DNA of 64,000 nt, taken from positions 62,001 through 126,000 of the forward strand of contig JAYWIR010000086.1 of NCBI GenBank assembly GCA_036172245.1, given 5' to 3'. The translations under genes were made by a program, and so were the position numbers. A model generated the notes under the pieces. That model worked only from the letters and a program-made list of their open reading frames with translations, had not been told where the DNA came from and searched no databases. Shown in pieces: positions 1 through 64,000 of the stretch. The DNA comes from Raillietiella orientalis. Its lineage: Eukaryota. Numbering within the stretch: position 1 is the stretch's first letter; each line of letters opens with the position of its first letter.

Positions 1-1600
1 CATCTGAGGGAGCACTTCCAGTCCCATACAGAACACACAACAATCCTTACTCAGATGCCCTTATGCTCGTTGTCCAGCCGCTGGGCTTTGGAGGCGTTCG
101 GTGGCACTTCGAGCAGCCCCGACGTGACCTGGCACCGAACGTAGGCTCGTGCGGGATCTCCGTTCGAACGTTCCATCTGCGACCGTCTCGGGTCTTCCAG
201 GAGCCTCTCTCATGCAGTCCGAATCCGGCCGGATGACCCGATTGGGCAACCCACGCATCGCAGCGCGACGTGTTCGAAGTGTTTATTCAAGTGGATCACC
301 AACCGTCTCGTTGCGGACCCTGGGTGAGGATTTGCCATCCATCACTGTTACGCATCCATGAGTTTCTTTGGAAACGAGCTTTCATCCTTCCGTGAAGGAA
401 GATTCCGATGGATCCTGCGGCTGTCCGATCCGTCTTCACCGGCGGGAGATTAAAGAGCACGTGGACGTACGACATACTCGGCAGCGAGAAAGGAAGCGTC
501 CACCCTGGACGGTTCACGATTAACGAAGAACCGCAGTGGTCAAAGGCTGGAGAAGGCTTGTTCCACCCCTAGCTGGGCATCCTTCTTCGGACTTCTCCGG
601 GACGGTTCCTGGCCAAGGATCTCTCTGAGAACGAAGATGTCCCGATTTTTAATCGAGCAGCGAGGAAGTCCCTGCCGCTGTGTGTCTTCGATGAGCCTCG
701 GTTTGCAGCCGGTGCCTCCACAGCATCACGGAGGAACGAGTCCTTTCCGTTGTCTGCTCATTGTCGCCCTCGTCTCGCTGCGGGGTGGTCCTCGTGGACT
801 CGTTCGGAGTGGCCGTCGTTCCGCTTGGGGGGTCCGCAATCGCCCTTTCCCTCACCTCAGGTGCCGGTATCCCTCCTCGATCGACGTTCCGTTCTTCCCC
901 CTGGGACCGCTACTTTCCTCCCGATGTCCTGCCTTTGACCTTTTGCCGCCGGAGGGTCTGTCTCGAGCGGGAGGAAACGCGCGCAGGGACGCCGCATCCG
1001 TTTCCCCTAGGGGCCAGCATCCTACTCTTCAGGAAAGCACAAGGACCTCTGCCATGGAGACGGTGGGATTGCTTTCGAGCCTGCTCCCCGACTGCCTCAA
1101 CCGGACGGGCGCCTCCTGGACTTGGCCAAGATGTCTCCACTCGCCTTGAGGAGCGTCAGCGCCCCGCCGCGGGTACAGCCGGGACGCTTTCTGCGTTTCA
1201 CGGGAAGCTGGGTACGCTGTCCGCTCTCCGTCAGGACATGACCAGGGATGTCGGGAAGGATGTAGAGAAGCCACCGATCGGTGGGGTCTTCGCATCCCTC
1301 CCGTGTCTGTAAGTGAAGAGGAACTCGAACCACAGGAGCAGAGGCTGCTTACCCGGTGTCGTGAGGGATTCTCCCCTGCAAAGTGCATCCGGGAAGGCAC
1401 AGGCTGTATACCAAGCGTTCAGAGCCATCTTTCCGAGAGCTGGGTCGCCGTTGTGCCTCTCCCATGGAGACGAATCGCCCTGCGGTTCCCATCTGGTCTG
1501 TTTCTTTTGGCTCTGCGCCTGCGGAGGGTTAGGAGAATCGTACGATCATCATCCAAGAGGCTCCGGGCTTGCCTTTGGCTCTTGCTGTAGTGGATGGTCC
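1..1600 (-). mobile_element. Decayed L1/Tx1-like LINE fragment (ORF1 zinc-knuckle region and start of ORF2 endonuclease)
   Basis: Minus-strand translation gives LPDIPGHVLTESGQRTQLPVKRRKRPGCTRGG (degenerate ORF1 IPG..L..CxxC), then RLKIGT and AGSIGIFLHG, resembling APE N-terminal motifs. Broken by stops and frameshifts; boundaries approximate. Confidence 0.4.
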
Positions 1601-4600
1601 TCGAGTGGCCAGCAGCCGGGGGATCGATCTGTCAAGGTGGTGACCTTAGGAGGAACTCAACGGCCCGTCTGGCTGCGGTCCCCGCGAGTGGAACCAGGCA
1701 TGGCAGAAGGATCCGGCGAAGGGTGGACGCCGAGAAGTAAGGGGTGGGTTGGTGCGTCGTGGGTTTCGAGTGTCCCTTCTCCGCAAGGTGGCGCTGGCTG
1801 GTCCCTCGGTTGTCTTCGGCTGCGGCCATTGGCGGAAGCGGCCGGAAACCGGATGTCCATGTGGAATGGCCGGGATCGAAATCTGTCCCTCTGGGTCCCT
1901 TTTGGGAACGACGGAGCCCTTCGGGGTTCCCCCTTTGGTTGTGAAAGTGGATCTGTTTCAGAGGGTGACCCTCCCTCGCTCCACCATGGAGCTGGTTGAT
2001 GCATCTCCTCGGAGAGAGGGTCACCTCTCCAGAGTGCGAGAAGCGCGCTGCTCCCTCCGTGGTTCTCTTCAGAGGAGGGAGAAATCAGGAGCGGTTCCCT
2101 GTCGGGGGTTCCCTCCTGAGAAAGGCGAAGCGGTCCGAACAAACCGGGGGACCCTTCCGGGAGGAGAGCGAGGTGGGGGAGATTTCCCTTCGGGAGTCGC
2201 TCCCCAGGGGTGAGAGGAGCGGACTCCTGCCCTTCCCGGATCCACAGGGCAGTCCCTGCGGGGTTGCCCCCCAACTGGAAGACTTGCCACACACGCCCTC
2301 GGGTGGCGTGGACAGCGCTGAAGAGCCGCGTGAGCCTCCCGCAAGGTAGCCAACGGTTGCTTTGCGGACCCAAAGAGAAAAAAAAAGAAAGCTGGAAGGA
2401 AAGCAGGGAAAGCAGAGGGGCTGTGTGGTCAGTGGTACCAATTTTAGCTGTGGATGGAAGTGTCGGTAAACATAATCTTGGATTTCGTCCGGGGAGAAAG
2501 TGTGGCTGGAGGTGGTTAGTCCTGCACGGAGTAGATTCCCTCATCGCGACGGACGGTTGGCATGGCGACTCCCTGCTTCTTCCGAAAGTCCCTCCGAGGC
2601 GACCACAACGGTCAGCCACCGCCGCGCGTGTTCATCCCGGGGCGGCACCACCTGCGCTCTCGTCGCAAAGCTGCCCAAGCGCCCCCCCTACCCCCCACCG
2701 GGCACGTCGCGGGAAGGGAACGGGATTGAAGGCTCTTCGCGAAAGTGCGCATGGCCGCCGCGCGGAGCCGGGAGCCGGCACAGGTCTTGAGGAGCAGGCC
2801 GGGGGGAACAGGCTGGCGGGGGTGGGGGAAAAAAAGGTGGAAAGAGCAGCTGGGCCGGGACGCGTAATCATGCGCTATCCCAAGTTCACCGTTGTCCTCA
2901 GCGCCGCCCACTGGCCGACCCATTGATCGTTTTGACCTTGAAAAAGGCTGGGGAAATCGAAGTCGGCGTTGCAGCTTTTCTTTTTTTTTGCGCAAACGAT
3001 CCGATCGGTGTCGCAACCGTGACGTCACACCCGCCCGAGAGCTTTCCGAGTTCGTGCCAGCCAGCCGAGTTTCAAAACGCTGCACGGCCAGCTCTGGGTC
3101 CAGCCCGGACGGTTTTGACCCCTTGTGCCAGATTGACGCGAGGGTGGCGCGCGCGCGAAGCGGACCTGTTCGCCTCCTCCTCCCCCTTGCTCCCGCCGCC
3201 CGCCACGCAGCTAACGCAGTTCCCGCAATCCCCCTTCCCCGCTCTGACCAGACTCCGTCGGCCGTCTCGGGACGCCACTTTCGAAGAAGAGGAACAGCCC
3301 GATGATCGCGATGCAGCAGAAACATCCTCGGGGGGACGCGGCCCGCGGTTCCGGCAAGTGGCGCCCCGCCGCCGCTTCCGCTGCGGCGCCGCGCGGTTCC
3401 CGCCGGAGGCTGCAGAGAGTGCAGTCGGGAAGTCGAAGTTCCTCCTCCTCCCCCTCCCCCCTTCCAGCGTCTTCCTCAACCCCTCCTTCCCCTCGGAGGA
3501 GGCACCCGTCCCGGCGTCCCCTCCCCAGCGAAAGCCTCCCGGGGACTTGGGAGCGCTTGCCCGGTCGGCGCCGAGCCGCCGGTCGCCCGCCGAGGGGACA
3601 GAGTGCGTTCCTCGGTCGTGCGCTCTCCCCTTCTTCCCTGAGAGTAGGAAGGAACCGCCCCAGGCGCAACCGAGTGATCCGCCAGGGACCTCGCCGACCT
3701 CTGTGCCGAAGAAGGGGGGGAACGGGGGATCGGGAGAGGAGGAAGGGGAGGGGGGGAGGGAAAAATCTGCTGCGCTCCCTGCGAGTGTACTTCGGAGGTC
3801 ATCATGGCCGCCGACATACCCGCAGTATCGGGAATCTCCGCTTCCAGGCCATCCGCGGCGCAGGCGGGGAGTCGGGAGCCGACGACGCGTTTTACGTTTC
3901 TCCGGAAACGCAAAACACCCCCGGGAAACTCGCTCGCGCGGTCACTCGCAGTTTCGTTTCTATGGACCGTCCCGCCCGGAAACGTTGTCGGGGGGAGGAG
4001 GGAATAGCGTTGCCATGTGCGGCGGCGGCGGCCGTGCCAAGGCGCAGGGAGACCCTACTGGGCCGGCACCCCCGACTCCCGAAAGAACGCGTGGCGGGAC
4101 GGGGATGGGGAACGAGGGGGAGCCCTTCCCCCACGCTCGCAGTTCCCACCCTGCCTCAGGCATCCCACCTCTCCCGGGGACCGCTCCCGAGCCAGGGAAA
4201 CGAGGCGCCCACGGGCAAGAGACGCCGCCGGAAGGCACGCGAGGTGTGACGGATGTCCTGACGCCCCCCGAAGGACGAGCAGGAAGTCGCGCTCCCGTTC
4301 CCCGGGAGCCATCCGCTGTCTCGACAGGTCCGGGAAAGATCCGGATCCCGCCATCTTGAGTGCGCTCGCGGCGGTTGGCGGCGGCATCCAACGGATGCCC
4401 GGCGAGCTGCGGCACCCCGCAGGCGTGCGCGAAGCCGCTGCCGGTTCGCGCATGCCGCGTCCAGGCGCAGCTCCCGTGTTCGCTCCGCGAACTCTTCTAT
4501 CCACCCCCCGAGAGTCGAAGTCGGCGACGGGGGCAGCGTACGCGCCCGAGGCGTCCACGCAGGGAAGCATTCGAACCCGCGCGCCCGCGAGCGTCAGCGC

Positions 4601-4949
4601 CCGTTCTCCCCCCGCCGGCGCGCCTTCCGAACGTGCGCGGGCGCCGCCGCCACTTGCTCGCCGTCTCGGCGATGCTTCCCGGCTCTTGCCCCCGTTCTCC
4701 TCTCTCCTCCCTGGCTGCTGCCATTGACCCTGCGCGCAGGCACCGTCCGTCTTCCGGACCGCGGAGGGGAGCGGAGAGGGGACCCGCCATCTCTCGCGCT
4801 CGCGAGCGATGGCGGGGTCGGCCCAGGGGCAAAGGGACCGCCCCCGGTGCACGCCGGTTCGCATCCCGCGCGGCCGGCCATGCGCGAGGGGCCAAAGGGG
4901 GCGAGACATGATTCCCTCCCGAGAGCCCCTCCGCGCCAGCAGCCGCGAC

Positions 4950-5300
4950 CGCCGAGTCGAACACGTTTGTCGGCGCCCAGCGGCGTCCCCACGTTAAAGA
5001 CCGCCAGTGGGCATTTCGACACGCGTCCCACTCTTCCGGGTTTCCTAGAGACCGGAAGGGGACGCCCTCGAATTTGCTCTCTGGCCAGGATGGAGTGAGC
5101 TGCCGCAACTGCGACCAGAGAAAGGAAGGAGAACTCGCTCACCGCTCCAGGATCTCCACCGAACGCCGCGGCAACTGCCATGGCTACGTCCGCGTCGCCA
5201 TCCCACCCACTCCACTCCCACCCTCTCCCTTCGAAAGTGCGAGTCGCCATCCCCTGAACGACACCCTTACGCGCCACCACCCATCGTGTAGGAAAGGTGC
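4950..5300 (+). mobile_element. Decayed LINE ORF1 (gag-like zinc knuckle) fragment
   Basis: FDTRPTLPGFLETGRG, then after a frameshift GQDGVSCRNCDQRKEGELAHRSRISTERRGNCHGY, a decayed CxxCx4H knuckle pair typical of Tx1/L1 ORF1. Confidence 0.4.
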
Positions 5301-8300
5301 TTGTCTCCCGCCTGGCTCTTTCCCTTCCCCGGGTGCTTTACCATTCCCCGACCCTCCCTGCCAACCCGCTCCTTCCGGCTGAGCCCGTTTCCTTGAGCGC
5401 GCAGCCAAGAGGAAAAAAGGGGATGGCGGGATGTGCGTGCAGAGACCGGCACGTCGTCCGCGAGACGACGCGCTCGCGCGCTCGCCGTGTGTTGCGACGG
5501 CGCTGTGGGCGCCAGTGCTCAGCTCCTGCCAGGAGCCGCGCCGCTGAGCCACTTCCGGACTACAACAGGCTCCTCGGACGCTGCGTCGAAAACGGCAATC
5601 ATTCCCGGCACCCTTCCGCCCGTCTCCCCCCCACTACCGGCGACAGAAGGAAACTCCTTAAGGATTTCGTGTGCCAAGGCTTTTTTCTTGCCTTTCGCTA
5701 CTTGTTTAGGCGTGCCGAAGGGGGGAGAGGGGAACGCGGAGAAGCATCCAGGCCGCTGCGGGCCGGGAAAGGCTGCGATGACCGCTGCATCCCGGGGGAA
5801 TTTTCCCCCGATCCTTCAGCTCGGTCTCTCTTTCCGGGCATCCCGGAGGCACGCAGCGCGCGCGCGCTCCTCCACTGGTTCTTCACTGTCGCCAGGCTCA
5901 CGTCGGGTGGACTGCAGAAGGACGGCCCGTGCGTGCCGATCCACGGGGGCGCCGTCGACTCCTCGGGAGCGTCGGAACCGGCGTCGACGGCTCCCGGAGG
6001 CGCGCGCGCCGCGTTTCGCAAGCTCCCTCGCTCCTACGGGAAGCGACCACCAGCCTCCGCGCGAACTCTCGGATCGCAAGCGATCCGAGGAACGCTGGGG
6101 CCGAGAGACCCGTGGTGCCCTCGCTTTCTACCCTCACCCGCGAGCGTCTGTGGGGGGGGGGGGGACGGAGAATGGAGGCTGCGAGTGGCTGCAGGAGCAC
6201 TTGGGATCAACAGGTGTGGCGACGACCTCCCTCCCCTTGCGGACCTCGCAAAGCCACGGGGCCAGCGATCGGCGACGGAGCTCAGCAACGCTGCCACCGG
6301 GTTTGCCACGCGCAGGAGCGGCCGCTCTTTGCGGCTGGTCCCAAGGATGCGTGGTTCTTTCTTCTTCCTTTTCCTATTTTGCTCCCCTCACCCTCCTCCC
6401 TCCCCTTCTCTTCTTTTTCTTCCTGTCTCTCTGAAGAGGGCAGGAGACCCAGAAGTACGGAGTTTCCTCCGTCGGAACGAAAAGCAGCACCTTCAGCGGT
6501 CGCCTTGGATACCGACGGGAAAACGTCCAGGCGACCTTCCGCAAAGCTCCGGAGTCCCGTGGCGCCTGAAGGATCACGTTGCCTTCCCCCCCCCCTCCAT
6601 CCTTCCCATCAGCGCGTGCAGAAACGACGGCCCCACGGGACTCCACCCCCAGCGGAACCGAGGTCGAGGCGGGTTGCGCTCTTCGAGCAGTTTTCGGGCG
6701 GAGAGGCGCGCCCACCGTCCAAAGTTTCCGAGAGCCTCCCCCTGCCACTTCCAAGACCGATCCAAGGACTGCGTTCCTGCACGATTCCGGGATTTTCGTG
6801 CGAAAGCGTCACTCGCGTGTCTTAACCGGATGGCGCGTGTCGCCGTTCGGTTAAGACACGCGGTGCACACTCCGTGTCGCCGCGGAGTGTTCACCGGGAG
6901 GAGGAACGTGAGAAGGGCAAGTTCGCGGCGGCAAGGGGCAAGTGAACAGCTCCCTTCTCTTCCCTCCCACCCCTTTCTCTCTTCCTCTTCTCCGTAGGTC
7001 TGCACGAATCCTTTTCGGCAGTCGGAAAAGAACTCCCTTACCCGCGAGGGGGAAAAACACCGCGACTTGGAGGCAACCGGGAAAACCAAAACCGGTGAAC
7101 CCTACGGGGAAGGATAGGGGGGGGGGGGCAGGAGGGAACAGCAACTGGGTGCGCGCGCGCGCGCGTTACTCCCCCCATGAGAACCGTCAACGCGAAGTCA
7201 TTTTTCTGCAATCACGTGTGAGTTTTTACCAAAAGTCGTGGCGACGTCACGTGCAGGTCAAGACTAAAGAGATCATTCCGTGCGCGGGCTGATTTGAATA
7301 TTTGGCGAAAACGGAAAGAACGGAAAAACAGCAGCAGCAGCGACAGGCATCGCCCGCGCGATTTCTACCCCGACGACTACGGCGAGGCGGATCGCCCACT
7401 TGAAAAGTGGGTTGGTCGGTGTCGCTGCCTACCGCTAGGGGGCTGCCCGGTCTTTTGCACCGCAAGGCGGAAAAGTTGCTTCACATTTTTCCAGCCCAAA
7501 ATGTGTGTGCGTCTTTTCTTTTTTTCTTGCAATTCCCCACATTCCGTTCGATTAATCGATCCCGCGCTGTCTGCCCTGCAGCATGGGAGGAAAAGGCAGG
7601 CGTGCTCGGATCCCTGGGCAATCCGTATCAGCTCCCTGAGTGAAAGAAATTCCTAAATTAGCAGTGATTTCGTAATTAACACCGAGCAAGTGCGGCTGGT
7701 TAGCTTTTGGGCCGCCCGGAGAACGCGGCGCACGCCGCGGACGTCGGGCAGCGGCGCTCTTCGCCCACGCCCGCCGCCGCGAGAGGGAAATGAGCAGGGG
7801 TGTCAGCTCTCCGATTTTGCCAGAAAGCCGAAAGTTCCTGTTCTTTCATAATGTGAAAGTCAATACCATATTAATCAGCGAATGGTTTTAATTTGACATT
7901 CCCGGTCAGAAATCACTCAATAAGGATCGATGATAAATCACCCAAGGTGATTCAGCATGAACGGGGGCTGAGTGGGTGGGCGGGAATTGTTCGTTTACGA
8001 AGACACACGGCAGCAAATCCTTTTCCCTTTTTTTTGGGGGGGGGGGGAGGGGAGGGGGGGATTCCTTTTCCCTTTCAGTGGGCTCTGCGTACTCACCATC
8101 TCGGCGGTTTTTTCTTTCTTTCTTTTTTTGTGTATGTATATGTGTTGTTGTTGTTTTCCTCCCGGAAACAAGAACTGCAATGCCGGGGGAGGGGGGAATA
8201 AAAATAAAAAATGGGATTTTGCCGTCGTGGCTCACCTATCCATTGTTAGCCTTCTCATCGTCTAAGGGTGAAGCTCTTCCTCTAAGCTGCTGTTAGCAAC

Positions 8301-8777
8301 GCTGCTTTCCAAGCGACGAGTTGCCAGGTTCGCATCCTGAATTTGTGAAGTTGTTGTTTCTCCCGTTTTTTTTTCCTTTTCTCTCCTTTGGTTTTTGCTT
8401 TCGCTTTGTCCTTCTTCTCCCCGTGCCCTTTTCCGGGCTCCCTATCGTAAAGAGCTCGATTTCCGGGCGACCCCAGTGGCATGCGCTTCTGGAACCGTTT
8501 CCGTTTGAAACAAGATGCCGAGAACAACCGAAGAAAACCTTCCTGGTCTGCTGCGTCCGTGCCCGTGTATCCTCCCTTGTTTCCCTGCCAATTATTTTCC
8601 AAACACTTTGTCGGAGGAGGCGATTCCAACCTTGCAAAAGCGGCTGCGGACTTCTAGGTGTGGTTTAACCTTATTTTCACTCTTGTTCTCTGATTTGCTC
8701 ATAAATGTCTGTAAGAGAAACACGGTGATCCATTATTATCAGCTGTGATGAAACACAATCACGTCTTTCTGAATCCC

Positions 8778-8816
8778 TATAAAAAGGTCGTATACACGCA
8801 CTGGAGCCAACAGTTG
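8778..8816 (+). promoter_or_regulatory. TATA box and initiator-like element of the cuticular protein gene
   Basis: TATAAAAA at 8778-8785; ACAGTT (arthropod Inr-like) ~32 nt downstream at 8810-8815; ATG at 8962. Confidence 0.75.
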
Positions 8817-8961
8817 CGAGCAGAGGTGGCTAGACAGTGGGCACATCGGAGCAAGCAAGAGCAAGAGAACGTCGTCGGTTCCCGGAAGAAGAAGAAAAAA
8901 AACAAAAACCGAATAGCAATAACAGCGACATTTTTTTTTCTTCTAAAAAAAACAAACAAAC

Positions 8962-9803
8962 ATGAAACTGCAGGTAGAGGAAAAAGAAGAAAAAAGATTG
9001 GTGTTCCTGCCTCGCAATGACGTGACGTGTCGAAAAGCCTGAGATGCCGGGAAGGATTGTTTTTTCGCTTTTCGATCTGTTATGATCTGGACGTAGGCCG
9101 GAACACCGTCTTTTTTTTGTTGTTGTTATTGGTGGTGGGGGTGGTGGCGGTGGTCGTCGTCGTTGTCGTCCCCTGGTTGTGGGAGGGAAGAGCAGGGAAG
9201 GGAACTCATCCCCTTGTTTTCTCAGGTACTCCTTTCGGTGCTGACATTAGCAGCTGCCTTCCCTCAAGACTACCCGTCCTACAGCTACAAGCCCAAGTAC
9301 AAGGACCCATCGTACCAAGACGAGTACTACTCCGTAAGCCATTCGTCCTCTCTCTTTTCCCGTTCCCGCTCCCCCCATCTCCCATCCCGGAGAGCGACAG
9401 GCGTCGACGAAAATGCCTTTTTCCTCCCCAGGACGAGCCCAAGTACGCCTTCGAGTACGAAGTGAAGGACGACTACTATGCCACCGACTTCCGCCATCAG
9501 GAAAGCCGCGATGGGGACTACACCAACGGTCAATACCAGGTGCTCCTGCCCAACGGGCAGCTGCAGACCGTGACCTACACCGCCGACGAATATGGCTACC
9601 AGGCTGACGTGCAGTACGTCGGAGAGCCCAAGTATGACTACAAGTACCCCTCGTCCAAGTACGACGGCTACCCCAAATACCTCCGGAACGAGTACGAGCC
9701 CTCCTACCCGAAGCCAGTCAGGTCTCCCTACGAACCATCTGCTTACCCGCCCGAATACGACGCCAAGCCCAAGTCCTACAAGCCGGCCTACAAGAAGTAC
9801 TGA
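8962..9803 (+). CDS. Cuticular protein with Rebers-Riddiford chitin-binding domain (RR-2 / pro-resilin-like), 163 aa, 3 exons
   Basis: Exons 8962-8973 (MKLQ), 9226-9333, 9432-9803 joined by GT-AG phase-0 introns. Signal peptide MKLQVLLSVLTLAAA; R&R consensus YAFEYEVKD..DFRHQESRDGDYTNGQYQVLLPNGQLQTVTYTADEYGYQADVQY; Tyr/Pro/Lys-rich tail; strong GC3 bias. Confidence 0.95.
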
Positions 9804-9944
9804 GCCTCAGGCGTTTTCCTCCTCCCCCTCCGCCCCGGCGCAGCCATCGCCTCCGCTCGACGCGGGCGAACGGAAGCCGCCCGGAGACGGGTTCTAGAAT
9901 GGAATGTCCGCCCGCGGGAGTGAAAAGCAAAAAACGCCCCTGGC

Positions 9945-9950
9945 AATAAA
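9945..9950 (+). terminator. Polyadenylation signal of the cuticular protein gene
   Basis: AATAAA ~140 nt after the TGA. Confidence 0.65.
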
Positions 9951-12589
9951 AGCGGAAAAGGCAAAACTGGAAAACCAAAAAAAAAAAGGAGCGAACTCGG
10001 TGGTCCGGGAGGGGAGGAGGAGGGAGGGAGGACTCGCCGCCACTCGGTCCTGAAGGAGGGTTTGAGAAGAGGAAGAATGTCTTCTCTCAGGCGGGGAAAG
10101 GGAAGAGGGGGCGACACCGCTGCCCTCGGGCACGACCTCGGTCCGCCACGAGCAGTCGGCATGGTCGCCGTCTCGGAAGCGAAAAACCGCGCGTGGACGT
10201 CCATACGACCTCCTTGGAGCCGGCCACTCCCGGATCCCACCGTCTGGAGTTCGCCACGCCTTGCTGGAAAGAACAAATGGTGAAGGGGGAGGTGCGAATG
10301 GAGGCTCTCCCTTCTCGACGACGGCCGCGTGGCCGGGAGAAGCGGGACTGCGAGGCGGAAGGCATCCCCTCACGCACGCACTCACACAGTCTACGCGGCC
10401 AGCCCAGAGTTTCCCCCTCCTACCCATCACTCCCTCCGCTCCCTTCCCTGCTAGGGTGGCATCCCTCTTCTTTCGTTGAGCTCCCGGGATGGGAGGAAAA
10501 AGTGAGAGGTCACTCGTCAGCCGGTGCGCCGCCTACGCTGCTCCATCCCCAGCCGCTGCTCCCCACGGCAGGAGCGGCCGGCGCTCCCGAGATGTCTGCC
10601 GAGAATGTGGCTTGACGGCCGCGTCCGTTCCGAGGAAGGGGGAACAGCGGGAAGGACTCCGCAGATTTTCCGGGAATCGAACAGGGACGTCGAGACCAGA
10701 CGAAGGAGAGAAGGAAGGAAGAGGAGGCTGCACCGTTTACTTCCGGCAGAAGCAGAAGGGAAGACCCCCAGCATTTTCTATCTTCGGAGCTGCATTCGAA
10801 TCCCCTGGAAAAGGAGTGCACGGTGATGCATGGCTTGCCCTTGATGGGATGGGAAGGCGGGAGGGAGGAAGAGAAGAGAAGGGAAGGAGAAGGAAAAGAG
10901 GAAGAGGAAGAAGAGAAGACAGGAGGAGGTGGACATCTCTTGACCGTGTGTTCTGGCACATGAACCTTAGAGTCCAGCGGGGAAGTCGTCCTCAGACTTT
11001 CCCCTAGGGAGTTTCAGGGAAAAACCAAGGGTCACTGCCACTGCTTCGTTTCCCTTCCTCCCTCTTCCGCCTCATCGCCCCTGTTTCCTTCTACTGCCTC
11101 TCCTCCTCTCCTTCCCCCACTTCCTTCCCTTCCTTGACCCCGAGAGCTGCAGGTCTGCCTGCTAGCGGCGCTCTTTGGATGTGGGCGACTCCATCTTCGA
11201 GAGACTGGCAAAGACCCGAGCTGGAAGAACTTTCTCCTTTCCTCGTCCCCTCCATCGCTTCCCCGAGGCCGCGGACTGGACTCCTTTTCCCCTCTTTCGA
11301 ACTCATGAGGTCTCCAGGTCGGCAGCAGCTGCGGATCCCTCCAGGACAGCCGACGGTGGCGGATCGAGCAATGGGAACTTCTCCCTCCCGTCATCAGCCA
11401 CGAACAGGGATCCTGGAACCGAGACGTAGCTCTGGAGGAGGAAAACCTGAAGATGCCGCTTTCCTTGGATCGAGGTGCACGGTGAGGTCATGACTGTGGG
11501 TCATCACAAAGTGTAGTCCGTGAGCCTGGCGTTCGGACCCTCTCAAGACGCCTCTGCCCTTTCCAGTGTCTTCCGGATCACGTGGAGGCTTTCCTGTCGT
11601 TCGGCTCGTAAGTCCTTGAAGTTGCTGCCCAAGGGCAAGTAGGTCCTCTAGAGGGAGCAGGGAAGCGGGGAGGGAAATTCCAGACGAGTTGTCGGGGACG
11701 GACGACGAGCAGCCAAACGTCCCGCCGCGGGGAATCGGCCGTCCTCGTGACCGCTGGAAAGAAGGGAGACAAGCAGCAGGAAGGGCGCAACGGTGTCATC
11801 CAGGGAAGATGTCGAACCAAGCAGAGGTTCCCTCCCGCCTCCGCCCTTGCTGGATATCACACGACCCAGGTCGCCGCTTCTGCGCCGCCGACTTTCCTTC
11901 CGTCCGAGGTCAGACCGTCCGCTTCATGGCAGCCGGCCGCATTCGCGGACTCCACTGCGGACGGGGAGGACCGCGCCCTCCTTCCCACGTCTTCCAGGAT
12001 CCTCCCGAACAACCGTAAGCCTTTTCCTGCGAGCCCTCCATCCCTTCCTTTTCTGTGCCACTTCATGGGTTCCGCCTGGTGGCGCGCGTGGCCCCGGGCT
12101 GCCGACGTAGCCTCAGGCGGCAGGTGCCCTGCAACGTGCGCACACAGCGCGCTGCGGCAGACAGCACCGGGAAGAGGGGAGGATGCGCTGGGTCCCGTGT
12201 TCTTTCCTTCCCCATGTTTCCCAGTTCCGCCAGGCTCCTGTTTCCCCGGCGACGACGTTCTTCCCCTGGACATCTTCGTCCTCCGGAATGGGAGGAACGC
12301 AGGCGGTGGCCGCCGCCGCCACCGCTACGCAGAGCGCGGAGGTGCGTCCCGGACCCTTCTGAAGGGAGAGCGGCGGGCTCGTTCCGGCGTTCCCGAGGGA
12401 AGGAGGGCAGCAGGCGGCATGGCGGTCCCCGTCGGGCTTGGAAGTCCGCGCAGCGGAGGCTCCATCCTCCCGAAGATGCCGTATCTGCCGATGCCGTGAT
12501 CCTCCCTGGAATCACGGCGCAAGAGGAGTTGGGCCGACTTCCTCAGTGCGAAAACATCAGGCCGGCGTCTTCAACAAACGGTACGTTTG

Positions 12590-13210
12590 ACAATCACAGT
12601 GACGGCGGCAAACAAAAGGTAACGTAGCAATGACAGCCGTAACTGGTGGGGACGGTGGTGACCGCTAACCTTTGGCAACGAGCGATAACGCAGCGATGGC
12701 GATTTATTTTTTTTTTTAACTGGCGAGAACGTCAATAACTACCGTTGCTGAGAGCGACCTCAACGGTGCCAAAAAAAAAAAAAATGTGCTTAGGGACCAC
12801 GGTAACCACGATAGCCATTGGGCACGGCTGAAAAGGTAGTAATTAACGTAACAGTGATGACGTTAACTGTTGGAAAGAGAACGTGCTTGAATATTCGATC
12901 GAATTGACAGTATCGGTAGTGCTGTAAGCATCAGGACCAAAAGTAGTAGTATGGTAGGGATAGAAACGAACAGAAACATCGATAGCAGCAGCTATAAACA
13001 AAGTTTACTTTAGTGACAGTGGAAAGAATCAATGATGCTACCAACGGCCACACTGATGGCAAATAACAGTAAGCAATAAAAATCATTGCTTCCCCTTATA
13101 GCAGGATTGCCTGTAGTGATAAAAAAAAAAAAAGCGATAACTTTTTTGTGATATAACGATGGATGGCAACAATAGGAATGACTCATTAATGATGACAATT
13201 CATAATAACA
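12590..13210. repeat. Cryptic, degenerate triplet-periodic low-complexity tract (GAT/AAT/AAC/AGT/GGT-like)
   Basis: Recurrent gtaac, gataac, gtgatgac, agtagtagt, aatgatg, cataataac words; no convincing ORF. Confidence 0.4.
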
Positions 13211-13249
13211 CATAGATGGAGATGTTTCTTGCTCCTGGGTTCGCCACAC

Positions 13250-14050
13250 TCTCTGCGGAAACGTAGGTGGCTTGCACTTGGTGCTCAGCGCAAGCCACCC
13301 AAGGGAACCAGAGTCGCTCTGGTAGTATTCAAAAGCGCTCTTATGTCGAGATGGTAACATACTGCGCCCTCCCTGGGAAGTTTCAGGGAAAGGCCAAGGG
13401 TCACCTGAAATTTCGGCCCTGCGCGGTTGCAAACACCCGGAAGGATTGCATTTGGAGTTCATCTGGAACTACAGTCAATTTAGATCCCTCAGACAGCCCC
13501 ATGAGCAGTCTGTTCTCCACTTTTTCTGGATGAGATCCGGAGTGTCCCGTGCTGGTGACATCCTGTGTTATCCCTTAACCCTCCTACGTTTGCGGCGGAT
13601 CTACTCTGGACATCACACATGTCCACTCCATGCTCCTGCAAGGAAGATATCAAAGTTGGGGTATGAGGTGTGTATTTCGAGCGGTGCTCCCGCTTGCATG
13701 TCAGGAACACCAGGAGCGTAGTTTTCCGGAATAAACAAGCAAACAAAAAGACAGTTGAAATTTTCCCTCGAACTACGTGATCCCGTGATGGTGCGATATG
13801 GAGCTGTTAGGTACTGGAAGTGCGGCTGGGACCACGAGAGGGGCCAATGAACCAACATCACGCAAATGTGATATCTTCCTTTTTTGCAGTAAAGAACACT
13901 GAAAAATGCCTCAATTTGCGAATGGGTATCATTCCTTCTTGCTAAAGACTAGAAATTTCTAAAAGCTCGGATCTTCAATAATTCAAGCCATCAGGAAGAC
14001 ATACAAGACGGAAAGACGTCGAAATGATTAGTCATGGGCCTCGTTACCGG
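13250..14050 (+). mobile_element. Decayed L1-like ORF2 fragment (post-RT region)
   Basis: LRQPHEQSVLHFFWMRSGVSRAGDILCYPL resembles the L1/Tx1 motif R.IF.FxW.G...V...L..P; frames interrupted. Confidence 0.35.
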
Positions 14051-15335
14051 GACAACTTTTTACCTCATAGCTTAGGCACTTTGGACATTAACCACGTTAC
14101 TGACAAAGGCTGGTAGTTTCTTCGTTTTACAAAAAAGACTGTTTTGATGAGCAGTGAATTTGGCGTTCTTAAAAAGAATACCAATGATAAGTCAGTGAAT
14201 TCAAATTTGATAGCAAAGCTAGTGGAAAAACAAGAACAAGTAGCTGAGTACTTTTGAGATAGTATCAAAAAATTTGAAGCTTTGTGGATGTTTCCTTTTT
14301 TTCTTATTGAGATACTGTAGGTCAATTCGAATTCAACTACGCAAGTACATTGGAGATTAGATTGGAAATAGATTCCAAGATACCTAGAAATCAGTCATCA
14401 GAAAGAAAGAGTTTTCCTATTGTTACCATCCTCACTTTATTGCATGATGACACTAAACGTGAAACTTTTTTATTCTAATTGGTTCCAATTCTGCTTCTAA
14501 ATTTTCATTTTTTCTCCAGTTAGAACTTTGTTCTGAAACATATATTACTGTATTCTAACAATGTAACTAGCATAGATATTTTTACAGCTTATTTGGTACA
14601 AGATAACTTTCCGTCTGTTTCAAATGAATTCATTAAATTTTCGTTATTAGTATTGTTCGAAAAATGGTGTGATTTTGATTTACTTGTGTCTGCACAGGTA
14701 GTGAACTACTTCTAGGCTTGGCACACCCTTTCTAAATTTAGTGGATTTGTTTACACCTCTATTGTTACATTGGCTTCCTTATTGCAGTCTTGTTGAATGA
14801 GGTGTTTTTTCTTTAGCGATTTCGATGCTGAATTTTGGCACTGGTTTTCTCCACAGAAGCAGATGAAATCTACATGCCTTATTTTTCATCCATGAGTAGC
14901 ACAATTCATCTATGTTTTGCTAACAATCAACTTTACCGGTCAACTTTTAATTTATTATCTTCATGTAGTCTGTTTTTTTTAATTTGGATTACTATGATGT
15001 CTTCGTTACGTAAGCGACTGATAGCCCTGTCAATCCGCATTATTTACATGTTGAACTTGAAATGCTTGAAAAGCTACTACTACTATTTTCACTTACGAAA
15101 CTCAGCTATGAGTGAAGTATCATGACACCGACAAACCAGATAGATGTATCAGTTTGTTTTGTATGATCCTTATTATAAAGTATGTGATTTTTCGAGAATG
15201 CCAATCAGTTTCAATGATACATTTTCGTTTAGGTTTTGTCAAAAGTAATTTCGTGAAATCGGAAAAGTTTCTCATTAACTTAGACAGTACATAATCTTAG
15301 ACAAATTCAAGTCCATTAATGTATGTACATGTAAT

Positions 15336-18300
15336 ATGGTTACCATAATGGATTGTTACGATAACATTATGGGAAGTTCTCTCACGTTAGAAACATCTTT
15401 AAAGTTTGAAAAGGCATTGTTTGGTTCAAATAGTATCGTGCAATTAGAAAGAATACCGGATAGTTGGATCGGTTTCCCGAGCCCAGTGAAACATCAGAAA
15501 CATAATTGGGTTGGAGACAGTGATATTGTATCTTCAGAAACAGAAGAAGAAAATATGTCATCCGAAGTTGTTTTGAATAAATCTTGTGATCATTGTGAAT
15601 TGGTTGAACTAAATAGTAAAACATCTAGTTCCAAAAGAACGAAAAAAGACCCAATCTCAGTAAAGCAACACAAATGCGGTCATAGTGGAAAATCTATTGC
15701 AGCTTTGTTAAATGAAGTTAGAAAGATTGCCCAAGATTTGCCAAAAGAATATTTTCAGCAAGTATTTAACATATTCTGGCAGTATTTCTGTAAAAAAAGC
15801 AATCCCAATGATCAAATAGTAATTAATGATGTGTGTTTGCACCCTGATCAACAGATCAGACAAAGTTCACATGCTGTTATGAACAGTGACATGAATACAG
15901 TTTTCACTATTCCATTTTTCATGAAAGAGAACAGCCCTGTTGATTCTCTTCTTGAAAGCCCTGTAATGAATCATAAATCTTCAAAATATTCTAGTAAAAA
16001 TGGAAAGATGCATTCAAAAGTGTGCCAGGATTCAAGCGAAAGCCAACTCATGCAGCAATCAAAGAATAGGAATGAAGTTAAAAAGAAATTTCTGAGAACA
16101 GAAAAGCAACCCAAATGTTCATCTACAGAATTGCAACATGATTTTTTGGAAAAACGTTCTATAAAACAAAAATATCTTGTCAGGGAAAATGCAGTCAACA
16201 GAAAATCATTTGAAGATGCTCTTACAAATAAACTCTCAAGAAAGGTCTCATCTAAATCTAAAAGATCTTCTGAGAATGAAAAATTGAAGTGTGTTCTTCC
16301 AAGTAAACAAATGAAAATTAAAAAAGAAAATGTTGATGTGCAAAGTTTCAACTTTGCACCCAATAATGATTTAAAGAAATCAACCTCCAAAATAATTAAC
16401 ATCAGAAATGTGTCATTGCATCCATATGGAAAATCATCGAAAAGCACAAAATTATTGTCTTCAGAGAAACAGTATGTCGAAAGTGGCGAAAATGTTCACA
16501 GACCATTAGATGTTGACTTTCTGATACATCCATCAGAAACCACAGATGCATTTTTTGAACCATTCGGTAAATCGGTGGAAGACAACAATTTCTTACATAT
16601 TGTAAATGTACGTGGGAGTGAAAACATTGATGATGAAGATAGCATGGAAGTGCACATGACCACCACTCTAAATTGTGATGAAAAATTTAAAACAGACAGT
16701 GCATTGCAACCAATCATTTCGAATGATGCAAAACAATCTCTGTTACAAATTGACACTGCTTTGAGAGAGACATATTCTGTCAGTGATGAGGCTATGAAAA
16801 CTTTGCCAAAATCTAAAAGTGAACCTTTACATGAAGAAAATTCATGTTCACTGATGCTTAGGAATAGTCCTCCCAGTGATAACACAACTGTGAAATTGAG
16901 AGAAATATCTGTTTCTGATTCTAGTTGTGGAAATTCATTTGACGAGACATCTGCAACAGATAGAGAAACTGAAAGTGAAAATAATGCATTAACAAATGTG
17001 AAAGATGCTTCTTGGGAATGCACCGTCTCAGCAAATGGTCTTAGTCATTTTAAAATACCAAAAGTAGAAAAGAGGAAACCTGTTCGTGCTTCCCCTCATA
17101 CAGAACTTGACCATCAAAAAATTGATAAATCTGTTTCCAAATTGTGCCCAGAAATGGAGAAAAAAGAAGCATGTTCTACAAACCCTACTAATTCAGCAAA
17201 TCATGACAAAAATTTACATACATCATCTGAAGAATCACATAAGTACATGGGCAAAGTACAGCAAAGAACAGTGGGAAGCACTGGTTTTTTGAGAACCGAA
17301 ATGGCAGGACAGAGATGGAAAAATTCATTTCGAAACAAAAATTCGCGAAATCTAGCAGAAACAAGTGCTCATTTGACAGCAGCAGTTCCACCTTTCCGGA
17401 CAACATCTGTAGAGCAAAAAGGATTTGAAAAAAGTCAGGATTTCAAATCTACTTCAATGTCAGCTCCAATGCATGACTATTGCAATACAGGTATAAGTTT
17501 TCTTCAACATTCAGGTTTATATTGGTCAGTGTTCTTCAGGGAGCAAATCTGTTTCTGAAGAATATTATGCTCATAATCAGGCAATGTGTCATTCCAAAAC
17601 AAGTACCCAGAGTTATGAAAGTAATGATGAACTTAATTTTCAAAGTGAGGATTCTTCAAAAACATCTGCTTTATTGTTGAACACATCAGCTACTAGTGCT
17701 ACAGTCTTCAAAAATCCAATTTATCCTGTTTCCACCTCTGTATACAATTCCAGCTTCTCTGCAAGTTATTCCCCAAAGTCAACTGTTTTTTCACAGAAAC
17801 AAAAACTGTTATCAGAGGAGTGTAACTGCAAACCACATGTGTGTGTACACAAGAGTGAAAAGGTACAGTGAGGTATCTCTGGAATCTTGTTTGAACTTAG
17901 GTATTAAAGCAAAGAACTGTGGAACAGATTCCACTACCACATTCTGTTTTACCTATGGAAAAAAGGATGGAAAGAGTAGATGATGATGATGTCATTTCTT
18001 TATTTGCTGACACCCAGTTTCTTGATGACTTCCACAATGAAGAACAGAGGTTCTTATGCAAACCAGCATCTGAAGATTTAGACAGGTTTGCTGATAACAG
18101 ATCAATAGAAAGAAACCTTAAATTGGTGGAGTGCATCCTTTTATTTTTTTGTTTTTGTGATTGTTTAATTTTAGTTTGTGTACCTTGCATTTGTGTAGGT
18201 AGCAATCAATTTGAAATGGTTTGTTGTTAGGTACGAAGTTGCAAATAAAACTAAAGAAGAGAAAGCCATTAGTAAAACCATGTTACCTCAGCTGGAAGAT

Positions 18301-21300
18301 AAAGCTAAGTTTCGAAATTCTAGAACAGCAAAACAAATAAGTGGAAGTTCCACAATGCACCTTATGGAGGACTTCCCTCCTGTTAAACAGACAAGTAATA
18401 GTGTTAACCAAAAAGAGTTGAATACTAGTCATTTCCCCAATACTGTAAATTCATCCCCGCAAGCCTGCCATTCCTTATCATCGTTTTCCCATCAGTCTCT
18501 CATTCTGTCTTCCAGAAAGTGGCAGGTTAGTCATTTTCCTTTATTTTTTGTTTACATATAATTGGGCTTTTTTGCATGCATGGTATTATTGGATAATCAC
18601 GTCGTTTTTGTTCAAAGAATTTCCTTTTCAGGACATAATCAACAATCTAATGAGTCAAGATACCCACCAGGTCAATAGTGGCTGTTGTGCATGCATTTGT
18701 GAAAATATCCCTAACCAAGTGCTAGTAACTCAAGTTCTTATTCCCTTTCTGCATCTCTGTATGCAACAAGATCTAGGGAAGAAACAGTACGAAGTTCTGA
18801 AAGTTATGAAGGAACGTGAAGTGTGTGATCCAGTCCCTTATGAAATGCTTCTCCATATCTTCCATCACCCCCACAAAAATTTTCGATTCGTGTATCATTT
18901 CCGTGCAGAAATAGATGAAGTAGCCCGCCTTGTAATTCAGAATAATGTCTGCTTGTCTGTAGAATACTTTGAATGCCTACTGGAACTTTTACAAATTTTG
19001 GTTATCAAAGAATTATTTTTAGAAGTACTAATGTTGATGTGTCATTTGAAAGTTCCTTTGCCTTACAAAATCCTTAGGCGTGCATTTTTTTTAGATTTAT
19101 TCAATGAAAAGCAGCATCTTCCACGCCTCTTGGATTTCCTCAGATACTTGGTAGCTGAGTCTTATTTCATTTCTTGCAAACAGTTGTTTGCTTGGCTTCT
19201 AGAAAACTTATCCGCCAATTCAGAAGCTTGCATTGAGATTAATGCTATTGTCAAACATGTCTTTCCATTTATGATGGAATCTCATCCGTTGGCTGATAAT
19301 GCAGTGTACATTACCTTCGTAGTGGGCAAATCAGAGACTCCCAACACTTGCTCTTCCAAAAATAATGAAACAAACATATCAGGACCCAATCTTCCAGTAG
19401 TAGCTAAGCCTTATGATAATGAGGAGGTCATTATCCAAAGAGCAAAGAAATATTTGAGCACAGATTCCATTAGCAACTTATGCAGTTTAATACAAGAAAA
19501 TATAAATACAGGCAATGTTGCTTGGTTTAGCGAAGCACTGATAGATAGCAATAGCCCACTAAAGTTCTTGGATGTCTTGTATTGCATGTGTGGTAAGTAG
19601 ATGTTTGTAAATGTGATCTGCTAGGTCAAACATTGTAATTGTATGTTCTTTGACTTTACTGTTTGAATTAGTAATGGGATAATTGTTGACTGTCCTCAGG
19701 AAAGGATGGTTTGAAAGCTGATTCTCAGATGAACACCTTCTTCTTTGATGTGGCAGTAGCACTGGTGGACCATTTATACAAAGCAAGGCAGTATAAAGAT
19801 TGTTACATCTTGTTGCAGGAAGGCATTTGGAGATTTTCTATGCAATATGAAGCTTTTCAAGTTAGTTCAAGCAGTGCTGCTGATGCTAATTGTTATGTTT
19901 ATATGTTTTGCAGAATGGCTCTGCAGATGGTGTGTTTAATTTTGCCCTAATGGAATGCAAAGTTCTGCTTGAGAATGGCATTTGGGCTTCCTGTTTGGAC
20001 AAACTAAAAAGTGGGTCCTGTAGGCTTATGCTTTCTTTTTCTCACAAGACTTGAAACTGAGTTCAGTTTAGACTCCTCATTGTTTTCTCAGTGTTATTGT
20101 CAGCCAGCATTTGATTTCCTTGCCATTTAGTTTCCTTTTGAATTACAGTTGTCAGCACTGCAACTTGATTGCCTTTTCTTTTTTTTTTTTCTTGTATCAG
20201 TGCTCTCACTCTTATTGCATTGATATTTTATAGTAAATATTTTGTCATTTTGTATCATCATCGAGGTTGTTATTACTAATGTTTGTATTCGTTTTTTTTC
20301 CCCTCCCTCATTATAATGCATAAAAGAGCACTTCTAAACCTTCATGAATAATCCTTTTTTTTTTTTAATTCCTGTTTGCATTGGAAGATATTTTTCATAC
20401 CAAATTTTTTCAATGCGATTTATCTTACATTTAAATTTCTCATACCTATTGTCTTTGTAAACTATGTACTAAATTTGCTCAATGTCTGAGCAGCTGCTCA
20501 CTATCAAGAATCGGAAATTATAATGATCAGCTATCAGGAATCACAGAGCTTTATAAATTCTGTATTCCTATAAAGAGCTACTTTATTTATAAATAAAGTA
20601 GCTCTTTATAGAATACAGAATATCTGTATTACTGTTCTATAATGCATATTGTTGAAAGTTGTTTACATCCATAAGCCATATATCAACATTTCACCTTCTG
20701 ATGTGCTGCATCAGTAACTTGCATAAAATAATTTGGGAGCTGCATATTTGTGGAATTCCTCACATCTGCTCTTCACTTTTCAGGAAGTCTGCAAATCCAC
20801 TCCCAGGAAAATTCTGAACTCCTTGTTGTGTTGGAAGAATTTATCCATAAGTGCATGGAGAACAACAATGTCACTAAAGGAATCATGGGATTCAAAACTT
20901 TGTTGCATTTTAAGAATCAACGAGGTGATTTGACTTTTACTGAATATGAGAGCTATTTCCTGTATTCTTGATGTCATTTGTTTCCTAGATTGGACAGCAC
21001 TGTACAATAAACTAATGATCTGTGCCATCAACTTGGATGTGGAGATGGCTGTCTTGGAATTGGAGCAGTTCAGACATGCAGGTTGCTTGGATCTGTACAA
21101 TTCAGTAATGCGTGGTCTGATTATTTATTTGAACAATAAATCTGGGCATTGCTGTCAGACTGTGTGCAACCTGCTGTTGGAAGATGCTTGCCTGAATGGC
21201 ATCTATCCACAGCAAAAGGTAAAGTGCCCCAATTGCCTATTTAGGAAAGTTGTGCACATATGGGTGCAAATCATGATCTTTTTTAGGAAGAAGGATCTCC

Positions 21301-21695
21301 CCGATACATTTTGCTGTGGTCGTATCTTCTTGCTGAAGAGATTCACATCATTATCAAACACTATTTGGGTACATTATTTGAGGAACAGCTTATTGAGACA
21401 CCTAAAGTATTTATCAAAATTGAGAAACGTGAAGTAAGTGATTCATGTTCTGGTTTATCCATATATTGGTATATAGGTTCCTTTTTTGGATCTTGCTGGC
21501 TCCCTTAATCTCTTTCATAATTATCCCGGGAATTCGATGTCCGATTTCTTTCAACAGTTGGCTTGTGCTTTGCAAAAATTTAATCCACCCTTGCGTTACT
21601 ATTGCACAAGTTCCAGCACTGGAGATATTGTATTCTTAGATTTCTCTATGCTACTGTGTCACAAATCTTCCCTGCTGAATAAGGTAGAGCTGTAA
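15336..21695 (+). CDS. TOPAZ1: TOPAZ1-like protein (long Ser/Lys/Glu-rich N-terminus, helical TOPAZ1-type C-terminus), ~11 exons
   Basis: In-frame exon chain 15336-17490, 17540-17862, 17901-18125, 18199-18525, 18632-19592, 19700-19860, 19914-20010, 20784-20924, 20989-21218, 21287-21433, 21477-21695. C-terminal motifs IKELFLEVL..KIL..HLPRLLDFLRYLV, VMRGLIIYL, GIYPQQK..ILLWSYLLAEEI and NPPL match my recollection of vertebrate TOPAZ1 (LLKEVF..KILL..VPALIDIFCKLV, LRRLITSL, GCYP..LLIPSYLSEIEM, DPKL). Start codon, the exon 3/4 junction and a possible missed exon in 20011-20783 are uncertain. Confidence 0.7.
20557..20621. repeat. Near-perfect 65-bp palindrome in a TOPAZ1-like intron
   Basis: Perfect 44-bp palindrome CTATAAAGAGCTACTTTATTTA|TAAATAAAGTAGCTCTTTATAG (20568-20611), extended by ATTCTGTATT/AATACAGAAT with one bulged C. 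Confidence 0.95.
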
Positions 21696-21841
21696 AATGG
21701 AACTTAATGCCTTCACTCAGCATTTGCTTTTAGCCCTCCCTCTCAACCCTAAGAAGAGATATCCCTCCCCGAATAGGGTATCCCAGACATTTTGCTGCAT
21801 ATTATTGATGTCAGGCTCTTCCTGTGTAAAACCTGTCTTTA

Positions 21842-21847
21842 AATAAA
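21842..21847 (+). terminator. Polyadenylation signal of the TOPAZ1-like gene
   Basis: AATAAA ~145 nt after the TAA, followed by a GU-rich element (ctgtgttcttgtggtgg). Confidence 0.7.
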
Positions 21848-21894
21848 GATGTTTGAATGACTGTGTTCTTGTGGTGGCTCTTCCCTGCTACAAG

Positions 21895-21920
21895 TTAACT
21901 CTTGTTTTTGGTGTTTACAG
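21895..21920 (+). promoter_or_regulatory. 3' splice acceptor immediately upstream of the FNTA start
   Basis: TTAAC branch-like motif, U-rich tract cttgtttttggtgttta, CAG ending at 21920, 17 nt before ATG 21938. Confidence 0.6.
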
Positions 21921-21937
21921 GTAGACATGTATTAAAC

Positions 21938-23215
21938 ATGTTGCATAGCCAAAAAGTGGCACCACTTAATATGACAGATAATTCAGGTTTTGATCATGAA
22001 TACCTTCTTTTCAAAGATCGTCCTAATTGGGCAGATGTGCAACCTATACCTTTAGATGATGGGCCTAATCCTGTTGTGAGCATTGCATATAGCGAAAAAT
22101 GTGAGGAAAGAATCTTTCTTTGCATTATGACTGCTTGTAGTTCAAGATGTATATGACTACTTTCGTGCCATTGTCAAGAAACAAGAGGTCTCAGAGCGTG
22201 CACTTGAGCTTACCTGTGAAGCTGTCCAACTGAACTCTTCCAATTACACAGTTTGGGAATATCGGTGGGTAGCATGAGCATATAGTTTATATACCATTGA
22301 ATTAGGCGGATGCTACTTAAAAAATTGAAAAAGAATTTATGGGCAGAATTGCGATTCCTAAACGACATGATTCATAAAAATGCTAAAAACTATCAAGTTT
22401 GGTGAGTAAGGTATCCATAAGCCCAGTCGAAACTTTCTTCAGGCATCATCGGCAAAAAATAATTGAATATTTGCAGAATCCAGCTTCAGAATTAGATTTC
22501 ATCCAAAAAATGCTTCAAGATGACTCTAAGAACTATCATGCTTGGCAGCATCGACAGTGGGTCATCCAAACATTTAAGTGAGCACCTTAACAAGCAGAGT
22601 ATAGTACACTAATGCAGTCTGTATGAAGGTGAACTTGATTTCGTGGAAACATGTTTGCAAGAGGACATCCGTAATAATTCGGCGTGGAACCACCGCTTTT
22701 TTGTTATAAAATCCACAACAGGATTCACAGCAGATGTGATCAACAGAGAGATTGTATGGTGCCAAGCTTCAATAAGAAAAGCCTGCAATAATGAGAGTGC
22801 ATGGAACTATTTAAGAGGGTAGGTTGATGATGTATGAGACCATCATGCCCATTTTTTGCAGAGTTCTCAATCAACGAGAAAATGAACGAAGTCACCAGGA
22901 TGTTCTTGAATTTTGTGATGAGTTATACAGGAAACAGGAAGAGAAGCCATATGCTTTGCTTCTTGCATTTTATTTGGAACTGTTAATGGAACGTCTATCT
23001 GAAGGCTGCAACAACTTTAACTCAGATCTACAACTTGCTTATAAAGTAAGCTACGGCAGGGCAGCTGTAACAGTGCATAATAATCATTCTTGTAGTTCTG
23101 TGAGCAACTGCAATCCATGGATAGCATACGCATTAGATACTGGCAGCATATGCAGAAGGTACTCCAGAATCTCTCCTACAAATGCTGCCCAGCAGCAGAA
23201 AATGTGTCACATTAG
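21938..23215 (+). CDS. FNTA: Protein farnesyltransferase/geranylgeranyltransferase type-1 subunit alpha, ~340 aa, 7 exons
   Basis: Exons 21938-22100, 22141-22264, 22306-22401, 22443-22577, 22618-22818, 22862-23045, 23096-23215 sum to 1023 nt in frame. Motifs [34 protein letters not shown] and PFTA repeats [58 protein letters not shown]. Alternative start at 21971. Confidence 0.96.
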
Positions 23216-23222
23216 TATGTAC

Positions 23223-26200
23223 TCAACAAACCTGTTCAACCACCTCACCAATCTTTGATATACATTGTATCAGGGCCTTAATAAAGTAGGATTCTGAATT
23301 GATCACAGCATGATGAAGAGTTTCTAAATATGCACTTCTGTACACCCCAACATTTCTATAAAACCAGAATTCGTCATCAATTTGACTGCCAATCATACTA
23401 ATCTTACCTTTGCTTAGCTTGTCCAAGTTCAGTTTTCAGCAAATAAAGCAAAGTTTCTTGAAAGTATTGTAATATCTGCCTGGATGGCTTAAGGAGTTTT
23501 TCTTCGTCATTTGCTATGGAAGGCAATGTAGATGCAAGAACAAGCATTTTTTTTGTTTGCAGCAGTGTCTGTAACACTTGATGCCACTCCCTTCTTTTTG
23601 CAGAAATGTTTGAGGATGCTAGTCCATCACATGAGTGCTACAGATTCCTTTTAATGTTAGCTTACTGATGGCCAAGTAATTCAGAAAAGCTACATGCTTC
23701 AAACAAAGATCCAGCTGTTCAACTGGTTTTTGCAGTTGTTCAAACATTTCAATTGCTTTGTTGTAATGTTTGTTTGCTAGCTGACGCATGCCACGAACAG
23801 GTTTTTTGTTGACTTGCTTCCTATAGCAAATCACCTGTGAATGAAAAGACACTTGACATGACCTACTGGTATAGGCTTTGGTAAAGCAGAGTCATGCGCA
23901 TGTGGATGGTAGCTATGGCAAACATGCTGGTATCCTGATTAATGGAGCTTAGTGCATCTGAATGGAAAAACCTTAAAGATTTCTGTAATAAAGTACTGAT
24001 TTCTTGCTCCTGCATCACATCATTCTACAAGTAAAAATTTTAGCTGTGTATAAATTTATAATAACTCACATGCACATTGGCAGAATAAGAGTCTTGCATC
24101 AGAGTGGCCAAAGCCAAATATGTTGATGCAAGCTGCCACCTCACAGATTTGCTGACCCCTTCTTGCTGTGGACGGTTGCTCAATTCTTGTAAACTATGTT
24201 CATAACAATCAATAGCCTATTCAGTAATCATTGTTTCATTATTAAGTAATTAATCTATTACAGCATACCTGCTTATAACAGTGTTTCTTTTGCATAACTG
24301 TTGAGGAGAGATTTATTCCATTTTTTTCCAAACTGAATGCTTGCAACTGAAGCAGCTTTCCAGTGTTGTAATAAAGAAGAGCAGAGTTAACATGATCTTC
24401 ACTTTTCTGAAAACACTGTAATCCTTCCTGAAAATATTTGTGACTTCTCCACAACAATTCTGTTACATGCTGACCACTTCCTAGTTTGTTATCAGTAGAC
24501 AACGTTATTCTTTTTAGTTACCTGCACTCTTATCCATGTAAAACACACCTAATTCATTGCATATATTTCCTATACAGCACAATAGGTGTGAACTACCACT
24601 TCCCAAAATATGTAAAGCCTTTTGATAATAATCATAACTGTGGCGAAGCCCTTGCTCCAAAGTTGCAGGAAACAGCAGCTGTTGCTGTGGTTCTGAGAAA
24701 AACATAGTAATATAGGAATATCTATCTTACCTTCATGAGTAGAGAGGCTAATCATTTGTTTAATTTGTAAATCCAATTCAGTTAGAGTTTTGAACTGCTT
24801 TCTGAACTCATTAGTTTTTGCCCACCTCTGGACTAAGAAAAAAAGATTATCACCTATCATTTCTAACGCAAAGCTTTTCTGCAGAGTCATGCTGGTACTG
24901 ACTTGTCCTCGCAATGCATGCATGCATTGGAGTGCAAGATCAAAGCACCTCATGCTGTTGCCTAACTGTTGCTCTCTTTGATAAGCTTGACCCCATAGTA
25001 AATACACTGTAGTTGCTTTTTGTAGCAGCCTGCAAGCTAATCGCCCAGCCCAAGATCCACATGTACGAACATGTGATGGAAATGAATTGGGAGCTTTCTG
25101 TTGTCCATTTGTGGATGATTGATAAGCACATGGTATGGGAATAAGAGGTTTTTCACTTGCAACACAGCGATTCTCAGTAAGATGCTTAGGAAGCAAGATA
25201 CCCAGCAATCCATTCAACACATGTTTTTGGGAAAGATAACAGCATTCCGATATATCAGGCACTTGCTGATACTTTTCATAAACATTTTCACATGCCTGAA
25301 ATTCTGAAGAGGAATCATTTGATAATGACCGGATATCTATTGAACAGTCTTCACAAATCTTCTTATCCTCATCAACAGTTATGAGAGTTTTTGCTTTTAG
25401 AAAAGCAGACTCGAGATTCATGTCATTGGGAACATAGATGTCAGCCAGCATAAAATGGATTTCTGCCATAAGCTGTTCCCAATGATTTATTAATCACACA
25501 AGTATGCAAGCAACTCACCTGCTGATGTCTGCAAGAATCTAATAGTTTTAGGCAGTTTGTCAAGAGAGTTATAATCATCCTAGGATTATGACTTGTTTGG
25601 TTCAGATGCATGTTATAGGCAATTCGGAATAAAAGCATTGCTACAGGTACTGTGAAAGGATTCAAAGTCTCATCTTCTAATGTTTCTGGACACAAAGATG
25701 TTAGGTCATACAACTTCACTATATCGTCATCTTGTGCTGATATCCCTTCATCAAACTATAACATGTACAGAAAATACAGACCTTTGAACAACCAATAAGT
25801 ATGCCCTGATTTGGTCACATTACATTTTAGGAAAGATAGGATATTCTTTGCCACATTCTGAACAATTCTGAAAGATGAATGAAACAAGCACTGCAACAAG
25901 CATACTTACTGTGGTGAAAAATGGCAATTTTCTAAATGGGGCAAATCTTCAGACTTGATGAATTCATACTTCTGCACAATTCCATCTAAATGATAACACA
26001 TGAGAATCTCAGGGATACTACAGATTTGATTATCTAACCAGTAATCTAAACCAGTGAGCACAGAAATAGGTTTCTTCATATCTCTGAAACAAGAATGGAT
26101 TTCTAACAATCACTGTTAAGTCAGTAAACACTAACTGTAGTCTCAGGCTCACACATGGGTGTGCACCATCACCAAAAATGGGCAAATTGGAACCAATGAG

Positions 26201-27119
26201 CATCTGCAAATTTTCAAAGGTCCAAAGAACATTCCGAGCAAACTGCTGCAAATTTATATTATATTCTTTATGATAATTGACTTCACAATCCGAAATGCTT
26301 TCGATTCCATCAACTTCCTGGAGAAAAAGATGAACAAAGACAGTTTTGAAACATCAACAAACTAGTTACACTGCAAGATTCCTTTTCATCTGACATGGCT
26401 TCTTCTGATGCACTATACTGAAGAAATTTCATTTCCAGATTTTCAACTTTACTGATATCCTTACTGGAGATGGATGGTTTTGAAAACCACTTACTCTGGA
26501 ATGAATGTATAAAATAAGTTCAACAGAAGTTATGAATTACCTTTTTCTGAAGCAAACTGATGATATTATTCTGAGAAAACCACTCAGATTTGTAAGTTTG
26601 AAGCAAGTAATGATTAACGTCAAAGTTATCAACAAGCAAAGTATTTCCAATTCTGTGCACAATCATACTAATCTGCAATGTTCTTCATGAGTACTATTTC
26701 AACATTTAATAGGTTTTGTTCACAAATACCTGTTCATTATTGTATGGTATTTTCAGCAAACGTTTGACATTTTCTGCATCTGATATTACATCCACTTCAC
26801 CCACATATTCAGGGAATATAAAAGCCATTTCCCAACTGAAACACAATAACAGAAATGATATTAAAAAAATTTGGACCACGTACCTTGAAAACAAATTTTT
26901 CGCAGAGTTTTTACGTGCAAAATAACGTAGTTTTTCATTTATATCAACGGATATATTTGGAGGTGGAATGTTTAGATCTGTATGGAGTTTCAGTTCATAA
27001 AATCTTGTAGGCTTGACGGAATATTTGACAACCACACTTGAATTGTGGGGCTGAATCTCAGCTTGTTTTGGTTTGATTGCGGAATCGCTTTCTTCTGGTT
27101 TTTTTCTGTTATGCTCCAT
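23223..27119 (-). CDS. EDRF1: Erythroid differentiation-related factor 1 homolog, ~1062 aa, 16 exons
   Basis: Exons 27119-26884, 26835-26730, 26672-26541, 26495-26370, 26317-26136, 26083-25910, 25867-25782, 25736-25519, 25472-24731, 24692-24522, 24480-24269, 24216-24070, 24024-23867, 23820-23666, 23618-23408, 23355-23223 sum to 3189 nt in frame. Motifs VDVISDAENVKRLLKIPY, ISMIVHRIGNTLL, WTFENLQMLIGSNLPIFG, PISVLTGLDYWLDN, GHTYWLFK, DIVKLYDLTSLC, NPFTVPVAMLL. Confidence 0.93.
23280..23285 (+). terminator. Candidate FNTA polyadenylation signal inside the last EDRF1 coding exon
   Basis: First AATAAA after the FNTA stop (~65 nt downstream). Confidence 0.55.
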
Positions 27120-27899
27120 AATAATGGAAACCCCAATCAATCAAAACTCATCTGAAACATTTCTGCATTCGATGATGATGGTACTGATTCGGTTTGATAG
27201 GCGAACAGCTCCCTATTAAAATAAATAAATTAGCAGTTTCTCGTTTGTAGTAAAAGAGTTCGTTGATTCCAAGCAAACAACTACTGTGTTTCTGTTTTCT
27301 GAAAATCGAAACCGCCATTAAAATTCCCAAACTTTAACCTTGACGACTGTTCTGCCAAGGAGCTCATCCGGGCGCGCCCCACACACAAAACCACTTGCAT
27401 CAGCCACTTCGTCCAGCAAAAGCACCAGAAATTTCTTTCCTGCTGCACGGGGGAATGCGATTCCCTTTTCAGAAGTCAACTTCGGGGCGAGAGAACTCCG
27501 GAAGCTTGCACTTTGCCATTCATTTCACGTGGGCAAAGAAAGAAAAAACAAAACAAAACAAGAAGAACTGAGTGGCTACCGGGACTTTTTCAAAGGACCG
27601 GTATCCTCCGGGAAATTAGTCCCCCCCCCTCCCCCCCCTGGAGAAAAATGCAACACTGGCCTATCCGCCTGAACTCTTGTTACGCTGCTGGATCTTTTTC
27701 ACACGGCTTCTTTTCTAATGTTCATCACTCTCGAAACAGAAAGTGTGCTCGGTCCTCCCAACATCCGGTTGGGAGGACCGAGTCCGGGGAACATCCGGTC
27801 CTCCCGACCGGATGTTCCCCAATCCTGTTCTTTCCCCTGCTCCCCTCCTCTGGTCTTTCCTTTTTCGCCTTTCCCACGTTGTGGAGGCTTCCAAGTCTT

Positions 27900-28950
27900 C
27901 CGGGGTTTCCTACACCCTCACGTGGTTATCAAACGTACGGGAAAATACTTCTAAATCGATTGTAATACAATAAGGAAATCGGACGTTAACGAGGAACACA
28001 TCAGCCTCACTCAGCTGAAGGTGGTGAACCCCTCTTGCATGTGTGCAATGGAAGACGGTCTACATTACAACCAGGGGAAAGTGAGGTGGTGCTCCCAACT
28101 TTGGTGACATTTACGTGAAAGCAACGGAGTGAGAGGAAATGAGGAAGTTCTATGAATGATTGGCAGAAGATGGAAACCTGACGTGGTGAAGAATCATCGA
28201 GCTTCTGGAAAGTTTGCTCTGCACCCCCTCCCTACATTGGGCGATGCCTCTGCATCCCTCTTCGTATGTGGAAGATTCAAATCTAACTATGGAGAAAATG
28301 GGTGCAATATTTAACGATGCTTTTGGTTCCCGTTTTACCCTTGAGAATCCCTTTGAAAGTGTGGAGGGAGGAGATTCTTAACGAATGCCTATGAACAGCC
28401 TTGAAGATTAGTCCAAGTTGATTAAAAAAAAAAAACTGTTTCTAAGTGAGGCAGCGTGTTGGAGGAGTGATGTAGATCGCTTTATAAGCAGATTGTAGAA
28501 GAATGGACGTCACATGGCCATTGATGAGGCTCCCTTTGAAAGGAGGAGATACAATGGAGATTGTACACCAAGAAACAAATAATTATTGAACACACAGGTG
28601 GAATGCCATGAAACCATTATTAAACTAGCGATTTCTTTTTATGGAACGGATATTTGAAAGCATGGTCTGAATACATGGGATGAAATAATTTTAGCCTCCC
28701 TCAACTAAAAATACACAGTCGGGATCCAAACTTGATCTTTCAGCTGTATGACATATCCATTTCACCGGGAGATTCGACAGATGGCCTGGAGTTTATTTCA
28801 GATTGACTTGGAAGTGGCTTGGAGATCATCGTATTTTTATCAATAACATTACTCTCGTGGGTGAACGGAACCAAAGAAATCTGTTGTAGTTCAATCGCCG
28901 TTCACATTGAAGTACATAGATGATATCTGAGTCATAATAACTCCAGGATA
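27900..28950 (+). mobile_element. Heavily decayed non-LTR retrotransposon ORF2 fragment
   Basis: Ordered ghosts of APE/RT motifs: TLTWLSNVR..KIDC, MRLPLKGGD, FHREIRQ..SLFQIDLE, FINNITLVG (cf. FADDI); many stops. Confidence 0.35.
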
Positions 28951-29599
28951 TAGTTGATTTCCAAGTGACTATTGTCATGCAGTTACCATTTATAATAAAC
29001 TCCGATTGTTAGCTGCTCCATTTTTTTACATATAGCACTTTGCATTATTATTTCAAAGTTGAGTTGTTAGGATAGAGTGTGATGTGTATACTAGTGGGTC
29101 AAATATGCAAATTTAATGGATGGTATTTCAGCATTTTAGAAACTTTGGGTCAACAGTGTCTCCCAAATATGCAGGATTATTCGAAATCAGTTGATAAGGC
29201 GACTCAAACAGGTAGCACCATATCTATGCACCTTTGATTACTTTGAAATCCGAGAAAGTAGTGGAAAGTTAACCCAATTATTAGATCACACTCAGGGAAA
29301 TGCAATGAACTCCAACTTTATTATTAATTATTTTACAGATTCCTGTAAACATTGCAACACCTCAGCTGTAGATCTCATAATTTTCTTTACTCTCTGTAAA
29401 TTCAATCTAGGGCAGTGGGTCCATAAGTGAAACCCTATTTCTGCTCAGGAGTGGATTACGATAAAAGTGAATCGGTTTCTCTATCTATACTGTAAACAAA
29501 ATAACCATCCAACCCTTCATAGCTCATAATTTTGTAAACATTGGCCTCCTCAGCTGCCCTCCTTCCTACGAAAATCAAAGTTCACGTATTAAAAATATC

Positions 29600-32500
29600 T
29601 GTTCTTCCTTTTGAAAACAATCCCTAAAACAACAAATGGAAAACGAGAGGGTGCAGGCGAAGGATTTCTGCAACAGTTGCATTTTGAGCAGGCGAACACA
29701 ACTTCTGTGTCTTCCTTTCATATGAAGACATTCGAGGCAATGGCATTCCCCATCTGCCATTGCATACGGAAGTTTTAGCGCTCATTTCCAGAGTGCCGCA
29801 GAAGAATTACCAAATCAAAGGCAAGATGTTTAGCATGAAGAGCAATCCAAGTTCTGTTTATGGATAAGCTCACCATTTTTCCCTCACCCTGTGATGTTTT
29901 TGCAATACTTTTTACGTTCAACTGCTTTTTAACTTGTAGATACAAAAAGATCGATTTAGAAATAAAGCCCTCACCCTTGCAGTCTTCAGTGAAGATTCTT
30001 TCTTTCAAAAAAGATTTGATTTCTGCTTATAACAACGATGCAAAATATCGCTTTAGTATCTGAAACTGTTTTCATATATTCAGTAAATATTCTATGTGGA
30101 AATACTATATATTCACTGTACAAACATCGGTATTCATAATATCAGCTCTGTTTTCAGAAGTAATAGGCCCTCAAATTCTTTTGACTGACTATACAGAAGT
30201 TGGACAAATGGTTCAAAAGCTAATAACAGAAACAAGCAAGTTTGGCTTCTTGTTACTCTGATCTTCATGAAGAAATTTTTTTTTAAAAAAAGAGAAGGAA
30301 CTGAATCCTATTAAACGTTTCTTGAGTTCTTTTCTTACCAGTGATCATAAAGCTACCATGAAGGAAAGGTAAATGGACATTGGAATCTGATTAACATGAT
30401 ATTATTACATAGAGTCAGTTATACACTAGAGGTATCAAGAATACAACTCCTAATCTTTATTTTGTTTTCAGCTGATGGTCAAATAAATAGTCTCGATTAT
30501 TGTAGTTGTATGGTTTATTGAGATTCCACCTCGCTGAATGGTGCTCATATAAATAATTATTGAACTCTTTACTAAACTACTTTGAAAAGCTAAGTCATAG
30601 AGCTCAAGGATGTACTCCTTTATGTTCTAAACATTGATGAGAATTTATTGCCAACTAAATTGCATCATAAACTGAAATGAAATCGTGATAGTCAATGATA
30701 CACTGTGCACAAAAATTCAATATATAAGATATTGAACCCATAAGAAGTCCATGATCTTTACCACAGCTCCAACTAACATTTCGGAAGTAAGAAAAGTTTG
30801 TGACGTGATCGGTGATCTTTAAATCCTAGTTAATTGTAATGACTTGGAACAAAAGTAGAGAACAGAAGATAGGAGAAGGCTTATAGAGATAGCTGATAAT
30901 GTCGTGAACCTACGTAAAGATAACTGTTTCTCTATATAGCTTCCCGAAAATTTTGCAACCAAATACCTTTGGTCCTAATCCTTGGATCTTTTCTTGACTA
31001 TTTTTGCCATATCCCCAAGACATGGTGCACACGAACATTCCATTTCTCCGTATTGGAGGGAAAAAGCTGTCTAATAGTATGAACTGAAAGGCAAATGCTT
31101 AAAGCTGCTCACTTTCGTTGAAATGGCATTGTTCTTAGTTCTTCATGGAAAGTTCCTTCCGGAAAAGGAAAAGGTTTTTTGAAAAGTCACACCCAGGATT
31201 TGATGAGATGCTCTTAAAGGACACCGCCAATTTTAGCTGTGTTTTGAACGATCGTACACCTCCCTCCCTATTAAAGAAATATGCAAAGCCTGCTAACAAC
31301 ATATAAGAACTCCATTTTGCAACCCCCTTTCGTCTCCGTCTGTGACAGCAAATGCATTCAGAGTAGCTATTTGAAATAGCAACTCTGGATTGCGAAACGC
31401 CATTCTTCAGGTTCACAAGCTCACTTCGCAGACATATTGTGATGTACGATACTGTGGTTCTAAAATATTCGATTTCTCGAGCTTCTACAGTGAAGGAGCA
31501 CATTTCCACTGTTTCCATTCAGCTCAACTTCCGGGTATGGCTCCTTTTGGATGAAAACAAAAAAGGACTGACCACCACAAGACGGTTGTGACCCTCTTAA
31601 CAACCTGAGGAACTTCCATGACGAGAGTCCAAGCGGGGACGGCCCTTCGTTTAGAAGAATGTGTACGAACAAGTCGCGCTCGAAGATGAGCTGCAATGGC
31701 GATGTGTGTGAAACTTAAACACAATGAGCGACAGCTCTGCTCTTGTCCTGATCAAAACAAAGTCTCGTCTGGCGTGGGAAACGCTTGAAAAGGAATGAAG
31801 TGCAACATGGTTGCAAATGAGAGATGTCTGCTTCCTGGAATCTGCGATTTGACAAGGGAATTTCCTCTTTCTGTAGAATGGAAGCTCCCGATTCTGCTAT
31901 GCCTGTGTTTGAATTTGGAGGAAAAGTTGTGAACGGTAAGAAATTTGGGTGTTTGGGTTTCAAGGAGGAGGGACTTTCTTTCCGGGACGTGCTGCAGCCC
32001 TATGTGAAGCAAGTCTGAGCTAAGTTGCCTTATCAAGGGGGAGATCCTGCGCTCTGCTTGACGCCATCAGTTCGAGTGTCACCCCCAAACACTTGATTCC
32101 AGCCAGTCTACAGAGCGTGGTGACTTCACTTTGTTTCCAACTTTGGCAGTGCTGTTGTTGCCATGTTTACACATTGAAGTGATCGCTAAGGAGCTATTGG
32201 ATCAGGAAAGCAAAGATTGCAGAAATTTCTAGCTGCAGGCGGCAGCAATTTGTCAGAACTAACGATGGAGCGTTCATCGAGCCGAAGACTATTTCACGTG
32301 TTGATAATTTATAGTTTTTGCCTTCCTGTTTTCCTTGGAGCTTCCAGCATATAGAAAGCACAGTACATTGCCATGACTTTGAAGCAATGTGGCGGTAGAG
32401 GGAAAATGAGGAATCCTTTGCATTTTTTAAAGGAAGTTGAGTGTAGAAGACGAGGATCAAAGGATGAAAGCACGCTTGTGTTTTGTGTGTTGCCTCCGCT

Positions 32501-32650
32501 CTCTACAAATAAGCCGATATGCGAGGCAGCGTAAACCCTTGAATCGGTGTTCCATTGGAATATGCGGATGCTTTCCAAACGAAGTAATGAATACTGTCTA
32601 TGCAACCAAGGAAGATGGTACCTTGGCGAATGAGATCCAGGAATCACAAG
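29600..32650 (-). mobile_element. Decayed L1-like ORF2 (RT to C-terminal zinc finger), AT-rich copy
   Basis: In expected order on the minus strand: KASAYSNGTPIQGF (KAPGPDGIP), LPLKNAKD..YRHI (LIPK..YRPI), LKNGVSQ (RGVRQG), KQLSLRRFTTL..SLLLSSVLYFCS (thumb), TWIALHAK..DGECHCLEC..EDTEVVFAC (zinc finger). May be interrupted around 31.5-32.2 kb. Confidence 0.5.
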
Positions 32651-34069
32651 TCACAATTTCAAACGGCTTGAAACGTACTCCGCAGCAAATCGAGCTTGTT
32701 TCAAAGTTTCATGAACTTCTGTCAAATCAAAGTTGCTCTGGGACGTTTCGTGCAGATGACTCGGAATGCATCGCAAACCTCCTCCTCTGTAAGTAGATTC
32801 CATACTGAAGCTTGCCGACCACCCTCGATGATTGTGTATGGAAAATCATGAAACTCTTAATAGCAAGGCCAGTTGCTGCCAGACCATCAAACATCAATTC
32901 TATTCTTTCCTGCTTATGAAAAATTGTTTTAGTTGCGTAACGAAGGAAAACAGAGATGTTCAGAGGAGGAGCAAGCTAAAATGTCGTTTCCATTTACTCG
33001 CTAATTCTCGCGTTCAGTAAGAAAAAACACGAAAAATACTTTACAAGATACTAGAAGCTCGAAATAGATCTTCAAAGAGCTAGAAATAGTATGAGCAGCT
33101 GATTGCACGCTTTACAAGAAAACTTCATAGAGGAAAAATGCGCATCGAATCCCATTGGATTGCAGAGATCACAAGAAGATTGTAGGGAGGCTGCATGCGA
33201 AACATTCCGAAGAATACAGATGAAACGCATGTCCATTTTTTTACAGTAGTGTTTATTTAAATATTAATTCTTGCAAATTCTTGTTTTGCAAGAGGCAGAA
33301 CAAGGATGCAAAACGAGAAAATCCATCAATACAGATGGATTTTTTCAATTAATAGGTAGGAATCGACTTGAAAACTTCTGTTCGCTTTCGAATAGGAACA
33401 GGTTTCATCATATGAAACCGTTCCCTTGCCAAATAATGAATCGAAAGGAGAGGATGATACTCTTTAGGCCAATGAACGCCTATTTTAAAATCAGGGTAAC
33501 CCCATACCTTCGTACTTTGTGTACTTCATCCCTTCCGATGCAGAATCATGTGTGCCACAACTTTCCGACAAAACAGCGGGAGATTACGTAAGGAATACAG
33601 TCGGAGTTCATTCTTGGACTTTTCTCATCCCATCCTCATCCCATTTCAAGAATCGACTACATCGAATAGGTGGATGGTAAAATCACTTCTAGGACTGTCT
33701 TCGTTGCTGGTGTGAAAAACTTTTCCACGTGTTGCTTCTGCTCGAACCGTATGAGCAACGAAGTACTTGCATCCTTTTTGAAAACGAACCTGCTCGGCTT
33801 TTGCCTTGAACTGCATTCAAGGATGCTCTTTTTCCCCCTAATCCGACTTTTTCCGAGTTCGCTTCGAAAACACCGAGCTGTGAAAAAGACCGTACAAAAG
33901 AACGGTTTGTGCCCATACGGCTCCACAAACACCCGTGAATGTAACAGAAATGAATGTGCACACCACTTTCGACGGGTGGGAGGTCCGTAAAATGGAAAAA
34001 ACTGCAATTTTTAATCGACCGATGTGATTTTCCATTTTTCGTGAAAATGCAAATAAATATCAGCGCAAG

Positions 34070-34540
34070 AAGTGCGGAAGTTGGTTGACACCCTTATAGA
34101 GAGAGAGAGAGAGAGGAAGAGGGAAAAAAAAAAAAAAAGTTTCCCCACTGAATGCGAACGTTTGTACGGAAGAAAAGAAAAAAAGAAAAAATACCTTCCC
34201 TAAATGTGGTGTGGTTTACCGTGTCGGCTTTGAATTTGGAATTTCTTGTCTCAACTGAAAATAACCATTTGTCCCCGAAGAGTTTTAGTGTTTTGGTTTT
34301 TTTTTTTTTTTTTTCCCTTCCCCCCCGCCTTCCAAACTTATTTGCGAAAATAATGTTCAGAAAGTACATCAGTTTTGGTTTTCCGTTTTTTCCCTTTTTT
34401 TGTTTTTGTTTTCCACCGAAAAGGAGGAGGGGAGAGGGGAGGGGAGGGGAGGGGAGGAGCTTTTATTTTTCGAAATTGTAATCAAATGAAAAGCACATGT
34501 TAATCGTACAAATGCGGACCCAAAAACTTCTTTGTAGGTG
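34070..34540 (+). promoter_or_regulatory. Rab10 promoter / 5' leader region
   Basis: CpG-containing stretch, ETS-like CGGAAGT (34075-34081), (GA)n at ~34098-34115, five G4 runs at 34429-34454, acceptor-like tttgtAG at 34537. Confidence 0.45.
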
Positions 34541-34550
34541 ACATGACAAA

Positions 34551-35562
34551 ATGTCGAAAAAATCATACGATTTTCTCTTCAAGCTGTTGCTGATAGGGGA
34601 TTCGGGTGTAGGTAAAACCTGTGTTCTGTTCAGGTTTTCTGATGATGCCTTCAACACAACATTTATATCAACAATAGGTATGAAAAATTTTTGGTTTTGT
34701 TTTAAATCAAGTTTTAAATTTTTGTAGCATCACGTTTTTTTGAACTTTGAACTCACAGTTTCCCCTCTTTTGTTTTTTTAGGAATTGATTTCAAAATTAG
34801 AACGATTGAATTAAAAGGTAAAAAAATCAAGCTACAGATATGGTAAGCACTTCATGATGTAAAAGTATCAGTGTGAATCGAATCCGTAAAAAAATTTTCG
34901 ATTTGATTCCATCATTGTGTCAAATTTTCTTTCAAAGGGACACTGCTGGCCAGGAAAGATTTCATACCATAACCACTTCGTACTATCGTGGTGCAATGGG
35001 TATAATGTTGGTTTATGATATTACAAATCTCAAGTCATTTGAAAACATTGCAAAATGGCTGTCTAACATAGTTGAGGTATAGTTCATTTTGTGTACACAA
35101 ATGTTTGCTAGAAACTTATAATAAGCAGCTCCTGTTTGATAGTGATTGTATGATTTCCTTAATGTAAATTCAGAGTCAAATAAGTTGTGTTCATCATTTA
35201 GGTGCACAAATTTAGGTTGCATTAATTTTTAGCATGCCAATCAGGATGTTGAAAAAATGTTGCTTGGAAATAAGTGTGATATGGAGGATAAACGCTTAAT
35301 AAGTAGAGAAAGAGGGGAAGCTGTAAGTAAAAGTGCTTGTCTGTCCCATGATTTCAATGCCTCTCATCAGATTGCAAGAGAACATGGTATTAAGTTTCTT
35401 GAAACATCAGCAAAAGCTAACATTAACATTGAGCGAGCATTCATGGAATTAGCAGAAGCTATATTAAATAAAGTCTCCAGTCGTGATCCTGCTGAACAAG
35501 CTGTGAAAGTGCATATCAAACAAGATCATGGAAATTCTAATTGGTCTTCAAAGTGTTGTTAA
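34551..35562 (+). CDS. Rab10: Ras-related protein Rab-10, 202 aa, 5 exons
   Basis: Exons 34551-34677, 34782-34842, 34938-35076, 35233-35322, 35371-35562 (609 nt). [64 protein letters not shown] (Rab10-type FHTITTSY), [17 protein letters not shown]-terminal CC. Confidence 0.97.
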
Positions 35563-35898
35563 GTTTCATGCAGTGTTCTGTGGCTGCCTTGCAAGTCAGT
35601 GGTTCACTGTTCCTATCTACAGTGGCACATATACCCCTCCCCTTTGTCTCTCTATAGATGTTAAGTCCACTATTATTGTAGCTGTTCAACCTTTTCATTA
35701 TGTGCTTGTATTCACCGATGAAAAGTGCTCTAGTCACAGCTGCATAATCCTGTATTTTCTACATTCACATGCACCAGCTTGTGTCTAGTTAACTAGGATT
35801 CCAAATTATCTGCATACATTGAAGTATTTTTGTATGATTGACATCATAGCATTAATTTTAGGCAGATGACGAACTTTTCGGTTTTTTATGCAAGTGCT

Positions 35899-35904
35899 AA
35901 TAAA
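35899..35904 (+). terminator. Rab10 polyadenylation signal
   Basis: AATAAA ~340 nt after the stop, close to the AT-to-GC transition. Confidence 0.6.
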
Positions 35905-37949
35905 ATTTCACGATTATAGTCTTATTGGCCAGCAGTCTTTGAAAGAAACTCTAAACACAGAGATCCTCAGCTCCTCTTGCCAGCTTTCCTTCGGAGAAAA
36001 ACGTTTTTGTCTGCCATCTGCGCCAATGGTTTTTCAATAAAGTCGGTATGTACTTTTAGTAGCGCGTCTCCCCGTTTGATGTACAGCAACGCTGTGCGGA
36101 TGTTCCGCACTTCGTACGGAAGAAGCGGTGTACTCAAGGGGGAAACAAAAGACATTCTCAATGGGGCCGAGTTTTCGGGAGGAACGAGGCTTCGACGCTG
36201 TCCGCATTCTTTTCAAGACGAGTCAAACCAAAGGAGGAGGCTCCATCATGTCGCAGCCCCGGCCAGTTTTCGTGCTTTGCGAATACTTGTTGATCTTTCG
36301 TTGAAGAAATTTGCATTTCTTTTTCCTCTCCTTTTTTTTTAGCATTCTGATTTCGACGCGAACGCTATGACGATGTACGAAGCCCCACAGCTGGGGGGGG
36401 GGGGGCACGCGAGCAAGCGGAAGATCCAAAGGGTGAAAGGTTTCGTTGGGCGCGTGGTGGTCCCCTCCGAAATTCGTGTAACAAGTGGCGAGGCCGTGCG
36501 GCCAGTCGTGTGGGTTGATTTGATCTGGTAACATGTTGAGTTTGTTCCTGCCCCCCCCCCCTCCCCGTGCGCCCTGCAAGCTCAAATGCCCCAGGGTGCG
36601 GGCGTCTGAAGAGTGACTCTCCGTATTCCCTACTCTCCGCATTCGAAATGAACTTTGTCCTTTGCATCTCGCTTTTCCACTTTTCAAAGTTGTTCGCGAC
36701 GACGCGTGCTCTTCAGACTCTTTGCACACTGCACACAGTTGAAAGATAACAAGCCAGCAACTCTCCAAACCACGCGCAACGCAAAAGTTTATCAAGCTCT
36801 CCTCCGCCGGGGACTTTGCAGTCTCGGCTCCTCCCCGGAGAAGGCAGGGTGGACAGCAGCCGCGCTTTCCGGAAGAAGCCCTGCGGGCGCCGCTGCGAGA
36901 GTGGACGGGAACGGGCCTACCACGTGGTGGTTGGTCCAAAGCAAACCCGGTTCGAAGGAGGCACGGAAACGAGCGCGGGTGGGGAAAAGCGTCTCGACCG
37001 CTCCTAGGACGAGGAGGGCCCCCCAGGCGGATTCAAATCGGTCGCCGCCTGGGTTCGTTCGTGTTTTTTTTTTTGTCTGCTTGCTCCTGCGTCGGAATCG
37101 CGAAGCGGTTGAGCAAGGCGGGAGTGGGGCATCCGGGAAGATTCTCGCGCATCAAGTGGAAGATTGGGTTGCTGGGTGCAGCGTTGTACGGTGCTAGCGG
37201 CACGATTACTGACCGAACAGGAGGGAGCAAACAACGCGAACGATTTTTCAACACTCCCCTGGTGTTCCCTGTTTGGAAAGTGGATCCTAAAATGTTTATT
37301 AGTGTAATTAGGCGGCAACACACGCGCACCCTCTCAATGAATTTTCGTGCCCAAATTGAAATGCCCCCGTTCGTGACCGAGTCATTTCAACGATGAGTTT
37401 GCGACTCCCCCGCTTCGCTCTTTTGATCCAGATACATTTTTGCTCTTTAAAACTGTATATCAGGCGCGTGGTTCACAAGTGGTTTCCCCTGGCCGGCTAC
37501 GGTCGCCGCACCGTCCGTCTGTCGGAACCAACTGGTTGCCCGCTGTTGCGTTCAGCGTTCGTGTCTTCCCTTTCTTAGCACTCACTCACTGCCTTTGGAA
37601 AACTTGGGGGTGTTTCTTCAGTTAGAACGCACGTCCACGCCCTCAGTATCGAGAACATTTCCAGCGTCCTTCCTTTCAGGACAACAGCTGAGCGCCTCTG
37701 TCTTTGTTTTGTTTTTCTTTCCCTCGCCGGTGCAGGGTGGTGGAGCGGTTTGTTATGACACAGGGTTTACCCACCTTCCACGTACTCGAAAGACGATGAA
37801 AGACATGATGACGGTTCAGCCATCGGGCGGTCCAGACCTGGATTACACCGGCAGAGATTGCGTGATCATTAAACGCGGGGGAGAGGGGGAGTGTAGATCC
37901 TGGCCCATTTTTTAACACTACAATTGGTCTACCGATAAATCCTTGCGCT

Positions 37950-38400
37950 TGAAAGTCCTGAAGACAAAGCAGCTACGGCAAAACCACTTCTCAGATGGAC
38001 GAAGTTCCGGCATCGGACTTCAGCGAGGCACGAGAGCACCTGGGAAAACCATTCATCGGACTGCCCACCAGGTAAACAGATTCTTGCACGTGCAGTCGTC
38101 GTGGGCTGTTCTCCTTGGGGGCGGTTGGGTGCCACAAAAATCCTTCCTGGTCTGGAGTACTACCAACGACTGGGAATATTCAAGAAGGCAGAAGGGCGGA
38201 CGCGTATCAGCAACGGCATCGGACACCTTGGAGCGAGAAAAATGTCTAGAAAATAGGGAGGCCGACGAATACTTGTGTGCACCCGGCACACCTAGTCAAC
38301 CTCAGGAGGCCAATCGTGTCCGATGCTGCGGTGCAGGGATCATCCCGAAGGACGCTGCGTCCGGTGCTGGAGAAGCGCGGTCCGCCGTCACCGCCGACTG
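37950..38400 (+). mobile_element. Possible decayed LINE ORF1 zinc-knuckle fragment
   Basis: Across a frameshift: VRCCGAG/DHPEGRCVRCWRSAVRRH, resembling tandem CxxCx4Hx4C knuckles. Confidence 0.25.
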
Positions 38401-39459
38401 AGGACCCGGCAGCAAAAATCACACGTGGGAGGACTGAAGGGCGGGATGGACCGTGGGAGCGTGCACCCACGGTCGCATCAGGGAAGTTGAGATCTGGTGC
38501 CCGTGCGCGCGCGCCTGGGAAGGAGGATCTCCTGGAGTCGGTGCACGGACACAGTTCGACGGGAGGAAGGAAACGCGCTGCAGAGCACCCCGGAGAACCG
38601 TGGACACCCGAGCTAGGCTCCGGGGGAGGAGAGGGAGATTCCTGCTCAGCGAAGAACGCCATCGATTCTCGAGGTCTCAGGTCGCGCGAGACTCGACCTT
38701 CTTCCTCTGCCTGTGTCGATGCCGCCATCCGCCGGGGAGGGCGTCGGTCGCTTGTGCCGAAGGTAGAAAAGGTCATTCCCAGAAAATCACAGGGTTGACA
38801 ACCCGTGGTCCAGGAGGTTCCCTCGAAACGGATTCAGCAGGAGTCAGCAGTCGCCAACCGGACCGAACTCGAGGCGATGGAGAGAGCGCGTGGGACGTCC
38901 CCACGAGCGTGTTGCGTCGGGAGGAACGGGATGGAAGGAGGTGAAGAGACGGCCTGCTTCACCTCCCGAGGCGCATCCCGGAGACCTCACGAGCGCTCCC
39001 GGCAGGATCTCCGGCACCTCGAGGGACGATGATGTCCGTCCGGGGAAAACTGCAAAGCTGGTGGGGGGCGCATCAGGAAAAGGGGAGGCGGCAGGTTATG
39101 TTGGACGTCGTCCACCACCGCACTTTGGGAAGCACAGGGTGGGGTCACCCACCCGTTGCGGAAGAGCCATAGAGGTCGTGGACGGATGAGCAGGCGAGCG
39201 GAGGATGTGGAGGGGAGATCCCATCTTCATCCTCTGCATCCCGCTTCCAGCATCGTTGCGTGCGCGGAAGCCCGGATGACGTTCGGTCCTCTTCCTCGAC
39301 AATCCGGAAGACGATGGAGGTCTGAAGACGTCCCTCCTCGAATTGCTTCCTCCTCCCCTTTCCCCCCAGGGGCGCACGCGACGACCCTCTTTCTCTGCGT
39401 TCGTGCCGACCTACGCGAAGTCCCCTGCGCGCACAATGGACAACCCTCAGCACGGCCAC

Positions 39460-40000
39460 CGACAGTCGGCGGACTCTTCCCCCCTTCCTCCTCGGAGATG
39501 CCACCCGGATGCGCCGGGACCTTTATTTCAAACTCAACTTAAGGTCATTACAAAACGTGGTACAAGGCCAACACACTAACGGCCAACATTTCGCCGGACC
39601 TGCTGGGACGCCGGGACGCAGACCAGCGTGATTCTCCTCGGCAGTGGAAGAAGATGGGGGAAAAAACAAAAAGAAAAATAAAACAATAAGACAAAAAAAA
39701 AGAATTTGGAGGGCCTGGAAGGGAAGGACCCGCCTGACAATGGGGACTAGCGGGACTCACCGGAGACGCAACGCATGCGGCCGGCTCCCCTTCCGGCCAT
39801 CTCCCCGTGGCTCTTCTCGCGACCTTCCCTAGGACCCGCGATGGAGCAGCTCCTCCAGGATCTGGGATCGCCCAAGCCCGGCCAAGGTGGAGACCCCCCT
39901 CGTCCCGGATCTTCTTCTACAGACAGGGAGTTGGTCGAGAAGGGAAGGGAAGTCGTTCGCAGATACTCAGGACGAAACCGGGTATCAGCAGCCCACACTT
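39460..40000 (-). mobile_element. LINE 3' end, copy C
   Basis: T-rich 3'UTR tract (39655-39705), shared GGTCTGCGT motif, then AATAAAGGTCCCGGCGCATCCGGGTG on the minus strand (39502-39527). Confidence 0.55.
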
Positions 40001-40399
40001 GGGGGAAGAGAGGGAGGAGGAATCCTCCCTGCTTTCGCTGGGTGGAGTGGAAGCTTCCCAGTGGCAGGGAGGGAGGGAGGTGGGTGCCCGCAACCTTCCC
40101 AGCGGAATTCCGGAACTGAGGAGCCAAGATCTCCGCCTGAGGAGGACACGAAGGACTCCCTCCTAGCAGCAGTAGTCCCTCGTTCCCTCTTCCCTCGAAC
40201 CTCCTCCTCCCCTTCCCCTGAAAGGAGAAGATAAGGGGGAGGGGGAGGGTGGCAGATGCAGTCGCCTCCCGCGAGGACGCGTCCCGGGGATGACGGAGCC
40301 GCCTATGATCGCGGAGTCCTCCGCCGCTTCCAGGCTTCCTCTCCCTTCCCCCTCCTCTCCCGTTCCTCCTCCCTCCAGTTCTCCTTCCTCTGGCGGGAG

Positions 40400-40950
40400 A
40401 GGCGGCTGCTGGAGGGCACAGGTCAGGGGCTGCACTGCTGTGCCCTCCCTTCTTCCCGCCGGGTGTTCCCGCGACTCAGCTGCGATCGTCTCACCCGCGC
40501 GACGCCGCCACGAGGAAACTTCGGAGTTCACTGGAGGAGAGCCAGAGGTGGTGCTCCGTAACACCTGATCGCGAGTGCCGACTCTTCCCCGAGAACGAAG
40601 GTCCGCGGAGGCGGCTGGAGTTCGTCCCAGGGACAGCTAGAAGGACGAGAGTTCCTGGGACCGCCGCCGGCTTGACAGTGATCCGCGAAGAGGCTCCAGG
40701 AGAAACGCCGCCTCAACGACCACGTCCAGCGCGTGGTCGAGCGCGAGCAGAGCTGCCTGCTGTAGGCGAAGAGGACGCGCTTCGAGCAGGGCTGGTCGCC
40801 TCTGCAGGTGCGGATGAGCACGAGGAAAAGGAGGAGGAGGAGCCACGTCGTCATCATCAGTAGTAGCAGCAGATTCGGGCTAAAGGCTTCCGCTGCCACA
40901 GCCGCGCGCCACCCGGACGTCTGCTGCTCCCGATGCATCCGGAGTTCCGG
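40400..40950 (+). mobile_element. Decayed L1/Tx1 reverse transcriptase fragment (RT blocks ~1-3)
   Basis: Plus-strand frame with high GC3: SAKRLQEKRRLNDHVQRVVEREQSCLL* (cf. LAKxLxxRLxxxLxxVIxxxQxxF), then HVVIIS..FGLKAS (cf. IISLDFxKAFD); upstream GTGQGL and LFPENEGP ghosts of PGPDGL and LIPK. Confidence 0.55.
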
Positions 40951-40980
40951 CACAAGTCCGATGGCGAGATTCTGCTTCTG

Positions 40981-41780
40981 CGACAGGTGGTTCGACACCC
41001 GCTTGCCCCGGGGCGTTTATTTATATATATAAAAAAATAAACATGCTAGTCAGTGGCAGGACGCTCGGTCCTGCCACGTCACAAATGCAACGATGGGAAC
41101 CTGCTGATAACCGGCGCGCCAGCAGTCGAGATTTGCCTCGGCAGCAGATGGGGTGGAAAAACAGCAAAAAACATACAGTCAAATGGTGGGAGTAGGGGTT
41201 TGTGAAAGCATCACCGGGTTCTGGAGGACGTCTTCTGCATCCTTGTAAGGATGCTGGCAGGTTCCTGTTTCAAGACTCCCAGATAGGGCAATCTTGACGA
41301 TGTCCTTATGAGAAGAACAGCAAAGTGGATGACGTCCCTGCCATTCTGGCCTCTCCTTACGGCGTTCCAGGCCGCCACTATCCCGTGGAACAGCAGAGAA
41401 CTGCTAAGGACGCGGCTGGCGGCAGAGAGGTACGCATGAGGCGTCGTCGGAAAATGTCCCTGGGTTCGCCCTCCGGAGTTCCTAGGATCGTCGAAAGACG
41501 GTCTGAAAGGGGTCGAAGGGCAGAGCAGTATACCAATAAGTGCGGGAAGGTCTCCTCCTTCTCGCCGCACTTTGCACAATGGACATCGACACTACCTCGT
41601 GTCCAGTGGGATAGGCGTGCTCTGCATGGGATTTCCCAGTGCAACACTAGCAACGCCACCTCTTGCCACTTGCGGGGGGATGTGCCACTGTCCCAACACG
41701 CTGGGGGCCACTTCACCTCCTCCGGAGGTCTCTCTCGTCCCAGAGTATAAGTCCTTTGAGCGGGACACTCCGGGTCGCAG
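40981..41780 (-). mobile_element. L1/Tx1-like LINE 3' end, copy A (ORF2 C-terminal zinc finger plus 3'UTR)
   Basis: KWQEVALLVLHWEIPCRARL..HCAKCGEKEETFPHLLVYC, then FHGIVAAWNAVRRG..LPYLGVLKQEPASILTRMQKTSSRTR* (41211), T-rich UTR, AATAAACGCCCCGGGGCAAGCGGGTG. Confidence 0.8.
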
Positions 41781-41789
41781 CGTTCCCTA

Positions 41790-42191
41790 GCTGTCAAGCT
41801 GTCCACGCGCTTAAAAGTTTTTTCCTTCCTTCGATACGGCAGGATCCTTCCCACCTTGTTCAGTGGCCCCACCTGGGAAACTTGAAAAGAACACTTGTCA
41901 GCATCCTGGACATGATGCAGGGGACGTCTCCTGGCGTTCTGTGATCCCTTCTTCGTCCTCCCCTCCTCAAAGAACATTTTTCCCTTCCCCTTTTCTTTGT
42001 ATTTTGTTTTTATGGTTTTCTCTTCCCCTTCGCCGCGGCAACGGACCTCCCACCGGTCTGCGTACCAGTCGCGACAGGTTTCTCGCACGTGGTAGAGCCT
42101 GGTGTCCTACCACAATACTGTACACACAGAACGACTTTTATTATAATTTTTACAATAAATGCCCCGGCAGATCCGGGTGACAAAGCTGTCG
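41790..42191 (+). mobile_element. LINE 3' end, copy B
   Basis: QWPHLGNLKRTLVSILDMMQGTSPGVL* is homologous to the copy A terminus; T-rich UTR, CACCGGTCTGCGTACC, AATAAATGCCCCGGCAGATCCGGGTG (42154-42179). Confidence 0.7.
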
Positions 42192-42199
42192 GGGTCCGA

Positions 42200-44500
42200 G
42201 TGTTCCTGACTCCGATCGTCCAGCAGGCTAGGCGACCCGGACTGCCAGACTTGACGCTCGGCCTTGACTTGTTACTCCCCTGGTCTCCGGACGTCGGGTT
42301 CCCTGAAAAAGCGATGGATGTGCAGGCACGATCTCTCTCGTTCCTCACGCCTTCTCCGAATCCTGCAGGAAGACGGTGCACCGGGAAATGTTCGCAGAAC
42401 TCGCAGATTGAGCGTTTCAACCGGTCCTCGAGATTCCGCACGCTGAAGCCTCACAAGAACTCGCGGAGCTTCTCCGCAGCTCTTGGGAGACTCATCCAGT
42501 CCCCTGGGAGGACGTTATTCGGAGGATCTCTGGCGTGCGGACCAATTTCGAGCTCCAGCCAGGAGTGGTCCGACAGCGTCGACCGCACCCTGCCTCGCTT
42601 TCCAGCCCATGAGCACAGGTGGTTGTCGAGGAAGAAGTAGTCGATGTTGTGCTCCGTCCCGGCCTCTCCCTCCAACAAGATGCGCTCGTTGGCCACGTGT
42701 GCTGTCCTTTCAACACCCTGGATAGCAGGCGGAGATTGAAATCTCCGGCAGCCACCAGGTGCGCTTTCCGCACGCCTCCTTCAACCAGCCATTCGCGCCG
42801 CAGGCCTTCGAAGAACGTCTTTTGTTCCCGGGTTCCGCTTGAGCAGCTGGGGACGTACACATTTGTGACCAAGAGGTCGATCGAGTGTCAGTTGGCCGAC
42901 CCGACTTTCCTCGTCGAAGCGCATACTCTTCACGGCCGTCGCGACGGCCGATTGAAGAAGGAAGGCCACTTCGGAGGACCGGCGGGAGCCGCAATGCCAC
43001 AGCGGCGGGTCACGAAGGCAGTTGCCTACCTGTGGGGTGGAAGGTCGCCTGCACGATCGCAGGAGCAACCCGACCCATGGGCGGCTGGAGAACCAGCGTG
43101 CTGGAAGACGCCGCCACGCCTCGCAATATCCCAAAGGACTCCTTCGGTGGCGCGAACTCCAGAGTGTGCACCTCGAAGAACTTCTGGTCCCTCACTCGCG
43201 CTTTGAAACTTCTGTATTCCTCTTTCCATGGAAGCAGGACGTGCTCTTGCTGGTGCATTGGGACTTCCATTGTAACCAGCGCGCGAACATTATTTCTGGG
43301 GGAGTTGCCTCCCCGAACTGTAGAAGGTGCGGAGCAGCGGAAACGCTCCCGCACTGCTCTTCGGCTGCGGTGTTTTCCAAGGACTGTGATGGAGGCTGGC
43401 TTCGGTGCTCCTGCACCAGGGGGACATCGCAAGAGATTTGATGCGCCGCTTTTTCACGCGAGTGGCCTTTCGTTAGGTGCGGTCATCGCAACCATCTGTT
43501 GCGTCCGTACCATCGTCACGGCCCGCCACATGTTGGAGTCGCGAGAGACCCCAACAGAGGTCATCACGATTGTAGCCTCCAACATGAGGACGGCTTCCAG
43601 GTGTCCTCACGTGAGCGAAGAAGGCAGGAAGGAGGTCTCCGACATTGAGCGCCGGTTCTGAGAACAAGGAACGGCCGAAGCCAACGACCCCTGTCTTCTA
43701 ACCCATATCTTTTTTTTTTGTATTTTCTATACATCTATCTGTGGTCCCCTCGCTCCCTTTCGGAACCTTCGGTGTGCCCGACCTGCGTGCTGGGGAACCC
43801 TCCCTTCCAACTTCTTTTCCCTTTGTCTGGGAACTTTGTTCCCAGATGGTTTCATTCTTTTGCAGAAGAAACGCCATCCCTGGGCTTAGCAGATGGAAAA
43901 CGGATGACCACCGGCTATCTTCTCGATATCCCATGCCTGCTCTGCAGAGATGACGTGGATCTCCTGCAATAGCACGAGGTCGAAGGATCGCAGGGTGGCG
44001 GCCACTTCCCGTCTCCTGCCGCCGTCGCTCAGCCCGTTGACGTTCCAAGGGGGCGATCCGTAGACGACAGCGAGAGGCGATTCCCGGCCTCAAGGCTGGG
44101 AAGGTGACGCTGCGGCTCTCGCCACCTGGTGGGCGGAATGCCATTAGGCTGTACGGGAACTTCAGGCACTTGGACCTCCTCTACCCCGCCCATCCCTTCC
44201 TCCGCTTCGGAACGTGGGGACTTTCTCTGCCAAAGAGTCCCGTGTTCCGGCGTCCATCGCAACCTCGCTCTCGAAAGCCATCTCCTCCTCATGGGCAGGA
44301 AAGAACTGCCTCCTGGGATTCTTGGACTTGCGTACAGAACGTACCTGGAAGTGCAACGACACGGGGGACGCCCTTCTGGCTTTCGCGTCCGGACGCTCTG
44401 TTTTAAGGCCGCATGTCTCAAGGCCTTCTTTGTCGTCTTGGAATTTTCCTCAGTGGCCGCGAGCTCCTCAGCGCCTTGGGACAGGTGGGCTGGAGACCGG
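42200..44500 (-). mobile_element. L1/Tx1-like LINE: probable end of ORF1 and ORF2 APE endonuclease, split by a nested insertion
   Basis: RLRIA/WNVNGL..FDLVLLQEIH (44066-43900), resuming at ~43010 with SEVAFLL, VTNVYVP, LVAAGDFN, NIDYFFLD, LSDHSWLEL: the full ordered APE motif set, frameshifted. Confidence 0.85.
43020..43895 (+). mobile_element. LINE 3' end, copy F, inserted antisense inside the APE domain
   Basis: WKQDVLLLVHW..NQRANIISGGVASPNCRRCGAAETLPH(LLFGC) zinc finger, ORF end at 43661, T-rich UTR, degenerate terminus AAGAAACGCCATCCCTGGGCTTAGCAGATG. Confidence 0.75.
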
Positions 44501-45649
44501 GCCTCACAGCTCGGAGTGGTCACACGAGACCCCGCGCCTCCCCTTTCCATCCCCACCCTACGCGTCAGCCAGGAGCGTCCCTGCTCCCACTTTACCCCCT
44601 CTCTGGCACCACGCGCGCTGCCGCTAGCGCGATGACGTCGTTCTTCTCCCAGAGCTGGTGGCGCAGGAGAAGGGGTATGGGGTGGAAGGGTGGAGGGTAT
44701 GAGAGGCTTCCCAGGAATGGCGGGAACCAGTGGAAAGGTGCCTTCGGGCTCGCACCTCTGGGAACGAGTCGCGCCGGGTGCGCGCGTGTGCAATCCGCAC
44801 TGTTTTCCCCCCCCTTCCCCCCGGCCCGCCCTCCTCCGGATCTATGCCTCCTTCTGCACCGTCTCTGCGCAAGCTGGGCGCCCGCTCGGCAGCGGAAGGG
44901 GTCGCCGGGAGTGACCTGTGCGGAGGGATGCCTCGGAAGAGGTGGAGAGGGCAGGAGGCACATGCAGTCGGGGATAGTGACCTTCCCCGGGTAGCCCGCT
45001 GGCTCCCCACAGGTTGCCGCCAGACCCATTGCATCCGGTCTCGTCGGGCTGTGACCCTGGAACTGCCTCAGGGCCCCGACGACCTCAGAGACGGTGTCAA
45101 CGTCAGATCCGAAGAACCACCCGCTCCGGGCGCCATCCAGAAACGGCTGCAGAGATCACCTGCCGCGTGACCATCGGCGGCTACCCCGAGCAACTTTCCA
45201 CACTCGTGGGAACGACCGCGGGGCGAGGCTGCACCAGTGTGCAGCCTCCGGGCGCGAAGACGGACGACCTGCGAGTCCCGCTGACTCCGGAACGCGCGGA
45301 GCTCCCCTCCCCCTGGAAGCGCGCACCTTCCGACGGGGGTCATACCTCGGGAAGTGAAGCTCGCTGCGCCCGGTCGGACCTGGGCCGCCAGGAGGGTCGA
45401 CCCTCCTCCCTTCCGATGATGCATTCGAGAGGGGTCCCGTGCGGCTCCCGACTTCCGCATCAGGCGGAGAGCCCTACGATGGATGCCTCCCAGAACGCGG
45501 GAGAAACGACTAGGACCACATCCACAACCGCCGAGCCGGGTACGAGGGTGGGAAGAGGCGAGGCGGGAGACTCAGCCGCAGATCCTGACCGAGGTTATAC
45601 TGTGCTAAATAAAATGTCAGAAAATCAGAAAACCGAGATGGAAATCCTC

Positions 45650-46620
45650 GAAGATCAGGGGAGCCTCCCCAGCGCTCGGTCCACGCTCGCCTTCCATGCC
45701 CGTGGCATCCCCATCAGGAGGACGAAGCTCCGGAGAGGATGAAAGGGTAATCGCACTGAGCATCCCGCTGGTCGCTCCGAAGAAAGGACATGGCATCGGA
45801 GGGTGCAGACCCCCCGACGCAGTGCCGGGGAATCTTCACGCCTGTTGTTCCAGGCGATGGTGGGTCTTCCTCCACGAATGCGTAGGCGCCTCTCAGGGTG
45901 TGGAGCAGAGCGAGCTGTTTGGGGAAGTTTGGGGTCGGGGCCTCGCATCTCGTAAAGTCCCTGTCTTCGCGGGCTGCCTGAGGGATGGTTTCACCGAGGA
46001 GTGGAGAGAGAGCTCCGGCATCCGGGTCTACGGCGGCGCGAAGGGCGGTCGCATCAGAGGCGGGGACGTCTCTTTCCTTCCTCGTTTCTGCTCCCAGAGG
46101 ACTCGGCCCTACTGCTTCGGCGTCGGCGGCCAGCAAGTTCTCTTCGGCACGCGTCCAGAAGAGGGGAGAGCGAGCGATCTGTCCGTATCGAGCTCCCCCG
46201 CCGCTTCCTCGCCACCTTTCGAGCGGTTTCCCGTATCCTCCCCTCCCGCACGCACGCGCTCCCGAGGGAGCAGGCTACCGGCCCTGGCGAGGCAGCTTCT
46301 GAGGGCAAGGCCGAGCGCGGCCTGCTCCCTCCTCCACCTTCCTTCCCCCGCACGGCCACTTGCGGGAGCCGCTCCAAGCGCCAGCAATTCCGAAGCCAGC
46401 CGCTGGTACCTTCCGAAGGCGGCGCGCACTCCCGCCCTTGCGAGCACCACGCACAAAGGAGGGAATCGTCTGCCCCCGTTTGCCGAGCCTGCCCGATACG
46501 CGCGTTGTCACCGGCACGCAGAGTGCGCCTGCGCTGACGCCGAACGCCCGAGAGTCGATAAAAACAACCAATTTCAGTGGATTACGACTGATAATCCACG
46601 AGCATTCCGCCACCCGGTAG
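45650..46620 (-). mobile_element. Decayed non-LTR reverse transcriptase core/thumb fragment
   Basis: Ordered ghosts LVVFIDSRAFGV (FIDxxKAFDxV), SIRTDRSLSPLL (GIRQGxxLSPLL), GAYAF..IAWNN, LRSFVLLMGMPRAWKASVDRAL. Confidence 0.55.
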
Positions 46621-49109
46621 GTGAGCGAACAACTGACCTCCTCCCCCCCCCCCCCCGATCCGCGTGGGGATCAGTCGTGGGGTCACCACTTCCTTTCCCT
46701 CCCGTCGCGTTCATGACCCTCAGTCCGAGGTAGCACGCAGCAGCTCAGCCTGGGCCGCCACTACTACACAAGCATGCGCAGAGAAAGCGTACGTATCCCT
46801 GGGTACACACACGAATCTCCAGCAGTTCCTTTCGCTCTCTCTCTCTCTCTCTCTCTTTCCCGTCTTCCCACCCCGCCTCCTAGCACCGCTGTTGGGACGC
46901 GTGCTGACACGAGCTCGAGGGAGGGAAGGAAAAAGTCCTTTAACAGAGCAAAGAGTTCACCGCCATGGAGGCCGCGTGATGCGAACTGCGTCGTTTGCCC
47001 ACCTGTCCGAAGACTGCCACACGAGCGAGCGTCAGTGACGTAAGCGAAATGGGGCAGCCCTGCTGCCACTCTGCGCCCACGGACGGGAAAGCCGGGCGGA
47101 CTCCGGGCTTGCGAGGACCAACGCAGCGCACGATGGAGGGGGGCGGGAGGGGACAGAGGAACTTTGGGGGGCACGAGAGCTCGATAAGCATGGGGCCTCC
47201 TGGACGTACGGGGAAAGAGCATGCGGACGTCAGTCTGCCAGATAGTCGGCGTGGGATTCGACGAAAATCGGAATCATGCGGTTGCGAGGCGAATCGGCTG
47301 CTGCATTTGGAGTCGATCCAAAAGACGCCCTGCTGTATGTCTTCGCGTGGATGGGTGGATGGATGGATATGCGGGCGGACGCAGCCCGCTCGCTCGCCAG
47401 CGTGGTTCTGGGTGATCCGGGCTGGGAAGGCGGTGGGAGAGGAGGGGGCTCGTGTTTCCCTCGTAGGATTCTTCGAGTTACAACCGGAGCTCGGCGTCCT
47501 CTAGGCGGACGCGCGCGTGATTGCTAAGTGAAACAGGACGCGAGGGAACGCAGGAGAGGCCAAGCAAAAAAAAGGGAGAGAGAAAGAGAGGAGGCGAAGG
47601 GTAGGGAGGGGGAGCAAATACTTGCATCCCAAGAAACGCGAGAGGAAGATAATTTGCGGCTGCCTCGCAGGCCGTTTCCCAGGCTGTGCACCTCCCTCGT
47701 GCGAAAAAGGAAACCATGTCCTCGTGCGGCGAAAAGCAAACAAAGTCCCCATTTTTCGTTTGCGCGCGCGGGCCGTTCCCACAGTAAGGGCCCGCGGGCG
47801 CACCAATGCACTCTCTCGCGTAGGCGCACCTCGGCAACAAAGAGAGGGGCCAACAGTGCGTTCCCTTTTGTGCCCCTATTTCGGGATCTCGAAAGACCAG
47901 CGAAGCGTGGGCGCGATGGATTCCTCCGTCTCGCGAAGAAGGGATGGAGGGGAAACGGGAGAGAGATCGTCCTCAGGAGAGCCTCTCTGGTAGGGGGGCG
48001 ATCCTCGTTTCCTCATCTCGCTCCACCTGTCGGGGGAGGGCAGTTCGCACCCAGAATCGGAGGCGCATGCCGCGTCCGCGGCTCCCTCGCCCGGCGGACG
48101 AGAGACGATTCCTGGGTCCCCGGAAGGCAAAAGGCAGCCTCGCCCGGGCCGCTGCTTCCTGCGTGAGAGGACGGGCACCTTGCATGCTCGCGAAAAGCCC
48201 GGGTCACGTAACAGACAGTTTCGGCTGGTCCCAACCGCCACCCCTTCCGCCGCAGCCTGTCCCCGAATCTCGTGTCATTCCCGCCTCCTTGCCGGTTCTC
48301 TTCCTCCCTGCCGCTTCCCCTTCCTCTTTCACCCTTCCTGGCTTCCAGAACGGGCGATGCCTGCCTCGCCCACTCGCCTCTTGGAAAATCGCCCGATACG
48401 CCCTTGGAGGAGAATGTAGCACCTCCCGCTCCTTTCCCCTCCCCTGAGGATTCCCCCCCCCCCCCCGAGAGATGCTGGAGAGATCCCCTACTCTCCCTCC
48501 TTCGTCGCTTTCCAGGACGGAGGGGAAGAAACTCTCTGTCCCTCCTCTTTCCTTCTCTGAACAACTGCGAAGTTCTCCCAGTGGTTTCGCTCTCCCTAGT
48601 TTCCCGATGGAGCTTTCTCTGCCCCCATTGTCGCTAGGACCCCTTCACCCCCCTTCCTCCCCCCTTCACTGGGTTCGCAAGAACGTAGCGTCATCAGCCA
48701 GGAAGCCGCGAAAGCCTCTTTCTCGCTTTTGCGTGCCTGCGCAGGAGAAAGCGAGAAGGAAAAAACTCCCTCCCCTCTGGCCTCGCCAGAGGGGAGGGAG
48801 TTTAGGAAGGAGTTCGCGTTACCCAGGGCGCTCGGAGCCGGGTGCAAAGGGGGGGGGGGATGTCGACGGGAGTTGGATGGGGAACCAGGACCGGCTCCCG
48901 TTTCGGGATCGCTACCACGGGATTCGCCGCGGATTGCGGAGGGGCAGGGTCGAAGTGCAGGCTGCAACGGCTGCTGCACGTTGGCACAGCCGCTGCAGAG
49001 AGGCGATCACACGTCCGCGTCGTGGCGTCGCAGAGAAGCGACCGCCCGCCACGGGTGACCTTTCTCCCGCCGTTGCCTGCTCCTCCTGCGAGGGAGAACC
49101 GCGAAGGGA

Positions 49110-49184
49110 GCGGGAAGCTGGGCAGGAGAGGCGCAGGGTCGACGGGGCGGGAAGCTGGGGCAGGAGAGGCTCAGGGTCGACGGG
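49110..49184. repeat. Tandem duplication, 2 x ~37 bp
   Basis: GCGGGAAGCTGGG(G)CAGGAGAGGC(G/T)CAGGGTCGACGGG repeated head to tail. Confidence 0.9.
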
Positions 49185-52100
49185 GTGGGCCGGCTGACCT
49201 ACCGACCTCCGGCCGGCGTCGTCCGGGAATAGTCGTGGCAAGGGAAATGTGGAGGAACGGCTAACAGTGAGCCGCGCTCCCAGAAAAACGGAAAAAGGGG
49301 GAAATGAACGCGGAGAGGGAGGAGGCGGCGCCGCCTCGGCAGCGCCATCTTTCCGGAGCAGCGTTCGTCCGATGCGCCAGCAGCAGAGCACAGCGAGAAG
49401 TGCACAGAGCCATTTGCCAGAGGCCGACGGCCCCTGGCTGACTCGGACGGAACCAGTCGGCGGGGAAAGGGGAAGAGCTGGGAAGGGAGTGTGGTTTTCG
49501 AGGGGAAGGATCCGGTGCAGGGGGCACGGAGGGCGATCGACCAAAGGGAGAGAAACTCTCGTAAAGGGGGACTTTCGCACTGGGGCCGGGAAGCGGTTTA
49601 GGGAGAGGGGACTGGGGACGTCGGAGCCTCCGGGGAGGGGACAGGTTCAAGAGAGGGCTTCCACGTCCCGTCTTTCGGTTCTCCTTTGCTTTGGACACGG
49701 CCGACCGCCGCGACGACGAGTGAGCAGCCGCTCTCCACGAAAGGAGCTGCGTGAGACGAGAGCAGACGACGGGCACACACCTTGGTCAATGCGAGGGCAA
49801 GCGGAGGGCAAGTGAAGCGAGCAAGCGCGCGCCCTCCCCTCCCGGCCCACCGTCCCGTTGCCGGGGAGGGCCCGCGAAAGTCTGCGCATCCGGCGGCGAG
49901 GCCACGCGCTTCGTCGGCTAGACGAACCCTCCACGCGCTCATACTTGTGGTGCCAATTCGGGCAACGAAGCGCGCGCAGGAAGGACAGCGACAACAACAA
50001 AGATTCCCGCCTTTCCGAGATCGCGGGTGGGAAGATCGAGGAAGTCCCGTCGAAGAAGAACGGTCGTGGCTGCCCCGATCCCCGCCGCGCGCGGCGACGA
50101 AACAAGAGAAACCGCGAAAAAAGCTCGTCTCCGAGGAGTTTCCGGGCACGCCGAGCTTGCACGGGTCCTTGCACGGGTCTTGCTGCCTACCTAGCGTCCG
50201 GTGAAGGTAGCCGGGAAGCTGTACAAACCACCACGCGCAGTTTGGATGCAGCGGTCTCGGATCACTTGGGATCGTCCCCGCTTCCTCCCTCGCATGCCTC
50301 GCACAGGGAATCTCGTCCAGGGAGACTTGCCGAAACTTCGTTGCGTCCGTTATCACTGCGCTCACTCTTGTCCCCCCCTCCCTACCCCTCCTCCCGTTCC
50401 CCATTTGCTCTGGGACGTCGCGAACACAAGGGCTGAAGAATTTTCAACTCACCCTCTCGGCTTCCGTGGCTTCGCGTTACTTAACCCGCCAGGGCGCGCT
50501 CTGTCAAGTGAGGATGTCGAAACATTATAGCGGAGAAGGAAAGAGGGGGGGGGGGGGAAAGGAAGCACAGGAAAAACACGTTCGCACGCGCTCTACTCGA
50601 GCTGCGAGGGCAGCTACCCGGTCCCGAGAGGGGGGTGAGTCGGGCTACGAAGGTTCACACCCCACCACGTCTCCCCGCTTCTGCGCGCGCCCGACCGCGC
50701 TGGCCTCTGCATCGTGGACATTGCTGGCGTTTCCCCGGGAGCAAGAAACTCGCCCGCCTTCCTCCTCCTCCTCCTCTTCACACACTTCCGTTTCCTGCCA
50801 AGAACACACCGGCGCCTTTCCGTCCGTGCGTGCATTCGGAGCGAACGCCGCGTGCAGCCCGGCTGCTGCCGTGTGCGCGTTTTTGCGCGTCGCCAACTCT
50901 TTCGTCGGGAAGGTGGAGGGAGCCGAACCTACGACTCTTTCGAGACACGCACCTTCGCGCCACCCGGCAAGGTGTCGTTTTCTTCCAGCGTTTTATTTCA
51001 TTCTTCTTACGACGCACGCACCTCTCTCGGGGGGGAAGGGGGGGAACTCCCCCGTAAAAATCGAAACAGGTTGCTCCGAGCCTTCCATCGTCTGGTAGTG
51101 CCCAGTGATTTCTTCGGCTCCTGCACGATTCTCTGCGGAGCTGGCGTAGGTCGGCTGTCCGCCCTCCGAGGCGCGCATGCGCACCGAACACGGATGCAAG
51201 GCGTAGTCGACGATGGCCTTCTGATCTGAGCCTTCGGACAAGTTCAACGCCCACCCTCGACTCGGGGAGATACGGAAGGTATGTCAGTCTGCCCCGTCCG
51301 AATCGGCGCAGGGGCAGACGCGCCCTCTCTCTTTTTTTTTTTGATTTCGCGCTTTGTCTCCACCGCCGGAAGATGGGGCGATCGTTGGCCGGGCGTGGGA
51401 GGCGTCCGTCGATCGCCGGCCGGCAGGAGAGCCGCCGTCTGCCACCAACCGCGGGGAAACAAGTGCGCGTCTTCGCGGTGAGGAACTCCGGCGGGAAGCG
51501 AAAAACGGGGTGTGACCTGAAAGTGGCGGTCGCTTACCCAACGCGCTTGCACCCTCCAGGGAGGGAACGTCACTCCCGAAGCTCCGAAAGGCGAATTTTC
51601 GCTCCGTCCGCCTGCGTGCAAGAGGGGGGGTTGAAGCGCGGGAACGCTTCGGAGAGCGGGCGGGCGCGGCGGTGGTCGTCAGCTTTGGTGCGCAGCGCCC
51701 TCGTGCCCTCAGCGCAGGTGGTGGTGGTGCTGCAGTGACCGGGTTTCGGGACGCCGCGACCCGTGCACGCTCTGAACCTCCCAGCGAACGTTTCGCTGCT
51801 GCGCGTGCGTCCTTGCTCAAGGCGATTGCGGCTCTTCAGTGGGAACCAAAGAAAGGAGAATGGCGGCGGCCCACAGCTTGAAAGTCGCCAAGGATGATGA
51901 CCTGCCTTTGTGCGCCCCGGTCCTGCCGTAAAGGGTCGCCCGAAGTTTCCCGCCCCGATCCGCGGAGCGCTTTCGCACACTCTTTTGCCATCTTTCGCGG
52001 ACCACCTGCTAGCACGCGCCTCTGGCGACGTGCAGGTGTGCTATGTGGCTCGTGCGGGGCACGCGGTTTCTCCTCGTCGCTGCGTCACCGGGGGGTCTCA

Positions 52101-55100
52101 CACCGCGGTCATTCGCGTCCCAGCGTCCGCCACCACTGGAGTCTGCGCGAGAGCTCCAACTTTCCCTCCCACCCTTTCTACCCTTTCTCTATCTTTGGCC
52201 TCCTCCTGCTCCCCATCCGCCGTTGGCCCGTTCAGCAGGGTCCGCGAGGCTACGCTGCCTGTCCCACCATCTCGGACCTCTCCCCCTCTTCTTCGATCCC
52301 AGCGTTTTCCTCTTTTTCCTTTGTTTTCGTTCATACCCCGCACTGCATGGGGTCGTCCCTGCTTCGCCATCCCCCTTTCCAATCTGCGCGAGGTCTTGGC
52401 AAAGGAGCGAAGACGAAGGAGAGCCTCTCTTGGTCTTCCTCCCTCCCTCCTTTCTTTTCTTCTCCTCCTCCTTCCTTCCTCCTCCCTCTTCCTCTTCCTC
52501 TTCCTCTTCTTCTTCCTCCTCCCTTCTTCCCATGTCTCTCTTTTTTTTCTTCCTGTTTTTGCTTTAGTGCTCGCGCTCGTGCGCGACGGAGGGGGACTTC
52601 GAGGAGGACCAACGCCAGAGGGGCGGTACCCTCCCCCTGCCTGCCACCTGGTGCCGCTCATGTCGGAGCCATGTGGTCCGGTGCGCGGACTCGATCCCGC
52701 CCACTCTCGTGCCTTCCCCCGCCCCACGGATGGGACGGAGCTCTCTGCCCGGATCGAGTGGGGTGCGGCCACCTACGTCATGGCCTCTGCTTCCTTCGGC
52801 GAGCGTCCCCGGCAAACACCACGAGTACACCGCAGAGTTACGGTTCGCGGACACGACCTTGCGACCGCACGGACCGACGCTCCCCCAAGGACGCCCGTGC
52901 TTGTTTGGGGGCAGGGGAAGACCGGAGGGGCCATAGTGAGCGCGCGCGATGGCCCCTCCGACTCAAGGCGGAGGGCGCCTTTCGAATTCGGGCAGTTCCT
53001 CGAGCATGCTGGAGGAGGGACGCAGGCGCGTCCCGAAGACCTGCCGTTCCGACGGGCGCTCGCCCCCCCCGCGGCGTAGCCGGCGGCCTGCCCACCGCGA
53101 TGCGGGAGCCACCGTCCCTGCCTTGGGAGGACCGAAGCCCACGGTGAGTGCGAATCTGCCTTGATCCCTGGGTCTGCCGCTCGCCTCCCTCCGACATCAA
53201 GGAGCCACGCGGCGGCCAATCCTGTTGCGTCCCGACCCGCTGGGGTCGGGACGGAAAAGCGGGAGGGGCGGGAAGTTCCCCCGGTCGCGCGCCGTAAGGA
53301 CGAGGAGGAGGAAGGGGGGAGGGGGCGTGGACACGGAAGAGGCGCGTCGTCGCTCCCGCCCGGGGGAAGGTCCATCCGGGTCAGCGTGCAGCGGCTCCTC
53401 GTCCCCCTCAAAGGGCAGAACAGTACATTTGCGCAACATCCGCGCTCCGCGGCCGGGCCATTAAAGACACGCGGGCTCTTTTCATTGGTCCTTTTATTGC
53501 CCGGGCGGCATGGCTGGGGCTGTTGTCCGAGGGGACCGGGCGCTCCCTTCTCTGCCGCCCTTGCCTGCGCGCCCCGAGGGCGCCTCGGCAGCTTGCGGTG
53601 TCCCGGAAGCCCCGCTGTCGGATCCGAGCGGAATTCCCGGTCCGGATGCCCCCGGACGGAAGACGACGCCTGCCGTCTCTCCCCCCCTCCGGAGAGTGAG
53701 CGCGCATTGCTGCGGGGGGAATCCGCTCATCCCCTCCGGTTAGCTGGCGGGTGGTCCGCGACGAGGAAGCACCGTCACGCTGGCGCCGCGGTCGGACCGG
53801 TGGGAGGAGGAAGGGGGAGGGGAGGTGTGGGGGAGAGAATCCGATCCCGCGCCCCCGTCGACCGAACTGGGGAAGTGCGCACCCTCCCTCCCCTTCCTCC
53901 TTCTCCTGTTTCCTCCCGTGCCAGGCGAGCCAGTCGGTCGACCACCCTCGACGGCCTGGGGCAGGCACCACCTCCGTTCCGCGTCACGCCGACCCTCCCG
54001 AATTTTCGACTCTCTTGGAAGGGAGGCGGGTCGTTCGGACGAGTGACTCGTCCGCCGGCGCGGAACGGAGGGATTGAAAGGGGAGAGAGGACGCTGTCAT
54101 AGGGCGTGGCGGTGTGTCGGGTTGCCGAGCAGCGGAAGCGACCCGTGCACCTCTTCCCGCGCTTTTCCCCTCTTCCTTCTCCCGTTCCCCGCGCCTCGGC
54201 ACCGGGTGGCCGAACCTGGAATTCCCGTTCCCTTCCCATACTTCCCTCTCCCTCCCTCCTTTCCCTTTCCCCGCTCAGTGGCTGCGAAGGCCAGTCGGTG
54301 CCTCGGACGCGCGCGCCGGGAGGGGGGCGCTCCATCGATTGTCCCCGCGTCTCCCGCGAGTGCCGCCAGGAGGAGCAGATGGCGGAACTCCAAGCGGAAG
54401 GACAGCAAAAACTTCCCGGTGATGCACTTGGCGTTATTTCGCGGTTTCCAATTATAGCGTGCGGGATCGGGACGTGAGGAAGGGGATATTCCGGAGCGCC
54501 GCGCGTGCGGGCCGAAAGCGAGGAGCGGACGTTCGACTCCGCGCGCGCACGCGACCGGCGCTGCTTCCGCGTACGGTCGCGTGCGACCGCCGCCGCCACC
54601 AGCACCACCACGAGGGCCGCTTCGCTCCTCGTGGTCCCTTCGCTTCCTGCCCCCTTTCCCCCGCAGTCTCTCCCTCCCTCCCTCGCGCGCGCCACTCCTC
54701 TGGAATTCGAGCTTGCCTTTTCCCGCAGGGATTCCGCACCGTTCCGCCTCGCATCCCCCTTTTGCAGTGAATCTTCTCGGTGCTGCCCAAGGCTGAGAAT
54801 ACTTGCCTGATTGCTCTCGTCCTGCCGGTTTTGTGTGCGCGTCTGTGGGTGGGGGTGGGAAGGGTGCGAAGTGCAAACAAAAATGGTGGCAGACGGAAAA
54901 CAAGTCTGCAGCTTACGCGCAGCGGCCCTCCTCCCGCGTGCCCCCGTGCGCGTGAACAACGCAGCGGAAGGCTTTTTCTTTCTTTCTTTTCTTTTTTACT
55001 TCGCCTGCCCCCGCCTCCCTTTCCGAAATCTCCGTGCGTTCGCTTTCGGAAACCTGGCACTCCTGCAGGTGTGCCACACTGCGGCGGAACGCGCGCGGGA

Positions 55101-55806
55101 CAGCGACGAACATACAAATTTAGCTTTGGCCTAATAGTCAGCTGCAAGCGCGCCGCCACCGCCGCCGCCCGCGTTCTAAAATTAGAGGCAGCCCAGGCTT
55201 TGAGCCGGAACGGGGCGCCACCATGCGCGCCGTGGTCGCTCCCCCTCCCTGCCAGCGAGCCCGCGGACCGCCGCCGCCGCCGCCGCCACTGCGGCGGCGG
55301 CGGCAGGGCAAGAAGCGACGAAAGTCAAACTTGCTGACGGTCACGGAAGAGGAGAAAGCAGCACCTTTCGTCAGGATCCCCTCTTCCTCCCTCCCTCATT
55401 GTGAAATTCCCTGCCGTACTGCGCGCGTCGCTCCCCATCGTGGCCACCGCCGCCATCCACGGTTTGTGCGCCTCCCTCTCCCTCGTGGACGCGTACGCGC
55501 GCGCGTTTCGCGTGTGTGCTGCTCGTGTGGTTCGCCTGCCGCTCCGCACCTCCGCCGTCCCACGCGTGCGCAGTGACCGACCGCGCGTCGGTGCGAACAA
55601 ACGACGCAGCGTGCGTATGGGACGCCCTTTGAAGGGAACCCCCGGGCGCCGCGGCTCGCTTTTTATTCCGCGGTCCGCTTCCGGCGCGCGGGAGCGCCGC
55701 TCCGACGTGTGTGCGTCCACGTGCGAGCGCGAGAGAACTGCTGCTGCGTGTGAACTTGAAAGATGGAACAGCCGGGGGTGGCTGGCTGGCAGGGAGGAAA
55801 CATGCG

Positions 55807-55835
55807 CTCTCTCTCCCTCTCTCTCTCTCCCCCCC

Positions 55836-55866
<31 letters not shown>

Positions 55867-55888
55867 GCGCTCGCGCGCGCGTGTGTGT

Positions 55889-55928
<40 letters not shown>

Positions 55929-55935
55929 TGTGTGT
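55807..55935. repeat. Compound microsatellite (CT)n-(CG)n-(GT)n
   Basis: Directly visible, ~320 nt upstream of ATG 56258. Confidence 0.95.
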
Positions 55936-56257
55936 ACGCCTCCTACTGGAGCCGGAAAGCTTCGATCCGTCCGCGGCGGATCGCCTTCCCGGGTGATAAA
56001 GCGTGCGGAGGCTCCCTTTCGTGAATCTTCCTTCTTGTGTGTTGTTGTTCCTGAAATAGACCAGAAGGCACACGGGAATTTTTTTCTCGCTGCGTCTCAG
56101 GCGGGCTCCGCGCGGTACAGGAGCGAAACGCAGGAAGACGCATCTCTCCCTGCTGCTTTGTGAATGGTGACATGCAGATGCACGTCGCGTTCACGCGTTC
56201 GAAGAAGAGCTCCCTCCTCCTGCTTGGTCATTCGCATGTGACTGCGGACCTGTGCTC

Positions 56258-56986
56258 ATGATGAACTGCCGCTCAAGAGCCGAGGCCTTCGCCAAGTCAC
56301 TCCACTGTCGGCTGAGGCGCTTGGGTGGCACGCACGGCGGCGATGGTGTGGACGACGCCGGCGACCGGGATTGCAAGAGTGGAGGCGGCGGCGGTGGCGG
56401 CAGTGGCGGTGAGCCGGGTGGCGGCAAGGGAGAGCAGGAGGAGGAGACGGACGCGTTCCGGGCGGCCGAGGAGGGCGCGCTCGACGAAGAAGGAGAAGAA
56501 GAGGAAGAAGAAGAGGGAGAGGGAGAGGCCGAGGACTACGACGACGTGCTCGTGAACGGAGTGGGCGGCGGCGGCGGCGGCGGCGGCGGCGGAGGCGGAG
56601 GAGGAAGGAGCGACGACATCCTGGAGGAGATCGCCAGCCCGGAAATTCCCGAGGAAGCCGACTATCTCATCAACCAGACCGACAACCTGAATTTTTTCCA
56701 CCCCGAAGGAGGAGAAGACGTCGTGTGCTGCACGTGTGCCTCCGCGGCACGCGAGCTCGGCGGCGGGCCTCCTCCTCCGTGCGCCAACAGTGCTTTCGGT
56801 GATCAGCGCCATGCTGATAAAAGTGAGATTTGCGGACTCCCCGGGAACAACCTCGGACGTGTCGGATCGGAAGATGCTGCCGATAAGCCGAAAATGAAAA
56901 GTGCTGCTCTCGAAACTGTGCCGATGGAGAAAGCTGACCTTGGCGAAGGACGCGCGGAAGCATGCAGCTCGGATCGATGGAAGCTC
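56258..56986 (+). CDS. Probable first coding exon (243 codons) of an unidentified gene; remainder not resolved in this window
   Basis: ATG 56258, high GC3, protein-like MMNCRSRAEAFAKSLHCRLRRL, poly-Gly and poly-Glu tracts, ends at consensus phase-0 donor CTC|GTAAGT. The N-terminus is reminiscent of arthropod kazrin/liprin-gamma long isoforms from memory only; unverified. Confidence 0.7.
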
Positions 56987-59900
56987 GTAAGTTATCGATG
57001 CGTCGTAACGTTGGGAACCGGTTGTTTATTTTTGTCGCGGCACGGCAGCTGGGAGGAACGCTCCGCCCGCGTTCCGTGGCGCCAGAATCGCGCACCTCTC
57101 CCCCCCCCCCCCCGGTGCTCGGGCAGCGGAGTGCAGGAAAAAGCGGGAGGGGGGCGGAAATGGATGGAGGAGGGGAGGGGAAAGAAAAAAGAAAGGTGCT
57201 GCTGCACACGTGCTGCAAACCGCGCTGCGCCTCCTCCTCGTGTGTGTATATCTCCCCCCTCTCTTCCCTCAGGAGTCGCGAGCACCGTGCGGAAGCGGTG
57301 CGGCTGGGAGAGAGAGTTTTCGCGCCTCGGGGCGGAAAGCCAGCGAGTGACCGTCCATCTCCGTGTGTGGACGTACGCACGTTGCTGCGTACGTGCGAGT
57401 CCGTGCGGTTAGGAGGGAAGCGTCCAAAGTTTCCAAAGTGAGGGTGCGGGAAGGAGGGGAGGGGGGAAGTTGGCACGTGAAGCCGCTATGGAATGCAAGG
57501 CTTCTCTGGTTGCGCTCTCGTTGCCGCCTTGCGCCGGCTGCTGCTGGAAAGGGGGAGGCAGGGAGCAGCAGGAAGACGGGCGAGAGGGAAAAGACGGAGC
57601 GGGGGACGTGCTGCAGACGCAGCAGCCAGTACTGCACCCCCCCCCCCGCTTCTCCTCCCTCCTCCTCCTCCTCTGCAGCGGCGCTCGCGCGTGCGGTAGG
57701 CGGGGGGGGGGGGGATGAAAAGAAGAAGAAGAAAAAAACAATAAATAAAAAAAAAAAAGGAAGGTCACCGCGCTGACGGTGATGGCTCTCTCTCGTGCGC
57801 ACGCGCGTCATCCCAGGCAACCCCGGTACGCTGCCTTCGAGTTTTTTTTTTTTTTGCTTCGCTCTCGCTCAGGTTTTTTTTTTTTTCCCTTATTATACTT
57901 TTTGGAAGTGCGCAGTTCTTTTTTTTTTTTTTTTTTTTCCTTTTTGAGTGCTCCTCCTCTCCTCCCCCTCCTTCCTCCCCTACGCAGGGCGCAAGCCCCC
58001 TTTGCGGTACTTACCTGAAAAACTTCCCTGGGGTAAAGGCAGGCAGTAGAACGGATCGGCGGTGGGGAACGTGTGCTCCCCGGGAGGAGGTCAACCGAGG
58101 GGAGGGGAATGGGGAGGCTATCGGCGCGGGGTTCGTTCCGGGGCCGTCCACCCGGAAGGGTCCGGAGGGGATTCGACCCGCCCGCGGGTGCTGCTGCGCG
58201 GCGGCCGTACCGCGGAAGCCTCGGGCGCTTCAGCGGCGTCAAGGATGGCGGCGAAAGCGGAAAAGCCCGCGGGGGTGGGGGGCAAGTCCCCAGTCTTCCC
58301 CCCTTGGGACGTTGGACGCCCCTCTGTAGGGAAGAGAGCGGCTCACGCCAACCCAGCAGCAGCTGTCCTCTTTACCTTCCCTTCCCCCCTCCCCCCATTA
58401 CAATTGGGGGCGTGCCTGCGCCGTGGGCCCGGGGCGGTTCGCGTTCGGACGTGAAGGACCCGAAGCTGTCGGTGTCCACCAGCCTCCCGACTCCCCGTGG
58501 GGGGGGAGGGGGGGGGGACGCATCCGCAGCCCGCCGCACGGCATCTACTCGTCGTCGCTCTTTTCCGGAACACTCGGGGAGACTGCGTCGTCATGGCACC
58601 GCCGCCTCGCTTGTCGGCGCCCTGTCTCTCGGGAAGGCGGGTGGGCAGCAGCAGGGGGTCGCGGGTTCGCGCGCTCTGAGTCCCTGCCCGCACGGAGATG
58701 CTTGCCTCCGCGTCTTCCGACTTTGAGGCCCCGCGCGCTCCTCCACCGATCTCCTTAATCATTAGGGGGGGGGGGGATTTCCAGGAAGGAAGGCGCTTCC
58801 GGGAAGGACTTCCGCGCATCCCTCGGCGCGCGCGCAACGCATGGGGACGCGGCACGTGGTGGTGGTGGATGACCCTCTTCCGCCCCTTCGCCGACTCGCT
58901 TTGTGTGCAGTGGCCGCCTCTGACGTGACTCCCCAGGGTGTGGCTCGCCGAACAAGTCACCTCGCAGGAAAGCCTTGCCCTGCGGCGACCAGTTGCACAC
59001 GCAACTGGTCGCCCTAGGCGTGAACCTGCGGCGGCGGGGTCGCCGCTTCGGGAACACCCGCTCGTTCGCCGACCCGACCCAACCCTGCCGACCGCTTGCG
59101 TCCGGCCGAGCGCGTCCGGAGCCCCGGGTCAGGCGGGGGGAGGAAGGAGGAAAGGCTGCCGCTCCCTCTCGCGCGCCTCCTTTCGCCCACAGCTGTCCGC
59201 AGCCGCCTGGCCGAGCGAGCGGTCGGGCATTTCCCTCTCCTCCCATCCCCTCCTCCCTGGATGCGCGCACCTTGCCCGCACTCTCTCGTGCCCTCCTCGG
59301 CGGCCGGTGGTCGAAATGCCCGTGAGCTGCGGGGATTCTCTCGGTCCGGTCGAGGGGAGACTGGTAGCGCGGACGTTTTCCGCGGTCCCTCGGGCAATCA
59401 GAGCTGCTACGAGGGCTCACCCGGAGGAAAGGAAGGTGGGCGACTCTTGAGCGGACCCCTCCGTGGGGGGCGGAGGAGGCACCGAGCAGCCAGCCCCATT
59501 CCGCGTTGGCTGCCGCACGGGTTCCAAACCCGCCCGAGGGGAGGGAAGGGGCGTTCCCGAGAACGTGGCTTTGTGCGCCGTGGGTTTCGATCCCCCCCCG
59601 CAGGACAGCACGCCGGTCGGCCTCTCCAGCGTGCCAGGAACGTGTGGCCCCCTCCGCTGAAGCGTCCCTTCGGGAGGAAACCAGGAGCGGCTCCCACGAA
59701 CCGGGGGGTCCCTCTGGAGAGAGCAAGGAAGAGGCGGTTTCTGCCAAAGAGCAAGGGAGGGACGGGCTGCTTGCTCCTTCCTCTGGAGCCCCTTCGTGGG
59801 GTAGTCCTTACAGGGTTGCCCCTCAACCTATAGCCGAGACGACCAGGGCGAGGGTTCCCGACGCGGGCTTGGGAGGGACGGCTGCTTCCGCAGGCGGAGT

Positions 59901-60877
59901 GGACTCTTGGGATGGTCCTTCTTCAATGGGAGGGTCACGTGCATACTCGGGTGGCGTGGAACTCCCCCCTTCTGCTCTCGGTCCGGAGCGGACAGCCAGC
60001 CAGCCGCCCGCCTGCGCGCGATCGGGGGGGAGGGGGGACTCCGCCACTCCGTTCGTCATCGCCCCTTTCCCGCAGTAGGCGGTCACCGAGTTTCCAGGAC
60101 GCTGCTGCCTCCCTCTGCTGCTCTCTCAGCGCGTGGTTGCCACGATACCGCGCGGACCGGGCAGATGTGCCCTTTTCACGCTACCCCCGAGCCGTGCTTG
60201 GCACCCTTCCGGGTTGGCGCCTTGACGCTGCTGACGCTGTCGGCTGCCCTGCGATCTTCCGGTCGGGGGGGGGGGGGTGGCTGCGGAGAGGGTACGAGAA
60301 CCGGGGGGAGGAAGACTACTTGCGTTCCCCCCCCCCCATGCTGCGCGCGCGTGCTCCAGGGGTCGTCGGCAAGTCGCAAAAGAGACGCTGCCCGCCGTGG
60401 ATGCTTTCCGGAGGCTGAACGCTGGAGCGGAAGAGCAGCTCGCGCACTTTGTGCGCTTGCGCGCCGCGCTGCAGCCTCCCTTCCCCTTCGGAGGAGTGCC
60501 GGTGGGTGTGCGAGTGGGTCCCCTGGAACCACCTCTGCCTTTCCATCTTTTCGCGTGGGGGAGGGAAGGAAGAGGGCGGGAAGCGCTTCGGAACGGGCGT
60601 CCGCACTCCCGGGGTGATATCCCTGTCACGCGCGCGCCAAAGGTTCCGGAATTGCCCGCCAGCTGGCACGGGGTTGTTGCCGTGGAGCGACCGGTGGCCG
60701 TGCCGGCACCAAACGTCGGGCCGCGCGGTGGTTTTGCGCGAGAGACTTCGGCAGGTGCCGCCGACCCGCTAGCGTGGTGTTGGTTCCCGACCGATACCCG
60801 CCGTCCACCTGCGGCAGGTTCGGAAGGGGTGGCAGGGCGAGGCCGGGTGGGGCTGCAGTACCTCGGTCGCGAAGTGG

Positions 60878-61385
60878 CGACAGTCGTCTCACCCGGGGGC
60901 GCCGGGGCGTACGTTTAAAAAAAAAATTGCGATTTTTGTGTGGCGGGACCGGCGGTCCGACCATGCCCATTTCCAAAGGGGCCTGCCTAGTTGCCGGTGC
61001 GCAGACCGGTGAGGTACGCACCCGGCAACGGGAGGGGAGAGGGGGGAACGAAGAGAAATGAAAATAAAAATAAAAAAAAGTTGGGAGGATGCGGGAAGGA
61101 GCGTCGGCGACCCTCTGCATCCTGTCGAGGATGCTGGAGAGTTCTCTCTCCCCCTCTGCACACGAGGTCCAGGTGGAGCCATCTCGTCACCCCCTGCGAA
61201 AAAGCGTAGGGCACAGTGTATGGCGGCGTCTCCGTCGCTTCCTTCTCCTCTGGCATGACTCCAGGCTGCCACGATCCCGTGTAGGCGGCAGAGAGCTGCT
61301 GGGGATGCTACCGGCGGCAGTGCGTCGCGCGTGCGGGAGAAGGGTTTGCCGTGCGTCCCCGGAGTTGCCGCATGGGGTGCGGAGG
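60878..61385 (-). mobile_element. LINE 3' end, copy D
   Basis: LPPVASPAALCRLHGIVAAWSHARG matches copy A (LPPAASLAVL..FHGIVAAWNAVRRG); T-rich UTR, CCTCACCGGTCTGCGCACC, terminus TTAAACGTACGCCCCGGCGCCCCCGGGTGAGACGACTGTCG. Confidence 0.75.
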
Positions 61386-61389
61386 TCGT

Positions 61390-61900
61390 CGCTGCAGAAC
61401 GGGTGCGCCAGGACCGTTTGTTTAATCGAAAATGAACATTTGGTAATCTGTGTGGTTGGACCACTGGTCCAACTACTTTTACTTCAACGGGAACCTGTCC
61501 CGGTGCGAGGACCGGTGAGGTCCGCCACGGCAGCGGGGGAGGTGGGAGCAAAAATAAAAATAAATCAGTAAATTTGCAGTCGGGAAAGAAATCGCGTCGT
61601 GCCGGGGATCGGTGGTCCTCTGCACCCTTTCGAGGACGACGGCAAGCTCCTGCTGCATGCTGTCCTTCAGGTGGGACCATCTTGTTGCCATCCACCCATC
61701 CTCGGGAAGCGGACGGCAACGTGGACGTGGCACCCCTGTCACTCGGTCCTCCTCTGGCGTGGCTCTACGCTGCCTCAATCCCGTGTGGAGGCAGAGAGCT
61801 GCTGGGGATGCCGGCGGATGCTGGACGTGGCACCCTTGTCGCTCCATGTCGCCGCAATCGCGCGCAGGCAGAGGGGAGGCTGCTGGCGGAGGAGGGGTCG
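61390..61900 (-). mobile_element. LINE 3' end, copy E, in tandem with copy D
   Basis: Shares GGCAGAGAGCTGCTGGGGATGC (plus-strand reading) with copy D; TRWSHLKDSMQQELAVVLERVQRT terminus, T-rich UTR, CCTCACCGGTCCTCGCACC, ATTAAA..GGTCCTGGCGCACCCG. Confidence 0.7.
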
Positions 61901-62269
61901 CAGGGCGCCTTCGGGGCTGTTGCCGCCGAGGGAAGTTTCTAGGGGTTCCCAGAGGGGCCAGTGGGCGGCGCAACCCGCGAGCAGGAGGCGCGGAAGGCAT
62001 TCGTTCGCGCTCCCCGCACCCGGAAGCACCGGCAAGGGAGCGCGCCCGGGGAGAACGCGGAGCAAACGGCGACCTTGTCCCGGTGTCGCCGCCTCGGGCG
62101 AAGGCGGGGCGGCACGGTTTCGGGAACTTAATGGCGTTACATGGGGCGCTGGCGCCGGGACTCGGTCCCTTCTACCTGCCTTCCTTGTTTCGGCGTTCGG
62201 GGAGAGGTGTTTCCCGGTCCGGGCCGCCGCGGCAGGCGGGCGGCCCGGACCTCGGAAGGACGGGAGGGA

Positions 62270-63350
62270 GGGGATCCAGCCGCAGGAAACTCGACCTTCT
62301 GAGCCGGGAGTGCTCTTCAGGCTCGTAGGAGGAAAAGTCCTTGGGAGCTTTTCCTACTTCGAGTCTGAAGGTTTCCCCGCAAGAGCTCGGAGGCGTGGCT
62401 GTCGGACGGACGGATGTGGTCCGTAGCAGCGGTGGCCAAGCACCCGTGTCCTCGGCGCGCGGGGCTCAGGTCGGGAGCACGGTGGTGGTTCCTGGATGCC
62501 ACTAAAGCCGGAGTCGGATGAGGAGAACGCGTCGTCGTCGTCGTCTCCTGCTCCTTGCCCCCTCCCCCTCCTCTCGTTCCTTCTCGCCCGGAAGCGTCAG
62601 CCGCGAGTGGAGTCGGGAAGATATTCCCGTCCCGCCGACGGATTCCCGCGGGCGCTCGCGACCCCACGGGGCGCCTGCCGAAGACTGAAGACCCACGAGT
62701 GGTTTCCCCCGACTTTTTTTCCCTTCCGGGACGGGGACGGAGGGAAGGGAAGCATCTGTTCTGTTCCACGCAAAAGCTACTGGCAGGGTTGCGTAGGGCA
62801 TCCGCGCTCACGATGGGGATCATTTCCCTGGAGCACCCTCGATTTGGAGGCATTCCTTCCCTCAGCCAATCACGTTCCCCGGTCCTACCACCACCTCCAC
62901 CACCGTCGATGTGGAGCTTCCTCTCCGTCCCTCGCGTGCGCGCACGCGGAACGAAGGACGAAGACGCGTGCCGAGCTCTTCCTCCTAGCCAGCTCTGGGC
63001 TTTCCGCAGGCGCGGGTCGGGTTGGACCCCACTTGCCTCCCCTATTTCCCTTTCTCTTCGAACTTTCCTCGCCCTTGCTCGTCCCTCTTTCTCAAGTCGG
63101 GGGAGGAGCAAGCGAGCACCGAAACCGGAGCCGAGGCGGGGGAAAACTTCGTCTGCGCCTTTGGGGGGGGGGGGGCGCTCGCGGGGTTTCCAACATGCAA
63201 ATCACCACCATCAGATCACGGAACGATTTGGATGGTCGCCAACGGAAGGTGCCAGTGCCGGGAACCCCGAAGTATAAGAGATCATTGGAGAGACGAGAGG
63301 GATTCCTCCTCTGTTGCTTCTTTGTGCGTGTGTGCGCTTGCAGGGTGCGG
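62270..63350 (+). mobile_element. Possible decayed LINE ORF2 fragments
   Basis: Weak ordered ghosts GIQPQETR (LQET), GIISL/LDLEAF (ISLDxEKAF), MVANG..REGFLLCCFF (VNG..RQG.PLS.LF). Confidence 0.25.
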
Positions 63351-64000
63351 AGCTGAGAAGAGAGCGGCATCGCAGACCGGGTTACTTTCGTATGTGTGTG
63401 TGTGGGGGGGGGGGTGAAGGAGAGAGAGTTGCCGGTTATGCAGCGATCGCTGTTGCCGTCACGGCGGCTGCCTGTGCGCACGCATGCCCTCGAGTGCCGA
63501 GCGAGTAGCCGTCACGTGATTGCAATCCCACCGCTTCCATCACGTAACGTAACCTCCCCCCCCCCCCACCCGTTTTCGGGTGCGGACAGCTCCCGAAAAC
63601 GAGTCTCCGAAACCGCGCACACCGTGCTGGCTCACGCCCCAGGATCTCCCTCTCGTTTCCTCCCCGTTACCCAGCGACACTGGGTCCGGACCCGAACGAT
63701 AGGACCTCTGCAGCCAATCGGTCGGGTTACCCGGCGGCCGGACGCGATGCTGCGATGCAGCTCCCGTTCCGACAGGGATGCGTACGGGAAGCAGGTCCCG
63801 CCCTTGCGAAAAGCTCCGGGGGGGAGGGGAACACTAGTTCCGGGGGTATGCAGCAATCCTTGGGGAGGGATACAACGGGAAGTCCCAGCATCCTTTGCGT
63901 GCGTTTCTCCCATTCGTTTCTCCCATGGAAGAGCTTCTCCCATCGGAAGGCAGGTTGGATCCGTGTCGCGTCGCTTCTCCCTCCTAGGGGTTAAGGAAAG

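Follow-up and report, generated by a model that had tools for sequence, protein, structure and literature searches.

FNTA (farnesyl/geranylgeranyl-transferase alpha) is probably the second of two genes in an operon that is resolved by spliced-leader (SL) trans-splicing, a reading to which we assign a probability of roughly 0.6 on the basis of the DNA sequence. In the proposed mechanism, the polymerase would start in a CpG-containing region near 14-15.3 kb, read through the upstream gene and continue into FNTA. The upstream mRNA would be cut and polyadenylated near position 21860, and the uncapped remainder would keep about 60 nt comprising a branch point, a U-tract and a CAG acceptor. A capped spliced leader, made elsewhere, would be trans-spliced onto base 21921, and FNTA would then be translated from the ATG at 21938 or, past a two-codon upstream open reading frame (ORF) at 21927, from the ATG at 21971. 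The window, i.e., the whole stretch of 64,000 nucleotides that was analysed, corresponds to G000:C86:62001-126000 in an assembly of 210 Mb and 491 contigs, and all positions count from the window start unless another locus is named.

Genomic setting and scoring of splice sites

The window has a GC content of 55-72% except for an island at 14-36 kb, AT-rich and depleted of CpG, in which four genes lie. The contrast between this island (14000-36000) and its flanks (1-13500 and 36000-64000) is sharp and was found similarly at about 20 other loci; the genome shows two states, with AT-rich, CpG-depleted housekeeping islands of about 35% GC lying inside CpG-undepleted DNA of 55-72% GC. From the CpG-depleted gene islands it appears that gene bodies are methylated in this compact parasite genome. 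Furthermore, 54 COX1 matches are spread across many contigs, representing numerous nuclear copies of mitochondrial DNA. By best hits, COX1 of the assembly is nearest to pentastomids (Armillifer 77% and 76%, Linguatula 75%), with insects following by a small margin at 72-74%; the organism is thus probably a tongue worm, i.e., a parasitic crustacean.

A gene finder was trained on about 470 kb of gene islands and yielded 225 predicted introns, which are the reference for all percentiles given here; the splice models are our own gene predictions. Introns of 38-60 nt make up 70% of this set and only four of the 225 are shorter than 38 nt, while the longest has 2198 nt as returned by a predictor that is biased against long introns. 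Donor sites are degenerate in this genome.

The FNTA gene and the junction upstream of it

FNTA occupies positions 21938..23216 on the plus strand and comprises seven exons, separated by introns of 40-50 nt and encoding 340 amino acids. It was identified by its PPTA repeats and by about 50% identity over about 320 amino acids to FNTA homologues in BLASTP searches. In alignments, the first residue of several insect homologues falls on a second in-frame ATG at 21971. The gene is complete and single-copy: four of five matches in the genome are this gene itself and the fifth is 29% identical. No retrocopy of the FNTA 5' end was found in the genome. Convergent with FNTA on the minus strand lies an EDRF1-like gene (a putative name) at 23232-27119, the predicted last exons of which reach 23232-23355 and overlap the FNTA 3' UTR and an AATAAA at 23280.

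The junction features all lie on the plus strand, and the AATAAA, the GU-rich element, TTAAC, the U-rich tract, CAG and ATG are present exactly where the first-pass annotation had placed them. The AATAAA at 21842..21847 is the sole one in 21500-22000; positioned 34 nt past the stop of the upstream gene, it is probably the poly(A) signal of that gene, and an AATAAA is found at most 42 nt from the stop at 11 of 36 predicted gene ends. The GU-rich element at 21862..21877 would act as the downstream element of the poly(A) site, placing cleavage near 21860, and it holds the weak GTs 21863-21874. It is followed at 21895..21917 by a candidate branch point and a U-rich tract. The TTAAC motif (21895-21899), whose branch A is separated by 23 nt from the AG end, is weak evidence, because the branch motif YTRAY is present at -15 to -32 in 23% of the 225 predicted introns. 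The CAG at 21918..21920 is the candidate trans-splice site. Its distance from the end of the AATAAA is 73 nt, and the earlier estimate of about 75 nt between acceptor and poly(A) signal therefore stands, but the gene to which this signal belongs is unproven as the TOPAZ1-like gene it was said to be. Between acceptor and FNTA, a two-codon upstream ORF (ATG-TAT-TAA, 21927..21935) is out of frame with FNTA and ends 2 nt before its ATG.

The acceptor at 21920 reaches a score of 7.5, which is the 97th percentile of the 225 predicted internal acceptors; in random 60-nt non-coding windows the best AG matches this score in 0.1% of 5000 draws. It lacks a convincing local donor. The GTs 47-58 nt upstream of it fall into the 0-3rd percentile and the best GT of the spacer, 21851 at a distance of 70 nt, into the 9th, which agrees with the initial impression that the local candidates are weak.

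The upstream gene and its true stop codon

The upstream gene was modelled on the plus strand at 15336..21808 with 12 coding exons and 1682 amino acids; the model is open with a single stop, and its start codon is tentative. A processed fragment of this gene with intact frame and 97% identity is located at G000:C19 (L002:1380-1738), originating from germ-line retroposition of the upstream-gene mRNA, and it lacks the introns 21434-21476 and 21684-21733. The first-pass annotation had put the stop of the upstream gene at 21695. Since the last intron (21684..21733, plus strand, 50 nt) is missing from the processed copy, the TAA at 21693-21695 is intronic and the real stop is the TGA at 21806-21808, with which the last coding exon (21734..21808, plus strand) ends. 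The spacer between stop and FNTA ATG amounts to 129 nt, as against 242 nt with the earlier stop. The processed fragment covers the last exons and ends at 21764, being uninformative on the poly(A) site.

No Pfam or HMMER match, including PF14669, was obtained for the upstream protein with single exons or frames as queries, and the Atlas gave a weak lead to PPR/TOPAZ1 clusters (0.76-0.80), with TOPAZ1 itself at 0.76 and rank 9. The designation TOPAZ1-like is thus unsupported, and the idea of a promoter toggling between a germline-type and a housekeeping gene, which hangs on this name, is unconfirmed. In the 5' region of the upstream gene, an acceptor of the 95th percentile is found at 14500..14519 on the plus strand, whereas the donors from 13900 onwards reach the 20th percentile at most. 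It may mark the end of an outron or of an intron in the 5' UTR of the upstream gene.

Recurrence at other head-to-tail junctions

Eleven junctions between neighbouring same-strand genes were compared. FNTA was joined by EB1-PSMB2, NUBPL-QTRT1, X-REXO2 and X-FCF1, which were met while reading housekeeping loci, and by six pre-selected pairs, i.e., UTP23-NAXD, REXO4-CNBP, PGAP1-STRAP, TEFM-SNRNP25, WASHC5-next and VHL-RUVBL1. In each pre-selected pair one gene is a Pfam match and the partner bears a putative name based on its translation. An acceptor of the 15th-99th percentile lies between stop and start at all 11 junctions, six of which were chosen for having one, while QTRT1 was found through the predictor fusing two genes via the acceptor. 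In eight of the 11 spacers there is no GT at least 37 nt upstream of the acceptor, and the distance from stop to acceptor is 23-72 nt in these. At NUBPL-QTRT1 (L128-L129, G000:C35 near 737,400-737,600) this distance is 48 nt and the sole GT would give an intron of 35 nt. At X-FCF1 (L175:660-830, G000:C3) and X-REXO2 (L170:1090-1340, G000:C1), the upstream genes of which are unnamed, the acceptor follows the predicted stop by 28 nt and 23 nt, respectively. AATAAA or ATTAAA is absent within 130 nt of the acceptor at nine of the 11 junctions; AATAAA occurs at FNTA and at VHL-RUVBL1 only, in the latter case 23 nt before the acceptor.

Genes in tandem position were also compared with other gene starts, leaving out PSMB2, which has no ATG, and the gene next to WASHC5, the start of which is tentative. 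Seven of nine tandem genes are preceded by an acceptor that equals or exceeds the internal median, versus 10 of 34 other starts, some of which are predicted; the p-value for the score is 0.0012 and is inflated, because six of the 11 junctions and QTRT1 were pre-selected for an acceptor. The number of CpG in the 500 nt upstream has a median of 5 for the nine tandem genes versus 10 for the 34 other starts (p=0.0007, likewise inflated by the pre-selection). The tandem layout is a minority in the genome, and among proteasome genes one of 14 is clearly a downstream gene. As further junctions, a Ku80 pair was sought and not located in the genome, and a search with PF04424 led to a MINDY gene differing from the one sought. 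A frame test for a leader-borne AUG gave out-of-frame overlap with the main ORF at 2, 3 and 3 of the 11 junctions for frames 0, +1 and +2, and does not discriminate between them.

A proteasome gene without its own start codon

PSMB2 is single in the genome and begins 143 nt past the EB1 stop (L079:7411-7560, G000:C50 near 1,073,410-1,073,560). Its exon opens directly after an acceptor of the 94th percentile, with an in-frame stop just before, and its first codon aligns with residue 2 of the solved yeast and mammalian subunits. Because the exon starts at codon 2 right behind the acceptor, Met1 must, on this sequence, be spliced in at an acceptor of the orphan type, irrespective of whether this happens in cis or in trans. 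Several sources come into consideration. A leader could end in AUG or NUG and supply the codon, or a local donor could do so, the very weak one available at L079:7459 having a score of 1.4, which is under the 5th percentile. Exons arising by chance within EB1 are another candidate, as is an in-frame exon of 13 codons that precedes EB1 and has a donor of the 8th percentile.

Alternative explanations

FNTA and its neighbour might share a promoter and a 5' exon near 14.5-15.3 kb; cis-splicing would join this exon to the upstream gene in some transcripts and, skipping that gene, to 21921 in others. Donors are available in this region at 14563, 14667, 14698 and 14802 (27th-40th percentile) and at 15180 and 15321 (67th and 70th percentile), and the 13-codon exon upstream of EB1 would be a corresponding structure for PSMB2. 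The intron required at FNTA would have 6.6-7.4 kb and pass over 11 introns, which stands against the longest of the 225 predicted introns. Moreover, the acceptors before the ATG of UTP23, VHL and NUBPL reach the 0-2nd percentile only, so that no non-coding first exon is evident at these upstream genes. We consider a shared first exon unlikely. The first-pass annotation had left the choice between an operon with trans-splicing and such a shared exon; the operon fits better, because the orphan acceptor recurs across the 11 junctions, including spacers too short for an intron.

A hidden local promoter in the last exons or the 3' UTR of the upstream gene would likewise produce an FNTA mRNA, either through the weak donors 21851, 21863 or 21874 or with an unspliced 5' UTR. 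Compact genomes permit promoters within neighbouring genes, which counts in favour of this explanation. Four CpG are present in 21501-21600, and about 9% of the predicted donors are as low as GT 21851; since donors are degenerate in this genome, GT 21851 could work as a cis donor, which speaks against the operon. The CpG content, a proxy for promoters only, argues in the other direction. There is no CpG in 21809-21937, and the observed/expected ratio of 0.25 over 21000-21937 (0.25-0.29 for the region in question) is that of gene bodies (0.28), whereas the three 5' regions with which the interval had been contrasted from the start reach 0.70, 0.80 and 0.96. No TATA-like box follows 21475, an unspliced UTR leaves the acceptor of the 97th percentile unexplained, and a local promoter does not account for the eight junctions whose spacers are devoid of a usable GT, nor for PSMB2. 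A local promoter is thus judged improbable. The earlier portrayal of FNTA as splice-dependent and putatively promoter-less is in keeping with its orphan acceptor and with the lack of CpG as a proxy.

Very improbable is a dicistronic mRNA in which 21684 is joined to 21921, skipping the exon at 21734 together with the poly(A) signal, and in which ribosomes reinitiate at 21938 or 21971 to make FNTA. Such a splice keeps the frame, uses an acceptor far stronger than 21733 (97th versus 36th percentile) and closes the upstream frame (...NK-VDMY*) at the TAA 21933-21935 that also ends the two-codon ORF, 2 nt before the FNTA ATG, but the processed copy at G000:C19 uses 21733, the equivalent splice at EB1-PSMB2 would create a fusion protein, frame closing is common in all three frames, and reinitiation after an ORF of about 1660 codons is inefficient, which weighs against this explanation for the essential, single-copy FNTA.

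Search for a leader RNA gene

In the operon resolved by trans-splicing, the putative leader would be encoded by an RNA gene of its own, and several searches were directed at it. The Rfam SL1 model, the only SL model used, had no match in the genome, and five of six retrieved 5S loci were scanned and contained no other RNA family above cut-off. Upstream of nine U2 and ten U1 matches no shared promoter element was found, most of the U2 matches being 5'-truncated. Four patterns combining a donor with an Sm site yielded 87, 208, 58 and 70 matches in the genome versus 77, 143, 23 and 36 in the control. The matches listed, which for the pattern with 208 matches were the first 100, included no SL RNA gene. 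Repeated matches were rejected as SL genes: those on C72 sit in a LINE-like repeat, the family on C18 shares a repeat end, and the remaining ones lie inside duplications of 0.5-1 kb. The blank result of this search is weak, because the patterns were narrow and assumed a short Sm site, while copepod Sm sites are described as longer and variable (PMC4664967). An old retrocopy of CNBP (L186:1480-2100, G000:C22), which is about 70% identical and GC-shifted, has no readable leader at its 5' end.

Two further observations were made on the splicing machinery. The top U2 matches (L015-L024) are 5'-truncated with varied flanks, and none of the nine viewed is clearly full-length. Two intron-containing SmE-like genes are present (L074 and L075, on G000:C27 and G000:C15); a duplicated Sm protein could be relevant to a specialised snRNP.

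Comparison with known systems

Operons that are resolved by trans-splicing occur in nematodes, tunicates, flatworms, chaetognaths and a few other groups. If the proposed operon is real, it would add a further independent origin, inside the arthropods and in a compact parasite genome; moreover, the annotation of the genome would have to change, because gene finders fuse such pairs.

In the SL2-type operons of C. elegans and Trichinella, most intercistronic distances are reported as 50-200 bp with medians of 124-129 (PMC7668243). The FNTA junction resembles these in having an AAUAAA, a short stretch and an acceptor before an unrelated housekeeping gene, and to this extent the first-pass comparison with the C. 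elegans layout was appropriate. Unlike in SL2-type operons, the distance from the cleavage site would be only about 60 nt, the Ur motif TAYYTT is absent from 21809-21920, and most of the remaining junctions are shorter and have no AATAAA. The layout is not specifically SL2-like. Operons of Ciona and Oikopleura and the SL1-type operons of C. elegans were described as having hardly any DNA between the cistrons, or none, and as frequently lacking an AATAAA (PMC1488885). Nine of our 11 junctions are similar in this respect, as is VHL-RUVBL1 with an AATAAA so close to its acceptor, but at FNTA the acceptor is preceded at some distance by a canonical AATAAA and a GU element, and the leader here is hypothetical.

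Among crustaceans, SL trans-splicing was reported for amphipods and calanoid copepods (PMC5111886, PMC4664967), which provides a precedent for leaders, while operons were unreported in leader-using crustaceans according to the account in PMC7986045. Among the literature matches listed, judged by titles and abstract openings, none deals with leaders or operons of pentastomids or branchiurans. In chaetognaths, 18% of the genes are stated to lie in such operons (PMC12460157). A flatworm leader was shown to end in AUG and to supply the start codon (PMC9851317). An AUG leader of this type would account for the codon-2 start of PSMB2 behind an orphan acceptor; unlike in the flatworm case, FNTA carries its own ATG and the leader is postulated. 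That some housekeeping genes of a pentastomid lie in operons which employ a leader of their own at varied types of junction, from FNTA with a full poly(A) site and a spacer of about 60 nt to others with almost none, and that an AUG or near-cognate codon at the leader end supplies Met1 of PSMB2, is a tentative extension that we regard as less probable than the operon at FNTA itself.

For Drosophila, 130 genes that share a promoter and 5' non-coding exons, 10 pairs with a shared translation start and 159 dicistronic pairs were reported (PMC4528330). These arthropod genes are like the proposed unit of FNTA and its neighbour in being unrelated, on the same strand and under one promoter. Unlike the layout found here, the Drosophila system relies on cis processing only and predicts no strong acceptors in spacers shorter than an intron. 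Set against these systems, the FNTA junction is a well-formed candidate operon junction and one of a class that recurs in this genome.
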